Assembly: GCA_012838705.1 (NCBI GenBank)
Contig: DUOT01000015.1
Location: 18,367 to 82,366 of the forward strand
Source of the DNA: Acholeplasmataceae bacterium
GTDB taxonomy: Bacteria > Bacillota_I > Bacilli_A > ML615J-28 > CAG-698
DNA length: 64,000 nt
Reading direction: 5' to 3'
Shown: positions 1 through 64,000 of the stretch, one piece after another
Position numbering within the stretch: position 1 is the first letter of the stretch
Layout: the number at the start of each line of letters is the position of its first letter
Notes under the pieces: model-generated
The model's input: only the letters and a program-made list of their open reading frames with translations
Told to the model about the DNA's origin: nothing
The model's database searches: none
Program-made: the position numbers and the translations under genes

Positions 1-267
1 TACTTTATCAAGATATGGGCAATGAATGTATTTTCTTGTAATAGTTCCATAATTATATTCTAATTTACTTTGCATTTCATATACATCCATCTCGCAAGGC
101 TTTTTCCCTAAACAAGCATTACAAATGTCATTAGCAAGTTTTTGCTGATAAAAGACATTAATATATTTAAGAAATAGTTCTTCAGAAATTTTATGCTTTC
201 TAATGAAATTTACTATTTCCTTATCTTTCAATATTTCGTTTTTTATATTTTCAATTAATTTTTCCAT
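1..267 (-). CDS. dnaI: Primosomal/helicase-loader protein DnaI, N-terminal part; the gene runs off the window start
   Basis: Reverse-strand translation from the ATG at 265-267 gives MEKLIENIKNEILKDKEIVNFIRKHK...CNAC...KPCEM...IHCPY. This is a Cys-rich zinc-binding N-terminal domain like that of B. subtilis DnaI. It sits immediately downstream of the DnaB/DnaD-like gene, as in the Firmicute dnaB-dnaI arrangement. Confidence 0.55.
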   Translation of the reverse strand, partial: MEKLIENIKNEILKDKEIVNFIRKHKISEELFLKYINVFYQQKLANDICNACLGKKPCEMDVYEMQSKLEYNYGTITRKYIHCPYLDKV

Positions 268-268
268 C

Positions 269-1540
269 TCACTCCAACATTTCCTTTACAATATCTAACA
301 ATTCTTGTTTTTCAGTAGACTTCATTTGTTTTTCCTTTTCGAGACTGGCTTGAAGTTGTTTAGTATATTCATGATACCAATCTGGAATAGGTCTTTGCTT
401 TTTCGGATATACTCTAACTTGCTTTTGCGTTTCTTCCTTCTTTTTATTACGATTTTCAAGATATTTTAACACATCATATGGCGTTTTAATTTTTGCTCGT
501 GCCCATGTGTTTGCAATTTTATGAAAATAATTATACCCAGGTAATTCCCCATTCTTTTCATTGCTAACAATTAAAATCATCATATTAATTAATCCCGGTG
601 ATAGATGAGTTTCATTTATTAACTTTTCAAACATCGCAATTTCACTAACTGAAGGTTTAATTCCTGATATATTTTCTAAGACATCAGTTACTTCCATATT
701 TTCTACCAAATTAATAATCTTTTTCCATTCATCATCCGCATTACTAGCGATGAACATATCATCATGGGTTGTTTCTAGGGTTGGCTTATCAACTTGATAT
801 TTCTTTTGGAATACATAGCAAGCATTTTTTGAAATGCTAGCATATTCAAAGTCTTTATCAACCTCAATTGTTTTTACAATCACATCTTTCATTTCTTCTT
901 CAGAAAGTTTATATAAATAACTAATTCTTACAATACGATTTCGGAAATCATCATCATCAAGTAAATCTTCACTAAGAATATTTTCCGAAAGCAACTTAAA
1001 GAGCGGATAATTAAAATCTTGATTTTCTACTTTAATACCTGGTTTAACTAAGCCTTCTATTGTTTTTGTTACTGATTTTGTACTTGTTTGAAAAACTTCA
1101 TTAAAGTTTTTCGTAATATCTTGATAACCAACAATTTTTACACTTAATCTTTTTCTTAATTTGTCTACTTCAATTTCACCAATATGACTTGTTAAGTATT
1201 CTACTAATAATTCATTATCAAAAAATTCACGAAAAGAAAGTGGGGGATAAATTTCATATAAAAAACCTTTTTTACTTGAATGATATGATTTAATTAATCC
1301 TAGTCCTTCAAGTTTATAAAATGCTTTATTTAATGTATTAATATTTATGATATTTAAAGTATCAAGCAATTTCTTAAAAGTATACGTTTCATTATCATCT
1401 AACGATATTAACGCATGGTAGGTTGCGAAACTATCAATTCCCATTAACGGTAAATACAATGATGAAAGAGACAATATATCTTCACTATTTAAATATTGCC
1501 TGATCCTAACTTTAAAATTATCATAAACTAACTTCTCCAT
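269..1540 (-). CDS. dnaB: Firmicute replication initiation / membrane attachment protein DnaB (DnaD-like domains); not the replicative helicase
   Basis: A 423-aa ORF in the conserved position coaE - x - dnaB - dnaI. It has the DnaD/DnaB C-terminal DDBH2-like region (…YFHKIANTWARAKIKTPYDVLKYL…) and an acidic, Lys-rich C-terminus. Confidence 0.55.
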   Translation of the reverse strand: MEKLVYDNFKVRIRQYLNSEDILSLSSLYLPLMGIDSFATYHALISLDDNETYTFKKLLDTLNIININTLNKAFYKLEGLGLIKSYHSSKKGFLYEIYPPLSFREFFDNELLVEYLTSHIGEIEVDKLRKRLSVKIVGYQDITKNFNEVFQTSTKSVTKTIEGLVKPGIKVENQDFNYPLFKLLSENILSEDLLDDDDFRNRIVRISYLYKLSEEEMKDVIVKTIEVDKDFEYASISKNACYVFQKKYQVDKPTLETTHDDMFIASNADDEWKKIINLVENMEVTDVLENISGIKPSVSEIAMFEKLINETHLSPGLINMMILIVSNEKNGELPGYNYFHKIANTWARAKIKTPYDVLKYLENRNKKKEETQKQVRVYPKKQRPIPDWYHEYTKQLQASLEKEKQMKSTEKQELLDIVKEMLE

Positions 1541-1556
1541 CGATAATACTCCTATT

Positions 1557-1922
1557 CTAGCGATATAAACCTATCCCCTTAAACGGTAAAAGATTATCAA
1601 GTTCTTTATATAATCTTTCAATTATTTTAATACCTTTACCAAAAGGTAACATAAAAAATGTTAAGATTTTAAAATCAACAGCAGTTTCTCCAAAACTTGG
1701 ACTAACCATTGTTGCTGTAACTGTATATTTTGATGTTTCAAATATAATTTCATAACGTTCTTCATCAATATATTTAATAACAGCTTTTTCCTTTTTAGCA
1801 AGTTCTAAAACTGCATTCATCGCATTTTCAATGCGACAGCGATAATAATGACTTCTTAAACTTTCAATATGATGATTATCTCTAGTTTCAAAGTCGTTTG
1901 CGAAATAGTCTCTAAATTTCAT
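1557..1922 (-). CDS. hypothetical protein (121 aa) between coaE and dnaB
   Basis: The ORF overlaps the coaE start by 11 nt and is co-directional with it. It has no CxxC zinc-ribbon at the N-terminus, so it is not NrdR, which occupies this slot in B. subtilis. Confidence 0.35.
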   Translation of the reverse strand: MKFRDYFANDFETRDNHHIESLRSHYYRCRIENAMNAVLELAKKEKAVIKYIDEERYEIIFETSKYTVTATMVSPSFGETAVDFKILTFFMLPFGKGIKIIERLYKELDNLLPFKGIGLYR

Positions 1923-2508
1923 GTTTTAACTCCCGTAAAAAGTTTTCTACTTGCTCTTCAGTACTTTGTTTAGTTCCCTCATTATTAATAATGAAATCAG
2001 CTCTTTGGAACTTTTCTTTTAATGGAATTTGTGAATCAATTTTTGTAACCGCATAATCCCAAATAATTTTATCGCGGTCCATTAAACGTTCAATTTGTGT
2101 TTGTCTTTCTACATACACAACAACAATTTTATCCATCATATCTTCCATCTTTGCTTCATAAAGTAAAGGAACATCAACAAAGACAAGATCTTCATCACGG
2201 TGCTTTTTAAGTTCTTTATTAATTGCTTTTCGTACTTTTGGATGTATAATAGCATTTAATTTTTTTTGTAGTTTTTTATCATAATAAATAATTTTTCCTA
2301 AAGCATCGCGATCTACTTTACCATTCACGATAACTTCTTCTCCAAAAGTTTCAGCAATCTTTGAAACAATTTTGGGTTTTTCTAATAAATCATGAGCGAT
2401 ACGATCTGCTTCAATAACAGTATAATTTTTTGATTTTATAAAATTTGATACTAACGTTTTACCGGAAGCTATTCCGCCTGTTATTCCAATTACTTTCATA
2501 GTTTTCAC
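1912..2508 (-). CDS. coaE: dephospho-CoA kinase
   Basis: It has the P-loop GITGGIASGKT at the N-terminus and is about 198 aa. Its position downstream of mutM matches Bacilli (polA-mutM-…-coaE). Confidence 0.85.
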   Translation of the reverse strand: MKTMKVIGITGGIASGKTLVSNFIKSKNYTVIEADRIAHDLLEKPKIVSKIAETFGEEVIVNGKVDRDALGKIIYYDKKLQKKLNAIIHPKVRKAINKELKKHRDEDLVFVDVPLLYEAKMEDMMDKIVVVYVERQTQIERLMDRDKIIWDYAVTKIDSQIPLKEKFQRADFIINNEGTKQSTEEQVENFLRELKHEI

Positions 2509-2509
2509 C

Positions 2510-3328
2510 TTACCTTAGTGGTTGGCAATCAGGACAATAATATGTTCCTCGAGAGCCAACATAAATTTTCGCTACTTCCTTTCTACAATTTGGACATGTT
2601 TTTTTCGTATGTATTAAAAGTTCATTTTGGAATCTTCCCGAAATGTCATGACTACTAACAAAACTTCTTATTGTTGTTCCGCCAAGGCTAATTGCTTTTT
2701 TTAATACTTTCCGAGATGCATTTAATATTTTTTCTACATCTTCCCTTGAAAGTTTGTTGGTTTGCGTGAGTGGATTTATACGCGTACTATATAATACTTC
2801 ATCAGCATAAATATTACCCAAACCAGCAATAATTTTCTGATCAAGCAAAGTAGTCTTAATCGGTTTTTTCATTTTCTGAAATTTATTATATAAATTATCG
2901 ATTGTTAAACGATTATCAAATGGTTCATACCCGACATTTTTTAATGGTAATTCATCAAAGATATTAATATTCTTTTGATATAAATGCATTGTTCCGAATT
3001 TTCTCGTATCATGATAACGCATATTAAAATCATCAAAAGTAAAAATTATGTGTTCATGTTTATTTATTTCTTCTTCATTTTTTATTAAATATTTACCTTC
3101 CATTCGCAAATGAGAAATTAAATAATAATCATTTAAATGAAAAATTAAATACTTCCCATGACGATCAATATCTAAAAATGTTTGTCCTACTAAAGATGAA
3201 ATAAAATTCTCTTCTGAAACATTTTTTATTATTTTATTATAATTAATAGAAATAGATCTAATCGTTTGATTTAATATAATTTCTTTTAAGCTATTTCTAA
3301 CAGTTTCAACTTCTGGTAATTCGGGCAT
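2510..3328 (-). CDS. mutM: formamidopyrimidine-DNA glycosylase (Fpg/MutM)
   Basis: The N-terminus MPELPEVETV carries the catalytic Pro2/Glu3 signature. A C-terminal zinc finger is present (CPNC…CPDC). It is 272 aa. Confidence 0.9.
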   Translation of the reverse strand: MPELPEVETVRNSLKEIILNQTIRSISINYNKIIKNVSEENFISSLVGQTFLDIDRHGKYLIFHLNDYYLISHLRMEGKYLIKNEEEINKHEHIIFTFDDFNMRYHDTRKFGTMHLYQKNINIFDELPLKNVGYEPFDNRLTIDNLYNKFQKMKKPIKTTLLDQKIIAGLGNIYADEVLYSTRINPLTQTNKLSREDVEKILNASRKVLKKAISLGGTTIRSFVSSHDISGRFQNELLIHTKKTCPNCRKEVAKIYVGSRGTYYCPDCQPLR

Positions 3329-3330
3329 AT

Positions 3331-3840
3331 TTAAATCTTCTCGTAAAATACTCTAGATTGATCATAACGATCAACAAAATGATTAGCATCTTCTTTTTCT
3401 GGATAACCTAAAGCAATCATTGAATATAATTCATATTCCTCAGGTACATTACAAATCCTTCTGCAGTTTTCAACTTTTGTTTTCGTTTTATTATCTGCAG
3501 AATACAAACCTATCCATACTCCACCTAAACCTAAGTGTGCTGTTTCAAGTAACATATTTTGCATTGCTGCACCCATATCACTTGCAACCATTCCAGGAGA
3601 TACTAAATTTTCATTTTTATAAAGTAGAAGAATAGCACATTTTGCTTTTGGTAATACACGTGACACTGCTTCTAATTCTTTCATTTTTTGCTCGTCTTTA
3701 ATAACAAGAAAATACCAAGGACGTTGATTATTGGCACTAGGTGCTTGCATTCCAGCTTTAAGTAACATTTCAATCTTTTCATCCTCAACAGGTAAATCTT
3801 TAAATTCTCTTACGCTTCTTCTTTTAAAAATAATATCCAT
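3331..3840 (-). CDS. nitroreductase-family flavoprotein
   Basis: FKRRSVREF…PSANNQRPWYFLVI is the typical NADH/FMN nitroreductase-fold N-terminus. It is 169 aa. Confidence 0.7.
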   Translation of the reverse strand: MDIIFKRRSVREFKDLPVEDEKIEMLLKAGMQAPSANNQRPWYFLVIKDEQKMKELEAVSRVLPKAKCAILLLYKNENLVSPGMVASDMGAAMQNMLLETAHLGLGGVWIGLYSADNKTKTKVENCRRICNVPEEYELYSMIALGYPEKEDANHFVDRYDQSRVFYEKI

Positions 3841-3886
3841 TAATTAATCACCACCCTTATAATTATATCAAAAATTATTAGGTTTG

Positions 3887-6481
3887 TTAAGAATTTAACC
3901 AATTATCTCCCCAACTAATTTGCGCAATCAGAGGGACTTTTAACTTGATTACATTTTCCATACTTGACTTAACAATCTCTTTTACTTCTTCAAGTTCATC
4001 TGGATGACAATCAAAAAGTAATTCATCATGAACTTGAGCAATCATTTTTGATTTCAAACCTTTCATTTTATCAAAAATTATAACCATTGCATGTTTAATA
4101 ATATCTGCTGCACTACCTTGAATTGGTGAATTCATTGCTGTTCTTTCACCAAAAGATACTAAAGCTTTATTGGAACTATTTAATTCCGGAATATAACGTC
4201 TACGATTATAAATCGTTTTTGTATAACCATCTTTCTTAGCACTACTTACAGCATCATCTAAATACTTTTTAACTCCACTAAAAGTTGCAAAATATTTATT
4301 GATATAATTTTCTGCATCCTGAGGTGTTACTTTTATTGCTTCACTTAACCCCCAAGCACTCATTCCATATATAATTCCAAAATTAATAGCTTTTGCTGTC
4401 CTTCGCATCTCAGGGGTAACACTTTCTGTATCATATATTCTTTGCGCTGTTTGCGTATGGAAATCAACATCATGACTAAACATTTCAATCATGTTTTGAT
4501 CTTCTGATATATGGGCAAGTACTCGTAATTCAATTTGCGAATAGTCGCAACTTAATATTTTCCCATCTTTAAATCTTGAAATAAATGCTTTCCTTATTAC
4601 TTGCCCTAATTCAGTTCTTATCGGCATATTTTGAATATTAGGTTCAACACTAGATAGTCTACCTGTTGCTGTCAATGCTTGTTTATATAAAGGATGAACA
4701 AAGTTCTCACCACTTAAAACTTCTAAAAGTCCATGTAGGTATGTTGAAATGAGTTTTGATATTCCCCTGTAATCTAATACTAATCTACATATTTCATATT
4801 GTGATAATTTTTCTAAAACATCAGAACTTGTGCTATATCCTGTTTTTGTCCTTTTACCAGCAGGAATTCCTAACTTCACAAACAAAATTTCGCCTAATTG
4901 CTTAACAGAATTAATATTGAACTTTTCTCCTGCAAGTTCATAAATTCTATTTGCAATTTTTTCTTGCTCAGCAACAAATTCTACTTCAACTTCTTCAAGT
5001 TGTTTACGGTCAACTTTAAGACCTGTAATTTCCATATCCCCTAAAACTTTTGAAAGCTTTAACTCAATTTTTAATAATCTTTCCTGATTATTTTCTCTAA
5101 TTCCACTTTTTAATATCGGTAGTAGCTTTTTCATCATTATACATTTGTCAATTGCATGTTTTGCATAGACATTTATTTCTGGAATTTTTGCTTTTGTATT
5201 TGCTCCATAAATTGCATCATCATAATTTAAATTATTTTGAGTTATATTATCTGCTACCTTTTTCAAATCATCAAAAGCAAAACTAGGATTAATTAAATAT
5301 GCGGCAAGCAAAATATCAAAGACAACTGAATTTATTTCGATATTATTAGCTTTTAAAACAACATATAATTTTTTATAGTCAAATGTTACTTTTTCTTTTT
5401 CACTTGCAAGATATTCATGTAAATATTTATTTTTTAATACTATTTCTTTCGGAACAAATAAATACTCTTTATCATTTATTATTCCAAGACCTAAAAATTC
5501 ACCTTTAAGATAATTTGATCCAAATACTTCAATATCAATAAAGGTATTCGTAAGTTTTGTAAAGTCATAATTAGTATCATCAATAATTTTATAATCGTAA
5601 GTATTTTCATTTATTTTACTTTCAAATTTATTTAAAAATGATGAAAATTCTAGTTCAGTAAATAGTTGACGCAGTTTTTCCACATCCGGTTCTTGTACTT
5701 TCAAATCATCTAAAGTAAAGTCAAATTTTATATCATCAACAAGCGTTGCAAGATATTTCGTTTTTTGAGCTATTTTATAGTCTTTTTCAATTAATGTTCC
5801 TACTTTCCCCGGAATCAAACTAACATTACTAATTATATTTTCTAACGATTTAAATTGCGATAATAATTTAATCGCAGTCTTATCTCCAACTCCTTTAACT
5901 CCTGATAAATTATCTGAAGCATCACCAACTAACCCCTTATAATCAGGAACTTGATGAGGATAAATATTCATTTTCTCATAAAAGTTTTCTTCATTATATT
6001 CATCTAATAATGAATAACCTTTTTTAGTTATAAAAACTTTTATATTGCCACGAACTAGTTGTAATAAATCTTTATCACCAGTTACAATTTTAATTTCATC
6101 AAAATTTTCTTTTTCTGCTAAGCGAGCTACACTTGCAATTAAATCATCTGCTTCATAATTTTCTGTTTCATACCATTTAATATTCATATAATCAATATAT
6201 TTTCTTATATAAGGAAATTGCATTGCAAGTTCTTCAGGAAGTTTTTTACGTGTCCCTTTATATTCCTCATATTCTTGATGACGAAATGTTTCTTTTCCCA
6301 TATCAAATGCAACAAAAATATGAGACTTTTCTTCTTCAATTAATTTTTCTAAAATCATACAAAAGCCATAAATTGCATTTGTATATAGACCATGTTGATT
6401 TCTCATCAATTGTCCATATGAAGTTGCATAGTAGGCACGAAATACTAAACTATTTCCATCGATTAATATTATTTTTTTCAT
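3887..6481 (-). CDS. polA: DNA polymerase I (5'-3' exonuclease + 3'-5' exo-like + polymerase domains)
   Basis: The 864-aa ORF has a 5'-nuclease N-terminus (…LIDGNSLVFRAYYA…), polymerase motif A (…LSCDYSQIELRVLAHIS…) and motif C (…QVHDELLFD…). Confidence 0.95.
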   Translation of the reverse strand: MKKIILIDGNSLVFRAYYATSYGQLMRNQHGLYTNAIYGFCMILEKLIEEEKSHIFVAFDMGKETFRHQEYEEYKGTRKKLPEELAMQFPYIRKYIDYMNIKWYETENYEADDLIASVARLAEKENFDEIKIVTGDKDLLQLVRGNIKVFITKKGYSLLDEYNEENFYEKMNIYPHQVPDYKGLVGDASDNLSGVKGVGDKTAIKLLSQFKSLENIISNVSLIPGKVGTLIEKDYKIAQKTKYLATLVDDIKFDFTLDDLKVQEPDVEKLRQLFTELEFSSFLNKFESKINENTYDYKIIDDTNYDFTKLTNTFIDIEVFGSNYLKGEFLGLGIINDKEYLFVPKEIVLKNKYLHEYLASEKEKVTFDYKKLYVVLKANNIEINSVVFDILLAAYLINPSFAFDDLKKVADNITQNNLNYDDAIYGANTKAKIPEINVYAKHAIDKCIMMKKLLPILKSGIRENNQERLLKIELKLSKVLGDMEITGLKVDRKQLEEVEVEFVAEQEKIANRIYELAGEKFNINSVKQLGEILFVKLGIPAGKRTKTGYSTSSDVLEKLSQYEICRLVLDYRGISKLISTYLHGLLEVLSGENFVHPLYKQALTATGRLSSVEPNIQNMPIRTELGQVIRKAFISRFKDGKILSCDYSQIELRVLAHISEDQNMIEMFSHDVDFHTQTAQRIYDTESVTPEMRRTAKAINFGIIYGMSAWGLSEAIKVTPQDAENYINKYFATFSGVKKYLDDAVSSAKKDGYTKTIYNRRRYIPELNSSNKALVSFGERTAMNSPIQGSAADIIKHAMVIIFDKMKGLKSKMIAQVHDELLFDCHPDELEEVKEIVKSSMENVIKLKVPLIAQISWGDNWLNS

Positions 6482-6558
6482 AATGTCACCTTAATTTATT
6501 TTAACACAAAATTACTAAAAAAGACATATATATTTTTCTTTTTACAAATACTATTATC

Positions 6559-7350
6559 ATGAAGAAATTAATTATCTTTCTAATATTTTGTTTTATTATA
6601 TTAATAATAGGAAGTAATAAGCAAAATAGTCTCGATACATTTTTAAAGAAAAACAACCTTTCCTATGAAGATGTATATCCTTATTTAAACTATTCAGGGT
6701 TTTCTCTAGATGACTATTTTGAAATCGAAACAATAAGAGAAAAAAATAATTATACTCATTTAATGGCATTAAATAAATTTAAATATCAAAAAGAATCACC
6801 TGCAATATTTGCTAATACTAATTTAATATTAGTTAATAAACTTTTTTATGTTGATAAAACTTATATACCAGAAGGACTCGTTAATCCAAAAATATATGGT
6901 GCAAATGTTGCAAATAAAGATGTGTTACTTCCCAAAGAAGTTGTATTTTCTTTTCTTGAAATGGTCAATGATTTAAATCTTTATAACCTTTATATCTTTT
7001 CTGGTTATAGAACATATGAAAAGCAAGTAGCACTTTATAATTATTACAAAGATGATAATTATAGTGCTAAACCAGGGTTTTCAGAACATCATACTGGACT
7101 AGCAATCGATATCTCTACTTTAGATACAGGACTTACTGACTTTTTCGCAAGTACCCCTGAATATCAAATTTTAATAAAAAACTGTTATAAATACGGTTTT
7201 ATTCTAAGATATCCAGAAGGAAAAGAAAGTGAAACAGGATACTTTTATGAACCATGGCACTTCCGATATGTCGGAATAAAGCATGCAACTTATATTATGA
7301 AAAATAATTTAACACTTGAAAGGTATCTATTTGAAAACTTTGAATTTTAA
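6559..7350 (+). CDS. membrane-anchored D-alanyl-D-alanine carboxypeptidase, peptidase M15B (VanY-like)
   Basis: It has an N-terminal TM/signal segment. The zinc-ligand motifs SEHHTGLAIDI and EPWHFRYVG are the VanY/M15 signatures. Confidence 0.8.
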   Translation: MKKLIIFLIFCFIILIIGSNKQNSLDTFLKKNNLSYEDVYPYLNYSGFSLDDYFEIETIREKNNYTHLMALNKFKYQKESPAIFANTNLILVNKLFYVDKTYIPEGLVNPKIYGANVANKDVLLPKEVVFSFLEMVNDLNLYNLYIFSGYRTYEKQVALYNYYKDDNYSAKPGFSEHHTGLAIDISTLDTGLTDFFASTPEYQILIKNCYKYGFILRYPEGKESETGYFYEPWHFRYVGIKHATYIMKNNLTLERYLFENFEF

Positions 7351-7402
7351 TCACAAAATCACTAAATTCTCATAAATATAATATTGAAAGGAGAAGTATA
7401 TT

Positions 7403-7642
7403 ATGAACAGCAACATTTATGATATTCATCCAAGTCAATCTTGGGTACGTCATGACGATGGTCAAAGATTAATTCCGTTTTTAACTGGTGCAGTTGTTTC
7501 CGCTCCATTCTGGTGGGCTACTCGTCCTCCTGTACCGTTCCCTTATCCGTTTCCACTTCCTTATCCATATCCAATCTTTCCACGATTCCCTCGTCGATTT
7601 TATGGAAGAAGACCATTTAGACCATATAGACCATTCTACTAA
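7403..7642 (+). CDS. small basic Pro/Tyr/Phe-rich protein (79 aa), possibly a spore-coat-type protein
   Basis: It has a strong RBS (AAAGGAGAAG, 11 nt upstream of the ATG) and its own terminator. The C-terminal half is low-complexity: PVPFPYPFPLPYPYPIFPRFPRRFYGRRPFRPYRPFY. Confidence 0.5.
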   Translation: MNSNIYDIHPSQSWVRHDDGQRLIPFLTGAVVSAPFWWATRPPVPFPYPFPLPYPYPIFPRFPRRFYGRRPFRPYRPFY

Positions 7643-7672
7643 AAAACATCACGATTATCGTGATGTTTTTTT
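7643..7672. terminator. bidirectional intrinsic terminator shared by the small P/Y-rich gene (+) and feoB (-)
   Basis: The stem is CATCACGA-TTA-TCGTGATG (7647-7665), with an A6 run 5' and a T7 run 3'. The feoB stop codon (TTA on plus = TAA on minus) is the hairpin loop. Confidence 0.8.
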
Positions 7673-9754
7673 ATAATCATTACAACTTTCATGACATGAA
7701 TTGCATCCCTTTGGACAGCCTTTAGTTTTAATAGATTTTCCTATTGCAAGTAATATTAATATAACTAGTCCAATCGAAATTAATATTGTTGGCCAATTAT
7801 TTACTTTTATAATAAGTAAACCAATTAAATACACAATTAAAGATACAACATATGCTGTCCCTGTTTGAAATAAAATTGTAAGTGTCGTTTCTTTCCATGA
7901 ACCTAATTCTTTTTTAGTTGCACCAATAGCAGCAAGACACGGAGAAGCAAGTAAAATAAATGTCATAAATGCATAACCACTAATAGGAGTAAAGATTTCT
8001 TGTACTAATACAGTAGCTTCTCCACCTAATATTCCAAAAGTTGCAACGACATTTTCCTTAGCAACAATCCCAGTAAGAATAGCAACTGTAGCTTGCCAAT
8101 TTCCAAATCCTAAAGGCACGAATATCGGTGCAATAAATTTTCCAATCGATCCAAGGATACTATCCTCAGGATTTACAGATTGTAATGTCCAAGAGTATGA
8201 TTGCATAAACCATATTATTGCACTAGCAACAAAAATAATTGTTCCTGCTTTGACTATAAATGCTTTAATTCTATCCCAAACAATTATCACAATATTTTTT
8301 ATGCTCGGTAAACGATAATCTGGTAATTCTAAAATAAATGGACTTTCAGAACTACGGAAATATTTTAATTTCTTTAGAATTATTCCTGCAATGATTACAA
8401 TAACAATTCCTAATAAATACATAGATACTGAAGCAAGCGGACCAAAGAACACTCCTATAAATAATGCAAAGACAGGAAGTTTAGCGCCACAAGGAATAAA
8501 TGGCGTCAACATAATTGTCATTTTTCGATCACGTTCATTTTCAATCGTTCTTGTTGCCATTATTCCCGGAACAGTACATCCAGTACCAATTAACATTGGG
8601 ATAAATGATTTTCCACTTAATCCAAATTTACGGAAAATATTATCCATAATAAAAGCAATCCGTGCCATATATCCACTATCTTCAAGAAGTGTTAATAGTA
8701 AAAAGAGAATAAACATTTGCGGTATAAATGTTAGAACTGCACCAACCCCACCAATAATTCCATCAACTATCAACCCTTGGAGCCAACTAGCAACATTTAT
8801 ACTTGCAAGCACTTCTCCCACTTTTGTTCCAATTATGTCAAATAATTCTTCCATAAATACAGTCGCAAGATCACCAATTGAAACAATCGAAATATAATAA
8901 ATAATAAACATTACAAAAAGAAAAATCGGGAGAGCTAAAAATTTATTCATCACAATATTATCTATTTTATCAGTAAAGCTTTCACGATACCCTTTGTTAT
9001 CAACGCACTTTTCTACAATTCTTTCGATAATTCTATAACGGTCTTCCACAATCGCCGATTGACTGTCGGTTTTTGTTTCCTTCTCATATATAGTAATTAT
9101 TTCATTTATTTTTTCAGAAAATGCATTATATTCTTCTAAATAAATTTTATCCTTATCAAGTAGTTTTAACGCTAGAAACTGATTATCTTCATCTATACAA
9201 TTTTTAGTTCTCTCTATTGCTTTCATTGTTGAGAGTGTATAAGGAAATATTGTTGCTTTACGTTTTGTATTTATTTCTTTTAATAACACATTTTTAAGTT
9301 CGTCTAAACCTTCGTTTTTTAATGCTGATAATAAAACAACAGGGCAACCAAGTTCCTTACTTAATTTTTCAGTATCAATTTTAATACCACGTTTATTAAC
9401 AACATCTAGTAAGTTTAATGCAACAATAACGGGTTTATCTATTTCAAGAACTTGAGTTGTTAGATAGAGATTCCTTTCGATATTTGTTGCATCAACAATA
9501 TTTATAATTAAATCAACATCATTATCTAGTAAATAATTTCTTGTAATAACTTCTTCTAAACTATAAGGGGATAATGAGTATATCCCTGGTAAATCTGTTA
9601 CAATTATATCTTGTAAATCTTTGATTCGGCCTTCTTTTTTCTCTACTGTAACTCCAGGCCAATTTCCAACATATTGATTGTTTCCTGTTAGTTGGTTAAA
9701 AAGGGTTGTTTTACCTGAATTCGGATTACCAACTAATGCTACTTTTTTGATCAT
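7655..9754 (-). CDS. feoB: ferrous iron transporter FeoB
   Basis: The N-terminal G-protein domain VALVGNPNSGKTTLFNQLTG is followed by a polytopic membrane domain. The C-terminal tail is Cys-rich: CPKGCNSCHESC. Confidence 0.95.
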   Translation of the reverse strand: MIKKVALVGNPNSGKTTLFNQLTGNNQYVGNWPGVTVEKKEGRIKDLQDIIVTDLPGIYSLSPYSLEEVITRNYLLDNDVDLIINIVDATNIERNLYLTTQVLEIDKPVIVALNLLDVVNKRGIKIDTEKLSKELGCPVVLLSALKNEGLDELKNVLLKEINTKRKATIFPYTLSTMKAIERTKNCIDEDNQFLALKLLDKDKIYLEEYNAFSEKINEIITIYEKETKTDSQSAIVEDRYRIIERIVEKCVDNKGYRESFTDKIDNIVMNKFLALPIFLFVMFIIYYISIVSIGDLATVFMEELFDIIGTKVGEVLASINVASWLQGLIVDGIIGGVGAVLTFIPQMFILFLLLTLLEDSGYMARIAFIMDNIFRKFGLSGKSFIPMLIGTGCTVPGIMATRTIENERDRKMTIMLTPFIPCGAKLPVFALFIGVFFGPLASVSMYLLGIVIVIIAGIILKKLKYFRSSESPFILELPDYRLPSIKNIVIIVWDRIKAFIVKAGTIIFVASAIIWFMQSYSWTLQSVNPEDSILGSIGKFIAPIFVPLGFGNWQATVAILTGIVAKENVVATFGILGGEATVLVQEIFTPISGYAFMTFILLASPCLAAIGATKKELGSWKETTLTILFQTGTAYVVSLIVYLIGLLIIKVNNWPTILISIGLVILILLAIGKSIKTKGCPKGCNSCHESCNDYKKTSR

Positions 9755-9773
9755 AAAATCCCCTATTCCATTT

Positions 9774-9995
9774 TTATTCTAGAATTATATTTTCTGCTTC
9801 TTTTTTTCTTATTGATAATTTGTAACCACGAACACAAATTTCGATCGGATCACCAAAAGGAGCAATTCTTTTTACTTCAATAGTAGTACCTTTAGTTATT
9901 CCCATATCCATAATACGGCGACGTAATGGACCTTTACAATTTATGCAATTTACTTTACCTCTTTCACCGCAACGCAATCGATGTAAACTTCTCAT
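9774..9995 (-). CDS. feoA: FeoA family iron transport protein
   Basis: A 73-aa SH3-like FeoA (…GITKGTTIEVKRIAPFGDPIEI…) lies immediately upstream of feoB. Confidence 0.85.
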   Translation of the reverse strand: MRSLHRLRCGERGKVNCINCKGPLRRRIMDMGITKGTTIEVKRIAPFGDPIEICVRGYKLSIRKKEAENIILE

Positions 9996-10142
9996 GATTC
10001 CTCCTTAGTTAGTGTATGCTAACTTAATACATTATATATTGTAAAAGGGAAAATGTCAATAAAATTTTTGAGAAAATCGCTTTCCAAATTACTACTATAC
10101 AAAAAACAATTTATATTGTATAATTAAAATAAGAGGTGAAAT

Positions 10143-10532
10143 ATGAAAAGAACTACTGAGTCTCGTGAAGACTATTTAGAAACAATCTTCATATTGGGTA
10201 AAAGACATAAAAACGTACGTTCAATTGATATTGCTAGAGAATTAGGATATAGTAAACCAAGTATTAGTAGGGCTATGGGAATATTAAAAAAATCCGGATT
10301 TATAAATATTGATAAAAATGGTTATATTACTCTCACAGAATTAGGACTAAAACGAGCTCAAGAAATATTTGAAAGACATTCAACAATAACTAATTTCCTA
10401 ATTCATTTAGGGGTAGATGAAGAGATTGCGGAAATAGATGCATGCCGTATCGAACATATAATTAGCGAAGAAACATTTGAAAAAATAAAGGCGAAGGTTG
10501 AAAATGAAAACTACAAAGGTTGCATTAATTAA
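10143..10532 (+). CDS. DtxR/MntR-family metal-dependent transcriptional regulator
   Basis: The HTH N-terminus (…REDYLETIFILGKRHKNVRSIDIARELGYSKPSISRAMGIL…) is typical of DtxR/IdeR/MntR. It is transcribed divergently from feoAB. Confidence 0.8.
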   Translation: MKRTTESREDYLETIFILGKRHKNVRSIDIARELGYSKPSISRAMGILKKSGFINIDKNGYITLTELGLKRAQEIFERHSTITNFLIHLGVDEEIAEIDACRIEHIISEETFEKIKAKVENENYKGCIN

Positions 10533-11661
10533 TTGTTTTAATTATGAGTTAGAAGAATTAAAAACTAAAATTAAAGATGCTTTAGATTTAATCGGGGGAT
10601 TAGAAACAATTCCACAAAATGCAAGAGTATTAATTAAACCTAATTGTTTGGGACCTTTTCACTACTCTCAAGCAATTACAACACATCCTGTATTTGTTCA
10701 GGCTGTTATTCAGATTGTAAAAACGAGAACAAATAATATAATTGTAGGTGATAATCCCGCAACAAAAAACCTCATTTATACATTAAAGAAAAATGGTATT
10801 TATGATGTTATTGAAAATGAAAAAGTAGAGATATTAAAAGGAGATATCTTTACAACTATTTATAACGAAGAAGGTAAAATTTATCATGAATTTGAAGTAT
10901 CCAAACAAATGATTGATGTAGATATTATGATAAACTTACCAAAACTAAAAACTCATGCTTTAATGTATCTAACATGTGCACAAAAAAATCTTTTCGGATT
11001 AATCTATGGCCTTAATAAAGCTAGTTGGCATGTGAAAGCACCAAATCCGCTGGTATTTGCGGAAGCTTTTAATGATTTTTATGGAGCAATATTAAATAGT
11101 TATCAAAACAAAAAAATAATTAACATATGTGATGGTATTATAGGTCTAGAAGGTGAAGGACCAAGCACTTCTGGATTTCCAAAGGAAGCAGGAGCAATAC
11201 TAGCTTCTTTTGATGCAATTAGTCTAGATCGAGTAGCAATTGAGATTGCTGGGTTAGAATATGATAAATATGTATTAAATCAAATTGGATCCAAACGTGG
11301 TCTAGGTGTAGGAAATCTTAAAGATATAGAAATCGTTGGTGAAAAAATTAATACTTTTGAAAATATTAAATTTGTTCCTGCAACAAACCCACTATCAATT
11401 AGATCATTAAGATTATTAAAATTCAAAAGACTACGAAATCTTGTATTAGAACATCCAGTTATCGATAAACAAAAATGTATTAAATGCGGAGAATGCGCAA
11501 AAATATGCCCTCCAAAAGCACTAACAATTAAAAAAGGGTCTTATCCAAAATTAAATAAAACTTCTTGTATTAGATGTTGGTGTTGTAGTGAAGTTTGTCC
11601 TCAAAATGCAATAAATAAAAGCGAAAGACCATTATTAGGAAAAATATTACTTAAAAATTAA
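10504..11661 (+). CDS. DUF362 domain protein with C-terminal 2x[4Fe-4S] ferredoxin domain
   Basis: Two CxxCxxCxxxCP motifs are present (CIKCGECAKICPP, CIRCWCCSEVCPQ). The start is probably the ATG at 10504 rather than the TTG at 10498 used by the ORF track. It overlaps the end of the DtxR-like gene. Confidence 0.65.
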   Translation: MKTTKVALINCFNYELEELKTKIKDALDLIGGLETIPQNARVLIKPNCLGPFHYSQAITTHPVFVQAVIQIVKTRTNNIIVGDNPATKNLIYTLKKNGIYDVIENEKVEILKGDIFTTIYNEEGKIYHEFEVSKQMIDVDIMINLPKLKTHALMYLTCAQKNLFGLIYGLNKASWHVKAPNPLVFAEAFNDFYGAILNSYQNKKIINICDGIIGLEGEGPSTSGFPKEAGAILASFDAISLDRVAIEIAGLEYDKYVLNQIGSKRGLGVGNLKDIEIVGEKINTFENIKFVPATNPLSIRSLRLLKFKRLRNLVLEHPVIDKQKCIKCGECAKICPPKALTIKKGSYPKLNKTSCIRCWCCSEVCPQNAINKSERPLLGKILLKN

Positions 11662-11688
11662 AAAAGAACCACTTGGTTCTTTTTTATT
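11662..11688 (+). terminator. intrinsic terminator after the DUF362 gene
   Basis: The hairpin AGAACCA-CTT-GGTTCT (11665-11680) is followed by a T5 run. Confidence 0.7.
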
Positions 11689-11722
11689 TGATAGACAAAA
11701 AAAGCCTAACCAAATAGACTTT

Positions 11723-12271
11723 TTAGTACAATCTTCTTGGATATACATAAACAGGATATACATATTGTGGGTATACATAACTTGGATATTGTACATAAAC
11801 AGGATAATAAGGTACCATTATTGGTCTAACTTGAGGCCTTTCATCACTCTTAGTTTCTTTTATTTCTTCTTTATCTATTTCTTCTGGTTTCGTTTCTTCT
11901 TTTTCTGTTACGATAGGATCTACATTTGTTTGTTTGATTTCTGGTTCCTCAATTTTTTCTTCACTGTGTTCATCATTATTTTTTATATTCTCTTGTGGCG
12001 ATAATTCATAAAAATGTTCATGATTAGAATTATTTTCTACATTACTTCCTAAATTTAATTTCGGATAATAGTTTTCGATAAACGGCTCCATTGCTTCCAC
12101 ATCTTGATCAACGGCTTCAGGAATTACCGGAATTTTTAATTTTGTTCCTGGAATTAATTTATCCCAATAACGTATATGCTTGTTCTCTTTTTTTAATTCT
12201 TCTTCTTCCAAGTTATAAGCAAACGCAATTTGACTTAAAGTTTCACCATTTCGAACAATGTGAAATTTCAT
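11723..12271 (-). CDS. LysM-domain protein with acidic linker and Tyr/Pro/Val-rich C-terminal tail (SafA-like spore-coat candidate)
   Basis: The N-terminal LysM is …VRNGETLSQIAFAYNLEEEELKKEN…. An E/K-rich linker follows. The C-terminus is PYYPVYVQYPSYVYPQYVYPVYVYP. It is adjacent to cotE. Confidence 0.6.
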   Translation of the reverse strand: MKFHIVRNGETLSQIAFAYNLEEEELKKENKHIRYWDKLIPGTKLKIPVIPEAVDQDVEAMEPFIENYYPKLNLGSNVENNSNHEHFYELSPQENIKNNDEHSEEKIEEPEIKQTNVDPIVTEKEETKPEEIDKEEIKETKSDERPQVRPIMVPYYPVYVQYPSYVYPQYVYPVYVYPRRLY

Positions 12272-12298
12272 ATTCTCCCTTCTTTCAAAAAATCGTTG

Positions 12299-12832
12299 TT
12301 AGCCAACGATTTTTGATTCATCAATGAAATTCTCGTTAATTTCATTTTCGAAATTATCATCGACAATATCTTGGGGTTCACTACTAGTAGTTGCAAACAC
12401 GGTTATCATCATTTTTGTTTCCCCAATTATTTCCGCAAGAACTTCGAATACAATTTCAACATCTATTACATTATTATTAATACTAGCGTTAGTACATGTT
12501 GGTTGCTGTAAAATACGAACGATGACATCACGAGAGTCGTCGCTAACATCTTTTACAATCTGGCGAGTTTTTACTTTTTCGCTATATTTAAACACTTGCC
12601 TTGCAACATCAGTTCTTGTATTATTATCGTATGAATACCAAATATTTACTTCTAAAGTTCCATCAATTTGTACATTTCTATCACTTAAACTAGCTTCAAA
12701 TTCATGATTTATAACCCAGCATCCCAAAATACTGAATGCTTCATTTTCGGGAGTCACTGTATTATTAAGACGAATAATTTTTTTGCCTTTTCCAACGATT
12801 GCTTTCGTTACTATTTCACGAATTTCATTCAT
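12299..12832 (-). CDS. cotE: spore coat morphogenetic protein CotE
   Basis: Comparing with my recollection of B. subtilis CotE, MNEIREIVTKAIVGKGKK…ILGCWVINHEF…NIWYSY…ILQQP…EIIGETK matches MSEYREIITKAVVAKGRK…ILGGWIINHKY…NVWYSY…VLQQP…EVVGETK. It is 177 aa against 181, with an acidic C-terminus. Confidence 0.85.
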   Translation of the reverse strand: MNEIREIVTKAIVGKGKKIIRLNNTVTPENEAFSILGCWVINHEFEASLSDRNVQIDGTLEVNIWYSYDNNTRTDVARQVFKYSEKVKTRQIVKDVSDDSRDVIVRILQQPTCTNASINNNVIDVEIVFEVLAEIIGETKMMITVFATTSSEPQDIVDDNFENEINENFIDESKIVG

Positions 12833-12917
12833 ACTAATCCCTCCTCAATAACAATATATTCAAAATCGAAATGAATTGCTACTAAGATTTAATCTATTTA
12901 AATATATGAGGGATTTA

Positions 12918-14351
12918 CTAAACTATGACACCTTTAAGATGCCAAGTATACGCTTTTTCAACCTTAACATCAACAATTTTACCTATTAAATCTTTACTAC
13001 CTTCAAAATTAACAAGTTTAAAATGAGGTGTATAACCAGATAATACTTTATCATTTTTATTACTTACACTAGTTACAAGTACCTTTACAACATCACTAAC
13101 AAATCTCTTGTTTCCTCGTGCATAACCTTCATTAACTATCTTATTTAGTCGTAATAAACGATCTTTTTTCTCTGCCAGTGGCGTTTCATCAGAAAATTTA
13201 CTTGCTGGTGTACCTTCACGAGGAGAAAAAATAAATGTAAAGGCACCTTCAAAATTAGCTTCTTCGACTAATCTTAAAGTTTCTAAAAAGTCTTCTTCAG
13301 TTTCTCCTGGAAATCCAACAATTATATCTGTTGTGATTGAAATATCAGGAATTAAACTTCTTAATTTTTGTATTTTTTCTAGGTAACTTTCTTTTGTATA
13401 TTTACGATTCATCGCTTTAAGGATTCTATTACTTCCAGATTGTACTGGAAGGTGCAAATGAGGCATAATATTTTTTCCTGTTGCCATTACTTTTATTGTT
13501 TCATCATCTAAATCACGTGGATGACTTGTAGTAAAGCGAATTCTTTCAATATCTGTTTTTTGTAAATCAGAAAGTAAATTTGCAAAGGTATAATTAATAT
13601 CAGTAAAGTCCTTACCATATGCATTAACATTTTGCCCTAATAAAGTTACTTCTTTATATCCTTCACGAGCTAACTCTTTAATTTCATCAATAATATCTTG
13701 AGGTCTTCTTGAACGTTCTTTTCCTCGAGTATAAGGAACAATACAATAAGTACAAAACTCATCGCAACCATACATAATATTTACCCAAGCACTATATTCA
13801 TGGGCACGTTTCTGAGGAATATTTTCTACTATATCCCCTTCATAACTAAATACTTCTAATATTCTTTCTTTATATAAATATGCTTCATTCAAATATTCTG
13901 GTAATTTATGAATATTATGAGTACCAAAAACAATATCTACTTGATTGTATTGATCTTTAATTTTATTTACTGTTCCTTCTTCTTGTGGCATACAACCACA
14001 CACAACAAAAAGCTTATTAGGATCAAATACTTTTAAACCTTTTAATCTTCCTAATTCACCAAATACTCTCTTCTCTGCATTATCTCTGATTGCGCAAGTA
14101 TTTAATATTATCACATCAGCTTCTTCTTCAGTATCAACTTCTGTAAATCCTAATACATCCATTATCCCAGCAATTTTTTCGCTGTCAGCTAAGTTGCCTT
14201 GGCAACCATAAGTTTTTATAATATATGTTTTATCATTTCCAATACCAATTAATTTTTCATCAATTTGATATTGAAGATTTTGTGTTTCTTTTGATAATCT
14301 TTTTCTCGCATCTTTTAAAGATGGTGCAAAATATTTACTATAATCTTTCAT
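12918..14351 (-). CDS. miaB: tRNA-i6A37 methylthiotransferase MiaB (radical SAM)
   Basis: Present are the UPF0004 N-terminal domain (…YIIKTYGCQGNLADSE…), the radical-SAM CxxxCxxC (CDEFCTYC) and a TRAM C-terminal domain. It is adjacent to cotE, as ymcB is in B. subtilis. Confidence 0.85.
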   Translation of the reverse strand: MKDYSKYFAPSLKDARKRLSKETQNLQYQIDEKLIGIGNDKTYIIKTYGCQGNLADSEKIAGIMDVLGFTEVDTEEEADVIILNTCAIRDNAEKRVFGELGRLKGLKVFDPNKLFVVCGCMPQEEGTVNKIKDQYNQVDIVFGTHNIHKLPEYLNEAYLYKERILEVFSYEGDIVENIPQKRAHEYSAWVNIMYGCDEFCTYCIVPYTRGKERSRRPQDIIDEIKELAREGYKEVTLLGQNVNAYGKDFTDINYTFANLLSDLQKTDIERIRFTTSHPRDLDDETIKVMATGKNIMPHLHLPVQSGSNRILKAMNRKYTKESYLEKIQKLRSLIPDISITTDIIVGFPGETEEDFLETLRLVEEANFEGAFTFIFSPREGTPASKFSDETPLAEKKDRLLRLNKIVNEGYARGNKRFVSDVVKVLVTSVSNKNDKVLSGYTPHFKLVNFEGSKDLIGKIVDVKVEKAYTWHLKGVIV

Positions 14352-14380
14352 ATATTCACTCTTCCTTTTTAATAATACAT

Positions 14381-14409
14381 ATTATACCATAACATATTAT
14401 ATTTTTCAA
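14381..14409 (-). promoter_or_regulatory. candidate sigma-A promoter for miaB
   Basis: Read on the minus strand it is TTGAAA-17 nt-TATAAT, with an extended TG (TGgTATAAT), about 30 nt upstream of the miaB ATG. Confidence 0.45.
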
Positions 14410-14569
14410 TGTAACTTGTTTCCATTAAAATTTTATGAATAAAATTTGATTTTTGTTACATAATATAATTGAACTTAAGGAACCCTTAAGTTATAGTTTA
14501 GATTGTTTTCTTTAAAACAGTCGTTATTGGGAGCCACTTTTGGCTCCTTTTCAAATTAAAAAAAGGAAA

Positions 14570-15130
14570 TTATTCCTTTTCATAAATTATCTTTTCAATC
14601 GTATAAACAATTGAAGGTATTATTAATAATTGTAATATTATTCCGATAAAACCACTAGCAAACAAAGTTACAAAGCTTGCAATGAATGCTTTCTCTGGTA
14701 ACTTTATAAAAATATGCGGTAGTATTGTCGATACAACAGCAAACACAATTCTTCCAGCAAGCATTGCAATTATTAAAGCAAAATAAAGATTAAAAATCTT
14801 TTTATTAAATACTTTAACTTTATGATAAAATAACCCTGATAATAAACCATAAATTCCAAGTTCAAATGCCATCGTTGTTGCCATTGGAAGAAGTGGTGGT
14901 CTACCATTAATAAAGCTTGCAAGAAGCGGAGTAATTACTCCACATAATAAACCATACTTATATCCGAGAATTAAACCACATAATAAGATCGGAAAATGCA
15001 TTGGTGAAATAGCACTTGCTACTTCTTGACCAAATCCATGAACAACCATTGGTAAAATAATACCTAAAGCTATAAATAAACTTGTTAAGACTATATTCTT
15101 GATTTCTTTATTCATATATATACCTTCCAA
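14570..15130 (-). CDS. ECF-type transporter substrate-specific (S) component, substrate unknown
   Basis: A 186-aa protein with six predicted TM helices. The size and topology fit ECF S-components (BioY/QueT/FolT-like). It is a stand-alone gene. Confidence 0.5.
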   Translation of the reverse strand: MEGIYMNKEIKNIVLTSLFIALGIILPMVVHGFGQEVASAISPMHFPILLCGLILGYKYGLLCGVITPLLASFINGRPPLLPMATTMAFELGIYGLLSGLFYHKVKVFNKKIFNLYFALIIAMLAGRIVFAVVSTILPHIFIKLPEKAFIASFVTLFASGFIGIILQLLIIPSIVYTIEKIIYEKE

Positions 15131-15227
15131 TTTAAATATTTTACCATAAAAACATTGTTAATGCAATTGAAAAATTAATCAAATTATGATAAAATAAATA
15201 AAGTTTTGGATTTTTAAGAGGTATTTT

Positions 15228-16145
15228 ATGATAATAAAATGGCATAAAGATAAGTATCCTTTATTAAATAATGAAGATTTATATTTATTAATATATGAAA
15301 GTATCTTCGCAACAAACTATCTATGCAATAGTGACACTAATATTTATCAAGATTTATATGAAGAAATAAGCTCTAATCTTGTTCGCGTAAATATAAATAC
15401 ATATAATAAGTATAACCTTAGAATAGACGATTTACACAAATGGCATGATGAAACTATTAAAAACAATAAAGGTTCTTTGCAAAAGTTTTATGAAAAGCTA
15501 AATAAATATAATCTTCCTTTGCCTAAAACTTGTAATTTTGATCATAGTGAAGATTATAAAGAAAACTATTTTCCTAATTATGTAATCATTGATAAAAAGT
15601 TTATTAATGATGAGTTAAAGTATATTCAAGCTTATCATTTTTTAAGCAATCTAAATAGTGGCATCATTGCACTAGAAGGAAAATGTGGAGCTGGAAAAAC
15701 TACACTTTCAAACAAAATAGCACAACAATTAAATATTACTATTATTAATATTGATGACTTTTTCTTACCACCTCATAAAAAAACTCCAATCAGATTAAAT
15801 GAAGTTGGTGGAAATATCGATTATGAATCTATTAAAGATTTACTTAATAAAATAAAAACAAAAGAGGAAATAAAATATCTAAGGTATGATTGTACAAATA
15901 ATGAATATAAACTAACTACAAAAGAGAAAAATAGTTTAATTCTTCTTGAAGGTGTGTATAGTTATCACCCATATTTTAATAGTTTCATTGATTATTTAAT
16001 GTTTTTAGATATTGATGAACATACACAATATGAACGACTAAAAATAAGAAATAATTTTCAAAGATTTATTGATGAATGGATTCCTTTAGAAAACAAATAT
16101 TTTGATACTTTAAATATCAAATACAATGCTAATATTATAATATAA
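15228..16145 (+). CDS. two-domain protein: N-terminal unknown domain + C-terminal P-loop nucleoside/uridine-kinase-like domain
   Basis: The Walker A motif LEGKCGAGKTTLSNKIA sits at about residue 150. The C-terminal half resembles the Udk/PRK kinase fold. The N-terminal 140 aa are unassigned. Confidence 0.45.
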   Translation: MIIKWHKDKYPLLNNEDLYLLIYESIFATNYLCNSDTNIYQDLYEEISSNLVRVNINTYNKYNLRIDDLHKWHDETIKNNKGSLQKFYEKLNKYNLPLPKTCNFDHSEDYKENYFPNYVIIDKKFINDELKYIQAYHFLSNLNSGIIALEGKCGAGKTTLSNKIAQQLNITIINIDDFFLPPHKKTPIRLNEVGGNIDYESIKDLLNKIKTKEEIKYLRYDCTNNEYKLTTKEKNSLILLEGVYSYHPYFNSFIDYLMFLDIDEHTQYERLKIRNNFQRFIDEWIPLENKYFDTLNIKYNANIII

Positions 16146-16172
16146 AAAAAGGCTTTTAGCCTTTTTATTTTT
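16144..16172. terminator. bidirectional terminator between convergent genes (kinase-like + / mrp -)
   Basis: The hairpin AAGGC-TTTTA-GCCTT (16149-16163) is flanked by an A-run and a T-run. Confidence 0.7.
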
Positions 16173-16986
16173 CGAGTAATCTTTCTAAACTATATATCGC
16201 TTTATCTAAATGATTAATATCAATATCCTCAATTCTGCCTTGATCACATAATAATGCAAACTTTGGATTAAGTGGAACCTTTGCAAGTACCTCTAATCCA
16301 TAATCTTCCGCAACATTATCAACATTACTTTTACCAAAGATTTTCATTTGATGATGACAGTTATCACATTCAAGATAACTCATATTTTCAATTAAACCTA
16401 GTGTTGGAATTTTCATCATTTGCGCCATTTTAACCGCTTTAGATACGATCATAGATACAAGCTCTTGCGGGGAAGTAACAATAATAAGTCCATTAACACT
16501 TAGACTTTGAAAAACAGTTAAAGGAACATCTCCCGTTCCAGGAGGCATATCTACAAATAAATATTCAACATCATCCCAAATCACATCACTATAAAACTGC
16601 TTTACAAGACCTGCAATTATAGGGCCTCTCCATACAACAGGATCAGTTTCATTATTTAGTAAAAAATTACTTGAGATAATTTGAATACCCGTCTTTGTTT
16701 TAAGTGGTATTAAACCTTCATCTGTACTATATATTTTCCCCTTAACATCAAACATTTTTGGTATCGACGGACCAGTAATATCAGCATCTAAAATAGCAGT
16801 ATTGTAACCTTTTTTTCGTAACAATATCGCAAGTAATGAAGTAACAAGTGATTTACCAACTCCACCTTTACCACTTGCGATAGCTATTACTTTTTTGATT
16901 CTGCTATGTTTATTTAATGGAAATATATTTATTCTTTTATCGCAATCTTGCTTACAATCATTGCAATTATGATTACAATCACTCAT
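16165..16986 (-). CDS. Mrp/NBP35/ApbC-family Fe-S cluster carrier ATPase
   Basis: It has the deviant Walker A IAIASGKGGVGKS and CxxC motifs, with a Cys-rich N-terminus MSDCNHNCNDCKQDC. Confidence 0.85.
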   Translation of the reverse strand: MSDCNHNCNDCKQDCDKRINIFPLNKHSRIKKVIAIASGKGGVGKSLVTSLLAILLRKKGYNTAILDADITGPSIPKMFDVKGKIYSTDEGLIPLKTKTGIQIISSNFLLNNETDPVVWRGPIIAGLVKQFYSDVIWDDVEYLFVDMPPGTGDVPLTVFQSLSVNGLIIVTSPQELVSMIVSKAVKMAQMMKIPTLGLIENMSYLECDNCHHQMKIFGKSNVDNVAEDYGLEVLAKVPLNPKFALLCDQGRIEDIDINHLDKAIYSLERLLEK

Positions 16987-16998
16987 GTTATTATCCTC

Positions 16999-17595
16999 CT
17001 ACGATAAGTATTTAATTTTATGTAATGAATTTTGATATAATTTCATATATTCTTCATCAGTTATAGCATAAGCATATACATCATGAATCGAACCATCATA
17101 TAACATATATCCTTTTTTCCTAACACCTTCAAACGTTAATCCTAATTTCTCACAAACCCTTTTCGATTGATGATTATTTACAAACGTCGTACATTCAATT
17201 CTCGACAAACCTAACTTCATAAATCCCCAATGCAAAAGGGCTATAGATGCTTCTAAAGCATAACCTTTTCCCCAATACTTTGGATTTATCGTATAACCTA
17301 ATTCAGCTTTAAATTTTCTTACATATGAATGCAGTTCAACGGTTCCAATCATTTTATTTTCACTTTTCAATACAATTGCAAAGACACCTAATTGACCATA
17401 TTTTGTTTTATTTAAAAAGATTTCAATTGTTGCTTTCGAATCATGAATTGTTCTATGTGGTTCCCAACCAGCATTCGGTCCTACATCAGGTAATCTAGCA
17501 TATTCAAAGAAATCACTAACATCAGAATAGTTAATTTCACGCAAAATTAGTCGCTCAGTTTCAATAATTGGCATTTTAAAATTCATTTTATTCAC
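16999..17595 (-). CDS. GNAT-family N-acetyltransferase (RimJ/RimL-like)
   Basis: IETERLILREI… is a typical RimJ-like N-terminus. The acetyl-CoA-binding region is …WGKGYALEA…. Confidence 0.7.
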   Translation of the reverse strand: MNKMNFKMPIIETERLILREINYSDVSDFFEYARLPDVGPNAGWEPHRTIHDSKATIEIFLNKTKYGQLGVFAIVLKSENKMIGTVELHSYVRKFKAELGYTINPKYWGKGYALEASIALLHWGFMKLGLSRIECTTFVNNHQSKRVCEKLGLTFEGVRKKGYMLYDGSIHDVYAYAITDEEYMKLYQNSLHKIKYLS

Positions 17596-17663
17596 TCATC
17601 CCAATATATTCATATACATTATATTATATAAAATTAACATCAAAATTACAATATCATTTTAAG

Positions 17664-17700
17664 CATTTTTAAAAGCACTCTTTACGAGTGCTCTTTTAAA
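17664..17700 (-). terminator. intrinsic terminator downstream of spoVS
   Basis: The hairpin AGCACTC-TTTAC-GAGTGCT (17674-17692) is followed by a T-rich run on the minus strand. Confidence 0.7.
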
Positions 17701-17701
17701 A

Positions 17702-17965
17702 CTATTTTCGACATTCAACAATTAACTTAATGGCAGTTCTCTCCTCGCCATCAATAATGATATCACTAAATGCGGGAATACAAATTAAATCTTTTCCCGT
17801 AGGTGCAACATAACCACGAGCGATCGCAACGGCTTTAATTGCTTGATTAATTGCACCAGCTCCGATTGCTTGAATCTCTACCCCTTGCTTATCTTTAAAG
17901 GCATTAGCAAGTGCTCCTGCTACCGAATTTGGTTTTGACTTTGATGAAACTTTTAATACATCCAT
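17702..17965 (-). CDS. spoVS: stage V sporulation protein S
   Basis: MDVLKVSSKSKPNSVAGALA…IQAIGAGAINQAIKAVAIARGYVAPTGKDLICIPAFSDIIIDGEERTAIKLIVE is near-identical to the B. subtilis SpoVS pattern, from recollection. The true start is the ATG at 17963-17965, preceded by AGGAGG plus 7 nt. The 17992 start in the ORF track reads through the RBS. Confidence 0.9.
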   Translation of the reverse strand: MDVLKVSSKSKPNSVAGALANAFKDKQGVEIQAIGAGAINQAIKAVAIARGYVAPTGKDLICIPAFSDIIIDGEERTAIKLIVECRK

Positions 17966-18034
17966 ATTTTTTCCTCCTATTTTTCTGGTCATAAAATTAT
18001 ATGATAAACAACTATAATTTATGCCTTTACGAGA

Positions 18035-18820
18035 TTATTCTATCACATTGATTTTGTCAATATTTGTTGCTTTAAGGGTTTTTTCATTAATTTCTACAAT
18101 TATGCCATTAAATTGTGTCCGACCTTGATTTTCAGGTTCAAAGCGATGTTTATTCTCATCAATATAGCGGCCAATAATTGTTTCCTTTTTAACTCCAATA
18201 ACACCATCAAGAGCACCAGTCATACCTACATCTGTAATATATGCAGTTCCATTAGGTAAAATACGGGCATCATTTGTTGGGACATGAGTATGTGTACCAT
18301 AAACCACTTGAATGCGTCCGTCAAAGTAATGTCCAAAAGCAATTTTTTCGCTTGTTGCTTCACCATGAAAATCACAAATATAGATATCGCTTTTGACTTG
18401 TTTTAATAATTCTTCTGTTTTTAAAAATGGTGAACTATTTCCCTCTTCCATAAATACATTTCCTATTACTTGAAATATTGTAATCACGATACCATTGTAA
18501 TTAACCGTAACATACCCCCGCCCTCTTGATCCTTCTGGATAATTATAGGGGCGAACAACATTATTGACATCGTCAATAAAGTCGAAAATGTTTTGATTTT
18601 GATACGCATGATTGCCAAGAGTGATGACGTTCACACCTAGAGACAATAACCATTTATAATGCTTTTCATTCATTCCTTTCCCGTGTGATATATTTTCCGC
18701 ATTAACAATTATAAAGTTTACTTTTCGTTCTTCTTTTATTTTTTTGAGGTTTCTTTCAAGACTAGCACGACCAAGTTTTGAAAAAACGTCACCTACTATT
18801 AGCAAATTCACTAGTATCAC
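18035..18820 (-). CDS. ymdB: YmdB-family 2',3'-cyclic-nucleotide phosphodiesterase (TIGR00282 metallophosphoesterase)
   Basis: …IVGDVFSKLGR… and …NAENISHGKGMNEKHYK…GNHAYQNQNIFDFIDD…VRPYNYP… align with B. subtilis YmdB. It sits directly upstream of spoVS, as in B. subtilis. Confidence 0.8.
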   Translation of the reverse strand: MILVNLLIVGDVFSKLGRASLERNLKKIKEERKVNFIIVNAENISHGKGMNEKHYKWLLSLGVNVITLGNHAYQNQNIFDFIDDVNNVVRPYNYPEGSRGRGYVTVNYNGIVITIFQVIGNVFMEEGNSSPFLKTEELLKQVKSDIYICDFHGEATSEKIAFGHYFDGRIQVVYGTHTHVPTNDARILPNGTAYITDVGMTGALDGVIGVKKETIIGRYIDENKHRFEPENQGRTQFNGIIVEINEKTLKATNIDKINVIE

Positions 18821-18879
18821 CTTTCTAATTATATTATACCATATTATTTTATTTTTTAAAGTAGTATTTGAAAATATTT

Positions 18880-18911
18880 GGAAAAAAAGAAGCTATTTTT
18901 CAATAGCTTCT
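18880..18911 (-). terminator. intrinsic terminator after the 760-aa lipoprotein gene
   Basis: The hairpin AGAAGCTAT-TTTTCA-ATAGCTTCT (18888-18911) is followed on the minus strand by a T7 run. Confidence 0.75.
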
Positions 18912-18926
18912 TATGGTCTATTTAAA

Positions 18927-21185
18927 TTATCCTACTTGAGGTGCTACTTCATATTTTTCAATTGTGAATTTTAGACCTTCTTTGAAGATAATCTTTTGTA
19001 GTCCAATAGGACCAGCATATCTAGTACAGATCATGAATCCGCCCGCAGGTACTTCTAGGTAATCTGGTAATACATAAGGATTTCCTTCGCCAACTTCTTC
19101 TTCCATTTGAGCTTTTAGTGCGTTTTGAATCTTAGTATCTCCAGTAGTCCAAATAACTTTACCTTCAGCATCTGCAACCATTGCAAAGTAGTAAGCGTCT
19201 ACTGCCATACCGTTGCGGTCTAATCCAGATCCATCTGCGTTCTTATCTAATCCTAATTCAAATGTTACGTTTTCAGGAATTTCAGCTACATGATATGCCA
19301 TTGGGAATTTTAAGTCTTCATCTGTATCATTTACAAATAAAGTTTGACGGTTAGTTCCACCATGGCCAGAAACTGATAGTAATCCACCTTGAATAGCATT
19401 TTCATCAGTTAATGTTAATTTGCTTAAATCATCAGCATGAGATGTATACCATCCAGCATGGAACCATTGATATCTTACACCATCAATGTCAACATATGTT
19501 GTAAATCCAGACCAGCCATATACATTTAGATTTGAACCAGTTTTACCATTCGGACCATCAGATGTTTTTAATTGATGTAATTCATCCCATGGTTGATCTT
19601 GGTCACCTGATCTACTATACATATTTCCACCAATATACATAGTATTATCAAGTTTAGAAACACCAACGTTTATTGCAACTTGACCTGTTGCTGTATCATC
19701 ACCAACAGTAACACTGTAAGTTAATAATACTTCATGATAACGTAGATATTGTTTTTGGATTACCCATTCTTCATCGAATAATCCTTCTTCATTTACAGTC
19801 CAAGTAATTTCAGTTCCTTCGAAATCTCCTTCTTCTACCTCAAATGGTAATGGAATCTTGTTACCTTCTACCATACCATATGGGAAGTAATGAGGGAAAT
19901 CTTCTGCTTCAAATTGATTGCTTAAGTCTAATGCTAATTTTTGTGCATCATTTGCTGCAGGTTTAACAGTAATTTCAAATTCAATTATTTCTTCGAAATC
20001 AAATGCATTATTAGAACTGTCATAAACGATTGTAGCTGTTAATGTAACAACTTTTTCTTCTTCTAGATAAGGGTTCATTTTACCATTGATACCTAAAGTA
20101 TCTGCATCATCAGATTCCCAAGTAATAGTTGTTCTAAATTTAGAATCACCAATTGGTAAAATGATATTTTGACCTTGGATTTCTTCTGGAATAATTAATA
20201 CATTTTCAAGTAAGTATTCTAATTTTTCTTCTTTGTTATAACCTTTTACAACAAAGTCATGACGAGAAATACCACTATTATCTCCAGATAAGAATACAAT
20301 TTCAAGTCTTACATTTTGATCATCATTTGGACGATGATAAACAGCTGCTTCGTCAGCTATTGAAACTAGATGAGTACCTAGTGACTTCCAAGATAAGAAT
20401 ACTTCTTGACGAACTTCTGTATCATCTTCTAATGCTTCATATAATTCAGTTAATGTCATTGGTAGATCAATGTCAGCAGTGATTTTATTATCTTTATATG
20501 TTTGTAAGAATTGATCTAATGCTGCTTGAGCTTCTTCAATAGCTATGAAATCATTAAATTCTACATCGCTAACAACTTGAATTGTAACAGGGAATTTAAC
20601 TTCTTCGCCATCATAAGCTAAACGGCACTCTAATTGTACATATGTATCTTGTACATAATTAACACGATAGATATTGTTTGCTAATTTAACACCATCTACA
20701 TCATAGTATTCAACTGTTACTAATGTGTTAGCTGGGCTTGGTAATTCAATATCATCATCTACATATTTAGGTAATTGCGCTTTAACGCTATCCATTGCAG
20801 CAACTAAAACTGCAGTTGGGTTTAAACTTTCAAGAACCTTAACTTCAAATGTATCTTTAACACTGTCGTCAAGTTTTGAAGTGGCTGTAATTACAGTAAC
20901 CCCGCCCTTCTTACCAGTAACTTTTCCGTTTGCGTCAACTTCAGCAATTTCAGGTTTTGAAGATGTCCATTCTACTTCTTTTGAAGCGTTTTCTGGCTTA
21001 ACTTCAACACTTAAATACATTTCGCCACCAACAAGAACAACTTTATCGCCAACGTAAACGTCAACACTAATTGTTAATTCTTCTGGTGCAACTTGTTTTG
21101 GCGTTTTCTCACCACATGCAACTAATAATAATGCAACAAAAGCCAAAACAAAAGCTACAAGCCATTTTTTTGTTTTAGTTAACAT
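18927..21185 (-). CDS. acidic surface lipoprotein with N-terminal Big_2 (bacterial Ig-like) domain; function unknown
   Basis: The lipobox is LLLVAC|G, after the true start MLTKTKKWL. That start is the ATG ending at 21185, preceded by GAGGAGG. A Big_2-like segment follows (…VGDKVVLVGGEMYLSVEVKP…VEWTSSKPEIAEVDANGKVTGKK…). The remaining roughly 600 aa are D/E-rich and unassigned. Confidence 0.5.
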   Translation of the reverse strand: MLTKTKKWLVAFVLAFVALLLVACGEKTPKQVAPEELTISVDVYVGDKVVLVGGEMYLSVEVKPENASKEVEWTSSKPEIAEVDANGKVTGKKGGVTVITATSKLDDSVKDTFEVKVLESLNPTAVLVAAMDSVKAQLPKYVDDDIELPSPANTLVTVEYYDVDGVKLANNIYRVNYVQDTYVQLECRLAYDGEEVKFPVTIQVVSDVEFNDFIAIEEAQAALDQFLQTYKDNKITADIDLPMTLTELYEALEDDTEVRQEVFLSWKSLGTHLVSIADEAAVYHRPNDDQNVRLEIVFLSGDNSGISRHDFVVKGYNKEEKLEYLLENVLIIPEEIQGQNIILPIGDSKFRTTITWESDDADTLGINGKMNPYLEEEKVVTLTATIVYDSSNNAFDFEEIIEFEITVKPAANDAQKLALDLSNQFEAEDFPHYFPYGMVEGNKIPLPFEVEEGDFEGTEITWTVNEEGLFDEEWVIQKQYLRYHEVLLTYSVTVGDDTATGQVAINVGVSKLDNTMYIGGNMYSRSGDQDQPWDELHQLKTSDGPNGKTGSNLNVYGWSGFTTYVDIDGVRYQWFHAGWYTSHADDLSKLTLTDENAIQGGLLSVSGHGGTNRQTLFVNDTDEDLKFPMAYHVAEIPENVTFELGLDKNADGSGLDRNGMAVDAYYFAMVADAEGKVIWTTGDTKIQNALKAQMEEEVGEGNPYVLPDYLEVPAGGFMICTRYAGPIGLQKIIFKEGLKFTIEKYEVAPQVG

Positions 21186-21425
21186 TGAAACCTCCTCAAA
21201 TTCTTTCAATATTATGATTTTTAAACTTGTAATAATGGATTAAAGCATAAATCCACTTATATTTTAAACTATTATGGCTAAAAAGTCAATACTAAAATCG
21301 AAAACGTTTGCAAATTTCATATCATTGAAAGGGGAAATATAAACAAACTAACATTTTAATTTTTTATGATATTTAATTTGCAACGATCCAATTTTAGATA
21401 TTCCCCTTTTAGAAATAGTTTAAAA

Positions 21426-22823
21426 TTAAATCACTTTATCAGGATTTAATATTCCCTTAGGATCAAAAACCTTCTTAATTCCCCTCATTAATTCAATTTG
21501 GGAATTCCCTAACAATTCTTTCATATATGCCTTCTTGGCATATCCTATACCGTGTTCACCAGAAACTAGTCCGCCCATTTCTTTTGCTTTGTCATACATT
21601 TCTTTGAACACATCATTTAAAACCTTGTTCCATCTTTCTTCATCAAGATCGTCTTTACAAATATAAATATGTAAGTTTCCATCTCCTGCATGTCCGAAAG
21701 AAGGGATTCTCACTTGATATTTTTCACTCAACTTATGAGTAAAAGCGATATACTCAGCAATTTTATCCCTTGGAACAACAACATCACATTCATCCATGAA
21801 AGTCGTAGATGCCTTAATAGCTTCAAGGAAAGCACCTCGAGCTGTCCAAACATCTTCTTTTCTTTCTTGAGTATCAACAATTAATACATCTTCTGCACCT
21901 AAATTATCTAAATATAAGTCAGACGCTTGTTTTAATTGTTCTTGAATTTCTTCATCACTCATTCCATCGAACGTTAGTAATATGTATGCATCATATCTTG
22001 TTTCAGGGAATTTTTTTCCTAAGTAACTTTCTGTAAACACAATTGCGTCTTTTTCAAAAAACTCAATTGCTGTTGGTGTAACTTTTGATTGCAATAATTT
22101 TGGAACACTTGCTAAGGCAAGATTAACATCATTAAATGGAATCAATATACTAATTGCTTTTTCTGGTAATGGAGCTAATTTCAAGTATAATTTTGTGATT
22201 ATTGCGAGAGTTCCTTCAGAACCAATAATCAAATCTTTTAATGAGTAACCAGTAGAGTTTTTCGCAACCACTCTACCGAATTGTGTTATTTCACCATTTG
22301 GAAGAACAACTTCCATAGCTACAACCCAATCTCGAGTTACTCCATACTTTACAGCACGCATCCCACCAGCATTAGTTGCAACATTACCACCGATTGTTGC
22401 AGTTTTTTCGCCTGGATCCGGAGCATAGAAAAATCCTCTCTTTTCCACATACTCATAAATATCCATAATTAACACGCCAGGCTCAACTTCTAATACCATG
22501 TTTTTATCATCAAGATTTATAATTTTATTCATTTCAGTCATGTCGAGAACAATACCACCATATAAAGGTACGCATGCTCCTACAAGACCAGTTCCACTGC
22601 CACGTACAACAACTGGAATTATATTTTCATTTGCGTATTTTACAATTTTTGATATTTCTTCAGTTGTTTTTACCTTGATTACGATTTCAGGAGCGTTTTT
22701 TATCGTCCCTAATTCATCTTTGTGATAATCTTCAATAATTTGGTCACCGAGTAAAATTCGTTCTTCCGGAATTATTGATTTAAAATATTTCACATCATTA
22801 CTATCGAGTTTTTTATACATCAT
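21426..22823 (-). CDS. FAD-binding oxidase (GlcD/LctD-like lactate dehydrogenase subunit)
   Basis: It has an FAD_binding_4 N-terminus (…VVVRGSGTGLVGACVP…) and an FAD-oxidase C-terminal domain. It is in an etfB-etfA-glcD operon. Confidence 0.75.
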   Translation of the reverse strand: MMYKKLDSNDVKYFKSIIPEERILLGDQIIEDYHKDELGTIKNAPEIVIKVKTTEEISKIVKYANENIIPVVVRGSGTGLVGACVPLYGGIVLDMTEMNKIINLDDKNMVLEVEPGVLIMDIYEYVEKRGFFYAPDPGEKTATIGGNVATNAGGMRAVKYGVTRDWVVAMEVVLPNGEITQFGRVVAKNSTGYSLKDLIIGSEGTLAIITKLYLKLAPLPEKAISILIPFNDVNLALASVPKLLQSKVTPTAIEFFEKDAIVFTESYLGKKFPETRYDAYILLTFDGMSDEEIQEQLKQASDLYLDNLGAEDVLIVDTQERKEDVWTARGAFLEAIKASTTFMDECDVVVPRDKIAEYIAFTHKLSEKYQVRIPSFGHAGDGNLHIYICKDDLDEERWNKVLNDVFKEMYDKAKEMGGLVSGEHGIGYAKKAYMKELLGNSQIELMRGIKKVFDPKGILNPDKVI

Positions 22824-24013
22824 TGTAACCCTTTCATTTCTTTAATGCTTTTTATTAACTCAGGAACGATTTCAAAAACATCACCGACAAGTCCATAATG
22901 TGATACATCGAATATAGGTGCAGACTTATCTTTATTAATTGAAAAGACAACTTCAGCTCCTATCATACCAGCAGTATACTGAACAGCACCACTAATTCCA
23001 AGATTAATTAATAGTTTTGGAGCTACCGTACGACCACTTAGACCGATTTGTTGACGTGCATCAGCAAATCCCGCTTCAATTAATGGTCTTGTAACAGCTA
23101 GTCTACCGCCTAATAATTCAGCAAGTTCTTCAGCCATTGCTAATTCTTCTTGAGTTTTAAATGCTCTACCGCAAGCAACTAAAACTTCAGCTTCACTAAT
23201 ATCAACTTCTTTTGCTTTTGCTTTAATATCGATAAGTCTCATTGAAGAAGATAAATCAAAATCAACATTCATTTTGATAAGCTCACCATGAGGTTTTACT
23301 TTCTCAGGCATTTTAAAGATTTTATATCTTACTGTTGCCATTTGTGGTCTTGTATTAGGACAAACAATTGATGCCATAACATTCCCACCAAAGGCAGGTC
23401 GATTTTGAATTAAATCTGTATTTTCTTTCATGCCTAAAATTGTACAATCGGCTGTTAAACCTGTTCGGAATCGAGCAGCAACACGAGGTGCAAAACTACG
23501 ACCAGTTGCAGTTCCTCCGTATAAAATTACTGTCGGCTTGATTTTGTTTATAAAATCTTCCATACATGCAGTATATTTTTCTACATTAAAATGAGCTAGT
23601 TCTTGGTGCTCATAAACGTATACCTTGTCCACTCCGTATTCCAATACTTCTTGAGCAAACTTATCTGCTTTATCACTAATAATTATAGCAAGAACTTCGT
23701 GTTTAATTACATCAGCAAGTTCTTTTGCTTTTCCAATTAATTCAAAGCTAACAGGATGAATAGTATTGCCATCATGCTCGATAAATACAGTAACACCTTT
23801 CCACTCGTTTTTATCGATTTCTTTTACTTCATCCTCTACATATTCAATACAACCTTCAGGACCTTTACGAACACAAATCTTACACATTCTACAAGCAGAG
23901 TTAATATCTAATTTACCATTTGTAAATTCAATTGCTTTAAACGGACATATATTAATTAGTTTTTCAATTTTTTCTGGTGTTAATTTATCATGATTAATAA
24001 CTAGTTTTCCCAT
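22820..24013 (-). CDS. etfA: electron-transfer flavoprotein alpha subunit with N-terminal ferredoxin-like [4Fe-4S] domain (LctC-type)
   Basis: The N-terminus CPFKAIEF…CRMCKICVRKGPEGC is followed by a canonical EtfA domain (…LYGGTATGR…, FAD-binding C-terminus). Confidence 0.8.
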   Translation of the reverse strand: MGKLVINHDKLTPEKIEKLINICPFKAIEFTNGKLDINSACRMCKICVRKGPEGCIEYVEDEVKEIDKNEWKGVTVFIEHDGNTIHPVSFELIGKAKELADVIKHEVLAIIISDKADKFAQEVLEYGVDKVYVYEHQELAHFNVEKYTACMEDFINKIKPTVILYGGTATGRSFAPRVAARFRTGLTADCTILGMKENTDLIQNRPAFGGNVMASIVCPNTRPQMATVRYKIFKMPEKVKPHGELIKMNVDFDLSSSMRLIDIKAKAKEVDISEAEVLVACGRAFKTQEELAMAEELAELLGGRLAVTRPLIEAGFADARQQIGLSGRTVAPKLLINLGISGAVQYTAGMIGAEVVFSINKDKSAPIFDVSHYGLVGDVFEIVPELIKSIKEMKGLQ

Positions 24014-24021
24014 TCTACCAC

Positions 24022-24804
24022 CTATAGCAATTTAAGTTCTTGCATCTTTTCAAACATTCTATTTGCAAGATCCTTTCCTTCCCACATTTCCTTGTCCGTA
24101 TTTTTTGTTGGCGGGAACATTTTCTCTACTTGTGTTGGAGATCCTTTTAGCCCATAATTGTTTTCATCTTGGTCTTCCATATCTTTAAAAGTGAATACTT
24201 TTACTTTGAAATCATCTAGTTCACGTTTTCTTTTATATGAAGGTAATCTTGGAGTAAAGATTCCTTTATCAACAGTAATAAGACATGGAAAATCAATTTC
24301 CCACACTTCTACTGTTTTATCCATAGTTGTTGATACAACAATAGATTTTTCCTTTATTTCAATAATTTTATCAACATAAGAAAGATGAGGAATTCCTAAG
24401 TGTTCAGCAATTTCAGGTCCTACTTGTGCTGTATCACCATCAGTTGTTTGCTTCCCACAAATAATCAAATCAAACTCACCTAGTTTTAAAATCCCTTGTG
24501 ATAATGCATATGATGTTGCAACAACATCAGCACCAGCAAATTTACGGTCAGTTAATAATGCTGCATCATCACACCCCATCCACAATGATTCATTCAATAC
24601 TGCGATTGCGGAAGGTGGGCCCATTGTGATTGTCTTAACAACTGCCCCAACTTTCTCTTTAATTTTTAATGCGGTTTCGATTCCATATAAATCATATGGA
24701 TTCATTTTAGTATTACTTCCGTCCCGTATTAATACCCCTGTTACCGGATCTATTTGTACTTCCGAACTGGCTGGGACTTGCTTTATACAAGTAATAATAT
24801 TCAT
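24022..24804 (-). CDS. etfB: electron-transfer flavoprotein beta subunit (LctB-type)
   Basis: MNIITCIKQVP… is the classic EtfB start. It is 260 aa and immediately upstream of etfA. Confidence 0.85.
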   Translation of the reverse strand: MNIITCIKQVPASSEVQIDPVTGVLIRDGSNTKMNPYDLYGIETALKIKEKVGAVVKTITMGPPSAIAVLNESLWMGCDDAALLTDRKFAGADVVATSYALSQGILKLGEFDLIICGKQTTDGDTAQVGPEIAEHLGIPHLSYVDKIIEIKEKSIVVSTTMDKTVEVWEIDFPCLITVDKGIFTPRLPSYKRKRELDDFKVKVFTFKDMEDQDENNYGLKGSPTQVEKMFPPTKNTDKEMWEGKDLANRMFEKMQELKLL

Positions 24805-24912
24805 ATCTTTCCTCCCAGCTAATAAGTAAAACTTGTTAGCGTTTTCCTTTCCTCGTTTATTTCTAGAGTTTCATCAATAATATTATACCATATAACTTAA
24901 GTTTTTTAAATA

Positions 24913-25635
24913 TTATTTAATAAAATTCAGTGATTTAGAAAATAATTCCACCTTTTCATGATAGCGATCATAGCCATGGCCACATTTGTCAATTAAGTGT
25001 AAATTAGCATTTTGAAAATAACTACCATATTTTACACTTGTTAAGTAGTTAACTGCTAGATCTTCTCTTCCATGAATTATCATAACTGGATTTGTGAATT
25101 TTTCTGCCTCTTTGAAAGGGTCATACCCTTTCATTGATTCAACTAATGACTCAGTAATAATAAACCCGGGGATATACATACTTCCATCATCAAGTTTATT
25201 AGCTTCGTCAAACCTTTTTCTTAGTTTCGTATATAAATCACTAGCAGGTGACCATAATAATAACTTTGATATTGGCCTTTTATTACATAAAAGTGTCGCA
25301 ATTAATCCACCCATGCTAAAGCCTAAAACTATTACATTTTGAAATTTGCTGAAAGCATAATCTAGCATAAGTAAAGCATCATCTAAAGCGTCATTGAATA
25401 AGAACTCACTAAATTCACCATCTGATTCACCATTACAACTATAATCCATCCTTAGGCTAGCGATTTTTTCCGCGCTTAAATCACGAGATAACGACCTAAA
25501 ATGTCCATTATGTTCGGTTTTATTTCCTGTGTAACCATGAAACATAACGACGATTTTTTCTGCACCTTCAGGATGGTCTAAGTATCCGCGTAAAACTTTT
25601 CCTTTTTTATTTATTATCTCTACATGTTTAATCAT
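24913..25635 (-). CDS. alpha/beta-fold hydrolase (S9/S33-like esterase)
   Basis: It has the nucleophile elbow GFSMGG and an HGxxG-like oxyanion region (FHGYTGN). It is the last gene of the murQ operon and overlaps murQ by 4 nt. Confidence 0.6.
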   Translation of the reverse strand: MIKHVEIINKKGKVLRGYLDHPEGAEKIVVMFHGYTGNKTEHNGHFRSLSRDLSAEKIASLRMDYSCNGESDGEFSEFLFNDALDDALLMLDYAFSKFQNVIVLGFSMGGLIATLLCNKRPISKLLLWSPASDLYTKLRKRFDEANKLDDGSMYIPGFIITESLVESMKGYDPFKEAEKFTNPVMIIHGREDLAVNYLTSVKYGSYFQNANLHLIDKCGHGYDRYHEKVELFSKSLNFIK

Positions 25636-26543
25636 TTTACAGCCTTCAATGCATTACGTAAATGACCTTTATGTTCATTTAATATTCTTTCAACTTCTTC
25701 TTTATTTTCAATACCTGAAAGAATTGCAAAAATAGACTTCTTTACTGTTCCAAATTTATCAATATATTTTTGTGCTTCTTCAAAGCTCACACCTGTAGCT
25801 TCAGAAACCATATTTTGTCCTCTTTTGATTAATTTTTCATTTGTTAGTTGGAAATCAATCATTAAGTTACCATATACTTTTCCAAGCTTAATCATAGAAG
25901 CTGTCGAAAGCATATTACATATTAATTTTTGTGCTGTTCCTGACTTCATTCTCGTAGAACCTGTAATTGGTTCACTACCTGTAATTGCTTCGATTGGATA
26001 ATCAACTTTGCTAGCAATTTCGCTATTTGGAGATGTTGTAATACATCCAGTTTTACATCCAATACTCTTAGCATATTCAACACCAGCAACAGCATAAGGA
26101 GTTCTTCCACTTGCTGTTATTCCAACAACTATATCGGCTTTTGTTAAGTTAATATTTTTTAAATCATTAACTGCAAATTCACGTGAATCTTCTGCGCCTT
26201 CAACTGCCTTAATAAATGCAGTACTTCCACCTGCAATCAAACATTGAACAGTTTCATATGATACTGAGAATGTTGGTGGACATTCAGCAGCATCTAAAAT
26301 TCCAATACGTCCACTTGTACCTGCACCCATATAAATTAATCTTCCGTCGTTATCAATTACCTCCGCAATTGCATCTACTAAAGCTGCAATTTGCGGTAAT
26401 GCTTTTTCCACTGCATATGGTACTGTCTTATCTTCTTCATTAATCATCTTACAAATTTCAAGAGTTGAAACAGTATCGATGTTCATTGTTCGGGGATTTC
26501 TTTGCTCTGTACCTATTTTTTTAAGATCAATCATTTTTCTCAC
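25632..26543 (-). CDS. murQ: N-acetylmuramic acid 6-phosphate etherase
   Basis: A SIS-domain protein whose N-terminus …EQRNPRTMNID… is a MurQ hallmark. It is 303 aa. Confidence 0.85.
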   Translation of the reverse strand: MRKMIDLKKIGTEQRNPRTMNIDTVSTLEICKMINEEDKTVPYAVEKALPQIAALVDAIAEVIDNDGRLIYMGAGTSGRIGILDAAECPPTFSVSYETVQCLIAGGSTAFIKAVEGAEDSREFAVNDLKNINLTKADIVVGITASGRTPYAVAGVEYAKSIGCKTGCITTSPNSEIASKVDYPIEAITGSEPITGSTRMKSGTAQKLICNMLSTASMIKLGKVYGNLMIDFQLTNEKLIKRGQNMVSEATGVSFEEAQKYIDKFGTVKKSIFAILSGIENKEEVERILNEHKGHLRNALKAVK

Positions 26544-27657
26544 GCGGGCTTGGAGTGATATTTCCTAAGATGACATCGCTTTTTGCACCAGTTGCACTTC
26601 TAACATTACTTGGCTTATTTTGTATTGTCATATAACCAAGGATTGCGAAAGCGACTGCCTCCTTAGCATCACTATTAATCCCATACTCCTCTCCAGTCAA
26701 TATTTTAATATTTGTAAAGTTTTCTTTTAATCTTTTCATAATATATTGATTATGGCTTCCACCGCCACAAACAATGGCAATATCAATATCTTTTAAAAAC
26801 TTTTGATAATTATAAGTAATTCCATAGACCGTAAATTCAGTTATTGTAGTTATAATATCTTTTTTATTGTATTTATCAAAATCTAACCTTAAAGCTAATT
26901 CTTCCATAAAACTTTGACTATATTGTTCTCTACCAGTCGATTTCGGTGGGTTTTTATAAATAAACTCATCTTTATTTAATTCATCTAAAATTTCATCAAT
27001 TACTTTTCCACTTAAAGCAATTTTACCATCTTCATCATAGGGTTTTCCAAAATATTTTTTTGTAAAGTAATCGATCATGATATTCCCAACACCGCAATCA
27101 AAAGAGAAAACATCGTCAAGAGTTCCACCTTTAGGTAAAAACGATAAATTACTGATTCCACCAATATTTTGGAGAACAATATTTTTATCATCACTTTGAT
27201 ATAGATAGTATTCAGAAAAAGGAACTAAAGGTGCCCCTTCACCACCAGCAGCTACATCCATTACTCTAAAATTAGATATTGTTTTAATATTTGTTAAGTA
27301 GCTAATAACACTAGCTTCACCTATTTGTAGTGTTGAAGGTGGATTACCATTTGGATCGTGCCAAATCGTTTGACCGTGACTAGCAACAAACTCTATATCA
27401 TCATAAGTATAACCAGTATCCTCAAGCACTAAATCAATTGCTTCTTTAAACTTATAACCAAGAGCAAAATTCAAATTACAAATTTCATCTAGTCTTGCAG
27501 TATCTTTGTTTAGATTACGGAAGATCTTTTTTCTAAAATCTTCATCATATTTTAATAATGCATATTTAATTAGCTTTACGTTTTTCCCTTCAATCTCAAC
27601 TAAAGCAGCATCAACACCATCAAGTGATGTTCCACTCATTAAACCAATAGCTAACAT
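26527..27657 (-). CDS. anmK: anhydro-N-acetylmuramic acid kinase
   Basis: The N-terminus …IGLMSGTSLDGVDAALVEI… is the AnmK signature. It is 376 aa. Confidence 0.85.
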   Translation of the reverse strand: MLAIGLMSGTSLDGVDAALVEIEGKNVKLIKYALLKYDEDFRKKIFRNLNKDTARLDEICNLNFALGYKFKEAIDLVLEDTGYTYDDIEFVASHGQTIWHDPNGNPPSTLQIGEASVISYLTNIKTISNFRVMDVAAGGEGAPLVPFSEYYLYQSDDKNIVLQNIGGISNLSFLPKGGTLDDVFSFDCGVGNIMIDYFTKKYFGKPYDEDGKIALSGKVIDEILDELNKDEFIYKNPPKSTGREQYSQSFMEELALRLDFDKYNKKDIITTITEFTVYGITYNYQKFLKDIDIAIVCGGGSHNQYIMKRLKENFTNIKILTGEEYGINSDAKEAVAFAILGYMTIQNKPSNVRSATGAKSDVILGNITPSPREKND

Positions 27658-28559
27658 ATTAATCCCTTCCTTTTAGCTAAGTAATATCCACCATATAGAG
27701 GATTTTCATCCCCCTTTACAACTCGTGGATTATATCCATTTTCGGATAATATTAAAATTAGTTCCTCCCTTAGAATTGGAGCATTAGCAACAAAACCACC
27801 TCGGAAGCCTATAACCGCATCAGAAGACAAATTTAACGCTTTATATGCATTTTTAACATCCCTTGCAAGATCTCTTGCCCCTTGTTTTAGTAAAGCAATA
27901 GCATCGGGATTACCCTTATCAGCAAATTCAGTTATAAAGCTTGCATACTTAGCAATATCTTTTTTTGTTTTCGGATAGACGCAAAGTTTTATATCTTCCA
28001 TTCTGTTAAGATTATAACGTTTGAAAAATTCTTTGCCTAAATCTGTTAATTCCTTTCCTAACTCATAATTTAATATTAATGATTTAAAAAAGTCACGAAC
28101 AGTAGTAAAAGCAGAACCAACTTCAGTTAAAATATGCCCCCATCCACCAATTAGTCTTGTTTTCGTATCCTTAATTCCCATTACTGCTGAACCAGTTCCC
28201 GAAAGAACTAAAATACCTTCATTATATTTATCAGTTACAATTGAATACACAGCAATCACAGCATCATTTTCTATTAATACTTTTGCATTATATTTATTCT
28301 GAAAATAATCAACATATTTTTCGCGATCAGCAACACTTTCAATCCCCGATACTCCCATAACAATTAATTCAGGTTTTACCTTTTTATATGCTTTTTCTAA
28401 TCCTTCATCAATATTTGCAAATGCTAAATGTTCATCATTTAATACTGCGGGACTACCACTACCGGTTTTGAAAACGTCAAGTATATTTTTTTCATAATCA
28501 ATTATTGCTGTACGTGTACTTGAGCCACCAGCATCGACACTAATTATAACTTTATTCAT
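27651..28559 (-). CDS. BadF/BadG/BcrA/BcrD-type ATPase: N-acetylglucosamine/N-acetylmuramate kinase (MurK-like)
   Basis: It has the ASKHA fold (ISVDAGGSSTRTAII…). It is about 302 aa and lies between mupG-like and anmK. Confidence 0.6.
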   Translation of the reverse strand: MNKVIISVDAGGSSTRTAIIDYEKNILDVFKTGSGSPAVLNDEHLAFANIDEGLEKAYKKVKPELIVMGVSGIESVADREKYVDYFQNKYNAKVLIENDAVIAVYSIVTDKYNEGILVLSGTGSAVMGIKDTKTRLIGGWGHILTEVGSAFTTVRDFFKSLILNYELGKELTDLGKEFFKRYNLNRMEDIKLCVYPKTKKDIAKYASFITEFADKGNPDAIALLKQGARDLARDVKNAYKALNLSSDAVIGFRGGFVANAPILREELILILSENGYNPRVVKGDENPLYGGYYLAKRKGLIC

Positions 28560-29595
28560 TTATTGTTCCTCGAATTCTAAATCTAAATTTTTGTCTAGGT
28601 TTCATATTTTGTAGTAAAAAATCACTAATTAATGCCTTACCAACAACATTAACACGATGATCTTTTTCTAAATCCATTCTCATGATTGCAACTTCACCTT
28701 GATAACGTAAAAACTCACGGTTATCAATTGTAATTGAATATTTACTTCGATTTATCGTATTGAAAGGTGTAATTTCATTTATTTCACGATGTGATGAACG
28801 AATAAAATAAATACTTTGATCAGCACGATTTCTATGAATTTTATTTAAAATTTCTTTTTCAGTATCGCATATACTATCATAAATGTATATTGGTATATTA
28901 ATGATTTCTAGATCAAAATTTATTGCTGCTTCTAATTCTTCATTACTAGCATAAGCATCACCAAAACAAACTTCATCAACATCTAAAAGCGTCATATCAG
29001 CAAGGATGCTATCTAGATCTAAATTGCGATGTTCCTCAATTGTTGGTAATCCTTCATATAAAGGTGGTCTTTTTCCAACACTTGAAGGAATGTAAATCAT
29101 AATATGCATGCCATAGCTTCTAAACAGTTTATTTTTCTCAAGTACTGCTTCATAAGATAAACCAGTATAAGGTTTCGGATAAAAATTATGGCTTACTCTT
29201 AACTTATTAAAATCAAGGCCACGAGATTTTAAATCTTCTAATGCACTTTGGGTAATTGTTGAGGCATTTAATTCTAATAAAAATGGATAATTACTTAACT
29301 CTATAATATCATCATTACTAAATCCCCAATCAAGTCGTAATGAATAAATATTACCTATTATTCCTATTTTTTCTAATGATGGTTTAGAAATATCTAAAAT
29401 AATTTCCATATTAAGTTTATTTGCTTCATCAATTAATCCTATAAGTTCTTCCAAAAATGTATCTTTTACTTCTGGCATATGGGCAGAAATAAAAATTCTT
29501 TTTATGCCGATATTAGATAAATTATGAAGGTATTCAATATTTTTTTGATATGGATAATCATCTAAACCAACATATATAGATGCTACTGTTTTCAT
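28552..29595 (-). CDS. DUF871-family protein (MupG-like 6-phospho-N-acetylmuramidase candidate)
   Basis: A roughly 347-aa TIM-barrel-type protein beginning MKTVASIYVGLDDYPYQKNIEYL…. Its size and context in a murQ cluster match the DUF871/MupG family, but the family was not confirmed by motif. Confidence 0.45.
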   Translation of the reverse strand: MKTVASIYVGLDDYPYQKNIEYLHNLSNIGIKRIFISAHMPEVKDTFLEELIGLIDEANKLNMEIILDISKPSLEKIGIIGNIYSLRLDWGFSNDDIIELSNYPFLLELNASTITQSALEDLKSRGLDFNKLRVSHNFYPKPYTGLSYEAVLEKNKLFRSYGMHIMIYIPSSVGKRPPLYEGLPTIEEHRNLDLDSILADMTLLDVDEVCFGDAYASNEELEAAINFDLEIINIPIYIYDSICDTEKEILNKIHRNRADQSIYFIRSSHREINEITPFNTINRSKYSITIDNREFLRYQGEVAIMRMDLEKDHRVNVVGKALISDFLLQNMKPRQKFRFRIRGTINE

Positions 29596-31157
29596 AATTT
29601 TATTGGGAGTTTCCCCTTAGGCTCAATTTCGCCTTTTAAATACTTAACTATAGTTCTTACAGAATTAGGTGTATATTCATATAAACAAGCATAGTTTTCC
29701 GCATTTCTAATAAATAACAAATCATATGGATTTCTCGTGGAAAGGATAAATGTCTTTTTAGCCCTTTTAATAATCATATTAATCATTTCTGCTTGTTTTT
29801 CAAAATTTGAAGCATTGTAACTACATACGACTACTTGATCATATTGATCTAATTTTTCTAAAAGACTTAAATCAATATCTTTCATTGGCATTTCTAATGT
29901 ATCGATTTCTGGAACTTCTCTTTTAACTGCATCGATAATATTTCTTGTATCAAGTTCATCTTCCACAATCGTTGTTGCATACGGGATTGTTGCTAATAGA
30001 AGTGTTTTTCCTTCTAATTTTAACTTTTCACCCTTAACAATAGTTAGTGAATCATCAACTACTTTTTGAGCAAACTCCTTATTTTCAGGTTCTTCAAAAT
30101 ATTTTAAATTTTCTTTATTATCAAAGAAATATTCTTTAATTGTCTTATATGTTTTTTCTTTATATTTTAAAATTCTTTCAACTTTTTGATCAATTTCTTC
30201 CATCGAAATTTTACCAAGATTAATTAAGTTTTCTATTTCTTTTAAAGCCCCGATTTGTTTTTCTAATGTATGTGATACAAATACCATATCTAGTCCAGCA
30301 TGAATACCTAAAGCTACTCCTTTAGCGGTTGTATAATGATCATCAATAGCTTTCATTTCCATACAATCACTAACGATTAGTCCCTCAAATCCTAACTCTT
30401 CCCTCAACAAATCAGTCATTACCTTACGAGAAATAGTTGCTGGAATGTTTTCTTCTTCATATGCCTTAAAGACAATATGAGCACTCATAATTGCATCAAC
30501 ACCACTAGCAATAGCTTTTTTAAACGGATATAGCTCAACTGTATTTAATCTTTCTTTATCATGTTCTACAATCGGTAGTCCTAAGTGACTATCCACTTCA
30601 ACATCTCCATGACCTGGGAAATGTTTTGCTGTTGCGATTATCCCTTGTGATTGTAATCCTTTAATAAAGTTTACACCTAACTGGCTTACAAGTTCAGGAT
30701 CATCGCTATAACTACGAACACCAATAACAGGGTTTTTTGGATTGTTATTGACATCTAATGATGGTGCTAAGTTCATATTGATGCCTAGCCTAGATAGTTC
30801 CTTACCCATTATTTCCCCTACTTTATAACTATTTTCGGGGTTTGTTGCAGCTAAAGTCATATTTCCAGGACAGAATGTAGCACCACTCATAATTCTTGTA
30901 ACAATTCCACCCTCTTGGTCAATTGCAATTAGTGGCATTAAACCAGTATTCTTTATTATTTCTTCGTGTAATGTTCGATTTAATTCACTTAACTGTTTAA
31001 TATTTTTTATATTACGAGCAAATAAAATTATATTTCCTACTTTATAATCCTCTACAAGTGTTCTAATATGATCATTATATTCATGACCACTAAAACCAAC
31101 AAATAGTAATTGCCCTAACTTTTCTTTTAATGTCATATCTTTTAGTTTTTTCATCAT
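29592..31157 (-). CDS. nagZ: glycoside hydrolase family 3 beta-N-acetylhexosaminidase (NagZ-like), copy 1
   Basis: The GH3 N-terminal domain is present: …KLGQLLFVGFSG…, …IDQEGGIVTR…, and the KHFPGHG motif. Confidence 0.8.
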   Translation of the reverse strand: MMKKLKDMTLKEKLGQLLFVGFSGHEYNDHIRTLVEDYKVGNIILFARNIKNIKQLSELNRTLHEEIIKNTGLMPLIAIDQEGGIVTRIMSGATFCPGNMTLAATNPENSYKVGEIMGKELSRLGINMNLAPSLDVNNNPKNPVIGVRSYSDDPELVSQLGVNFIKGLQSQGIIATAKHFPGHGDVEVDSHLGLPIVEHDKERLNTVELYPFKKAIASGVDAIMSAHIVFKAYEEENIPATISRKVMTDLLREELGFEGLIVSDCMEMKAIDDHYTTAKGVALGIHAGLDMVFVSHTLEKQIGALKEIENLINLGKISMEEIDQKVERILKYKEKTYKTIKEYFFDNKENLKYFEEPENKEFAQKVVDDSLTIVKGEKLKLEGKTLLLATIPYATTIVEDELDTRNIIDAVKREVPEIDTLEMPMKDIDLSLLEKLDQYDQVVVCSYNASNFEKQAEMINMIIKRAKKTFILSTRNPYDLLFIRNAENYACLYEYTPNSVRTIVKYLKGEIEPKGKLPIKL

Positions 31158-31163
31158 GCACCT

Positions 31164-32312
31164 CTAATATATTAAATATTTTTCTCTTATTCTAGCAAAC
31201 TCTTTTGTATCTTTTTCTAATATTTCAAATTGCTTATCTAATGAATACTTTTTATTTGTAATATAATCACAACCAGTATTGTATTCAAGCATTCTCTTTC
31301 CGCCTTCACGATAAGGTTTATTTACCTCAAATCCTTCATAAGTACGTATTACATCAAGCATTGCCCAACCTGTATGAACTGGCTGAAAATCTTTTCTTGA
31401 AAGTACATGAACTTGAACTCCTCCACATAATACTCCTGCATGTTTTGAGAATGTTGGTGTGAAATATAATGGTCTAAAATATACACCTTTTAAACCTAAA
31501 GAATTTAACTTATTTGCTAAGTCTGTAGGATTAATAAATGGTGCACCAACAAGTTCAAATGGTTGCGTAGTACCTCTTCCTTCTGATACATTAGTACCTT
31601 CAAAAATACATGTTGCATTATATAAAACCCCAGTTTCTACTGTTGGGAAATTTGGTGACGGCGCTACCCATAATAAACCAAGTTCATCATAATATTTATT
31701 CCTGTCCCAACCTTCCATTGGGATAATTTGTAAATCACAATCAATACTATATTCTTTATTAAAAAGTAGTGCAAGTTCCGCAATCGTCATTCCATGTCTT
31801 TGAATAATTGGATAATATCCAATAAATGAACGAAACTCAAGATCTAAAATATTACCATCTAAATCAACACCATTAACAGGATTAGGACGATCAAAAACAA
31901 CAAATTTTTTATTATACTCTTTACATGCTGCCATCGCATAAGCCATTGTATAAATGTATGTATAAAATCTTGAACCAGCATCTTGAATATCAATGCATAA
32001 AATATCAACATTATCAAGCATTTCTTTAGTAGGTCTTCTCGTATCACCATATAAACTATAAACAATTACACCTGTTTCCTCATCAACATATGTGTCAAGC
32101 TTTTCTCCTGCTTGTACATTACCTCTAACACCATGCTCTGGAGAAAATAGTGCAACTAAATTCACTTTTTCATGCAAAACTTCAATAGTTGATCTAAATT
32201 CACTATTAATTCCTGTTGGATTAGTAATTAATCCGACACGCTTTCCATTAAATAAATGTAAATATTTTTCAATATTATCAATCCCTAATCTCATTTTCTT
32301 TCTCTCCTTCAT
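31164..32312 (-). CDS. DUF1343-family protein (NamZ/YbbC-like exo-beta-N-acetylmuramidase candidate)
   Basis: …GKRVGLITNPTGIN… is the typical DUF1343 N-terminal motif. It lies directly upstream of nagZ, as the B. subtilis ybbC-ybbD pair does. No signal peptide is evident. Confidence 0.6.
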   Translation of the reverse strand: MKERKKMRLGIDNIEKYLHLFNGKRVGLITNPTGINSEFRSTIEVLHEKVNLVALFSPEHGVRGNVQAGEKLDTYVDEETGVIVYSLYGDTRRPTKEMLDNVDILCIDIQDAGSRFYTYIYTMAYAMAACKEYNKKFVVFDRPNPVNGVDLDGNILDLEFRSFIGYYPIIQRHGMTIAELALLFNKEYSIDCDLQIIPMEGWDRNKYYDELGLLWVAPSPNFPTVETGVLYNATCIFEGTNVSEGRGTTQPFELVGAPFINPTDLANKLNSLGLKGVYFRPLYFTPTFSKHAGVLCGGVQVHVLSRKDFQPVHTGWAMLDVIRTYEGFEVNKPYREGGKRMLEYNTGCDYITNKKYSLDKQFEILEKDTKEFARIREKYLIY

Positions 32313-32964
32313 TTTGTTTTGATTGATTTATTATTTTCCAATAAGTTGATCGTGAAATTTTATAATTAAAATATAAACTAAGACTAATACCAAAAAATAT
32401 ACACATTGGTCTCATAAACTCAAAGTATAATAATATAAAAAATACAATCCATGGTATTAGATTAAGAAAACTATTACCTAAATATTTAAAACTAACATAT
32501 ATAGCAAATCTAAGATTATCAAAGGTTCTAAAATAAAAGTATGAATATACTATTGGTAATTGAATAAAAACTATAATAATAATAATTAAACTAAAGAGTG
32601 AAATATATCTACCGATGCTAAAGATTGTAATCCATGTAGGTGATGTATTTTCATCCATATTTAATATATTTTCATAGTAAAACATTAATGCAAAACTGAA
32701 AATCACAACAAGAACTATAATAATTACTCCGATTATTACTGATCTTTTAAAACAATCTCTAAAATTTTGAAAATATAATTTAAAAACACCTATATTTGAA
32801 CCATCCTTATAGTCTTTAATTGATTGAAAACAAGCAGTAAAACTTGTAAGGATAGTAATAATTCCTAATGACGTAAATAACGTAAGAATATTTAAAATAA
32901 ATAATTTGAAAAGCCAATCAAAAAAATGAAAGACTTTATTACTAACGACTTTATCCACATCCAT
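32278..32964 (-). CDS. YesL-like (DUF624) integral membrane protein associated with sugar ABC transport loci
   Basis: A polytopic 228-aa membrane protein, …FFDWLFKLFILNILTLFTSLGIITILTS…. It is the first gene of the MurNAc operon and has its own promoter. Confidence 0.55.
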   Translation of the reverse strand: MDVDKVVSNKVFHFFDWLFKLFILNILTLFTSLGIITILTSFTACFQSIKDYKDGSNIGVFKLYFQNFRDCFKRSVIIGVIIIVLVVIFSFALMFYYENILNMDENTSPTWITIFSIGRYISLFSLIIIIIVFIQLPIVYSYFYFRTFDNLRFAIYVSFKYLGNSFLNLIPWIVFFILLYFEFMRPMCIFFGISLSLYFNYKISRSTYWKIINQSKQNEGEKENEIRD

Positions 32965-32985
32965 ATATGCCGAGCCTCCACTTGC

Positions 32986-33018
32986 CTATTATACCATATT
33001 GACTACAAAATAACAACA
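32986..33018 (-). promoter_or_regulatory. candidate sigma-A promoter for the yesL…murQ operon
   Basis: Read on the minus strand it is TTGTTA-17 nt-TATAAT with an extended TG (TGgTATAAT), about 22 nt upstream of the yesL ATG and just after the terminator at 33027-33062. Confidence 0.5.
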
Positions 33019-33026
33019 TTCAGAAA

Positions 33027-33062
33027 ACAAAAAAAAGACTAACTCAAAATGAGTTAGTCTTA
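33027..33062 (-). terminator. strong intrinsic terminator after the lipoprotein SBP gene
   Basis: The hairpin AGACTAACTC-AAAAT-GAGTTAGTCT (33036-33060) is followed on the minus strand by a T8 run. Confidence 0.85.
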
Positions 33063-33073
33063 AAAGCAAGTTA

Positions 33074-34741
33074 TTAAGAATAAGCACTAGTTAGATTTTC
33101 TTGTAAGTATTGTCTGTGAGTTGCAACAACTTCTTGATATGTTTCAATATCACCTTGAACATATTGACGCATTGCAACTGGGAAGTCACCTGACCACATG
33201 TTAGTGATAGCATTTGTAGGTAGTGACATTGGATCGAAGAATCCTGTTACTTTAAATCTATCAGACATATATAGTAACGCTTCAACACTTTCATCAGATT
33301 CTGTGTATCTTTGTGCGAATGCTAATCTTTGCGCTTCTTCATCTTCACTTGGCATTTGTTCTAAGAATTCCTTAGTCTTATGGAATGTAGTAACGAATGC
33401 TAAGTATACATTTTCAGATGTACATTCAGGACCATAAGCTGAGTAATCGCGACCAATTGGCATTGCATATGTTGCTGTACCACCGGCAGCTACACCTTGT
33501 TGTTCTTTAGAAATGTCATCTGGACGTGGCCATGGAACATAACCATATTTAGTTTCTTCAGGAGTTCCCCATAAATCTTCTGGCCAACGAGTTGCATTGT
33601 TAACAAACCATAAGTCGCCAGCTGCAAATAATGCTCTTTGGTCGTTCCAAGCTGTCATATATTGCTCAACCATGAAGTTAGGATCGAATGCACCATCATC
33701 AAAAACTTCTCTTAAGATTTCTGCAGCTTCAACAGCATATGGATGATCAATATTAAGTTTTAATGTTGCAGGTTCTGCAGCAGCTACTCCACCAGCATTT
33801 AGCATACCAATCCAATAATATGCAGGGTTACCAGTTAGAGCATATTCACTGTCGCCTAAACGTCCTTGTACGTCTAGAACATATTTTTTGAATTCAGAAT
33901 ACGTCCAATTGCCTTCGTTGAAAATTTGAGCAGGTTCTTTAATACCTAATTTTTCAACCATACCAATGTTATAATACAATACGTTATAAATACCAGCAGT
34001 TCCTTCAGTCATTGAATATAAGCCACCTTTATAGCTTCCTGATTGAAGATATACTGGGTCCATATAATCATTACCATAAGCAGCATACCAGTTACTTACG
34101 TCGATTAATACGTTACCTTCAACTAGCATTCCGATGCGGTCATCAGGAATAACGATAATATCATAATCTGATACGTTACGAGCTGCTTGTGCAATTAGGT
34201 AATCCCATCTTGGTGGTCCCCATGCATATTCTTGAGGATAAGCAACTACTTTAATTTCACAGTTAAAGTTTTCTTTTACAAAGTTCCATGCTTGTTGTTT
34301 AGCTTCCTTATTTGTTTGATTATAATCTTCATGGAAAGGATCTATTTCATAAATAGCTGTATCAGATTGAGCAATTACAATCTCAAGTCCACCTAAATCA
34401 GGATAGTCAACTGCTTCAGCTTGAACTGTAATACTAATTCGTCCTTCAACTTCTTCATCAGCAGTTGAAGTAGCATAAATTAGTGTTGTACCAGCAGAAA
34501 CTGCAGTTACTAAACCATTTTCATCAACAGATGCAATACTATCAATAGCAGAACGCCATGTAACGCTTTGATCAACCTTTGCAGGTTTAACAGTTGCTGT
34601 TAATTGAACAGTTTCCCCAACTGCTAGAGTTGTTTTATTGCCTGCAGCAGTAATTTCTACAGATTCTGGCCCTTTGCTTTGACAACCAACTAAAACAACT
34701 GCAAAAGCAAACATTAGCAAAAATGCTAATAATTTCTTCAT
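33074..34741 (-). CDS. lipoprotein: N-terminal Big_2 domain + extracellular solute-binding protein (sugar ABC transporter SBP)
   Basis: It has a signal peptide and lipobox (VLVGC|QS) and a Big_2-like segment (…TLAVGETVQLTATVKPAKVDQSVTWRSAIDSIASVDENGLVTAV…). A roughly 400-aa SBP-like body follows. It is monocistronic, with its own promoter region and terminator. Confidence 0.6.
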   Translation of the reverse strand: MKKLLAFLLMFAFAVVLVGCQSKGPESVEITAAGNKTTLAVGETVQLTATVKPAKVDQSVTWRSAIDSIASVDENGLVTAVSAGTTLIYATSTADEEVEGRISITVQAEAVDYPDLGGLEIVIAQSDTAIYEIDPFHEDYNQTNKEAKQQAWNFVKENFNCEIKVVAYPQEYAWGPPRWDYLIAQAARNVSDYDIIVIPDDRIGMLVEGNVLIDVSNWYAAYGNDYMDPVYLQSGSYKGGLYSMTEGTAGIYNVLYYNIGMVEKLGIKEPAQIFNEGNWTYSEFKKYVLDVQGRLGDSEYALTGNPAYYWIGMLNAGGVAAAEPATLKLNIDHPYAVEAAEILREVFDDGAFDPNFMVEQYMTAWNDQRALFAAGDLWFVNNATRWPEDLWGTPEETKYGYVPWPRPDDISKEQQGVAAGGTATYAMPIGRDYSAYGPECTSENVYLAFVTTFHKTKEFLEQMPSEDEEAQRLAFAQRYTESDESVEALLYMSDRFKVTGFFDPMSLPTNAITNMWSGDFPVAMRQYVQGDIETYQEVVATHRQYLQENLTSAYS

Positions 34742-34828
34742 TTTTTCTTTCCTCCTCGAAAAATTTTTTGTTAGTTTGTTTATATCACTTTAGAGTAATG
34801 ACTCATAAAGCCCCTAAATAAACATGTT

Positions 34829-34842
34829 TGAAAATGTTTACA
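34829..34842. promoter_or_regulatory. cre-like (CcpA) site upstream of the SBP gene
   Basis: TGAAAATGTTTACA matches the cre consensus TGWAANCGNTNWCA at 13 of 14 positions, with the central C replaced by T. The palindrome AAACATGTTT lies adjacent at 34820-34829. Confidence 0.3.
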
Positions 34843-34946
34843 CTACAATTATACACTATATTTTTCTATTTTGCAAGACTTTTTCTACTGATTTTTTGTC
34901 TTTGGCACAAAATAAATGCCTTGATTTTTCAATCAATTAATTTTAA

Positions 34947-35669
34947 TTATAATAAAGAAGCAGCTTCCTCATCAATTATTACAGTTACATTCGGATGATT
35001 TTTCAATGCGGAAGCAGGAAAATCTTCTGTAACTTCACCATTGATTAATTTATTTATTGCGTCAGCTTTATTTTTTCCATTAGCAATCAGAACAATTGCC
35101 TTAGCATCTAAAATATTTTTTATCCCCATAGTTATTGCATATTTTGGAACTTCATCAATGGAATTAAAGAATCGTTTATTATCTTCTCTTGTCTTTTCCG
35201 CAAGTTCTATAATTGATGTTTGACTTGTAAATGATGTTCCAGGTTCATTAAATCCTATATGACCATTAGCTCCTATTCCTAATAGTTGTAAATCAATTTT
35301 ATTTGCGTTTAATACATTATTATATCTTTCGCATTCTTTTTCTAAATCCTCTACTTCAGAATTAGGAATATTAATATTTTCTGGAGATACATCAACATGG
35401 TCAAATAGATTACGATGCATGAAACTAAAGTAACTTTGCTCATGGTTTCGTGGTAACTCGCAATACTCATCTAAATTATAAGTCTTAACATTTTTAAATG
35501 ATATTTCCCCTTTTTTATAACTTTCAATTAATTTTTCATATAATCCTAGTGGACTACTTCCAGTAGCTAAACCTAAGTTGCAATCCGGTTTTTCTTTAAT
35601 TAAATCAATAAAGATTTTACTTGCTACTTCACTTAATTCTTGATAATCTTTAACTTTAATTACTTTCAT
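34947..35669 (-). CDS. nagB: glucosamine-6-phosphate deaminase
   Basis: …NLGLATGSSPLGLYEKLIE…KTYNLDEY… is the NagB signature. It is 240 aa. Confidence 0.9.
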   Translation of the reverse strand: MKVIKVKDYQELSEVASKIFIDLIKEKPDCNLGLATGSSPLGLYEKLIESYKKGEISFKNVKTYNLDEYCELPRNHEQSYFSFMHRNLFDHVDVSPENINIPNSEVEDLEKECERYNNVLNANKIDLQLLGIGANGHIGFNEPGTSFTSQTSIIELAEKTREDNKRFFNSIDEVPKYAITMGIKNILDAKAIVLIANGKNKADAINKLINGEVTEDFPASALKNHPNVTVIIDEEAASLL

Positions 35670-35673
35670 TTTC

Positions 35674-37173
35674 TCACTCCTCTAGTATAATTGGCAATTT
35701 CCCTAAAAAATTATTATCAAGTAATTTTTTACTTAATGCTTCTAATACTTCTTTTGTACAATCATAAGTACAAATATAAGTATTTGGTCCTTTACAAAGA
35801 TTAATATCATAAGGTGAACGTAAAGCAATAAGTATTGTTTTTTCTTTATTTAATAATTTATAAACTTTTTCTTGATAATCATCTTTCTTAACGTTGTAAT
35901 TTGCCATTATTATTTTATCATACTCGCTTTCATTTTGCACTATCATTTCTAAATTCATATTATCTTCACTAATGATAATTTCCGGATAATTAAGATATTT
36001 ACCAAGCGTTTCAGTAGTATTATTTTCATTATCAACAAGACTTGCTAGCATAATTTTAGGAAAAATGATTAATACTTTTTCATCATTAGCAAGTGGTAAT
36101 AAATTGCCGAATACTTTTGTAATACTTTTATCTATTAATGTTTCTGATAAATTTGTTTTAGATGTTATTATAGGCTCACCCTTGCAATATTTTTCTTTTA
36201 ATGCAAGAATTTTCTTTACGCTTTCGTCAATTCTAGATTCGCTTATTTTTCCTTCTTTAACTAAACTATAAAAAGTATTTATTATTTCTTTTTGTTCTTC
36301 TAAATCAGCTTTCCCGCAAAAAACTAAAATATCATTTCCTGCATTAACTCCATATTCAATAATTTCCGCGATCGAATATGTTTTCCAAATCGCTCCCATT
36401 GTTAAGGAATCTGTTGTTATTAACCCTTTAAAACCTAATTTTTCTTTTAATAGTTTTGTTATTACATTATAAGATAGTGATGATGGAAGTTTGTCATCTA
36501 GTTTTGAATACAAAACATGCGACATCATAATTCCATCAATATCACTATTTATCGCCTTGATAAATGGGATTAATTCTAGATTGAATATTTCTTCTTCGGT
36601 TTTTGTTACGACAGGGAGGCCAAGATGACTATCAACATTTGTATCGCCATGACCAGGAAAATGTTTAGCTGTTGGCAACATTTTCGCATCCTGAATTCCT
36701 TTAAAAGCTTCTAATACGCATTTTGCAACAAAATTAGGGTCATCACCATAACTTCGAGAGTTAATGACAGGATTTAAAGGATTATTATTAACATCAGCAA
36801 CTGGTGCATAATTAATATTAAAACCTAAAGACTTTAAGTCACAAGCAGTTTTATAATTAATATGATAAATATTTTCTATTTCATTAGTTGCTGCTAGACT
36901 CATTGCTCCTGGTAAATATGTAATATCATTCATTATTCTTCTAACCATTCCGCCTTCTTGATCTAAACTAATAAATACCGGAATATCTGAATGATTTTGG
37001 ATATCATCATTTAATTTTTTCACTTGTTCATTAGATGAAATGTTACGTGCAAAATGAACAATTCCCCCAACTTTATACTCTGTAATTAGAGTTTTAAGTT
37101 GATTGTTGAAATGTTGTCCATGAAAGGCAAAACATAACATTTGCCCGATTTTTTCTTTTAAATTCATATCCAC
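35674..37173 (-). CDS. glycoside hydrolase family 3 beta-N-acetylhexosaminidase, copy 2
   Basis: It has the GH3 N-terminal domain with KHFPGHGDT and …LDQEGGMVRR…. It is a paralog of the 29592-31157 gene. Confidence 0.8.
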   Translation of the reverse strand: MDMNLKEKIGQMLCFAFHGQHFNNQLKTLITEYKVGGIVHFARNISSNEQVKKLNDDIQNHSDIPVFISLDQEGGMVRRIMNDITYLPGAMSLAATNEIENIYHINYKTACDLKSLGFNINYAPVADVNNNPLNPVINSRSYGDDPNFVAKCVLEAFKGIQDAKMLPTAKHFPGHGDTNVDSHLGLPVVTKTEEEIFNLELIPFIKAINSDIDGIMMSHVLYSKLDDKLPSSLSYNVITKLLKEKLGFKGLITTDSLTMGAIWKTYSIAEIIEYGVNAGNDILVFCGKADLEEQKEIINTFYSLVKEGKISESRIDESVKKILALKEKYCKGEPIITSKTNLSETLIDKSITKVFGNLLPLANDEKVLIIFPKIMLASLVDNENNTTETLGKYLNYPEIIISEDNMNLEMIVQNESEYDKIIMANYNVKKDDYQEKVYKLLNKEKTILIALRSPYDINLCKGPNTYICTYDCTKEVLEALSKKLLDNNFLGKLPIILEE

Positions 37174-37213
37174 CTCAAAAGAAAGATGTCACTATATAGT
37201 GACATCTAATTTT

Positions 37214-38254
37214 TTACATACCTGTTAGTCCCGTTCTTTCAATACTTTCTACAAATGCTTTTTGCACCCAGAAATATGCTATTAATAATGGTAACATCAT
37301 TAATAAAGCTGATGTATTAGCAAGTAAAGCATGGAACATTGGGTCTTCACCAATATCGTCACCATATTCCACAAATATCTCAGGGAATGATGTTCGGAGA
37401 GTTGCCGAAACATTTCCTTTGATTGTTGAAATTTTATAAGATAATAAGGAATGATGTGATTGATATCTAAATAAATTTGCCCAATAATAATCATTATATT
37501 GCCATACGAAAGCAAATAACGATACAGTAACTATTGCACCACGTGCATTTGGTAGCATAACACTCCAAAATGTACGAATAACGCCGGCACCATCAATTTC
37601 CGCAGATTCTTCTAATTCTACTGGAATATTCCTAAAGAATTGTCTAAATAAGAATATAAAGATAGCAGATCTTAATCCCATACCAAATGCAGACATAATG
37701 TAGATTGCAAAAGTATGAGCTAGTAATTGAATACCAAAGAATTTATTATAGTTAAAGAATAAGAATCTAGCTAAGTTCAATGTTTCATTAGGAACAACTA
37801 GTGTGAAAATAATTAAGAAGAATATAATATTATTTCCACGGAAACGAAGACGTGCAAATGCATAACCAGCAACAGCAGTAGCAAATACTTGCACAACCAT
37901 CGATACTCCAGCTAATACTACTGAATTCTTTAATGATTCAAAGTAATTCAAGTAGTTCATTGCAATTGTAATATTATCAGTACTGAAAATATCTGGAATC
38001 CAAATTACTTGTGGATTTGTAATGTCGAATGGTGAACGGAATGCAAATGATATTTTTTGAATTATTGGTAATAAAATAACAAATGCAAGACCAATTAGAA
38101 TAAATGTTCTAAAGAATATAGTAACAACTCTACCGATTTTACGGTTACGAACTCTTTTCTTAACTGGATCTTTCCAATCTTCTTTAAATTGAGCCCATCT
38201 TTGCTTTAATTGAGCAAGGAACGGTTCCTTTTGTCTTACTTCTTTATTCGTCAT
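37214..38254 (-). CDS. carbohydrate ABC transporter permease (MalG/CUT1 type)
   Basis: It has six predicted TM helices and the EAA-like loop …ELEESAEIDGAGVIRTFWSVMLP…. Confidence 0.8.
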   Translation of the reverse strand: MTNKEVRQKEPFLAQLKQRWAQFKEDWKDPVKKRVRNRKIGRVVTIFFRTFILIGLAFVILLPIIQKISFAFRSPFDITNPQVIWIPDIFSTDNITIAMNYLNYFESLKNSVVLAGVSMVVQVFATAVAGYAFARLRFRGNNIIFFLIIFTLVVPNETLNLARFLFFNYNKFFGIQLLAHTFAIYIMSAFGMGLRSAIFIFLFRQFFRNIPVELEESAEIDGAGVIRTFWSVMLPNARGAIVTVSLFAFVWQYNDYYWANLFRYQSHHSLLSYKISTIKGNVSATLRTSFPEIFVEYGDDIGEDPMFHALLANTSALLMMLPLLIAYFWVQKAFVESIERTGLTGM

Positions 38255-39296
38255 AGTAGAACACCATCCTTGAGAGTATTAATAAGGTTAGACCCAATAT
38301 TGCTAAGCTTACCAAAGCAAATATCCATGACATCGCAGCATTTATTCCATATCCACTCAATTCCCCAAATCGTGCACTAGAGAATTTATCAGGAGTATAG
38401 AATGTATTAATAATTGAAATTAATGGAGATGTCAAGAACGAGTCAACAACTGTATATACAGCAGCAGTTAACATCATTGGCGACACCATTGGGAAGGTTA
38501 TCTTCCAGAACATTTCGTACTTTGTCGCACCTTCAATTTCTGCAGCTTCGTATAAATGTTTCGGTACAGATTGTAACGCAGCTAAGAAAATTAATATTTG
38601 AACACCAGAATAAGTAACAATTTCATAGATTTTTGCGGAAGCATTTCCTAAGAATCCAACAAGACCAACTGGAATATTTGCGTTGAGTAAGAAAGTTTCA
38701 AAGTTAAACATGCTTTCAAATAAATCCGCAGTACTATTTTGAATTACTAAGTCTAGTGCCTCACCTTCACTACCTAATGCAATATCAATTGCTTGTGAGT
38801 TAAAGATAACAGGCATGAAGAAGATTGCTCTTGCTAAAGCACGACCTTTAAATTTAGTATTTAATACAACTGCAATAATTAAGCTAAAGATAAGGATAAC
38901 TGGAATATCAGTAGCGATATCTATTATCGCAGTTACTAAGTGTTCCGTAAATGAACCATTAATATCAGCTGCTTCAGTAAAAGCATAAATATAATTTGAT
39001 AAGCCAATATAGGTAGATATAATACCACCTTCCGTAGGCTTGTTCTCTACAAATGATAAACTATAAATAATTGAATATCCGAAGGGGATTAAGAAGAAGT
39101 AAACAAAACCGATTAATAGAGGGATTAAAAATACAAATCCCCAGATGACTTTTCGTTTACGATATGGAATATGATCAGCTAAAAATTTTGGTATAAATGT
39201 TAGTCCGTCTTTAATTGCTCTCATTACTTTTGAGTCCATTATTTTGTAATATAGTTTTCTAATTTTTGATAGAATATTTCCAAAAAATTTAGTCAT
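38244..39296 (-). CDS. carbohydrate ABC transporter permease (MalF/CUT1 type)
   Basis: The EAA loop is …LYEAAEIEGATKYEMFWKITFP…, and the protein is polytopic. Confidence 0.8.
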   Translation of the reverse strand: MTKFFGNILSKIRKLYYKIMDSKVMRAIKDGLTFIPKFLADHIPYRKRKVIWGFVFLIPLLIGFVYFFLIPFGYSIIYSLSFVENKPTEGGIISTYIGLSNYIYAFTEAADINGSFTEHLVTAIIDIATDIPVILIFSLIIAVVLNTKFKGRALARAIFFMPVIFNSQAIDIALGSEGEALDLVIQNSTADLFESMFNFETFLLNANIPVGLVGFLGNASAKIYEIVTYSGVQILIFLAALQSVPKHLYEAAEIEGATKYEMFWKITFPMVSPMMLTAAVYTVVDSFLTSPLISIINTFYTPDKFSSARFGELSGYGINAAMSWIFALVSLAILGLTLLILSRMVFYYDE

Positions 39297-39297
39297 C

Positions 39298-42200
39298 TTA
39301 CTCCCCTCCTTCCTTTATATAACTATATTGTTCAATAACTTTTCCATTATAGTTATAAGATTTATTTGAACTATTTACAACTAAGACAAGATTTTCTTCA
39401 CCTGGAATTTGGTAAGTAACTTTTGATACGTTCGCATCAATATATTCATGATCTATTAATCTTCCTCGATGAATACCAATCTCATTTATACGGTTATTTA
39501 AGTTAACAATTGTATCTTTCCAGTTTTTATAATATGCTTTATAGTACATTGTATAATCTGTATCAAGTAATACATTTGGATCTTGATATGATAACTGGAA
39601 TTGAATATTTGATCCTGTTTCTAATGCCTTAGCAAAATACCAATCTGCACTCTTATCACTAACACCGTTAATATAATCAGTTGTATAGTCTACTAATCCA
39701 CTTACAACTAATTGATAGAATGGAATAGTATAATCAATAATTCCAAATTGAGTTGTATCTAATGGAACATCTACAATCAAATCAGCATATTGTAGTGCAT
39801 AATCAAATGGAGCTGATAGTTTCAATTTACCAATTTCATTTGCTGCAATTTGTAACGCTTGTAGTTGATATTCAGTTCCAGTGTGAGCATAAATTTCATT
39901 TTTCTTACGATAACTTCCTAATCGAATATTACCTAAATCAGGAATATACGCTCCTCCTACTTCTAATTTCTTGTAAGATGGTAACATATTTTCCAATAAT
40001 GATTTGTAATAATTAGGTGATAAGTAATATGTTGGAGTCATCTTCTTATCTGGCATTAAAGTTGCTAGATCAAACGGATAATGACGTGCATATGCATTTC
40101 CAACACCACGAGCTGTATATTTATTATTTCCAAATGGATATTTATACCCCTTAGTAGAACCAACATTAACTACAGGATAAAAATCGATATTTTGTGATTC
40201 TAAATATTCATTTAATTCTTTTAGACCTTGTGCTTTACCTAGTACTGGTGAGACCTTGAATTTTCTTGATGCTTTAGGTTCCATTTCATCCTTTGTCCAG
40301 CTATGATAACTTACACTAATCGTATTAACTCCACTTGTCAATAACTCCTTAACAACTTCTTCAGCTTCTTTAAATGTTGTTAAGCTATCATCTTTCATAT
40401 ATTTAATTCCTAAGAACATATCATATCTTTCAAACGCTCCAAGGAAATCAAGATTAACTAGGTTTTCCGTAGTGTTATCTTTTTCAACTAAACCATATTT
40501 AGTCATTAGATACTCACGGTATCTATTAGCTAATCCAACATAATTTAGTTCATCATCTTCAAGGAAAATATATTTATATACTAAATCATTTTTATATATT
40601 TTCTTTGTCCATTTTGGGAATGAAGAAACGTTCCAACCTGCTCCCGCTTCAACATCTTCTTTTTGTCTTACGCGAGAATTAAAATAAATTACGTTTCTTT
40701 CTAACCCTGTTCGAGCAGTGTCAGCATAAATAGAAGATTGAGCAGCACCTTTTTCTAGAATAGCTAGGACACCTTTATTTTGAGTATTATCGATATAACC
40801 GAACATATTAAACATAATCGGCATCATCGCAGGTGATGCATTCTTCTCTACAAATGCTTTTTCCTTTCCATATATATCTTTATTATATGCACTATAATTT
40901 AGTAAATCTTTTTTATTATTAAATTTGATTACAGCACCACTACCATCCGGAATAACCATCATTCCTTCTGCTTCGGTGTCTGTTGTTTTCGTTAATTCCG
41001 GAAGAACATCAATTGAAGTTAATTGGAAATTATGTTGATAATTTGGGTCATTTTTTCCTTCTTCATAGTCTTTTAATGTTTCTCCCATAATCGTTGCTTC
41101 AAGACCATCATCAGTTAATTTAAATTGAATTCCAACTTGGAATCTTTCAAGTGTAGTTGATGATTCAACACCGAAAATTAAATTATCTTTCGCAACTTGC
41201 TCTAATGAGTATAATTGTTGAATTGGTTTGTCATCTTCATCATATAAGAAATTACCATTTTCATCAACTGCATGGAATCCACCACGCATAACCGGATTTC
41301 CTTCTTCATCAAAAATTGGATATTTTGTTGTAATGTCAATTTGTTGATGGTTTGTATAAAGCATGCGATATAAGCTTTCTTGTTCTTGCGAACTTCTTAG
41401 CCCTCTTAACCAATATCTAAAATCATGATTTTGGTCTGGTGTCATAATTCGATAATAAGATTGCATTTGAGTCCAATATTGGTTAGAAAAGAATGGATTA
41501 ACATATACAGGTGAGTTATGACTATTTAAATGAGTACCATAACTTGTATATAAATCTGGATCTAATATAGTTAGTTCCCAAAAGTTTCCACCTGGTGATT
41601 TTTGTACTATCGCTAGTCCATTTTCTTCTAAATATTGAGCTGCAGCAGGTGAATATGTATATCCTTTTCCTGAATATTTTAAAGTCGCTGTTTTTGTTGC
41701 ACTATCTCTTATAATGTCATAACTAAATGTTGTATTACCACGTAATCTTCCATCTAGTGTTAATAGATTTGCTTTGAATGCGGCTCTATCACCATTAAAG
41801 TCTTCCATAGTTTCATCTTCAAAGACTGCAGCTTTAAATTTTTCTGGGAAATAGTCTCTATTAGCACTAAATCTACCAATTTCATATAATACTTGAACAG
41901 CATCTTCTAAATATCTTACTTTATAATGTCGTTCATTAATACCTGTTAATGTATTTTCAAAGTTAATACTATTATCGAAAACATTCATTTTTCCAGCAGG
42001 TCTACCAGTTGAAACGATATGATATGTAATAATTAAATTGGAAGCTTCATGACCAGTAGCACCTTTTTTAGCTGTTGTGAAAATGACCTCTCCAGCCTCA
42101 ATATTATTTGGCTGTGTTGGATCTAACTCCACAATCGAAACAATAGTACTTTCTTCATCAAAAATCATTGCATATTTTGCATTCTTAGCAACAACTTTAT

Positions 42201-42411
42201 TATTATCAAACTCAAAATCTACGTTGATTCTATTTCCTTCTTCGTCATATTGAACTGTATGGAAATTGATAAATTGACTTTCATCAAATTCTAGATTATT
42301 TGTTTCAAGGTAGGAAACTTTTAATCCTCCAATGAAATACAATCCTAATAATACTCCCACAAAAACGACAATCAATGAGGGAATGATAAATTTTAATCTC
42401 AGAAATTTCAT
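39298..42411 (-). CDS. large (1037 aa) N-terminally membrane-anchored extracellular protein of unknown function
   Basis: It has a single N-terminal TM segment (IIPSLIVVFVGVLLGLYFIGG), then about 1000 aa of soluble domain with no motif I can assign. It is translationally coupled to the downstream permease pair. Confidence 0.4.
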   Translation of the reverse strand: MKFLRLKFIIPSLIVVFVGVLLGLYFIGGLKVSYLETNNLEFDESQFINFHTVQYDEEGNRINVDFEFDNNKVVAKNAKYAMIFDEESTIVSIVELDPTQPNNIEAGEVIFTTAKKGATGHEASNLIITYHIVSTGRPAGKMNVFDNSINFENTLTGINERHYKVRYLEDAVQVLYEIGRFSANRDYFPEKFKAAVFEDETMEDFNGDRAAFKANLLTLDGRLRGNTTFSYDIIRDSATKTATLKYSGKGYTYSPAAAQYLEENGLAIVQKSPGGNFWELTILDPDLYTSYGTHLNSHNSPVYVNPFFSNQYWTQMQSYYRIMTPDQNHDFRYWLRGLRSSQEQESLYRMLYTNHQQIDITTKYPIFDEEGNPVMRGGFHAVDENGNFLYDEDDKPIQQLYSLEQVAKDNLIFGVESSTTLERFQVGIQFKLTDDGLEATIMGETLKDYEEGKNDPNYQHNFQLTSIDVLPELTKTTDTEAEGMMVIPDGSGAVIKFNNKKDLLNYSAYNKDIYGKEKAFVEKNASPAMMPIMFNMFGYIDNTQNKGVLAILEKGAAQSSIYADTARTGLERNVIYFNSRVRQKEDVEAGAGWNVSSFPKWTKKIYKNDLVYKYIFLEDDELNYVGLANRYREYLMTKYGLVEKDNTTENLVNLDFLGAFERYDMFLGIKYMKDDSLTTFKEAEEVVKELLTSGVNTISVSYHSWTKDEMEPKASRKFKVSPVLGKAQGLKELNEYLESQNIDFYPVVNVGSTKGYKYPFGNNKYTARGVGNAYARHYPFDLATLMPDKKMTPTYYLSPNYYKSLLENMLPSYKKLEVGGAYIPDLGNIRLGSYRKKNEIYAHTGTEYQLQALQIAANEIGKLKLSAPFDYALQYADLIVDVPLDTTQFGIIDYTIPFYQLVVSGLVDYTTDYINGVSDKSADWYFAKALETGSNIQFQLSYQDPNVLLDTDYTMYYKAYYKNWKDTIVNLNNRINEIGIHRGRLIDHEYIDANVSKVTYQIPGEENLVLVVNSSNKSYNYNGKVIEQYSYIKEGGE

Positions 42412-42423
42412 ATTAGTTCCCCC

Positions 42424-43131
42424 TTAAAATAAATCCCTTAGACTAATTTCTTGATATATTGTGTAGAAGAAACCATACATTTTTTGAAATAAGTCATAGA
42501 ATAGAATTAACATAAATATAATAATCGCTGCAGCAAGTACTGTTGCAATTAAGGTGATAACACATTTTGCTAATCCGTATTCATGTATCGAAATCATTCC
42601 CATGAAAATTAAATAACCCATGAGGAACGCTCCAATCGACATAACAAGATAGTAAAATGCAAGTTCTTCACCTGTTAAGAAATTACTTAGTATAATTCCT
42701 AAACCTGTTGCCCATAACATCGGATAAAGAGAATAACCAATCATTAAAAAGATTTCTTTCATTTTCCCTTTACCATCAAATAAGGTAGTAACAGACCAGT
42801 TTGCTACTGTAAATAGTACAATCGGTGCAATAATATAAAATATTTCTGCTATACTATTTAAATCTTTTAATTCATTATCATTTACTTCAAATCCAGAAAA
42901 CTGGAAACTTAATATATTTAATAGAATTAATATAATAATAAATGTAACTGCAACTGATACTTTTGCACGCTTTTCTCGTTTAAATTCTTCATATGCTTTT
43001 AGGGGATGAGATAGCATATATGCAGGAAATTTAATAAACTCCTCAACAAAATATATATATTTTGGTTTTAGTTTTTCTACAAAGTTTTTAATTTTATTTC
43101 CAAAACTTGTTTTTGTCTTTTGTGATGTCAT
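42424..43131 (-). CDS. Yip1-like polytopic membrane protein
   Basis: It is 235 aa. A cytoplasmic N-terminal segment of about 55 aa is followed by five predicted TM helices, the Yip1/DUF1282-type topology. Confidence 0.45.
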   Translation of the reverse strand: MTSQKTKTSFGNKIKNFVEKLKPKYIYFVEEFIKFPAYMLSHPLKAYEEFKREKRAKVSVAVTFIIILILLNILSFQFSGFEVNDNELKDLNSIAEIFYIIAPIVLFTVANWSVTTLFDGKGKMKEIFLMIGYSLYPMLWATGLGIILSNFLTGEELAFYYLVMSIGAFLMGYLIFMGMISIHEYGLAKCVITLIATVLAAAIIIFMLILFYDLFQKMYGFFYTIYQEISLRDLF

Positions 43132-45143
43132 TATTCATCCCCCATTCCTGTTTCTTCTTCCTTTGGTAAATGACGGTACTTCACCTTCTTATAAATAGAT
43201 AAACCTCCAAAGACAACAATTAATGTAATTGCAACTGGTGTAAAATATTTTCTAATTGCAACATTTCGGTGAAGTTTATAAGCACGAGAATATAGTTCAC
43301 GGTCATAACCAAACTTGAAATATTCCATTGCTTTTTTATAGTCTTTATTATTAAAGTACATTCTACCAATACCAATGTAACCATATTCATAGTTGGCATT
43401 TTGTTTTACAACTTCTTGCCAATATAAAGCAGCTTCATTTAAGTTACCTTGATATTCTAATTCAACAGCACGATTGATTAATTTACCAATATCAGACAGT
43501 TCATATAATACAATACTTTTTGTAGAATTATCTAAAACTGCAACATTTTCATGTACATATGCAAGTGATACTGGATTACTTAATACTGTTAATTGTGTAT
43601 TTCCAATATTTCCATCTGAATATCGTGAATTTCCAGACACATATAATAGGTTACCTTCATTATCATAAGTAAATAGTCGACCCATTTTACCGTCTACGAC
43701 AGTATATACTCCATATTCATTTACAGTAATTCCTGCAAATTTTGAAGGACCATTATATAATGCTAGAACTTGACCAATATGATATTTAACATCTCCCTTT
43801 GGCGGTTGATATCCATTACGACGTAAAATATCTTTACCTGTCGGATTAATTCTTTTAATCATATTGTTATCATCAGTAACTATATTTCGATCGTTAGTAA
43901 GGGCTTGAGATGTCGCATAAATAAACCCTTCCTTATCAACTGCCATACTTGTAAATGAAGTATTAATAATTGATTGTTGTTTTTTCAATTGTTCTTCAGT
44001 TGAGAAGTTTCTCCAGAATACTTCCCAAGGAGTAAGTGTTACATAGTTAACACCTGTGAAACGGTTAAATTCACCTTCACGACTGAATTGCATTATACCT
44101 TCATTTACGTTACTTGCGATAACATATATTCTTCCTGCTCGGTCAGTAACGATATCTATTGGTGTAATGTCACGACCTTCAAAAGTATATTCATCTTTAG
44201 GTGTTCTTACAATACGAACTACTTCATAAGTCTCACTATCGATAACGATAACTTGATTATTATTTCGGTCTGCAAGATATATAAGATCTTCACGTGTTGT
44301 AGGTGTTACAGCACGATATACTCCGTATAAACCATTTGCATGTAATTGAATTGATTCTTTACTACGTAAATCGGCAAGAGTAAATCCATAATGTTGTTCT
44401 TCGATTACTGGTGGTTCTGGTTCGTTTGTTACAGTAACTTGAATTTTAACTGTAACAATTGGAGCTACTTCTTTTTCTTCATCATCTTCTTCGTTTTGCT
44501 CAATTGCTTCATATAATCCACCATTAATTGTTACTCTTCCTAATCCCTTAGCAACAATAAATGGTTTTCCATCACGAATCTCAATATCGGCAATACTATC
44601 ATTTGTTGATGACCATTTAATTTCATAATCAAAATCAATGTCACCAAGTTGATATGTTATTTCTTGTTCACTTAAATCTTCAAATTCTTCATTATCATAA
44701 ACTAGATTAATGAATTCCATTTCATGTGGTATTGAAAACAATACATCACGCGCAATTAAATATTGTCCACCACTTTTATATTCTTTTAACTGATCATCAG
44801 TAAATTTGCTTGGTTTTAATGTAAATGATGATACTGTTTTTAATAACTTAAAATTATCATCAAAAACAAATAATTTATTTGAATTTGCGTCAACAACATA
44901 AATTGTTTTATTTCCTTCACTATCAGTAAAAGTAAATATATCTCTCGGGTTTGTAAAATCATCAAAGGCAATTCCTAAATCTTGTGCAGTATACGGTTTT
45001 TGATTAATTGTAAATCCTACAGTTGAATAAATAGGATCACCACGATGATCATATGTATAACCAACAGCAGCCTTTATATTTATTGCCGTTAATGTAACCA
45101 TAAAGGTTACTATGGCAATTAAAAATTTTATTCCTTTTCTCAT
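43131..45143 (-). CDS. secreted NHL-repeat beta-propeller + TPR-like protein with C-terminal transmembrane anchor
   Basis: It has a signal peptide (FLIAIVTFMVTLTAINIKA). Repeated segments are DRNNNQVIVIDSETYEVVRIV, DRAGRIYVIASN and VDKEGFIYATSQ (NHL/YVTN-like blades). A TPR-like segment near the C-terminus is …EYQGNLNEAALYWQEVVKQNANYEYGYIGIGRMYFNNKDYKKAMEYF…. A final TM helix is VAITLIVVFGGLSIY. Confidence 0.5.
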   Translation of the reverse strand: MRKGIKFLIAIVTFMVTLTAINIKAAVGYTYDHRGDPIYSTVGFTINQKPYTAQDLGIAFDDFTNPRDIFTFTDSEGNKTIYVVDANSNKLFVFDDNFKLLKTVSSFTLKPSKFTDDQLKEYKSGGQYLIARDVLFSIPHEMEFINLVYDNEEFEDLSEQEITYQLGDIDFDYEIKWSSTNDSIADIEIRDGKPFIVAKGLGRVTINGGLYEAIEQNEEDDEEKEVAPIVTVKIQVTVTNEPEPPVIEEQHYGFTLADLRSKESIQLHANGLYGVYRAVTPTTREDLIYLADRNNNQVIVIDSETYEVVRIVRTPKDEYTFEGRDITPIDIVTDRAGRIYVIASNVNEGIMQFSREGEFNRFTGVNYVTLTPWEVFWRNFSTEEQLKKQQSIINTSFTSMAVDKEGFIYATSQALTNDRNIVTDDNNMIKRINPTGKDILRRNGYQPPKGDVKYHIGQVLALYNGPSKFAGITVNEYGVYTVVDGKMGRLFTYDNEGNLLYVSGNSRYSDGNIGNTQLTVLSNPVSLAYVHENVAVLDNSTKSIVLYELSDIGKLINRAVELEYQGNLNEAALYWQEVVKQNANYEYGYIGIGRMYFNNKDYKKAMEYFKFGYDRELYSRAYKLHRNVAIRKYFTPVAITLIVVFGGLSIYKKVKYRHLPKEEETGMGDE

Positions 45144-45152
45144 AATCTCCTC

Positions 45153-46148
45153 CTACTTCATTCCCGAATGAGCCATCGTGTCCATAATTTGTGTTTGAGA
45201 TAGTACGAAGACTGTCACCGGAACTAGTATCATGATAAAACTTACAGCCGCAAGAGTACCTTGACGAGCTGGACCCGCTGTTGCAATTTGGCTTAATGCA
45301 TAACCAACCATCTTTAAGTCTTCACTATAAATATATGTTGAACCCGATGTTAACCATAAGTATTGGAAACTTAAAATGATTAGCGTTAACCATGCCGGCT
45401 TTACAAGTGGCATTATGATCTTCCAATAGATTTTAAACTCACCAGCACCATCAATTTTTGCTGATTCAATTAAACTAGTTGGAATATTTGTCATAAATTG
45501 TTGCATTAAGAAAAGTCCTAAAGTAGAAGAGAAAGCTGGTAATATTAATACCCAATATGTATCAATTAAACCAATTTCATTAAAAATTAAATATAGTGGA
45601 ATAGCTGTAATAGCTGGGTTAAATAGTAATGAATATCTAATCAAACCAGATAAGAATTTTCCACCAGGAACATTTCTTTTAGCTAATGGATAAGCACACA
45701 TTGATGCAACAATAACATGTCCAACAGTTCCTAGAAGCGTTACGAATATTGTATTAAAGAAGTAACGTGATACTGGTACTAATGAACTTCCTAAAATATT
45801 TGCTAAGTCAGAAAAGTTTGTTAACGTAGGGTTACGAACAAAAATACGCGGTGGGAATAAGAATATTTCATCTAGTGGTTTGAAGGCATTATTAACTGTT
45901 AGAATTAGTGGTAATAAACTAAATGTACCACATACAGCTAGAAATACAAATAATGTAATATCCCCTTTTAAAGTTCTATTAACACGTTTCTTTCTTTTAG
46001 AACGCCTTTTTATTGTAAATGCATTTATTTCCGAAAAAGGACGTGAATCGATTCTTTTTGCTCTTATTACGTTTTTATCGTACTTTTTCTTTTCCTTTTT
46101 AGGCTTTTTAATTTTTTGCTTTTTAATTTCTTCAGTCATTCTAATCAC
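45153..46148 (-). CDS. carbohydrate ABC transporter permease (MalG type) with ~60-aa Lys/Arg-rich N-terminal extension
   Basis: The permease core has the EAA loop …LIESAKIDGAGEFKIYWKIIMP…. The N-terminus is MTEEIKKQKIKKPKKEKKKYDK…RRSKRKKRVNR. Confidence 0.75.
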   Translation of the reverse strand: MIRMTEEIKKQKIKKPKKEKKKYDKNVIRAKRIDSRPFSEINAFTIKRRSKRKKRVNRTLKGDITLFVFLAVCGTFSLLPLILTVNNAFKPLDEIFLFPPRIFVRNPTLTNFSDLANILGSSLVPVSRYFFNTIFVTLLGTVGHVIVASMCAYPLAKRNVPGGKFLSGLIRYSLLFNPAITAIPLYLIFNEIGLIDTYWVLILPAFSSTLGLFLMQQFMTNIPTSLIESAKIDGAGEFKIYWKIIMPLVKPAWLTLIILSFQYLWLTSGSTYIYSEDLKMVGYALSQIATAGPARQGTLAAVSFIMILVPVTVFVLSQTQIMDTMAHSGMK

Positions 46149-47136
46149 CCACCCTACTAATAATTTTTCTTATAAGTTTATTTAGCAGAATCGCTGCAAT
46201 AAATAGGATTGTTGCAATTGCTGATGCATAACCCATTTCAAATCGTGTTAAACCATAGTCTGTTAAGTGGTTAACGATTGTATGACCTGCATAGTCAACA
46301 GTAGGGAAGCCAGCCAATAATACTGTAATACTACCGATACCTAATGTATTTGAAATTTGAATTACGGCACTAAATACAAGTTGTGGTTTCATTTCTGGTA
46401 ATGTAATGTACCATAATTCTTGCCAACGATTCTTAACACCGTCGATTGCTGCTGCTTCATAAAGTGTTTTATTAACACTTTTAAGTCCGGCAAGTAGTGA
46501 TAAGAAGTTCACCCCTAAGCTCATCCATAATTGAACAATAATTATGATTGGTAAAATATATTTTGTATTTTGGAGCCAGGTTATCGGTTCATTTATGAAT
46601 CCCCAATCCAAGAGGAACGCATTCGCATATCCATAAATATCACTTGAGAAAATGATTGTCCAAATGAGAATACCATTTCCCGCTAGTGATGGTGCATAGA
46701 ATGCAAGAGTTACAATAGGACGAATTTTTGGTGGTAATTCATTAATTAACCAAGCGAAAACGAATGCAAGTATATATCCAATTGGACCAGTAATTACAGA
46801 TAAAATAAGTGTATTTTTTAAAGCAGTAATAAAGATGTCATCATTAAGAAATAAACTAAGATAATTACTAAACCCAACAAAACGGGGCGCTTCGAGGACA
46901 TTGAAGTAAGTAAAGCTTAGTAATAAACTCATGACAACAGGTACTACTGTAAATAATGTAAATAGAAGTAAGAATGGAAACATCATTAAGTAAAGAGATC
47001 TATTTAAATAGAGTTTTCTTCTTAATGGTTTCTTTCTACTCCATTGATCAATTTTTTGGCTAGTTCTTTCTTTCCACTTTTTAAATTTATCCCATTGGCG
47101 TGCAAACCAATTTTTATTTGTTATAGTACTTTGCAT
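46141..47136 (-). CDS. carbohydrate ABC transporter permease (MalF type)
   Basis: The EAA loop is …LYEAAAIDGVKNRWQELWYITLP…. It overlaps the next permease by 8 nt. Confidence 0.8.
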   Translation of the reverse strand: MQSTITNKNWFARQWDKFKKWKERTSQKIDQWSRKKPLRRKLYLNRSLYLMMFPFLLLFTLFTVVPVVMSLLLSFTYFNVLEAPRFVGFSNYLSLFLNDDIFITALKNTLILSVITGPIGYILAFVFAWLINELPPKIRPIVTLAFYAPSLAGNGILIWTIIFSSDIYGYANAFLLDWGFINEPITWLQNTKYILPIIIIVQLWMSLGVNFLSLLAGLKSVNKTLYEAAAIDGVKNRWQELWYITLPEMKPQLVFSAVIQISNTLGIGSITVLLAGFPTVDYAGHTIVNHLTDYGLTRFEMGYASAIATILFIAAILLNKLIRKIISRVGD

Positions 47137-47145
47137 AATATCCTC

Positions 47146-50100
47146 CTACTCCCCAGTTGGCACTGGTAGCCCAAACTCTTCGCGTTTTCTAGTAATTTCA
47201 TGATTAATCATAACGATATATTCTTCAAATGTTTGGCGTGGATTAATGTTATTATTAACAACTTTACGGAACGCATTTTCAAGGTTACGTCCTGTATAAT
47301 AACCACCTGGAACTTCAGGTACTCCAACAGTCCAAGGGAATTGGGCATTTAATATTTCTAATTCTTCAACTGTCCAAGGTAAACGTGAGAATGCTTCAAT
47401 GTTTGGAGTTGCATGACGTGCAGCAGTACCGATAATTGATTCAAGTTCACGGTTATATGCTGTTTGTGTATCAGCATCTGTCCACCACTTCATAAATTCC
47501 CATGCAGCTTCCGGAACATTTGTAGTTTTAAGCATGATAACTGCTGTTCCACTTGTTGCAGTTGAACGGTCAATAGTTCCATCTTCTTGACGAGTACCAG
47601 GCATATTTGCAAATGTCCATTTACCTCTAATTTCTGGAGCTGATACCATTAAAGTATTGTAAACATTGTAATCACTAATACCAATTGGCATCTCACCAGT
47701 ACGGAAACGGTTGATAAATGTAGCCCATGTAATCGTTAATTCGAAACTATAATTTGTATAGAATTCTGTCCAGAATTCAAATGCTTGCATTGATTCTTCT
47801 GAGTCAAAATTGGAGATTACATATTCTTCACCACGGTCATTTAATTCTGTACGATAGAATGAACCTCCAGTTTGGAATAATCGCGATGCGAAAATACCAT
47901 TTACAACACTTGCAGCACCTAGTGTATTTAGTGGCAAGTAGAATTTCATGTTATGAATTTGTAATTCTGGTATTAAGTCAATTACTTCTTCCCATGTATC
48001 AGGAACTTCCCAACCATAATCTTCAAAAATATCAGTACGATAAAAGATAACAGGGAAAAGTTGTGTATTTGGTAATGCATAATACCCTTCATGTCCTGTA
48101 CGATCCTTATATGAATACGGTACGATAGCACTAGGGTAGAAGCGTTCAATTACTTCTTCAAAATCATCAAATTTTGTTAAGTCCATAACTGCTCCACGAA
48201 GAGCATAGTTTACAGGAATACCATTAGCAACGTTTATTGCAACGTCAGGACCACGACCAGCTAGAGTCGCATTTAATAATACTTCCGGTGCAACAACTTT
48301 CAATTCAACATTAACATCACTTTCAAAAGTAGAGTCGATTAATGTACGAATTGAGTTTCCTTGTTCACGACCAACTGATGGGTCAGTTAAGAACCATACT
48401 TCTACAGTTTCATCGTCACCTTTTTCTACTGTTGCTCCAATAGCTGAATAATCAAAGAAGAATGATTTAAAGAAGCTTTTCATATTAAACCATGTTCCAA
48501 CAAAGAAATTAGGATTTGCTTTTGGTAATTTATAATCATCACTATGAACTAGTAAATAGTCTACCGTTAATGCTTGTTCACTTACAGTAAGAACCCAAGT
48601 TCCAAGTGAAGAAATATTTGTACTAAATGAACGCATATTACGTTGAATCTTACGTGGTTGTTTGATAAAGTCGCGTAATTGTAAAGCCATTGTTTCTAGA
48701 CTCGCCGACTCACCACTCTTTTCACCACTTATTCTTGTAATTGTTTTCGCTACATCTTCAATTTCTACTATACAATGTTCAAATGTTGGAATTAATTCAG
48801 GAATATTATCTGTTAATCGATAATCGATATATTTATCAGGGTTAACCCCAATCTTAGCAATTATCGCACGATACATTCTATTTAATTCATCAATTACTTG
48901 TTGGATACGATTGATTTGTGAACCATAATCACCTAATGTAACTTCAAGAGTGATAGTATGTGTACCTTCTTCTAAGTAGAAATAGAATGGTTCATCTTCA
49001 GTACCTAATGTTACAATGTTCCAATCACTTGCATAAGTAAATTTTGCATTTTGTGCTTCCGCAAATGGAATTTTATCATCAATATATACTTTACGTGTTG
49101 AGAATAAACCACGGTTAGAACTTTGACGAGCACGTAAAGAGATATTATAAAGTCCACTTTCCGGAACAGTAAATTCCCAAGTAATCCAGTCACCTGGAGT
49201 TGACCATTTTGCTCCACCGATTGAGTTTAATATAACCTTTACAGGATCTGCAGGTGAGTTGTAAGCACTTGAACGGTCATGAATTGCATAGATTGTAGAA
49301 GAGGAACGATAAACAGAATCTTCACCTTGGATTTTTGGATCTCCTTCAACGTAATATCCTGTTATTCCCCCAGTAACTTTTTTATATCCTTTAGCTTCAT
49401 ATTCAGCTTTTACTTCTTCATATGATTTATATTCTTCTTTACTTGTCACATGAATATTAAAGATACTCATTGTTTCACGAACAGATTCAAATGTAATAGT
49501 GTTTTTACCTTTTGATAAATATACTAAATAAGGCTCTGTTACATAACCGATTTTATCTTTAACATATTGCTCACGGCGAATTCTGTGTTCTGCTTGAACT
49601 GGTCTAATTTCATTTCCATTTAAGTCAATAATTTTATCGCCGCCATCAGTCCATACTCTTTGGAAAGTAATATTATTTAAGTCGTCATATGGAACTTCTC
49701 CATTAACAAGGATCTTTCTTTCAATATCAACACCATTATCTTCTTCAGGAAGGTAATCAACTTTGATATTGTAGAAACCTGCCTCTTCAATATTTACTTC
49801 CCAGGTAGCTGAGCCACTTGAAGTAGTTTTCAAAGCTTTTTCACCATATTTGTTAGTATAATCAACTACTACAAAATCAGTCTCAATTGCGTCTTCACCC
49901 GGAATTACAATATCAACATTTTTCGGATAGTTTTGAGGATATTTATCTAAATATTCTTTATAATCACCGAGTACTAATACTGACTCAGGAATTGTTGCAT
50001 TTGAATATTTATGGCCATCATCAAAACTTTTTACGACAACACTAATAAATAAAAATACTAATAATACTAAAAGAGTCCATAAAATTGTCTTTTTTATAAT

Positions 50101-50175
50101 TCCTTCTCTAGTTAAGAATTTAGTAATTGCGTTTTTCACCTTTTTAAAATTATTAGTTTTTATTCTTTCTTCCAT
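47146..50175 (-). CDS. 1009-aa membrane-anchored fusion: N-terminal TM + two tandem carbohydrate-binding-like repeats + C-terminal extracellular solute-binding (SBP family 1-like) domain
   Basis: The TM anchor is ILWTLLVLLVFLFISVVV. Two homologous repeats are …SGSATWEVNIEEAGFYNIKVDY… and …PGDWITWEFTVPESGLYNISLRARQ…. The C-terminal roughly 450 aa has SBP_bac_1-like features (…VEVWFLTDPSVGREQGNSIRTLIDSTFESDVNVELKVV…RGPDVAIN…). It immediately precedes a permease pair. Confidence 0.5.
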   Translation of the reverse strand: MEERIKTNNFKKVKNAITKFLTREGIIKKTILWTLLVLLVFLFISVVVKSFDDGHKYSNATIPESVLVLGDYKEYLDKYPQNYPKNVDIVIPGEDAIETDFVVVDYTNKYGEKALKTTSSGSATWEVNIEEAGFYNIKVDYLPEEDNGVDIERKILVNGEVPYDDLNNITFQRVWTDGGDKIIDLNGNEIRPVQAEHRIRREQYVKDKIGYVTEPYLVYLSKGKNTITFESVRETMSIFNIHVTSKEEYKSYEEVKAEYEAKGYKKVTGGITGYYVEGDPKIQGEDSVYRSSSTIYAIHDRSSAYNSPADPVKVILNSIGGAKWSTPGDWITWEFTVPESGLYNISLRARQSSNRGLFSTRKVYIDDKIPFAEAQNAKFTYASDWNIVTLGTEDEPFYFYLEEGTHTITLEVTLGDYGSQINRIQQVIDELNRMYRAIIAKIGVNPDKYIDYRLTDNIPELIPTFEHCIVEIEDVAKTITRISGEKSGESASLETMALQLRDFIKQPRKIQRNMRSFSTNISSLGTWVLTVSEQALTVDYLLVHSDDYKLPKANPNFFVGTWFNMKSFFKSFFFDYSAIGATVEKGDDETVEVWFLTDPSVGREQGNSIRTLIDSTFESDVNVELKVVAPEVLLNATLAGRGPDVAINVANGIPVNYALRGAVMDLTKFDDFEEVIERFYPSAIVPYSYKDRTGHEGYYALPNTQLFPVIFYRTDIFEDYGWEVPDTWEEVIDLIPELQIHNMKFYLPLNTLGAASVVNGIFASRLFQTGGSFYRTELNDRGEEYVISNFDSEESMQAFEFWTEFYTNYSFELTITWATFINRFRTGEMPIGISDYNVYNTLMVSAPEIRGKWTFANMPGTRQEDGTIDRSTATSGTAVIMLKTTNVPEAAWEFMKWWTDADTQTAYNRELESIIGTAARHATPNIEAFSRLPWTVEELEILNAQFPWTVGVPEVPGGYYTGRNLENAFRKVVNNNINPRQTFEEYIVMINHEITRKREEFGLPVPTGE

Positions 50176-52009
50176 ACATTCCTCCTAGTAACTTTTGCGC
50201 AACCTCAATAAATATATGAATGTACTCACAACTCTTATCAAGTCCACCACTCTTATTTCTTTGTTGCCACAAATATTTTAAGCCATTTATCAAATCATTT
50301 TTACTTGCAACTACTTCTTCAAGTAATTTTATTCTATAAGACTCATCTACTTCTTCATTTAATGAAAGATTAACCTTGTACAATGTTTTAATGAAATTAA
50401 CAGCATATGTAATTTCTTCTTTAATTAATTCATCTACTTTTGCAAGTTTTAATTGGCGAAGTGAAAAGTCAAAGAAATCATTAATTATTGTATATTTCTC
50501 AAAAGATAAAATCTTATCATGTAATTTATCTTTTAAGTATTCCAGATCTTCATTTTCTTTAATCATGTTATGAGCCCACATAAATACTTGGAACGCTTGT
50601 GTCATATTACTTGTATAATAGTTTTCAAAACGATAATAATTAGCTAAGTCAAGTATTAAGTCACCCATAATTTTTGTATCATCTTTAAATATATGATCAT
50701 TTAAATAATGTTTTAGTAAATAATAAGTTCCTGTTTCACAACGATAACTTAAAAGGCCTGCATAAACTAGTGAAGCATAAATTGTTGGTAGTGATTGTAG
50801 GTGTCCAAAATCACCCCAGTTTGTTAGTAATATTCCTTCACCACCATATAGTTTTGTAAAGAAACATGAACTAGTAATTGTTGATAAAGCATCATAAGTT
50901 CTTCCTAGGAAACTACACCAACTTGAAGTTCCCGGTGCAGCCATAAATTTAATTCCAGTTTCTTTTAATTTCAATAAATGCTTTTCAAATGGATAATTAG
51001 CATCATATCCCCAATCAACAAAAATAACATCTTTAGGAATACGATCTAATACATCATCATGACGAATAAGAACGTCACCCCAAATTAAAGGGGTTTTATT
51101 ATATTTTCTAATTTCTTCAATAGCTTTTAATGCATAATCTAAATAAACGTTACCCAAACCTTCTTTTTCTACCGCTTCTTTAGATTTACCTTTACCTAAC
51201 TCAAATGGTTCATCAAAGTTCATGTTGAAGTATTTTGAATTAGAAAGTGGAAGCATATCTGCATACATCTTTTTAATTAATTCAAATGATCTTTCATCAC
51301 GTGGATCTAAAGTTGATGGAGCACGATGACGTCCCCATAAAAAGATTCCATCAGGTGCTTCTGCTAGATCTTTAAATTCATCAAGTTCAAGCCATTGTGC
51401 CATATGTCCGAAACCATTTTGGTTAGGAACAAAATCAATATATTTAGAATTCGCATATCTTTCAATTTCTTGATATTCTTCAACAGTTATATATGAGTTT
51501 TCTGTTAAGTACTTTTTGAACGATTTATATTCAAAAGAAAACCCTTCCACATACAACTCAAAATGATTCATCTTTAAATCGCTCATGATATCAAGAATAT
51601 GCTTAACTGTTTCTAGTTTTGGAACTTTATTACGACTAATGTCAAACATAAAGCCACGAACCTTTAAATCTGGTTCGTCATAAATATATAAGCATTGCAT
51701 TTCTTGACGTATAAGTTGTTTAAGGGTTTTCACAGCATAATAAAAGCCGACTTCTGTACTGGCATATGCAGTAATATTTGAATCGGAAACTTTTAATTCA
51801 TATGCTTGCTCAGGCAAGTCCTTAAATAAAAAAATGATATTACTTTCGTTTCGATCACCAATTTTACAATCAGTAAATGATTTCAATTCGTTAAAAACGT
51901 TTTCCATTTCTTGCTCAAAAAAAACAATTTTCTCATCCAAAACAAGCTTTCCTTCTTGCATTATAACTTGTTTTGGTCTAGGATAAATCATATTCATTTT
52001 TAACCCCAC
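50153..52009 (-). CDS. GH20-like beta-N-acetylhexosaminidase
   Basis: RGFMFDISRNKVP…HFELYVEG… resembles the GH20 catalytic-domain motif RG(L/F)M(L/F)D(V/I)SR…H. A candidate catalytic D-E pair is present (…NMNFDEPFELG…). It is the first gene of the long operon. Confidence 0.55.
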   Translation of the reverse strand: MGLKMNMIYPRPKQVIMQEGKLVLDEKIVFFEQEMENVFNELKSFTDCKIGDRNESNIIFLFKDLPEQAYELKVSDSNITAYASTEVGFYYAVKTLKQLIRQEMQCLYIYDEPDLKVRGFMFDISRNKVPKLETVKHILDIMSDLKMNHFELYVEGFSFEYKSFKKYLTENSYITVEEYQEIERYANSKYIDFVPNQNGFGHMAQWLELDEFKDLAEAPDGIFLWGRHRAPSTLDPRDERSFELIKKMYADMLPLSNSKYFNMNFDEPFELGKGKSKEAVEKEGLGNVYLDYALKAIEEIRKYNKTPLIWGDVLIRHDDVLDRIPKDVIFVDWGYDANYPFEKHLLKLKETGIKFMAAPGTSSWCSFLGRTYDALSTITSSCFFTKLYGGEGILLTNWGDFGHLQSLPTIYASLVYAGLLSYRCETGTYYLLKHYLNDHIFKDDTKIMGDLILDLANYYRFENYYTSNMTQAFQVFMWAHNMIKENEDLEYLKDKLHDKILSFEKYTIINDFFDFSLRQLKLAKVDELIKEEITYAVNFIKTLYKVNLSLNEEVDESYRIKLLEEVVASKNDLINGLKYLWQQRNKSGGLDKSCEYIHIFIEVAQKLLGGMYGRKNKN

Positions 52010-52024
52010 TTTTCATACTTCTTT

Positions 52025-52060
52025 ATAGAGAATAAGAAATATAAGTATATTTTCTCTATG
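52025..52060 (-). promoter_or_regulatory. imperfect palindrome (candidate operator) between the -10 element and the GH20 start codon
   Basis: TATAGAGAAtaAGAAATATA-ag-TATATTTtCTCTATg has nested inverted repeats TAGAGAA/TTCTCTA and AAATATA/TATATTT. It directly abuts a TTGATA-17-TATAAT promoter, whose -10 is at 52064-52069 on the minus strand. Confidence 0.3.
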
Positions 52061-52169
52061 CTTATTATACATTAAAACATAGTTTTTATCAAGGATAAAT
52101 TTCACTTTTATGTCTAGGTAATATTTAGCATGCAACAATATATATAACAAATAGGAAATAATCAATGGG

Positions 52170-52208
52170 AAAAGTCTTGGTTTTACCCAAGACCTTTCTT
52201 TTTTACTA
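52170..52208. terminator. hairpin with flanking A/T runs; likely terminator for the small membrane-protein gene, also terminator-like on the plus strand
   Basis: The stem is GTCTTGG-TTTTAC-CCAAGAC (52174-52193). CTTTCTTTTTT follows on the plus strand and TTTTCC on the minus strand. Confidence 0.5.
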
Positions 52209-52215
52209 TGATTAA

Positions 52216-52410
52216 TCAGCATCTTCTATCATGATCAACAATGGAAAGAATTCCACCGATAAGTCCAATTAGTATCATAAGAATTAAAATTACTGCAAAG
52301 AAGATTACAGCGAAATTACCAAGTGCGAAAATAAATAGAAGTACTAAAAGAATAGCAAGACCAATTGTTCCAGCAATTAATAATGCAGAAAAGAATATTA
52401 CTTTTTTCAT
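52216..52410 (-). CDS. small hydrophobic membrane protein (~64 aa, two TM helices)
   Basis: The RBS AGGAGGGGAG lies 4 nt before the ATG at 52408-52410. The product is MKKVIFFSALLIAGTIGLAILLVLLFIFALGNFAVIFFAVILILMILIGLIGGILSIVDHDRRC. The ORF-track start at 52431 reads through the RBS. Confidence 0.45.
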   Translation of the reverse strand: MKKVIFFSALLIAGTIGLAILLVLLFIFALGNFAVIFFAVILILMILIGLIGGILSIVDHDRRC

Positions 52411-52609
52411 ACACTCCCCTCCTTTCCACATTTTTGTGGAACTATAGCTTGAAAGTATAAAGTTCGGGGAATTAGTATAGTTGTTTTTTTATTCTATAGT
52501 CCCACTTTTAATTTTTTCATTCCTTCTTGGGCCTATAGAAAAACCACTATCATCGTTATTAATATATGAAAAACGTAACTCTCTGCAATGGCGATTATCT
52601 AAAAGTGGA

Positions 52610-53224
52610 CTAGGTCTTTGCTTTGTTCTTTCGTCTATCCTGTTGTTCTTGCATAGAATAAAAACAACCACAATATTCTTGACGATATAAGTCTAATTCT
52701 TTTGAAAGAATAATTGATTTTTTATATCCTTCTTCTTTTTTAAAATCAGAATATAAATATTTAACGCCATATTTTCTTTCACATTCATAGCCTATTTCAT
52801 TAATTTTTTTACTATTTTTATAAGGACTAATTGAAAGGGTAGTAGTAAAATATTCATAACCTTTTTTTCTTGCGACCTGAGCTGTTTTTTCGAGTCTAAA
52901 ACTATAGCAAGCAAAACATCTTTCGCCACCTTCGGGTATATGCTCTAATCCTTTAATAGCTTTATTAAACTCATTTGGATTATATTTTTCTTCCATAATC
53001 GGAAATTTATAAAGTTTATTAAATTCCGATAATCTTTTTATATATTCTTCTTGAGGGTAAATATTTGGATTATAAAAGAAAATTGTAATATCAAAGACTT
53101 CTTTTAATAATTCTAAAACATAACTGCTACATGGCGCACAGCAACTATGTAGCAGTAATCTCTTTTTACTTCCCTTATTTTCAGAAAGAAATTTTTTTAA
53201 CTTTTTATATGTATCGATAACCAT
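52610..53224 (-). CDS. queH: epoxyqueuosine reductase QueH (DUF208)
   Basis: …LLLHSCCAPCSSYVLE… carries the conserved Cys cluster of QueH. The true start is probably the ATG overlapping the upstream stop (TAATG), giving MVIDTYKK…. Confidence 0.75.
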   Translation of the reverse strand: MVIDTYKKLKKFLSENKGSKKRLLLHSCCAPCSSYVLELLKEVFDITIFFYNPNIYPQEEYIKRLSEFNKLYKFPIMEEKYNPNEFNKAIKGLEHIPEGGERCFACYSFRLEKTAQVARKKGYEYFTTTLSISPYKNSKKINEIGYECERKYGVKYLYSDFKKEEGYKKSIILSKELDLYRQEYCGCFYSMQEQQDRRKNKAKT

Positions 53225-54528
53225 TAAATAGGCTTCACGTCCTTTGTCCAAATTGTTTTAAGTTTTTTTCGTGCTTCAACTAAAGATTTTGGCTGTTCAC
53301 GAACTAAATTGCGATAAGTAAACATTATAGTTCCAGAAATATAATCTTTAGTATGATTGTATTTTATTTGATTAATAATTTCCTCACTATTACTCCAATT
53401 ACCCTCATCTTTGTAACGATAAAGACCTTGACCGATGTATAGTTTAATTTCTGTTTCTTTACAAATTTGATTCCACCAATCAACTAAATCAGCATATTTT
53501 ACACGGTCAGATTCTTCACCTGTTTCTTTATCAATTGTGAAGTTATCAAACTCAAAGTATACTTGAGGAACAACATAATCAATCCATTTATTTTTCATCC
53601 ATAATAATACGTCAGCATATAAGCCTTCATATCCTTGATAACATGATGGATGATTAAATGATCCTTTTTCCCAGCCACCTTCTAAGCCTTTTTCTTCAAA
53701 GCATTTACTATTAGTACGGTATATACCAAATGGGCTAATACCAAATTCAACTTTTTTGTCGAGAGTTTTTAATTTATCGCTAATCATCTTCATTAGTTTA
53801 TCAACATTTTGACGTCTAAAATCTGCAAGACTTAAGTTTGGAGCAATTTCTTTCCATTTTTTTTCTTCATCCGGATCACGGATTTCTTCATATGGATAAA
53901 AATAATCATCGATATGAATCGCTTTTACATCATAATTTCTCGCAATTTCTAATGCTGTATCACTTACAAATTCTTGAACTTCAACGCTTGCAGGGTCTAA
54001 TATACATTTATCTAAAACTGTTTCGATTACTAAATCTTTACGACGACGAGCAAAGTTCTTTTCACTTAAAGTATCCAAAAACTCATCTTTTGTCATATTA
54101 AGATCAGAGAACTTAATTCCGCTAACCCGGTAAGGATTAATCCAAGCATGAACATCAATATTTTCTTTTTTAGCTTCATCAATAAAGAATTCGAGAACAT
54201 CAAATCCTGGATCTTTATTCTCTGTGCCTGTAATAAATCTTGACCAAGGGTTTAGCTCTGACTTATAAAAAGCATCATTTGTTGGACGTACTTGGAATAT
54301 TACAGTATTAAAATGATATTCTTTAACTTTTTTTAATACACCTTTTAAATACTCTTTATATGATTCTACATCTTCCATAATATCAACATCGATATTATTT
54401 ACTGTTGAGAACCATACACCACGTAGTTCTTCTGTTTTTTCTTCTACAGTTTCTGGAACGTACACATAATCATTTGTACCATAATAAGTAACAAACCCGC
54501 CTCTAACAAATCTTTCAATCTTTTTCAT
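53224..54528 (-). CDS. DUF187 / glycoside-hydrolase-like family 10 (YngK-like) protein
   Basis: A 434-aa (beta/alpha)8-like protein, …GVWFSTVNNIDV…EYHFNTVIFQVRP…. The family assignment is by overall resemblance only. Confidence 0.4.
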   Translation of the reverse strand: MKKIERFVRGGFVTYYGTNDYVYVPETVEEKTEELRGVWFSTVNNIDVDIMEDVESYKEYLKGVLKKVKEYHFNTVIFQVRPTNDAFYKSELNPWSRFITGTENKDPGFDVLEFFIDEAKKENIDVHAWINPYRVSGIKFSDLNMTKDEFLDTLSEKNFARRRKDLVIETVLDKCILDPASVEVQEFVSDTALEIARNYDVKAIHIDDYFYPYEEIRDPDEEKKWKEIAPNLSLADFRRQNVDKLMKMISDKLKTLDKKVEFGISPFGIYRTNSKCFEEKGLEGGWEKGSFNHPSCYQGYEGLYADVLLWMKNKWIDYVVPQVYFEFDNFTIDKETGEESDRVKYADLVDWWNQICKETEIKLYIGQGLYRYKDEGNWSNSEEIINQIKYNHTKDYISGTIMFTYRNLVREQPKSLVEARKKLKTIWTKDVKPI

Positions 54529-55441
54529 AATACTCCTCTATTATTTTTATTATTTTTGCATTTGCATCAAGTTCAACTTGAAGACCAATAGGTAAATTCA
54601 GAAAAGGAAATTCGTGACCGGAAGGAAAATTAATTATAATCGGTTTATTTAGTTTAATAAAATATTCACTTATTAATTCTGTAACTTGTTGGTGTTCTTG
54701 ACTTTCACTTACGCAATTCGTAAAGTGACCAAAAATAAATCCTTTTGCTTGTTCTAATTTCCCTGATAGGCGTAGTTGCGCAAACATCCGATCAATACGG
54801 TATGGTGCTTCATCTACTTCTTCGATAAATACAATTTTATTATTAAAGTCAATATCATAAGGAGTTCCAATCAAATTTGTAATTAACGATAAGTTCCCAC
54901 CAACAAGTACTCCTTGAGTAACACCTTCCGACAATGCCTTTATACTTGGATGTGTCAAAACCCGATTTTTCATTGGCATTTCTAAAAGATCTTTAAAATC
55001 ATCTATCGAATCTTGATCGATATCATTTCTACCTAAAAATATACCCATCTCACCATGAATAGTAGGTAAATTTGCTTTTTGGTAAAAAGCATTAAGCAAG
55101 ACAGTTATATCACTAAAACCCATAAATATTTTTGGATTCTTTTTAATTATTTGATAATTTAATTTATCAACAATTCGACTAGCACCATATCCACCTTTAA
55201 GACAAATGATCGCTTTCACTTCATTATCTAAAAATGCATCTTCTAAATCTTTTATTCTTTCTCCATCAGTTCCAGCTAAATAACCATTGCTTAGAAAACA
55301 TGTTTTACCGTATTTTATTTTATATCCTAAATTATGAATTATATTTTCTAGATTTTTAATTCTTTGCGATTCCATTTGACATTTAAAAGATGGACATAAA
55401 AAATATATCGTATCACCTTTTAATAGTCTTTTTACTTTCAT
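54515..55441 (-). CDS. ldcA: LD-carboxypeptidase (peptidase S66, muramoyl-tetrapeptide carboxypeptidase LdcA-like)
   Basis: …GDTIYFLCPSF… is the N-terminus and …FMGFSDITVL… is the catalytic Ser motif (GxSD). It is 308 aa. Confidence 0.8.
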   Translation of the reverse strand: MKVKRLLKGDTIYFLCPSFKCQMESQRIKNLENIIHNLGYKIKYGKTCFLSNGYLAGTDGERIKDLEDAFLDNEVKAIICLKGGYGASRIVDKLNYQIIKKNPKIFMGFSDITVLLNAFYQKANLPTIHGEMGIFLGRNDIDQDSIDDFKDLLEMPMKNRVLTHPSIKALSEGVTQGVLVGGNLSLITNLIGTPYDIDFNNKIVFIEEVDEAPYRIDRMFAQLRLSGKLEQAKGFIFGHFTNCVSESQEHQQVTELISEYFIKLNKPIIINFPSGHEFPFLNLPIGLQVELDANAKIIKIIEEYYEKD

Positions 55442-56409
55442 TTCAATGTTTTTTCCATTACCGCAAATGATTGCACTATTTTAAATCCAGCAGATAAGTA
55501 AATGTTTCTTGCAGGATTATCTTTTCCTGTAAAGAATGTCATAAACTGAGCACCATTTTTGCGTGACTCATCACATAAATGACAGAATAATGATTTACCT
55601 AAACCACGTCCTTGAGTTTTTGGATGAACACCGATACCAGCAAAATATCCTCTACCACTTGGTTGGGTACGAATAGGTCCAGTCCATCCAAGAATTTCTC
55701 CATCCTTTTCCGCAATCAACATAGGATATGGTTTTTCAAGACTTAAATTATCTTGAACTGCTTTATACCATTCAGGATTATTTAAACCATCAATTAATAG
55801 TTCTTTAAATCCATGATGTTTATTCGGATCATATAGAGTAATATTATATCCATCTTTAGCATTTTCTTCTTCGCGTTTTAAAACCTTTTCAGGAATGCGG
55901 TATGTTGTTATATCAACATAAAATGCATCTTCTTGAGTTCTAATTTTATAACCATTAGCTAGTAATAAGAAATAAAACGGAGAATTAATAACTATTGCTG
56001 GAGCATTAGGATGATCAGCATTAGTTCCCGGTACAATCCATTCTAAATTTATTGGATTAAAGAAATATAATCTAACTACATCTTTACCTTTTTCTAATAT
56101 ATATTTTTCAAGTTCTGTTAGAATATTACTTCCATGTCCTTGTCTTTGATATTTTTCATCAACAACCACACATGTAATAAATCCCGGAAATCTTTCTACA
56201 TCACTAATAATTGCATGACCAAAACCAATGATTTCATTACCATCAAAAAGGATTTTAAACCCTTCAGGATCAAAACATTTATTATTTACAAACTTTTCAG
56301 TAAATGATTCAGCAGTAAATGGTTTATAAATTGATTTTTCCGCAACTTCTTTATTCCATAAAGAAACAATTTTATCTAAATACTTGTCTTGATATACTTT
56401 AAACTCCAT
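55438..56409 (-). CDS. GNAT-family acetyltransferase (two-lobed, 323 aa)
   Basis: The C-terminal lobe …IGVHPKTQGRGLGKSLFCHL… is a motif-A-like acetyl-CoA site, and the N-terminal lobe has …QRQGHGSNIL…. Confidence 0.65.
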   Translation of the reverse strand: MEFKVYQDKYLDKIVSLWNKEVAEKSIYKPFTAESFTEKFVNNKCFDPEGFKILFDGNEIIGFGHAIISDVERFPGFITCVVVDEKYQRQGHGSNILTELEKYILEKGKDVVRLYFFNPINLEWIVPGTNADHPNAPAIVINSPFYFLLLANGYKIRTQEDAFYVDITTYRIPEKVLKREEENAKDGYNITLYDPNKHHGFKELLIDGLNNPEWYKAVQDNLSLEKPYPMLIAEKDGEILGWTGPIRTQPSGRGYFAGIGVHPKTQGRGLGKSLFCHLCDESRKNGAQFMTFFTGKDNPARNIYLSAGFKIVQSFAVMEKTLK

Positions 56410-56418
56410 ATTATCCTC

Positions 56419-57459
56419 CTAAAAATGATTTAAAATATAATTTCCTAATCGAGCCCTGAAAGGAATTATTAAATTATTATCACGAGTTGGATGAACACGA
56501 TTAGAAAGTAAACAAAAAGCAATTTTATTATCACGATCAATATACATATGTGTACCAGTAAAACCAGTATGCATAATTGTATTTTTGCTTGCATAATCAC
56601 CAGCAACCGAATTAGCACCTTGAATTATCCATCCAAGTCCGCGACGATAAGGAACTAGACTAATTCCAGTATATTCTTCTACTTGTGGAGTAAATAATAA
56701 GTCAATTGATTTTTTTGAAAGGATTTGTTTACCTTTATAAACTCCATCATTTAAAATCATTTCCATGAAATTACTAACATCAGTAACAGTTGAGAATAAT
56801 CCAGCATGTCCAGCAACACCATCTAAAGCATATGCTTTTTCATCATGTACATATCCACGTGTTATAACTTCTCCATAAACTTCAGTTGAAGCACAACGAT
56901 TAGTATCCTTTGGATTATAACCTGAATCTTTCATTTCTAATGGCTCAAATATATATTTTTCCGCAAACTCATTAAGTTTCATTCCACTAACAGATTCAAT
57001 AACAAAACCTAATAAAAGATAGCCCATATCTGAATATAATATTTTTGTGTTTTTCGGATAAATAACTTCAGGAGCTAATAGATATTTTTCTAACCCCCCA
57101 TCTTGACGATATAAGCTTCCAGGAACATCAGATGGAAGTCCAGACGTGTGTGTCATTAAATCCCAAATAGTGATTTGCGAATGGCGAAACTTAGGTACAT
57201 ATAATTTCACACTATCACTTAAACGAATTTTACCTTGTTCTAGAAGAATCATTACTGCTGTTGTTGTTACGATAACTTTAGTAAGTGATGCCATATCATA
57301 TAAGGTATTAATGTCATTTTTCTCTACTTCTGGAATTAATGCCTTATTGCCGAAACTTTCAAAATACTTTTTACCATTTGCAATTAAACTATAATTAGCA
57401 CCAGGAAAAGTATTTTCCGCAATTGCTTTTTCAATTAACTTGTTTAATCCTGTAATCAT
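56419..57459 (-). CDS. beta-lactamase-fold serine hydrolase (class C/PBP4*-, D-aminopeptidase-like)
   Basis: It has SxxK (MASLTKV), YSD (…ILYSDMGY…, the YxN equivalent) and HTG (…MHTGFTG…, the KTG equivalent). Confidence 0.7.
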   Translation of the reverse strand: MITGLNKLIEKAIAENTFPGANYSLIANGKKYFESFGNKALIPEVEKNDINTLYDMASLTKVIVTTTAVMILLEQGKIRLSDSVKLYVPKFRHSQITIWDLMTHTSGLPSDVPGSLYRQDGGLEKYLLAPEVIYPKNTKILYSDMGYLLLGFVIESVSGMKLNEFAEKYIFEPLEMKDSGYNPKDTNRCASTEVYGEVITRGYVHDEKAYALDGVAGHAGLFSTVTDVSNFMEMILNDGVYKGKQILSKKSIDLLFTPQVEEYTGISLVPYRRGLGWIIQGANSVAGDYASKNTIMHTGFTGTHMYIDRDNKIAFCLLSNRVHPTRDNNLIIPFRARLGNYILNHF

Positions 57460-59642
57460 TTGCTCCCCCTTAAAATTATTTTATTTTGATAACGACGATA
57501 AAAATTGTCATATGTTATTTTAAAAATATCGTCATTAGTATAACCACGTTTTAACATTGTATCTAGAAGTTTACTAACAAATGTTGCATTGGGTAAATCT
57601 AAAAGATTTTCATTTTCTTCTTCTAAATAATCCATAAAATCAAATCCAAAACATACATTATCAATCCCCATTACACTTACTGCATAATCGATATGGTCAA
57701 TAAAATGATCAATATCTCGCTCTTCTTTATTTTGCGATACAAATGAACCAGCAAGCGTAAGTCCTAATAGTCCATCAACCTCTTTTAATGCTTTCATTTG
57801 TTTTGTATTTACATTACGAGGATGGTCACATATCTCTTTTACATTACCATGGGAATAAATAATATTTTTTTGTGTGTAACCAAGAACATCAAAAAAGCTT
57901 TTTTCATTTAAATGAGCAAGGTCAATAATCATATCAAGCTTTTCCATTAATGAAAGTAATTTTTTCCCTTGGTCAGTTAACCCATAGTTTGGATCAGCCT
58001 TAACTCCTCCTGCATATTTGTTTTCTTCATTCCAAGTTAACATAGCATGTCTAAACCCTAGATTATATAACACTTCAATGTCTTCAGGTTTTTGTAAGTT
58101 TCTTAATCCTTCTAAACCTAATATTACTTGAAAACCTGGAAGCAAGTTTAAATCTATTTCTTTAAGTGCAGTTTTACATGCCTCGATTAAATCAAAATCA
58201 TCAGGTGAATACATTGTCCATAACCCACCTTTAATTGGCCCATTTTGCAATTGTTTTACATGATATAAAAATCTGTCTTTTTCGCCTTCTTTAACCTTAG
58301 TATGTAAATCATATAAAATATCTGTATGAATATCAAACACTTTCGGAGTAATTAAATCATTTTTCACAAGATCACAATATTCCTCTCTTTTAATAACAAC
58401 TTTGATATTATCACCCTTTACAAATACTACTGCAGGTCTTAATGCACTATTATAATTAGACGCCATCGGATAACAATAAGCTCCTGTAGCATATGTAATT
58501 AAATAGTCATCTTTTTGAACTTTCCCTAACATAATATCATGTGCAATGATATCACCAGATTCACAAAGTTTACCTGCAATATCATAAATATTTTCTTCAT
58601 CTGAATAAAATCGATTTGCAATTGATGCTGTGTATTTTGCTTGGTAGAGAGCAGGACGAATATTATCACTCATTCCCCCATCAATAAAAACATATTTCTT
58701 TCCACCAAAAGTTTCTTTAATACTACCAACTTTATAAACTGTTATTCCAGCATCACCAACAATACTACGTCCAGGTTCAATCATTAGTTTATCAATCTTT
58801 AAACCATTACGACCTAAATCGCGATTAACAGTACGAATAATATTATTAATAATTGTTTTTAAATCGATATCAATATCATCTGGCGTATATTTAATAGCAA
58901 AGCCACCACCAAGATTTAAGACTTTAGTTTTAAAGTGATATTCATCACTAATCATTTTTATAAAACCACTAAGGATTCTTATTTCACCAATATATGCTCT
59001 TGAACTACTAATATTAGATCCAATATGGGAATGAAATCCTTCTAGATTTAAATATTGATTTTCACTACATATTGCAATCATTTTTCCTATTTTTTCGCGA
59101 TCATAAATTGATTCACCAAATTTAGAATTAAGAAGTGCAGTTTTTATATAATCATGAGTATGAGCTTCGATTCCGGGATTAACTCTAAATAAAAGATTTA
59201 CTTTCTTTTTTAATTTTCTTGTTAATTCATCTAAAGTCTTTAATTCTTCAAAATTATCAACTACAATATATCCAACACTATTTTCAATACAAAAGATTAG
59301 TTCTTCTTCAGATTTATTATTGCCATGCATCAATACTTTTGCCATCGGAAACCCCGACCTCTTAACAATATAAAGATCTCCTAAACTAACACAATCAATA
59401 CTCATATTGTATTCGTTTATTAAATCACACATATAAGGTGTTAGAAATGCTTTTGATGCATAAACAACTTCACATTGATATAAATCACTTTTAAAATTTT
59501 CTTTGAATGTGGAAAGTTTTTCTCGAATGTGATTTTCATCATATATCATTAAAGGGGTTTTATATTTATCTGCTATGTCACTTATTTTATGGTTTCCAAT
59601 ATATAAATTATTATCGACAACACTCATTGACTTTGTTAACAT
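57456..59642 (-). CDS. fusion protein: N-terminal diaminopimelate-decarboxylase-like PLP enzyme (Orn/DAP/Arg decarboxylase family 2) + C-terminal M19 membrane-dipeptidase-like domain
   Basis: The N-terminal roughly 430 aa carry YASKAF (PLP-Lys), LNLGGGF, EPGRSIVG and CESGD, the LysA hallmarks. From about residue 435, …FDIHTDILYDLH… and …DLAHLNEKSFFD… resemble M19 (renal-dipeptidase family) motifs. Confidence 0.6.
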   Translation of the reverse strand: MLTKSMSVVDNNLYIGNHKISDIADKYKTPLMIYDENHIREKLSTFKENFKSDLYQCEVVYASKAFLTPYMCDLINEYNMSIDCVSLGDLYIVKRSGFPMAKVLMHGNNKSEEELIFCIENSVGYIVVDNFEELKTLDELTRKLKKKVNLLFRVNPGIEAHTHDYIKTALLNSKFGESIYDREKIGKMIAICSENQYLNLEGFHSHIGSNISSSRAYIGEIRILSGFIKMISDEYHFKTKVLNLGGGFAIKYTPDDIDIDLKTIINNIIRTVNRDLGRNGLKIDKLMIEPGRSIVGDAGITVYKVGSIKETFGGKKYVFIDGGMSDNIRPALYQAKYTASIANRFYSDEENIYDIAGKLCESGDIIAHDIMLGKVQKDDYLITYATGAYCYPMASNYNSALRPAVVFVKGDNIKVVIKREEYCDLVKNDLITPKVFDIHTDILYDLHTKVKEGEKDRFLYHVKQLQNGPIKGGLWTMYSPDDFDLIEACKTALKEIDLNLLPGFQVILGLEGLRNLQKPEDIEVLYNLGFRHAMLTWNEENKYAGGVKADPNYGLTDQGKKLLSLMEKLDMIIDLAHLNEKSFFDVLGYTQKNIIYSHGNVKEICDHPRNVNTKQMKALKEVDGLLGLTLAGSFVSQNKEERDIDHFIDHIDYAVSVMGIDNVCFGFDFMDYLEEENENLLDLPNATFVSKLLDTMLKRGYTNDDIFKITYDNFYRRYQNKIILRGSK

Positions 59643-59662
59643 GGTTTCTCCTCATTCTAGTT

Positions 59663-60616
59663 TCACATTAGCACTTTTACAATTTCTTTAAATTCATCAT
59701 AGCTTTTTATATTTCTTAATTTTTGACGAAACTCTTTTGCATTACTAAACCCTTTTACATACCAAGAAGCAAGACTTCTCATTTCTAATATTGCAATCGC
59801 TTCACCTTTTAACTCTATTAACTTTTCAAGATGTAAAAGCATCGTATTAATTTTTTCTTCATTAGTCGGCGGAGTATATGGTTTGTTATTAAAATATGCA
59901 TCAATTTCTGTAACTAACCATGGATTTCCAAAGGTTCCCCTACCAATCATAATCGCATCAACACCAGTATAATTAATCATATTAATTGCATCTTCTAAAG
60001 ATTTAATATCACCATTACCGATAACCGGTATTGAAACGCTTTCTTTTACAAGCTTAATATAATCCAGATTTACTTTACCACTATATAAATCTGTTTTTGT
60101 TCGTCCATGAATTGCAATGAGGCTTGCTCCAGCTCTTTCACATGCTTTAGCAATTTCATCACAATTAATATGTTTATGATCCCATCCCGCTCTTATCTTA
60201 ACTGATACGGGTTTATTTACCGCTTTAACAACACTTGATACAATTTCTTCCACTTTCACAACATCCTGAAGTAAATAAGCACCACTTTGAGCTTTTAATA
60301 CCTTTTTTACAGGACAACCAAGATTAATATCAATAATATCACAACTAGTATTTTCATCTACTAATTTAGCGGCTTTTGATAAATCTTCAGCTTCACCACC
60401 AAACAGTTGTAAACTGACAGGATGCTCTATTGGACCTATTTTCGTAAGGTCCCAAGTTTTATCATTATCATATAATAATCCCTTGGCACTTATCATTTCT
60501 GTATATACTAAACTTGCTCCTGCTTGCTTCATCAATTGACGATAAACGCTATTTGTATATCCAGCAAGAGGAGCAATGATAACCTTTCCTTTTATCTCAA
60601 TATTACCAACTTTCAT
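59663..60616 (-). CDS. dus: tRNA-dihydrouridine synthase
   Basis: …IIAPLAGYTNSVYRQLMKQAGASLVYTEMISA… is the Dus TIM-barrel N-terminus. The catalytic Cys is present (…INLGCPVKKV…). Confidence 0.85.
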   Translation of the reverse strand: MKVGNIEIKGKVIIAPLAGYTNSVYRQLMKQAGASLVYTEMISAKGLLYDNDKTWDLTKIGPIEHPVSLQLFGGEAEDLSKAAKLVDENTSCDIIDINLGCPVKKVLKAQSGAYLLQDVVKVEEIVSSVVKAVNKPVSVKIRAGWDHKHINCDEIAKACERAGASLIAIHGRTKTDLYSGKVNLDYIKLVKESVSIPVIGNGDIKSLEDAINMINYTGVDAIMIGRGTFGNPWLVTEIDAYFNNKPYTPPTNEEKINTMLLHLEKLIELKGEAIAILEMRSLASWYVKGFSNAKEFRQKLRNIKSYDEFKEIVKVLM

Positions 60617-60879
60617 ATATAATCACCATAAAGTTTTACATTCGTATTTTATCACAAAACGGCTAAAAAAGCAATGAAAAAGAGGGAGAAATTGATTTTG
60701 CTTAAACTCTCCCTTTTTTAATATAAATAAACTTGTTATGTTTTATATTCTAAACTTCGTTATACATATAACCTAAAAGTATTTGAAAATTTTTCACTTT
60801 CACTAGAAAAATGACCTAATTCTATTATTTCTTTAATTGTAAAAATATAATCAAATAAATCTTCCAAACCATCAGCTCT

Positions 60880-61171
60880 ATCTGTTGGTATTAATACTAT
60901 ACAAACCTTTTTCCTTAAGATATTTCATAAAATCTTTATATTGAGTATCGTGCTATAATTTCTCCACTTCCGGGTATTCTATAATGTTCTCTTTCACAAA
61001 ATAACGAAATTTATGTTTATAACCCAAAGAATTAATTTCCTTTAACATTTTTTGGAGTACTTTTTTATCATAATCATTAAAAATATAATCTTAATAAACA
61101 ATTTCATCTTTAATTGCTGATTTTACAAGAAATGCATTAACATCTTTATCTTTCATTATTACCTCCTGTAA
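60880..61171 (-). pseudogene. decayed small gene: intact AGGAGG RBS + ATG followed by an ORF interrupted by in-frame stop codons
   Basis: On the minus strand, AGGAGG plus 7 nt precedes ATG. The reading frame is then MKDKDVNAFLVKSAIKDEIVY*DYIFNDYDKKVLQKMLKEINSLGYKHKFRYFVKENIIEYPEVEKL*HDTQYKDFMKYLKEKGLYSINTNR*…. All three stops are in the same frame with no frameshift, and there is no intact ORF longer than about 45 codons. Confidence 0.4.
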
Positions 61172-61363
61172 AAGATATCCAACAAATATAGGTATATAAT
61201 AATAAATGTTTGAAATAGAAACTTTTTGACACCTTTGTAAGTTATATTATCTTAATATATTATTTACTAATTCACGTAATTCTTTTTCCATTTTATACCT
61301 CTCCAATATGTATTATAACATATAACTTATTCTATTTAATCTAAAATTTGGTAAAATGTATCA

Positions 61364-61405
61364 ATAAAAAAAGGTGGTATATTCATTAGAATATTACCAC
61401 CTTTT
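61364..61405 (-). terminator. intrinsic terminator after the first GH18 gene
   Basis: A long hairpin GGTGGTATATTC…GAATATTACCACC follows the 61414 stop. A T6-7 run follows it on the minus strand. Confidence 0.75.
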
Positions 61406-61413
61406 ATAAACTA

Positions 61414-62415
61414 TTATTTTAACCCTTCTACTATTGCTTTAGTTAATGTACTATCAGCATCATCTTGGCAATATTCCCATACCATAACACCACCAAGTCC
61501 ATGCTCTTTTACATACCTACATTTATTTTTAATTGATTCTGCATCTTCATAAGAAATAAATGTATCTTTACCATATACGAAGCTTGCTTTAGCATCTTCA
61601 TCATATCCTTTTTGATACTCTGGGTTATTCACATATTCATCCATAATCTTTACATATGTAATATGTGTTCGTTTAGTACATTCGCTTCCAATTCCATTAG
61701 CACCAGTAAAGATATGTCCATAATATGCAATTCCAACTATAACTTTTTCTTTTGTAATTCCACTTTCGATATATCCATTCACTGCTTCATCAACACTAGC
61801 CAAGCTATATTGTGAAGGATATAAGTTTGTGTGATGAGTAGCTTTCTGCATACTACTCATATCATAAGTCATAATATGAAGATAATCAAGTAATGGATTT
61901 AACTTAGCAATTTCATAATAAGTATTAAAATTACTTGCTGGAACAGCAATTGTTAGAAGTAAGTTTTCATCTAAATCATTTAATGCTTTTCTTAATTCTT
62001 CCATGAAAAGCGTAAAGTTTTCACGATCTTCAGGTGCTGATGATATGCCTGCAACACTAGTTGTTGGATATTCCCAGTCCATATCAACACCATCAAAATG
62101 ATGCTTTTCTACCGCTTCTACAATCGACTTAACAAATGTAGTTCTACTTTCAGGTGTACTTACAGCTTCACTAAAACCTCCAGCACCCCATCCACCAATA
62201 GATAAAACTACTCTCACACCTTCCGCATGAGCACCACCAATAACTTCTTCAATGTTTTTAAGTCTTGAAAGGCTTACCTTTCCATCCTCAACAACACCAA
62301 ACGAATAATTAATAACATCAATTCGTTTTAAATCGTCTTTACGATAACCTGTAAATAAACGGTCATATAAATAAGTAAAGACCATTTTTTCTTTTAGTGG
62401 TTTTAAATTAATCAT
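61414..62415 (-). CDS. glycoside hydrolase family 18 (chitinase / endo-beta-N-acetylglucosaminidase-like), catalytic-domain-only, no signal peptide evident
   Basis: The catalytic motif is DGVDMDWEYP (DxxDxDxE). …VVLSIGGWGAGGF… matches the GH18 beta-3/4 region. It is 333 aa. Confidence 0.8.
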   Translation of the reverse strand: MINLKPLKEKMVFTYLYDRLFTGYRKDDLKRIDVINYSFGVVEDGKVSLSRLKNIEEVIGGAHAEGVRVVLSIGGWGAGGFSEAVSTPESRTTFVKSIVEAVEKHHFDGVDMDWEYPTTSVAGISSAPEDRENFTLFMEELRKALNDLDENLLLTIAVPASNFNTYYEIAKLNPLLDYLHIMTYDMSSMQKATHHTNLYPSQYSLASVDEAVNGYIESGITKEKVIVGIAYYGHIFTGANGIGSECTKRTHITYVKIMDEYVNNPEYQKGYDEDAKASFVYGKDTFISYEDAESIKNKCRYVKEHGLGGVMVWEYCQDDADSTLTKAIVEGLK

Positions 62416-62441
62416 TTACTACCTCTCTTATTAATTTTTTT

Positions 62442-64000
62442 CTATTTATATAAATTATTATAAATAGCATTTAAAAGTGTGCTTGCTTCATCATCTTGAT
62501 TATATTCCCATACCATTAAGCCACCTAAGTTATTATTAATTGCATACTTAGCTTTCTCTGCAATTGATTCTGGAGATTCATAACTAATAAAGAAACTATC
62601 TCCAAAAAGCCAATATGCTTTCGCAGTTTCATCATAGTAAACCTTATATAAAGGATTGTTTAAATAATTGTTTACAAGATTTTTATATGTTATTGAACTA
62701 TGTTTAAAGGCGTTTCCTTCTTTAACGGTATTTTTACCCATTCCGTTGCCATTATTATCTGTAGTAACAAATGTATGGCCATAAAAAGCAACACCCATTA
62801 TTACTTTTTCACTATCCATTCCACGGTTTATATAAGCCTTTACAGCTAAATCTGCACTTGATCCAGTCTTATATTGTGAAGTATATAAATTTGTGTGATG
62901 TGTAGTTATAGGCGTTCCATAGTCTACCATGTCATAAGTCATAACATGCATGAAGTCAATAATATTATTTAACTTGCTTACTTCATAGTAATTGTCAGCT
63001 GCCCATGATCCAGCTGCAACAGCAATACTTAAAATTAAATCTTCATCAACTTTATCCATTGCAGCTCGTAAATCTTCCATAAAATATGTTAGATTTACTT
63101 TATCTGAAGGATGAGCTTCAATTAATCCACTAGCAGTAGAAGTTGGATATTCCCAATCAATATCAATACCATCAAAGCGATATTTCTCGATTCCTTCAAT
63201 TATAGAATCAATAAATATCTTTCTTGATGCTTTTGTTCGTACTGCTTGACTGAATCCGTCAACACCCCAACCTCCGATTGCTAGAACTACCCTAGTTCCA
63301 GCTTCGTGTGCCTCGTTAACAATCTGCGCACGATTAGGCATTCCACTTACACTTAATTTCCCATTTACAATTCCACCAAAAGATAGATTTATAACGTCAA
63401 TTTTATCTAAATCACCTTCTCGGATTCCATTATATCCCCATGAATCATATAAATATGTAAATGTTAGTTTTTTTTCATCACGTGATTTTAATTCGTAACG
63501 AGGAACATGAATAGTTTTTGTAAACTTACCTTGTATTCTTCCAACTTTAAATGTTGCTTCTAAAGTAACATCTTTGTCGGTTTTTGCGGAAGAAACTTTT
63601 CCAATACGACTTATCGTATTTTCATCAGAACTACTCCAAGTAAGTCTAATATTACCATCATAGAAAAATGGAATATTAAGATCTCCAGTCGTAGCTTCAC
63701 TTGGAATTGTATCTTCTAAAAAACTAATTATTTCTTCAATCGTCTCATAACTAGGTAAATCATTATAGACGATTATTTCATATTCATCATAAACAGTTTC
63801 ATCGTGAGCTGATGCAGCTTTAATTATAACTGTTCCATTATCAATACCTGTTACAACACCTTCATCATCAACTGTTGCGATAAGATCATCAGATGATGAC
63901 CATATAATATCTTGTGATGCACTAGTTGGATAAGTTACAAATTCTAATGAAATTGTATTTTCTCCAACAGTAATTTCGTTATTTCCAGAAAGATTAACAA
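62442..64000 (-). CDS. second GH18 protein, 3' two-thirds; larger multidomain paralog with Big_2 and other N-terminal domains, extending beyond the window end
   Basis: The GH18 motif is DGIDIDWEYP. It is about 50% identical to the first GH18 gene over the catalytic domain. The reading frame is open upstream of 63341 to the window edge, with no stop. That upstream part encodes …IIWSSSDDLIATVDDEGVVTGIDNGTVIIKAAS…, which is Big_2-like. The ORF-track entry 62442-63341 is only the segment from an internal Met. Confidence 0.7.
   Translation of the reverse strand, partial: VNLSGNNEITVGENTISLEFVTYPTSASQDIIWSSSDDLIATVDDEGVVTGIDNGTVIIKAASAHDETVYDEYEIIVYNDLPSYETIEEIISFLEDTIPSEATTGDLNIPFFYDGNIRLTWSSSDENTISRIGKVSSAKTDKDVTLEATFKVGRIQGKFTKTIHVPRYELKSRDEKKLTFTYLYDSWGYNGIREGDLDKIDVINLSFGGIVNGKLSVSGMPNRAQIVNEAHEAGTRVVLAIGGWGVDGFSQAVRTKASRKIFIDSIIEGIEKYRFDGIDIDWEYPTSTASGLIEAHPSDKVNLTYFMEDLRAAMDKVDEDLILSIAVAAGSWAADNYYEVSKLNNIIDFMHVMTYDMVDYGTPITTHHTNLYTSQYKTGSSADLAVKAYINRGMDSEKVIMGVAFYGHTFVTTDNNGNGMGKNTVKEGNAFKHSSITYKNLVNNYLNNPLYKVYYDETAKAYWLFGDSFFISYESPESIAEKAKYAINNNLGGLMVWEYNQDDEASTLLNAIYNNLYK

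What the first reader, a model, noticed from the sequence alone, without database searches (positions are those of the whole stretch)
42424..50175. Sugar-ABC-permease-associated ectoprotein module with no characterised function
Six genes sit in one tightly coupled co-directional block. They encode a 1009-aa TM-anchored SBP fusion, two permeases, a secreted NHL/TPR beta-propeller with a C-terminal anchor, a Yip1-like membrane protein and a 1037-aa TM-anchored ectoprotein. Only the permeases and the SBP-like portion have assignable function. The remaining roughly 2000 aa of cell-surface protein have no assignable motif. The co-occurrence of a Yip1-like protein, a beta-propeller/TPR protein and a giant ectoprotein with a CUT1-type transporter suggests a glycan capture or processing complex on the cell surface. 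I recall seeing similar gene sets in automated annotations of other Firmicutes, but I know of no functional study.
Basis: partly seen in the sequence, partly recalled or inferred. Interest (0 to 1): 0.75.

Follow-up and report, generated by a model that had tools for sequence, protein, structure and literature searches.

The report
Conserved eight-gene surface sugar-uptake module
A block of genes in a wall-less bacterium encodes two sugar importers with three dedicated membrane-anchored surface proteins, one shaped like a sugar-cleaving enzyme; the same eight genes recur in the same order in hundreds of Firmicutes species, and nobody has studied them.

Summary
All six ORFs exist with exactly the stated lengths, on the minus strand and tightly coupled. 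The stated coordinates omit the 1037-aa gene (39298-42411).

The conserved unit is eight genes: giant SBP, permA, permB, propeller/TPR protein, Yip1, DUF5696, permC, permD. In 164 related loci, seeded from either DUF5696 or the propeller, 93 carry all eight in this order. Another 70 are collinear until the contig ends. There is no real exception.

The 670-aa protein is an NHL propeller with an Ig insert, TPR and a C-terminal TM helix. It is fused to Yip1 in 13 of 152 loci.

Here the module sits in a GlcNAc/MurNAc (peptidoglycan) salvage island. Most likely it is a surface glycan capture, trimming and dual-import machine. No literature was found on it. It is a new variant of a known kind, and the function is inferred.

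The parts
52064..52092 (-). Best sigma-70-like promoter match (TTGATA-17-TATAAT, 11/12), about 55 nt upstream of the GH20 start. It is the putative operon promoter.
   Evidence: This is a consensus match only; the region as a whole has fewer promoter-like matches than its shuffles.
50153..52009 (-). GH20 beta-N-acetylhexosaminidase-like protein, 618 aa, with no signal peptide or TM segment, so cytoplasmic. It overlaps the next gene by 23 nt. It is a lineage-specific flank, not part of the universal core.
   Evidence: Pfam Glyco_hydro_20 and 20b. PDB GH20 hits reach E 5e-13. No TM segment. Present upstream mainly in Acholeplasma/Bacilli-type loci.
47146..50175 (-). Core gene 1, the giant substrate-binding protein (1009 aa). 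It has an N-terminal TM anchor (residues 30-48), two homologous ~160-aa CBM-like beta-sandwich modules (~88-230 and ~279-411), a linker (unmodelled) and a family-1 SBP domain (~587-922).
   Evidence: SBP_bac_1 and SBP_bac_8, E 1e-20. Weak Golvesin_C and CBM_35 hits. Internal repeat, BLASTP E 5e-10. Best PDB hit is Lin1841, E 3.5e-11. TM segment.
46141..47136 (-). Core gene 2, permease A (331 aa, MalF/UgpA-like) with an EAA loop (LYEAAAIDG).
   Evidence: BPD_transp_1. NCBIfam GlcT/UgpA-like hits. Sequence.
45153..46148 (-). Core gene 3, permease B (331 aa, MalG/UgpE-like) with an EAA loop (LIESAKIDG) and a very basic ~60-aa N-terminal extension.
   Evidence: BPD_transp_1. NCBIfam GlcU/UgpE-like hits. 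Sequence.
43131..45143 (-). Core gene 4, the propeller/TPR ectoprotein (670 aa). It has a signal peptide, a six-bladed NHL-type beta-propeller interrupted by an Ig-like insert (~140-240), TPR helices (551-611), a C-terminal TM helix (633-651) and a short conserved tail (EETGxGDE).
   Evidence: AlphaFold model, pLDDT 84, pTM 0.77. Foldseek hits to TRIM NHL domains, the PknD sensor and BtuG. Profile hits to NHL and TPR structures. 373 homologues with E <= 1e-5.
42424..43131 (-). Core gene 5, a Yip1-family polytopic membrane protein (235 aa, 4-5 TM). Its start overlaps the propeller gene's stop by 1 nt. In 13 of 152 related loci it forms one ORF with the propeller protein.
   Evidence: Pfam Yip1, E 1e-12, 48.7 bits against a cut-off of 28.6. 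TM segments. Fusions.
39298..42411 (-). Core gene 6, the DUF5696 ectoprotein (1037 aa). It has an N-terminal TM anchor (9-27), a lineage-specific N-terminal region (~40-400) and a GH129/GH101-like beta-sandwich + (beta/alpha)8 barrel + C-terminal beta-sandwich. The PDGSG loop (488-492) is invariant among the 62 aligned homologues. The candidate catalytic residues are D825 and D870.
38244..39296 (-). Core gene 7, permease C (350 aa, MalF/UgpA-like) with an EAA loop (LYEAAEIEG).
   Evidence: BPD_transp_1. NCBIfam UgpA-like hit. Always follows DUF5696.
37214..38254 (-). Core gene 8, permease D (346 aa, MalG/UgpE-like) with an EAA loop (LEESAEIDG).
   Evidence: BPD_transp_1. NCBIfam UgpE-like hit. 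Always follows permease C.
37184..37207 (-). Ten-pair hairpin with a weak T tail between permease D and GH3. It is a possible partial terminator or processing site at the end of the core.
   Evidence: Pattern match only.
35674..37173 (-). GH3 beta-N-acetylglucosaminidase (499 aa, NagZ/YbbD-type, no signal peptide). It is a lineage-specific flank.
   Evidence: Glyco_hydro_3, E 8e-86. PDB 6k5j GH3 beta-GlcNAc-ase, E 1e-92. Follows the core in Acholeplasma- and Izemoplasma-type loci.
34947..35669 (-). NagB glucosamine-6-phosphate deaminase (240 aa). It is a lineage-specific flank.
   Evidence: Pfam Glucosamine_iso, E 9e-26. Synteny.
33074..34741 (-). Lipoprotein (555 aa) with a lipobox (LVGC), a Big_2 domain and a ~450-aa domain of unknown family. 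It may be the binding protein for the second permease pair. It is absent from Ruminococcus-type loci.
   Evidence: Only Big_2 is found. No similarity to the 1009-aa SBP. Homologues lie up- or downstream of the core in mollicute and Paenibacillus loci.
33035..33061 (-). Strong intrinsic-terminator-like hairpin (12 pairs plus a T run) after the lipoprotein gene.

Best explanation
The finding is the central part of a conserved eight-gene operon module. It encodes a membrane-embedded apparatus for capturing a complex glycan at the cell surface and importing its fragments.

Components shown by the analysis:
- Two complete CUT1-type translocator halves, permA/permB and permC/permD. All four permeases carry EAA loops, which in ABC importers dock the ATPase.
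- A giant membrane-anchored binding protein: two CBM-like modules followed by a family-1 SBP domain.
- A DUF5696 ectoprotein with the three-domain fold of retaining alpha-glycosidases of the GH129/GH101 type.
- A propeller-Ig-TPR ectoprotein whose C-terminal TM helix leads into a Yip1 membrane protein. The two are fused in several lineages.

Proposed mechanism (inferred):
1. The CBM-like modules and the propeller hold a polymeric or oligomeric glycan at the membrane.
2. In this lineage DUF5696 keeps an Asp at the end of barrel strand 4 (D825) and an Asp after strand 5 (D870). It trims or cleaves the glycan.
3. The SBP domain feeds permA/B. PermC/D is fed by the downstream lipoprotein, or directly by DUF5696.
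4. The propeller-TPR/Yip1 unit acts as the membrane scaffold that keeps the ectoproteins next to the translocators, as Yip1-family YknW does for the YknXYZ ABC complex.
5. ATP hydrolysis comes from a shared MsmK/MalK-type ATPase encoded elsewhere.

In this Acholeplasmataceae genome the imported oligosaccharides contain amino sugars. Cytoplasmic GH20 and GH3 hexosaminidases and NagB are co-transcribed with the module, and the operon lies inside a peptidoglycan/MurNAc salvage island.
For: Gene content and coupling.

Invariant synteny in 164 loci, seeded from two different genes. These gave 93 complete loci, 70 truncated but collinear loci, and no exception. The taxa include Acholeplasmatales, Izemoplasmatales, Erysipelotrichales-like Bacilli, Paenibacillus and Ruminococcus/Oscillospiraceae.

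Nucleophile motif: NagBb-like 'CAYLDVF' against the window's 'GAYIPDLG'. In the 42-sequence clade that includes the window, D870 is invariant and D825 is at least 90% conserved.

Propeller-Yip1 fusion in 13 of 152 loci, with no other neighbouring pair ever fused.

Yip1 precedent as an ABC-complex assembly factor: PMC4887032.

SBP domain. CBM-like tandem modules.

A MalK/UgpC-type ATPase is encoded inside the locus in L165.

Amino-sugar context: GH20, GH3 and NagB and NamZ, MupG, AnmK, a MurQ-like protein and LdcA nearby. GH3 and NagB follow the core in most mollicute-type loci.
Against: No experiment exists for any component.

The barrel acids are not conserved across the family. Izemoplasma-type proteins lack both, Paenibacillus-type proteins keep only D825, and Ruminococcus-type proteins vary. 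The operon is nevertheless identical in all of them, so the conserved role of DUF5696 may not be hydrolysis.

The residues invariant across the 62 aligned homologues (PDGSG loop, Y514) lie in the beta-sandwich, not in the barrel.

The GH129/GH101/GH13-type fold points to alpha-linkages. The co-transcribed GH20 and GH3 enzymes and the surrounding island act on beta-linked HexNAc/MurNAc, so the substrate of DUF5696 is not obvious.

There is no ATPase and no regulator in the window.

The 555-aa lipoprotein is not recognisable as an SBP, and Ruminococcus-type loci have no second binding protein at all. How permC/D is loaded is therefore unknown.
Confidence: 0.6

Rival explanations
1. DUF5696 is a non-catalytic, glycosidase-shaped subunit. 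Together with the propeller-TPR/Yip1 unit it forms a stable supercomplex with the two ABC translocators. It would act in substrate capture or hand-off, or in assembly, rather than cleavage. This would be functionally comparable to the GH13-like heavy chains (4F2hc, rBAT) of eukaryotic heteromeric amino-acid transporters, or to the surface glycan-binding proteins of Bacteroidetes utilisomes.
Confidence: 0.25
2. The module serves the cell's own envelope, by recycling or remodelling a self-made surface glycan such as a capsule, lipoglycan or wall polymer. It would not forage for external glycans.
For: In Ruminococcus-type genomes the module stands alone among housekeeping genes, next to glmS, with no catabolic GH nearby. 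In other Clostridia it is followed by a two-component system. It is retained in both walled and wall-less Firmicutes.
Against: SBP-dependent CUT1 systems are importers. In mollicute lineages the module is consistently co-transcribed with catabolic GH3 and NagB, and here with a complete MurNAc/GlcNAc degradation island in an organism that makes no peptidoglycan.
Confidence: 0.1
3. The block is a fortuitous juxtaposition of an ordinary sugar ABC operon with unrelated surface-protein genes.
For: None beyond the lack of functional annotation for three of the genes.
Against: Identical order in 164 of 164 loci from distant Firmicutes, seeded from two different genes. Overlapping start and stop codons. 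Propeller-Yip1 gene fusions.
Confidence: 0.02

Closest known systems
GH129 alpha-N-acetylgalactosaminidase NagBb (Bifidobacterium bifidum, PDB 5wzn) and the GH129-like alpha-1,3-(3,6-anhydro)-D-galactosidase DagB/ZgGH129 (Zobellia, PDB 5opq/8rzk); more distantly GH101 endo-alpha-GalNAc-ases
   Different: Identity is only 11-13%. No GH Pfam or NCBIfam model matches. The acid/base position holds Asp rather than Glu, and neither acid is conserved across the DUF5696 family. The protein is membrane-anchored, carries an extra ~370-aa N-terminal region, and is always encoded inside a dual ABC-importer operon. NagBb and DagB are stand-alone soluble exo-glycosidases.
CUT1-family sugar ABC importers (MalEFGK2, UgpABCE, NgcEFG, Listeria Lin1841 system) and Gram-positive polysaccharide utilisation loci
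   Same: Family-1 SBP domain. MalF/MalG-type permease pairs with EAA loops. ATPase usually encoded elsewhere. Co-located cytoplasmic exo-glycosidases.
   Different: Two permease pairs in one invariant operon. The SBP is a ~1000-aa protein with tandem CBM-like modules, TM-anchored in this genome but with a cleavable-looking signal peptide in walled Clostridia. Three obligate extra proteins (propeller/TPR, Yip1, DUF5696) are not, to my knowledge, part of any described CUT1 system.
Bacillus YknWXYZ, with the Yip1-family protein YknW as accessory subunit of an ABC transporter
   Same: A Yip1-family polytopic membrane protein is encoded with, and needed for assembly of, an ABC transporter complex that also includes a single-pass anchored ectoprotein (PMC4887032).
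   Different: YknYZ is a MacB-type exporter with a membrane-fusion protein. Here the partners are type-I importer permeases, and the Yip1 protein is coupled (sometimes fused) to a propeller-TPR ectodomain.
Bacteroidetes Sus-like 'utilisomes' (SusCD with surface glycan-binding proteins and a surface glycosidase)
   Same: Functional analogy only. Surface capture, surface enzyme and transporter are encoded together, and here are inferred to work as one complex.
   Different: No homology of the transport components. It is a cytoplasmic-membrane ABC system in monoderm or wall-less cells rather than a TonB-dependent outer-membrane system.
4F2hc/CD98hc and rBAT heavy chains of heteromeric amino-acid transporters
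   Same: A single-pass N-terminal anchor followed by a glycosidase-fold ectodomain. The catalytic residues are dispensable or lost (in part of the DUF5696 family). Association with a polytopic transporter, which is only inferred here.

Membership tests
Pfam DUF5696 (PF18952) | Full-length match to the family HMM above the gathering score | tested here: met
   E 1.5e-137 and 460 bits against a cut-off of 25.6; residues 404-1031 match profile positions 2-612 of 612. All 38 homologues scanned also match.
CAZy GH129 (and GH101) | Significant sequence similarity to family members or family HMMs | tested here: not met
   No Pfam or NCBIfam GH hit for the window protein or 37 homologues. phmmer against PDB finds nothing. 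Only a profile hit of E 4e-5 over ~140 residues. Structural alignments show 11-13% identity.
CAZy GH129 (and GH101) | Three-domain fold: N beta-sandwich, (beta/alpha)8 barrel, C beta-sandwich | tested here: met
CAZy GH129 (and GH101) | Catalytic nucleophile Asp at the end of barrel strand 4 (NagBb D435, DagB D486) | tested here: inconclusive
   The window has D825 in 'GAYIPDLG', against the NagBb-like 'CAYLDVF'. It is at least 90% conserved in the window's clade. It is replaced by S, T, G, Y or L in other clades. The residue mapping rests on motif and secondary structure, not on a residue-level structural alignment.
CAZy GH129 (and GH101) | Acid/base Glu (NagBb E478) | tested here: inconclusive
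   At the comparable spacing the window has D870 ('SAPFDYA'), which is invariant in its clade. It is G, A or S elsewhere. DagB itself does not conserve this residue (PMC5698469).
CAZy GH129 (and GH101) | Demonstrated glycosidase activity | not testable with these tools
   Needs enzymology.
CUT1 ABC sugar importer | Two MalF/MalG-type permeases (BPD_transp_1) with EAA loops | tested here: met
   Met twice over. All four permeases hit BPD_transp_1 above its cut-off and carry EAAxxDG-like loops (sequences).
CUT1 ABC sugar importer | Family-1 extracellular solute-binding protein | tested here: met
   The 1009-aa protein hits SBP_bac_1 and SBP_bac_8 at E 1e-20. The Lin1841 structure matches at E 3.5e-11.
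CUT1 ABC sugar importer | MalK/MsmK-type ATPase | tested here: not met
   None among the 40 largest ORFs of the window scanned with Pfam. A UgpC/MalK-type gene lies in the related locus L165 only. A trans-encoded shared ATPase is usual for this family (established knowledge), so this does not exclude membership.
Yip1 family (PF04893) | HMM match above threshold and a polytopic membrane topology | tested here: met
   48.7 bits against a cut-off of 28.6. Four or five hydrophobic segments.
NHL-repeat beta-propeller / TPR proteins | Six-bladed NHL-type propeller fold; TPR helices | tested here: met
   Fold: Foldseek E 1e-11 to 1e-10 against TRIM, Thin and PknD NHL domains. Profile hits to NHL and TPR structures. 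Individual Pfam repeat hits are below the gathering scores.
Gram-positive PUL / Sus-like utilisome (functional class) | Co-localised transporter, glycan-binding module, glycoside hydrolase and regulator, induced by the substrate | tested here: inconclusive
   The transporter, CBM-like modules and GH20, GH3 and a GH-like protein are present. No regulator is found in the window. Induction cannot be tested here.

The most novel reading that the evidence does not exclude
The eight proteins form one stable membrane supercomplex, a monoderm 'utilisome'. In it a glycosidase-fold protein (DUF5696) has been repurposed in many lineages as a non-catalytic subunit that loads the second ABC translocator directly, in place of a classical binding protein. 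The propeller-TPR/Yip1 unit would be the organising scaffold. This would be a new architecture for ABC importers, and a bacterial parallel to the glycosidase-like heavy chains of eukaryotic transporters.
Probability: 0.25. Interest if true: 0.85.

Novelty: new variant of a known kind. Interest (0 to 1): 0.66.

Why it matters
Sugar ABC importers of Firmicutes are thought of as a binding protein, two permeases and a shared ATPase. Here an invariant eight-gene unit adds a second translocator and three dedicated membrane proteins.

The unit is widespread. It was found at 571 or more genomic loci among the GTDB species representatives. Its DUF5696 component alone comprises about 5,900 clusters at 50% identity. 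The carriers include rumen and gut Ruminococcus, soil Paenibacillus and wall-less mollicute relatives.

None of the three accessory proteins has been studied. If the module is a surface capture, trimming and import machine, it would be the monoderm counterpart of the Bacteroidetes utilisome, and it would define a new GH129-related enzyme or pseudo-enzyme family.

In this genome it also appears to be the entry gate of a peptidoglycan/amino-sugar scavenging island in an organism that has no cell wall. That bears on how such bacteria live off microbial necromass.

Three cultivable carriers make the question directly testable: Acholeplasma equifetale ATCC 29724, Haploplasma modicum ATCC 29102 and Paenibacillus daejeonensis DSM 15491.

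Tried and rejected
- Direct sequence search of the 1037-aa protein against PDB found nothing. Only the profile of its homologues reached GH129 entries, and weakly.
- Literature searches for 'DUF5696' and 'PF18952' returned zero papers. Searches combining Yip1, ABC transporter, SBP and NHL, or Yip1 and Ruminococcus, found nothing relevant. A search on Acholeplasmataceae and peptidoglycan was also unhelpful, and 'ZgGH129' returned one irrelevant paper.
- I tried to obtain full-length GH129 sequences for a profile-profile residue mapping by searching with a 141-aa NagBb fragment. Only short metagenomic fragments came back. They still supplied the nucleophile motif.
- A Pfam scan of 38 DUF5696 homologues looking for any GH family hit found none.
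- The afdb50 fold library was unavailable.
- Model coordinates are not exposed. I therefore could not measure whether the invariant D489 loop reaches the barrel pocket.
- I tested whether the 555-aa lipoprotein is a paralogue of the giant SBP. There is no similarity and no SBP Pfam hit even at E <= 1.
- I looked for an ABC ATPase, a regulator or a riboswitch in the window and found none.
- I considered and rejected the idea that the block is a chance juxtaposition.
- I considered that the propeller might be an enzyme, for example lactonase-, PAL- or virginiamycin-lyase-like. Such hits are far weaker than those to generic NHL binding domains, and no catalytic family matched.

Full report
**Observation**

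- 1009 aa (47146-50175)
- 331 aa (46141-47136)
- 331 aa (45153-46148)
- 670 aa (43131-45143)
- 235 aa (42424-43131)
- 1037 aa (39298-42411)

Spacing in transcription order is +9, -8, +9, -1 and +12 nt.

The stated interval (42424-50175) leaves out the 1037-aa gene. The block also continues. Two further permease genes follow (350 aa, 38244-39296; 346 aa, 37214-38254) at +1 and -11 nt. A GH20 gene (50153-52009) overlaps the 1009-aa gene by 23 nt. GH3 (35674-37173), NagB (34947-35669) and a 555-aa lipoprotein (33074-34741) lie downstream.

The best promoter-like site sits just upstream of GH20 (52092-52064). A hairpin lies between the last permease gene and GH3. A strong terminator-like hairpin follows the lipoprotein gene. 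These are pattern matches only.

An identical copy of the 1037-aa protein is on record from an Acholeplasmataceae metagenome-assembled genome. The window has about 30% G+C.

**What the proteins are**

Pfam and NCBIfam confirm several assignments:
- The 1009-aa protein has a family-1 SBP domain (E 1e-20). Its best solved relative is the Listeria sophoro-oligosaccharide binder Lin1841.
- There are four BPD_transp_1 permeases of MalF/UgpA and MalG/UgpE type. Each has an EAA loop, visible in the sequences.
- The 235-aa protein matches Yip1 above threshold.
- The 670-aa protein gives only sub-threshold NHL and TPR hits.
- The 1037-aa protein is a full-length match to Pfam DUF5696 (E 1.5e-137). The claim that it has no assignable motif is therefore wrong, although the family is uncharacterised.

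The N-terminal half of the 1009-aa protein contains two homologous ~160-aa modules (BLASTP E 5e-10). They give weak CBM35 and Golvesin_C hits.

Hydropathy supports N-terminal TM anchors on the 1009-aa and 1037-aa proteins. It also supports a signal peptide plus a C-terminal TM helix on the 670-aa protein.

**Structure of the 670-aa protein**

The prediction used 61 homologues and reached pLDDT 84 and pTM 0.77. The model is a six-bladed propeller interrupted by an Ig-like insert, followed by TPR helices and a long C-terminal helix that contains the TM segment.

Foldseek finds NHL propellers: TRIM proteins, the PknD sensor domain and the BtuG surface lipoproteins. No enzyme family is suggested.

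**Structure of the 1037-aa protein**

The prediction used 62 homologues and reached pLDDT 92.6 and pTM 0.85.
- Foldseek agrees (E 5e-24 and 3e-20, then GH101 at 1e-14).
- A sequence profile of the homologues hits the same PDB entries weakly (E 4e-5 to 2e-4 over ~140 residues).
- NagBb-like metagenomic fragments carry precomputed hits to both the GH101 and DUF5696 Pfam models.

DUF5696 is therefore a remote relative of GH129/GH101. No GH model claims it or 37 of its homologues.

**Catalytic residues**

A NagBb-like fragment shows the nucleophile motif 'CAYLDVF'. The window protein has 'GAYIPDLG' at the end of the predicted strand 4, which gives D825. It has 'SAPFDYA' after strand 5, which gives D870, at the spacing of NagBb's acid/base residue.

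In the 42-sequence clade that includes the window, D870 is invariant and D825 is at least 90% conserved.

A profile-profile alignment to the Clostridia-type clade (probability 100, E 8e-93) places S or T at position 825 and A or S at position 870.

Across 138 loci the pattern follows lineage:
- Acholeplasma/Bacilli type has both acids.
- Izemoplasma/Mariniplasma type has neither.
- Paenibacillus/termite-gut type has D825 only, and some carry PNGSG instead of PDGSG.
- Ruminococcus type is variable.

Among the 62 aligned homologues, the invariant residues are G483, P488, D489, G490, G492 and Y514, all in the beta-sandwich before the barrel. In the wider set of loci, D489 is replaced by N in some termite-gut sequences.

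In DagB, residues of the N-terminal sandwich, including an essential Asp, complete the active site. DagB also does not conserve NagBb's acid/base residue (PMC5698469). The invariant loop could therefore be catalytic, but I could not measure distances in the model.

Catalytic competence is plausible for this lineage and open for the family as a whole.

**Gene neighbourhood**

A scan of one genome per GTDB species with the DUF5696 alignment found at least 571 loci that encode a relative. I examined 80 of them by tblastn with the window's proteins.

A reciprocal scan of metagenome contigs seeded with the propeller alignment gave 80 more loci. Six look-ups of distant DUF5696 proteins added the rest.

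Of the 164 loci scored, 93 contain giant SBP, permA, permB, propeller, Yip1, DUF5696, permC and permD in that order. Another 70 are collinear until the contig ends. The single flagged locus merely has an extra permease hit upstream of a complete core.

The carriers are Acholeplasmatales, Izemoplasmatales and other Bacilli MAGs, Acholeplasma equifetale, Haploplasma modicum, Paenibacillus species, and Ruminococcus/Oscillospiraceae.

The propeller and Yip1 genes are a single ORF in 13 of 152 loci from several lineages. No other neighbouring pair is ever fused.

The flanks vary:
- GH20 upstream with GH3, NagB and the lipoprotein downstream in Acholeplasma-type loci.
- The lipoprotein upstream in Izemoplasma- and Paenibacillus-type loci.
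- Nothing carbohydrate-related in Ruminococcus-type loci, where the module sits among housekeeping genes.
- Elsewhere, a two-component system or a ROK gene.

The DUF5696 family comprises 5,917 clusters at 50% identity with E <= 1e-3, and 3,774 with E <= 1e-30.

**Context in this window**

Pfam scans of the neighbouring ORFs show a long minus-strand island for salvage of peptidoglycan and amino sugars. It contains:
- two GH18 genes
- a DAP-decarboxylase/M19-dipeptidase fusion
- a beta-lactamase-family protein and a GNAT
- an LD-carboxypeptidase
- a GHL10 protein
- then the operon described here
- DUF624
- the exo-muramidase NamZ
- a second GH3
- MupG
- a BadF/BadG-type kinase
- AnmK
- a MurQ-like SIS protein
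- an FAD-linked oxidase with ETF subunits, which could oxidise the D-lactate released by MurQ (this last link is my inference)

None of the GH20, GH3 and NagB proteins has a signal peptide. They should therefore act on imported oligosaccharides.

No ABC ATPase gene and no regulator gene were found among the 40 largest ORFs scanned with Pfam, and no riboswitch was found in the window.

**Interpretation**

The shown facts are:
- two complete permease pairs
- a CBM-bearing anchored SBP
- a GH129-like anchored ectoprotein
- a propeller-TPR protein physically tied to a Yip1 membrane protein
- invariant co-inheritance of all eight genes

I infer a surface apparatus that captures a glycan, trims it (at least in lineages that retain the acids) and imports the products through two translocators. 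These would be powered by a trans-encoded MsmK-type ATPase. One related locus does encode a UgpC/MalK-type ATPase.

I also infer that the propeller-TPR/Yip1 unit acts as a scaffold. The precedent is Yip1-family YknW, which modulates assembly of the YknXYZ ABC complex (PMC4887032).

In walled Clostridia the giant SBP and DUF5696 begin with cleavable-looking signal peptides, while the propeller keeps its TM helix. This would give such a scaffold something to do.

The substrate in this genome is probably an amino-sugar-containing cell-wall glycan. However, the alpha-glycosidase-type fold of DUF5696 does not match the beta-linked substrates of the flanking enzymes, so its exact target is unknown.

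The main rival is that DUF5696 is a non-catalytic subunit that captures or hands over substrate, perhaps directly to permC/D. Two observations favour this: the barrel acids are lost in whole lineages, and Ruminococcus-type loci lack any second binding protein.

**Novelty**

The components belong to known superfamilies, and the system is clearly a relative of CUT1 sugar importers and Gram-positive polysaccharide utilisation loci.

Several features are not part of any described system that I could find, and no paper in the library mentions DUF5696:
- the obligate eight-gene architecture
- the dual translocators
- the GH129-like membrane protein
- the propeller-TPR/Yip1 unit

I rate it a new variant of a known kind, of fairly high interest, with the function still inferred.

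Noticed in passing
window 24913-34741 and 52610-63341 (minus strand): The operon is embedded in a large peptidoglycan/amino-sugar salvage island, in a MAG assigned to the wall-less Acholeplasmataceae. Its genes are two GH18, a DAP-decarboxylase/M19-dipeptidase fusion (728 aa), a beta-lactamase-family protein, a GNAT, an LD-carboxypeptidase, GHL10, DUF624, NamZ, a second GH3, MupG, a BadF/G-type kinase, AnmK and a MurQ-like SIS protein. This suggests feeding on the cell walls of other bacteria.
   Followed up: partly
window 21426-24804 (minus strand): An FAD-linked oxidase (GlcD/D-lactate dehydrogenase-like, 465 aa) and ETF alpha and beta subunits lie close downstream of the MurQ-like gene, separated from it by an alpha/beta-hydrolase gene (24913-35635 region: 24913-25635). 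They could oxidise the D-lactate released from MurNAc-6-phosphate. This functional link is my inference.
   Followed up: no
L061, L062, L063, L075, L078, L080, L166 (about 300-2700 nt in each locus): In a Ruminococcus subclade two LolD/MacB/FtsE-type ABC ATPase genes (226 and 314 aa) sit directly upstream of the giant SBP gene on the same strand. No FtsX-type permease was seen in the one locus with called genes (L166). It is unexplained whether they energise the module or pair with the Yip1 unit, as YknY does with YknW.
   Followed up: partly
L141, L145-L154, L156, L161, L163 (termite-gut and bioreactor metagenome loci): The otherwise invariant PDGSG loop of DUF5696 reads PNGSG in these loci. 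The Asp that is invariant in all 62 aligned homologues is therefore replaced in one lineage.
   Followed up: no
window 33074-34741: The 555-aa lipoprotein occupies the position of a binding protein and is syntenic with the module in mollicute and Paenibacillus loci. It matches no SBP family even at E <= 1. Only its Big_2 domain is recognised.
   Followed up: partly
window 43131-43160 (C-terminus of the 670-aa protein): The short cytoplasmic tail after the C-terminal TM helix ends in a conserved EETGxGDE motif in the Acholeplasma/Bacilli clade. The motif is absent from Ruminococcus-type proteins, and in the fusion proteins the link to Yip1 takes its place.
   Followed up: no
window 52010-52609: A ~600-nt non-coding gap lies between queH and the GH20 gene. 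It holds the best promoter-like site. It has no Rfam match, and no regulator gene is nearby.
   Followed up: partly
L014, L031, L045, L052: A few loci with typical mollicute-type modules sit in MAGs labelled Bacteroidales, Falkowbacteria, Lachnospiraceae or Halieaceae. These are probably mis-binned contigs rather than real occurrences outside Firmicutes and mollicutes.
   Followed up: no
window 18927-21209: A 760-aa protein has a Big_2 domain and an atrophied Big_2 domain and is otherwise unassigned. It is another large surface-type protein near the salvage island.
   Followed up: no

Follow-up and report, generated by a model that had tools for sequence, protein, structure and literature searches.

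Why should a solute-binding protein (SBP) carry two duplicated modules in front of its binding domain, and what would such a receptor capture? The question is raised by a gene at 47146..50175 on the minus strand of the 64-kb stretch of DNA analysed here (the window), which encodes a product of 1009 amino acids (the giant SBP). Characterised binding proteins of Gram-positive ABC importers are single-domain proteins of about 400 residues. A sequence-only reading had described the giant SBP as a membrane-anchored protein with two internal repeats resembling carbohydrate-binding modules (CBMs) and had proposed that it could tether polymeric substrate at the transporter mouth. Our analysis confirms this observation as a whole and supports its interpretation in part.

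Domain architecture of the giant SBP

The open reading frame begins with an ATG codon, and a Shine-Dalgarno sequence (AGGAGG) lies 5 nt on its 5' side. The minus strand of the gene was missing from the earlier description. The translation contains a single hydrophobic segment, an N-terminal signal-anchor transmembrane helix at aa 30-49 (50029..50088, minus strand) that was assigned from the Kyte-Doolittle profile (highest 19-mer value 2.9, at aa 30-48). It is preceded by a basic cytoplasmic tail of 29 residues (50089-50175, minus strand), and the model has a helix over aa 2-48. The protein lacks a lipobox because its sole cysteine is at position 468, which bears out the claim that a transmembrane anchor takes the place of the lipid anchor. 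A hydrophobic segment is present at the N-terminus in 232 of 248 full-length family members, and a lipobox-like motif in only 10. A second SBP of 555 residues encoded nearby (described below) has a normal lipobox; therefore, the transmembrane anchor is a trait of the giant SBP itself and not of the lineage.

The C-terminal domain (aa ~589-1001; 47173..48411, minus strand) is a family-1 (CUT1, MalE-like) solute-binding domain, as had been claimed. It passes the Pfam cut-offs at aa 606-922 (SBP_bac_8, 75.3 bits against 27; SBP_bac_1, 72.9 bits against 26) and has a MalE-like two-lobed fold in the AF2 model, which superposes on more than 1000 SBP chains in the PDB (best E = 1.3e-20 for 5ci5; target TM 0.79 for 5ysf). 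Foldseek matched the domain to 5ci5, 5ysf, 9xf5 and CbpB (7x0i) with E values between 1e-20 and 1e-16 and target TM values of 0.72-0.79, and this likeness extends over the C-terminal 410 residues. The PDB sequence match (E = 3e-11) is Lin1841 from Listeria innocua (5ysb-5ysf), which binds beta-1,2-glucooligosaccharides for a CUT1 ABC importer and is the closest known receptor. The structure 9xf5 is a cycloisomaltooligosaccharide-binding protein, and the relatives of the domain in the PDB together bind sophoro-, cycloisomalto-, cello- and manno-oligosaccharides. However, the specificity of these proteins is not transferable to the giant SBP, because the identity to Lin1841-type SBPs is 17-19%. 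Lin1841-type oligosaccharide SBPs are lipoproteins. They are single-domain proteins of ~390-440 residues with MalF/MalG-type permeases encoded next door, an arrangement that the giant SBP shares, whereas its N-terminal extension of ~540 residues and its transmembrane anchor are additions.

The repeats precede the SBP domain, as had been stated, but not directly: a helical bundle and a connector that had been overlooked lie between them. The bundle (aa ~415-532, ~120 residues; 48580..48933, minus strand) consists of helices at 415-442, 461-483, 488-505 and 514-532 according to DSSP on both AF2 models. It yielded no specific fold match, and its mean pairwise identity is 0.37. The connector (aa ~533-588; 48412..48579, minus strand), which is modelled as one beta-strand and one long helix, leads into the SBP domain, and conservation reaches 90% or more in 16% of its columns. 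The AF2 model of the full-length protein has a pLDDT of 85.9 and a pTM of 0.78; the corresponding values for aa 51-585 are 89.9 and 0.87.

The gene is widespread in Bacillota: full-length relatives are present in at least 588 species genomes, with members in Acholeplasma, Izemoplasmatales, Paenibacillus, Bacillus and Clostridia. The best 120 of 507 homologues at E <= 1e-5 are 965-1281 residues long with a query coverage of 88-100%, and the N-terminal module alone is found in 886 clusters at 50% identity (E <= 1e-30). The architecture can thus be called unusual, as it had been, only in comparison with characterised SBPs; by sequence, it belongs to a large family.

The duplicated CBM-like repeats

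Repeat 1 (aa ~88-244; 49444..49914, minus strand) is supported by the AF2 models and Foldseek, and repeat 2 (aa ~300-413; 48937..49278, minus strand) by its homology to repeat 1 and by profile matches. The two segments arose by an ancient internal duplication. A BLASTP alignment of aa 51-290 with aa 291-560 gives E = 5e-9 with 26% identity over 107 columns. The Smith-Waterman score between the repeats is 97 compared with 30.4 ± 5.2 for shuffled sequences (z = 12.8; none of 2000 shuffles scored as high), and HHalign, comparing the profiles of the two repeats from 36 family members, gives a probability of 99.4% and E = 1.1e-21. The homology that had been proposed for the two segments is therefore borne out by self-alignment, whereas the details given for them, a length of about 100 residues and a shared tryptophan motif, need correction. 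Repeat 2 has ~113 residues, and repeat 1 reaches ~157 because of a conserved insertion of ~23-27 residues at aa ~174-200 (family consensus motif W-G-D-G-G-E...D..G-N-D-I-K-P.Q.E.P). The segment TWEVNIEEAGFYNI pairs gap-free with TWEFTVPESGLYNI, and the earlier pairing of the motif was 3 residues out of register.

Both repeats are predicted to fold as CBM6/CBM35-type beta-sandwiches. The pLDDT in repeat 1 is mostly 85-97, and Foldseek with the aa 51-585 model returned the CBM35 structure 2w1w (E = 1.2e-6, target TM 0.77) as well as CBM6 2cdp, CBM35 2vzp, 7ehg and 8j3x; for the repeats against CBM35/CBM6 modules, E is 1e-6 and target TM 0.6-0.77. The beta-sandwich is thus common to the repeats and to the CBM35 modules of Clostridium thermocellum (2w1w/2w47), of cycloisomaltooligosaccharide glucanotransferase (CITase; 5x7g, 3wnk) and of CsxA (2vzp) and the agarase CBM6 (2cdp), and so is a strand motif, G-D-W-x-x-(W/Y)...G-x-Y. 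The conserved insertion in repeat 1, 27 residues in this comparison, is a difference from these modules. In profile searches against the PDB, repeat 2 matched 8zvk (E = 1e-6) and the CITase CBM35 in 5x7g (E = 3e-6), and repeat 1 gave weak matches to a GH29 C-terminal domain (0.035) and to CBM35 2w1w (0.05).

The Pfam models gave lower scores. On the giant SBP, CBM_35 reached 16.2 bits (cut-off 28) and Golvesin_C 24.3 bits (cut-off 31.6), and neither repeat reached the CBM_6 cut-off. When the repeat 2 sequences of 16 members were scanned one by one, CBM_6 and CBM_35 gave sub-threshold matches only, the best being E = 3e-4 for CBM_6 (6/16) and 1.4e-3 for CBM_35 (2/16). Because the family profile matches the CITase CBM35 while the Pfam cut-offs are missed, the relationship to CBM35/CBM6 is one at the superfamily level. 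The earlier label "CBM-like" is therefore appropriate as far as the fold and the repeat 2 profile are concerned, but "CBM35 member" is not, as neither repeat meets the Pfam CBM cut-offs.

In repeat 2, Trp324 and the G-D-W-I-T-W segment, which are at least 95% conserved, align with the Y/W...G-D-W of CBM6/35 chains, and the alignments end before the C-terminal Asn. When the motifs are read by eye, neither repeat shows an obvious counterpart of the canonical C-terminal N-x-D at site A of CBM6/35. Repeat 2 has a mean pairwise identity of 0.47 (249 members) and is as conserved as the SBP domain, which indicates purifying selection and argues against a mere spacer. CBM35 and CBM6 modules are appended to glycoside hydrolases by flexible linkers, whereas the repeats here belong to a non-enzymatic receptor and are predicted to pack with the helical bundle. 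The models suggest that the repeats and the bundle form a rigid unit, unlike CBMs on flexible linkers.

The eight-gene cassette and its neighbourhood

The giant SBP gene is the first of an uncharacterised eight-gene cassette, followed by two permeases, an NHL/TPR propeller protein, a Yip1 protein, a DUF5696 protein and two more permeases. The entire cassette is present in the same order at 73 of the 80 loci, in genomes ranging from Acholeplasma to Paenibacillus and Clostridia, and the other loci run off their contigs. All of its genes in the window are on the minus strand. Permease 1 (46141..47136; UgpA/MalF-type, with BPD_transp_1 and UgpA/GlcT-like by NCBIfam) starts 9 nt after the stop codon of the giant SBP and follows it in 80/80 loci; permease 2 (45153..46148; UgpE/MalG-type, BPD_transp_1 and NCBIfam) is present in 77/80. 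An exported protein of 670 residues with a C-terminal transmembrane helix (43131..45143; 74/80 loci) shows weak similarity to the NHL, SBBP and TPR models of Pfam and matches a beta-propeller repeat model of NCBIfam. It is fused at 7 loci to the next product, which in the window is a separate Yip1-domain membrane protein of 235 residues (42424..43131; Pfam Yip1 48.7 bits, cut-off 28.6; 74/80 loci). The second permease pair (37214..39296; 350 residues, UgpA-type, and 346 residues, UgpE-type) occurs in 73/80 and 77/80 loci, respectively.

Between the Yip1 gene and this pair lies the gene for an N-terminally anchored DUF5696 protein of 1037 residues (39298..42411; DUF5696 E = 1.5e-137; 73/80 loci). 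The single sequence gave no match, and a profile was needed: that of 26 orthologues matched 3,6-anhydro-D-galactosidase of GH129 (5opq, E = 1.7e-11) and GH129 alpha-N-acetylgalactosaminidase (5wzq, 5e-6; 5wzn, 1.2e-5), in aligned stretches that fall outside the catalytic residues. As a distant relative of GH129, the DUF5696 protein is therefore a putative surface glycosidase.

In most other genomes, the giant SBP is immediately preceded, or permease 4 immediately followed, by a gene for an SBP of 450-520 residues. In the window, the lipoprotein SBP of 555 residues mentioned above (33074..34741, minus strand; Big_2 domain, LVGC lipobox) is probably the partner of one permease pair. The LSGGQ signature of a cognate ATPase is absent throughout the 64-kb window. 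It is common in Bacillota for several CUT1 systems to share an orphan ATPase such as MsmX/MsmK, and this absence therefore does not exclude membership in the CUT1 class.

A GH20 beta-N-acetylhexosaminidase gene (50153..52009, minus strand; Pfam GH20 and GH20b) overlaps the start of the giant SBP by 23 nt and is probably the first gene of the operon; the best promoter-like site, with 11/12 matches, is at 52092-52064. The neighbours in the window include, besides GH20, two GH3 proteins, NagB, NamZ, MupG, AnmK, a MurQ-like SIS protein and GHL10, together with an LD-carboxypeptidase-like protein and GH18-like ORFs that were identified by reading the sequences only. The gene products in the window have their closest counterparts in Acholeplasma-like Bacilli. 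Judged by this gene content, the cassette is embedded here in a peptidoglycan/amino-sugar catabolic operon, and the chito-oligosaccharides and muropeptides that had been suggested as substrates fit the neighbouring genes. We infer the substrate of the giant SBP from this setting, which makes GlcNAc/MurNAc-containing glycan fragments the likely cargo. The assignment is not generalisable, because the flanks outside the Acholeplasma-like clade are mostly regulators with no shared CAZyme family, and only the 11 closest loci have GH20 on the upstream side of the giant SBP. Moreover, GH129-type enzymes are alpha-glycosidases, whereas peptidoglycan and chitin are beta-linked; the GH129-like enzyme of the cassette may therefore target a glycan other than the one implied by the neighbours.

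Proposed glycan capture and alternative roles of the N-terminal module

We consider it fairly probable that the giant SBP serves as the receptor subunit in a system that captures glycans at the cell surface and imports them through a CUT1-type, MalEFG-like ABC importer. Its rigid single ectodomain would be held on the membrane by the uncleaved signal-anchor helix and would present, in order, the two CBM6/CBM35-fold beta-sandwiches, the helical bundle, the connector and the MalE-like domain. The latter would capture an oligosaccharide and hand it over to the permease pair encoded immediately downstream, and the ATPase would be supplied from elsewhere in the genome, the common arrangement among CUT1 systems of Bacillota. 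The repeats presumably bind glycan, and the module would most likely hold longer chains beside the binding domain or, alternatively, the products of the membrane-anchored GH129-like enzyme. Because the module is predicted to be rigid with its helical bundle, the tethering of polymer at the transporter mouth is a role that we infer. Binding the wall of its own producer cannot be the function of the module, as the family is present in the wall-less Acholeplasma laidlawii. Together with the adjoining conventional SBP, the cassette would constitute a unit for glycan capture, trimming and import.

The rigidity of the module (pTM 0.87) would suit equally well a docking platform or stalk that does not bind glycan but faces the NHL/TPR-Yip1 proteins, the DUF5696 protein or the permeases, with the SBP domain acting as a normal receptor. 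Conserved linkers that are not of low complexity, the unmet Pfam CBM cut-offs and the strict co-inheritance of the cassette partners are consistent with this role, and the NHL/TPR-Yip1 fusion at 7 loci argues for physical interaction between cassette proteins, which would form a complex. A precedent is YknW, a Yip1-domain protein that is an accessory subunit of the Bacillus subtilis YknXYZ ABC transporter. We regard the docking role as a serious but less probable alternative, since the fold and profile relatives of the repeats are all sugar-binding modules and the conserved Trp324, Trp333 and Tyr343 of repeat 2 align with the CBM6/35 ligand-site region.

Two further explanations appear highly improbable. 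In several Paenibacillus loci, triplets of a histidine kinase, an AraC-type response regulator and an SBP lie upstream of the cassette, as would be expected if the giant SBP were a sensor that reports extracellular glycan to such regulator pairs. However, the triplets have their own SBP of 574 residues, the 29-residue cytoplasmic tail of the giant SBP is without a signalling domain, a permease pair directly follows the gene (permease 1 in all 80 loci), and Acholeplasma-like loci, including this window, are without an adjacent two-component system. The ligands of family-1 SBPs also include glycerol-3-phosphate and other small solutes. A non-carbohydrate ligand, with beta-sandwiches that recognise a non-glycan surface, would agree with the automatic annotation of some relatives in some sources and with the best models of the permeases (UgpA/UgpE and GlcT/GlcU, all far under cut-off). 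Against such a ligand stand the nearest structural and sequence relatives, which all bind oligosaccharides, the GH129-like protein of the cassette and the neighbouring glycosidases and amino-sugar catabolic enzymes.

The receptor reading invites comparison with two known systems. In polysaccharide utilisation loci of Bacteroidota, SusD and SusE/F-type surface glycan-binding proteins (SGBPs) hold polymer by the transporter with non-catalytic CBM-like modules, alongside SusC and a surface glycosidase. Such loci are functional analogues of the cassette in concept and in being one conserved locus, without homology; Sus systems are TonB-dependent and belong to another envelope, whereas here the importer is of the ABC type and the binding modules are fused to its own receptor. 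YknWXYZ, an exporter that includes a membrane-fusion protein, resembles the cassette in the genetic coupling of a Yip1-domain protein to an ABC transporter, whereas the cassette combines permeases of the importer type with an NHL/TPR propeller and a GH129-like protein. More tentatively, the CBM-bearing SBP, the GH129-like DUF5696 protein, the NHL/TPR-Yip1 proteins and two ABC importers could be physically coupled on the cell surface in one hitherto undescribed but widely conserved multiprotein machine of Bacillota, with the NHL/TPR propeller-Yip1 as assembly factor. Such a machine would correspond in Gram-positive bacteria to the Bacteroidota utilisome and would extend to wall-less Acholeplasmatales; in this lineage, its targets would be the peptidoglycan or other amino-sugar glycans of adjacent or dead cells.

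The giant SBP represents a new receptor design, in which an SBP is fused to duplicated CBM-like modules and accompanied by GH129-like, propeller/TPR and Yip1 proteins and a second permease pair. The cassette points to an unstudied way in which Gram-positive or wall-less cells couple the capture of polymers at their surface to trimming and import, and it provides first hypotheses for DUF5696 and bacterial Yip1 proteins. Its position within a MurNAc/GlcNAc/peptide-stem catabolic operon suggests a possible role in necromass recycling; if the organism is wall-less, it would feed on the peptidoglycan of other bacteria.

Anchor and domain layout of the giant SBP

The giant SBP is encoded on the minus strand (47146–50175) by an ORF of 1009 aa with an ATG start, which has an AGGAGG Shine-Dalgarno sequence 5 nt 5′ of the start and overlaps the end of the upstream GH20 gene by 23 nt. 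Its hydropathy profile contains one strongly hydrophobic stretch (aa ~30–49) behind a lysine-rich tail of 29 aa. Because C468 is the sole cysteine of the protein, there is no lipobox, and the TM anchor that had been proposed in its place by a sequence-only reading is borne out. An N-terminal hydrophobic segment is present in 232 of the 248 full-length family members, and just 10 of the 248 have a lipobox-like motif. A lineage-wide lack of lipoproteins was rejected as the reason for the anchor, since a neighbouring SBP carries an LVGC lipobox. An artefact of gene fusion or assembly was likewise rejected, as at least 588 species genomes share this full-length architecture.

Two AlphaFold2 models were built from family alignments, one of the full-length protein (pLDDT 85.9, pTM 0.78) and one of aa 51–585 (pLDDT 89.9, pTM 0.87). 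The protein consists of a cytoplasmic tail (aa 1–29), a TM helix (aa 30–49), the β-sandwich repeat R1 (aa ~88–244), a conserved linker (aa 245–299), the β-sandwich repeat R2 (aa ~300–413), a helical bundle (aa ~415–532), a strand-plus-helix connector (aa ~533–588), and a MalE-like domain (aa ~589–1001). The order of repeats followed by an SBP domain thus agrees with the earlier reading, but the bundle and the connector, which lie in between, were absent from it. The high pTM values suggest a predicted packing of the domains into a single rigid unit. For the helical bundle, the fold search gave no match.

Internal repeat and relatives of the domains

The two N-terminal segments are homologous, as had been claimed from the sequence. 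A BLASTP comparison of one half of the N-terminal region with the other gave an E value of 5e-9, and the local alignment score of R1 and R2 was 97 compared with 30.4 ± 5.2 for 2000 shuffles (z = 12.8), none of which reached 97. Profiles of R1 and R2 from 36 family members matched each other over 88 columns (probability 99.4%, E = 1.1e-21). The originally proposed pairing of the repeat motif was three residues out, and the right register is TWEVNIEEAGFYNI / TWEFTVPESGLYNI. Compared with R2, R1 has a conserved extra insertion of ~23–27 aa. This insertion (window 49578–49655, aa ~174–200) has the family consensus W-G-D-G-G-E...D..G-N-D-I-K-P.Q.E.P, in which D184, N188, P192, Q194, and E196 are invariant in the 36-sequence alignment. 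It looks like a putative metal- or ligand-binding loop.

The proposed C-terminal SBP-family-1 domain was confirmed by scores above the Pfam cut-offs (SBP_bac_8, 75 bits; SBP_bac_1, 73 bits). Its closest solved sequence relative is the sophoro-oligosaccharide-binding protein Lin1841 (E = 3e-11). In Foldseek, the MalE-like domain matched 5ci5, 5ysf, 9xf5, CbpB, and MnBP, all oligosaccharide SBPs of CUT1 importers, with E values of 1e-20 to 1e-16 and target TM scores of 0.65–0.79.

The full-length model gave SBP matches only, and the CBM matches came with the model of aa 51–585. The latter matched the CBM35/CBM6 modules 2w1w (E = 1.2e-6, TM 0.77), 2cdp, 2vzp, and 7ehg, as well as enzymes with several such modules (5x7o, CITases, and Xyn30D). 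Against the PDB, the R2 profile matched 8zvk (E = 1e-6) and the CBM35 of the cycloisomaltooligosaccharide glucanotransferase CITase (5x7g, E = 3e-6), and its weaker matches were CBM6/35 without exception. The matches of the R1 profile were marginal, with E values of 0.035 for a GH29 C-terminal domain and 0.05 for the CBM35 2w1w. Neither repeat reached a Pfam CBM cut-off. The fold and profile matches therefore support assignment of both repeats to a CBM6/35-like fold and superfamily, as the sequence-only reading had anticipated in part, but membership of CBM35 is not supported.

The model of aa 51–585 also aligns over ~570–600 columns with the full-length Cry protoxins 9h9a (Cry8Ba2) and 9h99 (Cry1Ca18), with E values of 1e-7 to 4e-6 and low TM scores. 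The protoxin halves of Cry proteins contain CBM6-like β-rolls alternating with helical bundles, and the modelled likeness may reflect a shared domain grammar only.

A conserved cassette and its distribution

The neighbouring proteins of the window were compared with 80 related loci by tblastn. The genes are arranged in a fixed order (giant SBP, permease, permease, NHL/TPR, Yip1, DUF5696, permease, permease), which is complete in 73 of the 80 loci, and the remaining loci run off their contigs. The giant SBP, a family-1 SBP with a TM anchor and a duplicated CBM6/35-like module, lies next to its permeases in a conserved cassette. The cassette is usually accompanied by a gene for a conventional SBP of 450–520 aa, either immediately upstream of that for the giant SBP or right behind the last permease. 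In the window, this second SBP (33074–34741, minus strand) has 555 aa and is a lipoprotein, with an LVGC lipobox and a Big_2 Ig-like domain at its N-terminus. At the corresponding position in A. laidlawii, immediately upstream of its giant SBP, there is an Ig-domain SBP. Extra SBP domains seem to be common in this clade. One Paenibacillus genome has two copies of the cassette, with 57% identity between their giant SBPs.

The NHL/TPR propeller protein (43131–45143) and the Yip1 membrane protein (42424–43131) are encoded by separate genes in the window. In seven loci, including the related loci L040 (14597–16681) and L076 (7116–9176), they are fused in one ORF of 681–790 aa, which suggests that the two proteins may act as one unit. 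For the DUF5696 protein (39298–42411, minus strand), a single sequence gave no match in the PDB. A profile of 26 orthologues (alignment A5) matched the GH129 enzymes 3,6-anhydro-D-galactosidase (5opq, E = 1.7e-11) and α-N-acetylgalactosaminidase (5wzq, E = 5e-6), so that DUF5696 is probably a glycosidase anchored in the membrane. Neither the giant SBP nor any of its cassette partners has a specific model in NCBIfam, and no ATPase gene, as judged by the LSGGQ signature, lies within the 64-kb window.

Searches with the whole giant SBP found 507 relatives (E ≤ 1e-5), the best 120 of which are 965–1281 aa long with 88–100% query coverage. The N-terminal module alone (aa 51–560) found 1959 clusters at 50% identity, 886 of them with E ≤ 1e-30; in the best 150 of the 1959, the module is nearly always N-terminal in proteins of 930–1270 aa. 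At least 588 GTDB species genomes encode relatives, among them Acholeplasma laidlawii, Izemoplasmatales, Lederbergia, Bacillus, Paenibacillus, Cohnella, Herbinix, and Epulonipiscioides, and the sole source name of the relatives is "extracellular solute-binding protein". A full-length relative with adjoining permeases also occurs in locus L060 (contig DATJKM010000064.1), which is labelled Candidatus Udaeobacter (Verrucomicrobiota). Its identity is Paenibacillus-like, so a contaminated bin, and not a transfer, may account for it. Among 249 members, the mean pairwise identity of R2 (0.47) equals that of the SBP domain (0.47), and those of R1 and the bundle are 0.34 and 0.37, respectively. Conservation of R2 as strong as that of the SBP domain indicates that selection acts on the N-terminal module, which is no spacer.

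Possible role and genomic neighbourhood

We propose that the SBP domain would bind an oligosaccharide and pass it to permeases 1 and 2, which would draw on a shared ATPase from another locus. The CBM-like module would keep longer chains or products of DUF5696 near the binding cleft, with the cassette proteins acting together. The main rival is that the module, in keeping with its predicted rigidity, is a docking platform for partner proteins and not a glycan binder; we consider this less likely than glycan binding, but a serious alternative. Neither a sensor nor a receptor for a non-sugar ligand is a likely role for a protein that adjoins permeases and resembles oligosaccharide SBPs. The module cannot anchor the giant SBP to its own wall because the family is present in wall-less Acholeplasma. 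Taken singly, the components are familiar (a CUT1 SBP, a CBM6/35-like fold and, in the cassette, a GH129-like enzyme). In the literature searched, we found no description of this architecture or cassette and no paper on DUF5696 or on Acholeplasma together with MurQ; a C. phytofermentans proteome paper contains both terms of one query, in unrelated contexts, and nothing on the architecture or the cassette. The cassette would be of more interest if its proteins were proven to work on the cell surface as one physically coupled machine.

The cassette lies inside one long minus-strand gene string with genes for peptidoglycan and amino-sugar catabolism (21426–37173 and 50153–59642). By Pfam, this island encodes a GH20 and two GH3 enzymes, NagB, NamZ, MupG, a BadF-type sugar kinase, AnmK, a MurQ-like SIS protein, an S33 hydrolase, and an FAD-linked oxidase with ETF α and β subunits. 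Upstream of the cassette are GHL10, which was checked only via its relatives in other loci, and LD-carboxypeptidase-like, GNAT, β-lactamase-fold, and decarboxylase-dipeptidase fusion proteins, which were assigned by our own reading of the sequence only. Two adjacent minus-strand ORFs of 333 and 299 aa (61414–63341) read, by sequence alone, as paralogous GH18-type chitinases or chitinase-like proteins, and would be in keeping with the other amino-sugar genes nearby. The island looks like a complete peptidoglycan-fragment catabolic set, in which the FAD-linked oxidase and ETF could use D-lactate released by MurQ.

Among 98 ORFs counted in the upstream flanks, GHL10 occurred in 9 and GH20 in 8, and regulators otherwise. 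No CAZyme family among these ORFs is shared between clades, so they do not allow a substrate to be deduced for the giant SBP family as a whole. The Paenibacillus cassettes are flanked for the most part by regulators, and the amino-sugar link, as judged from these flanks, is therefore specific to the present clade. The DNA of the window has a GC content of 30.5%, and it is most closely related to Acholeplasma-like Bacilli. Should the organism lack a wall, the island would mean that it scavenges peptidoglycan from other bacteria.
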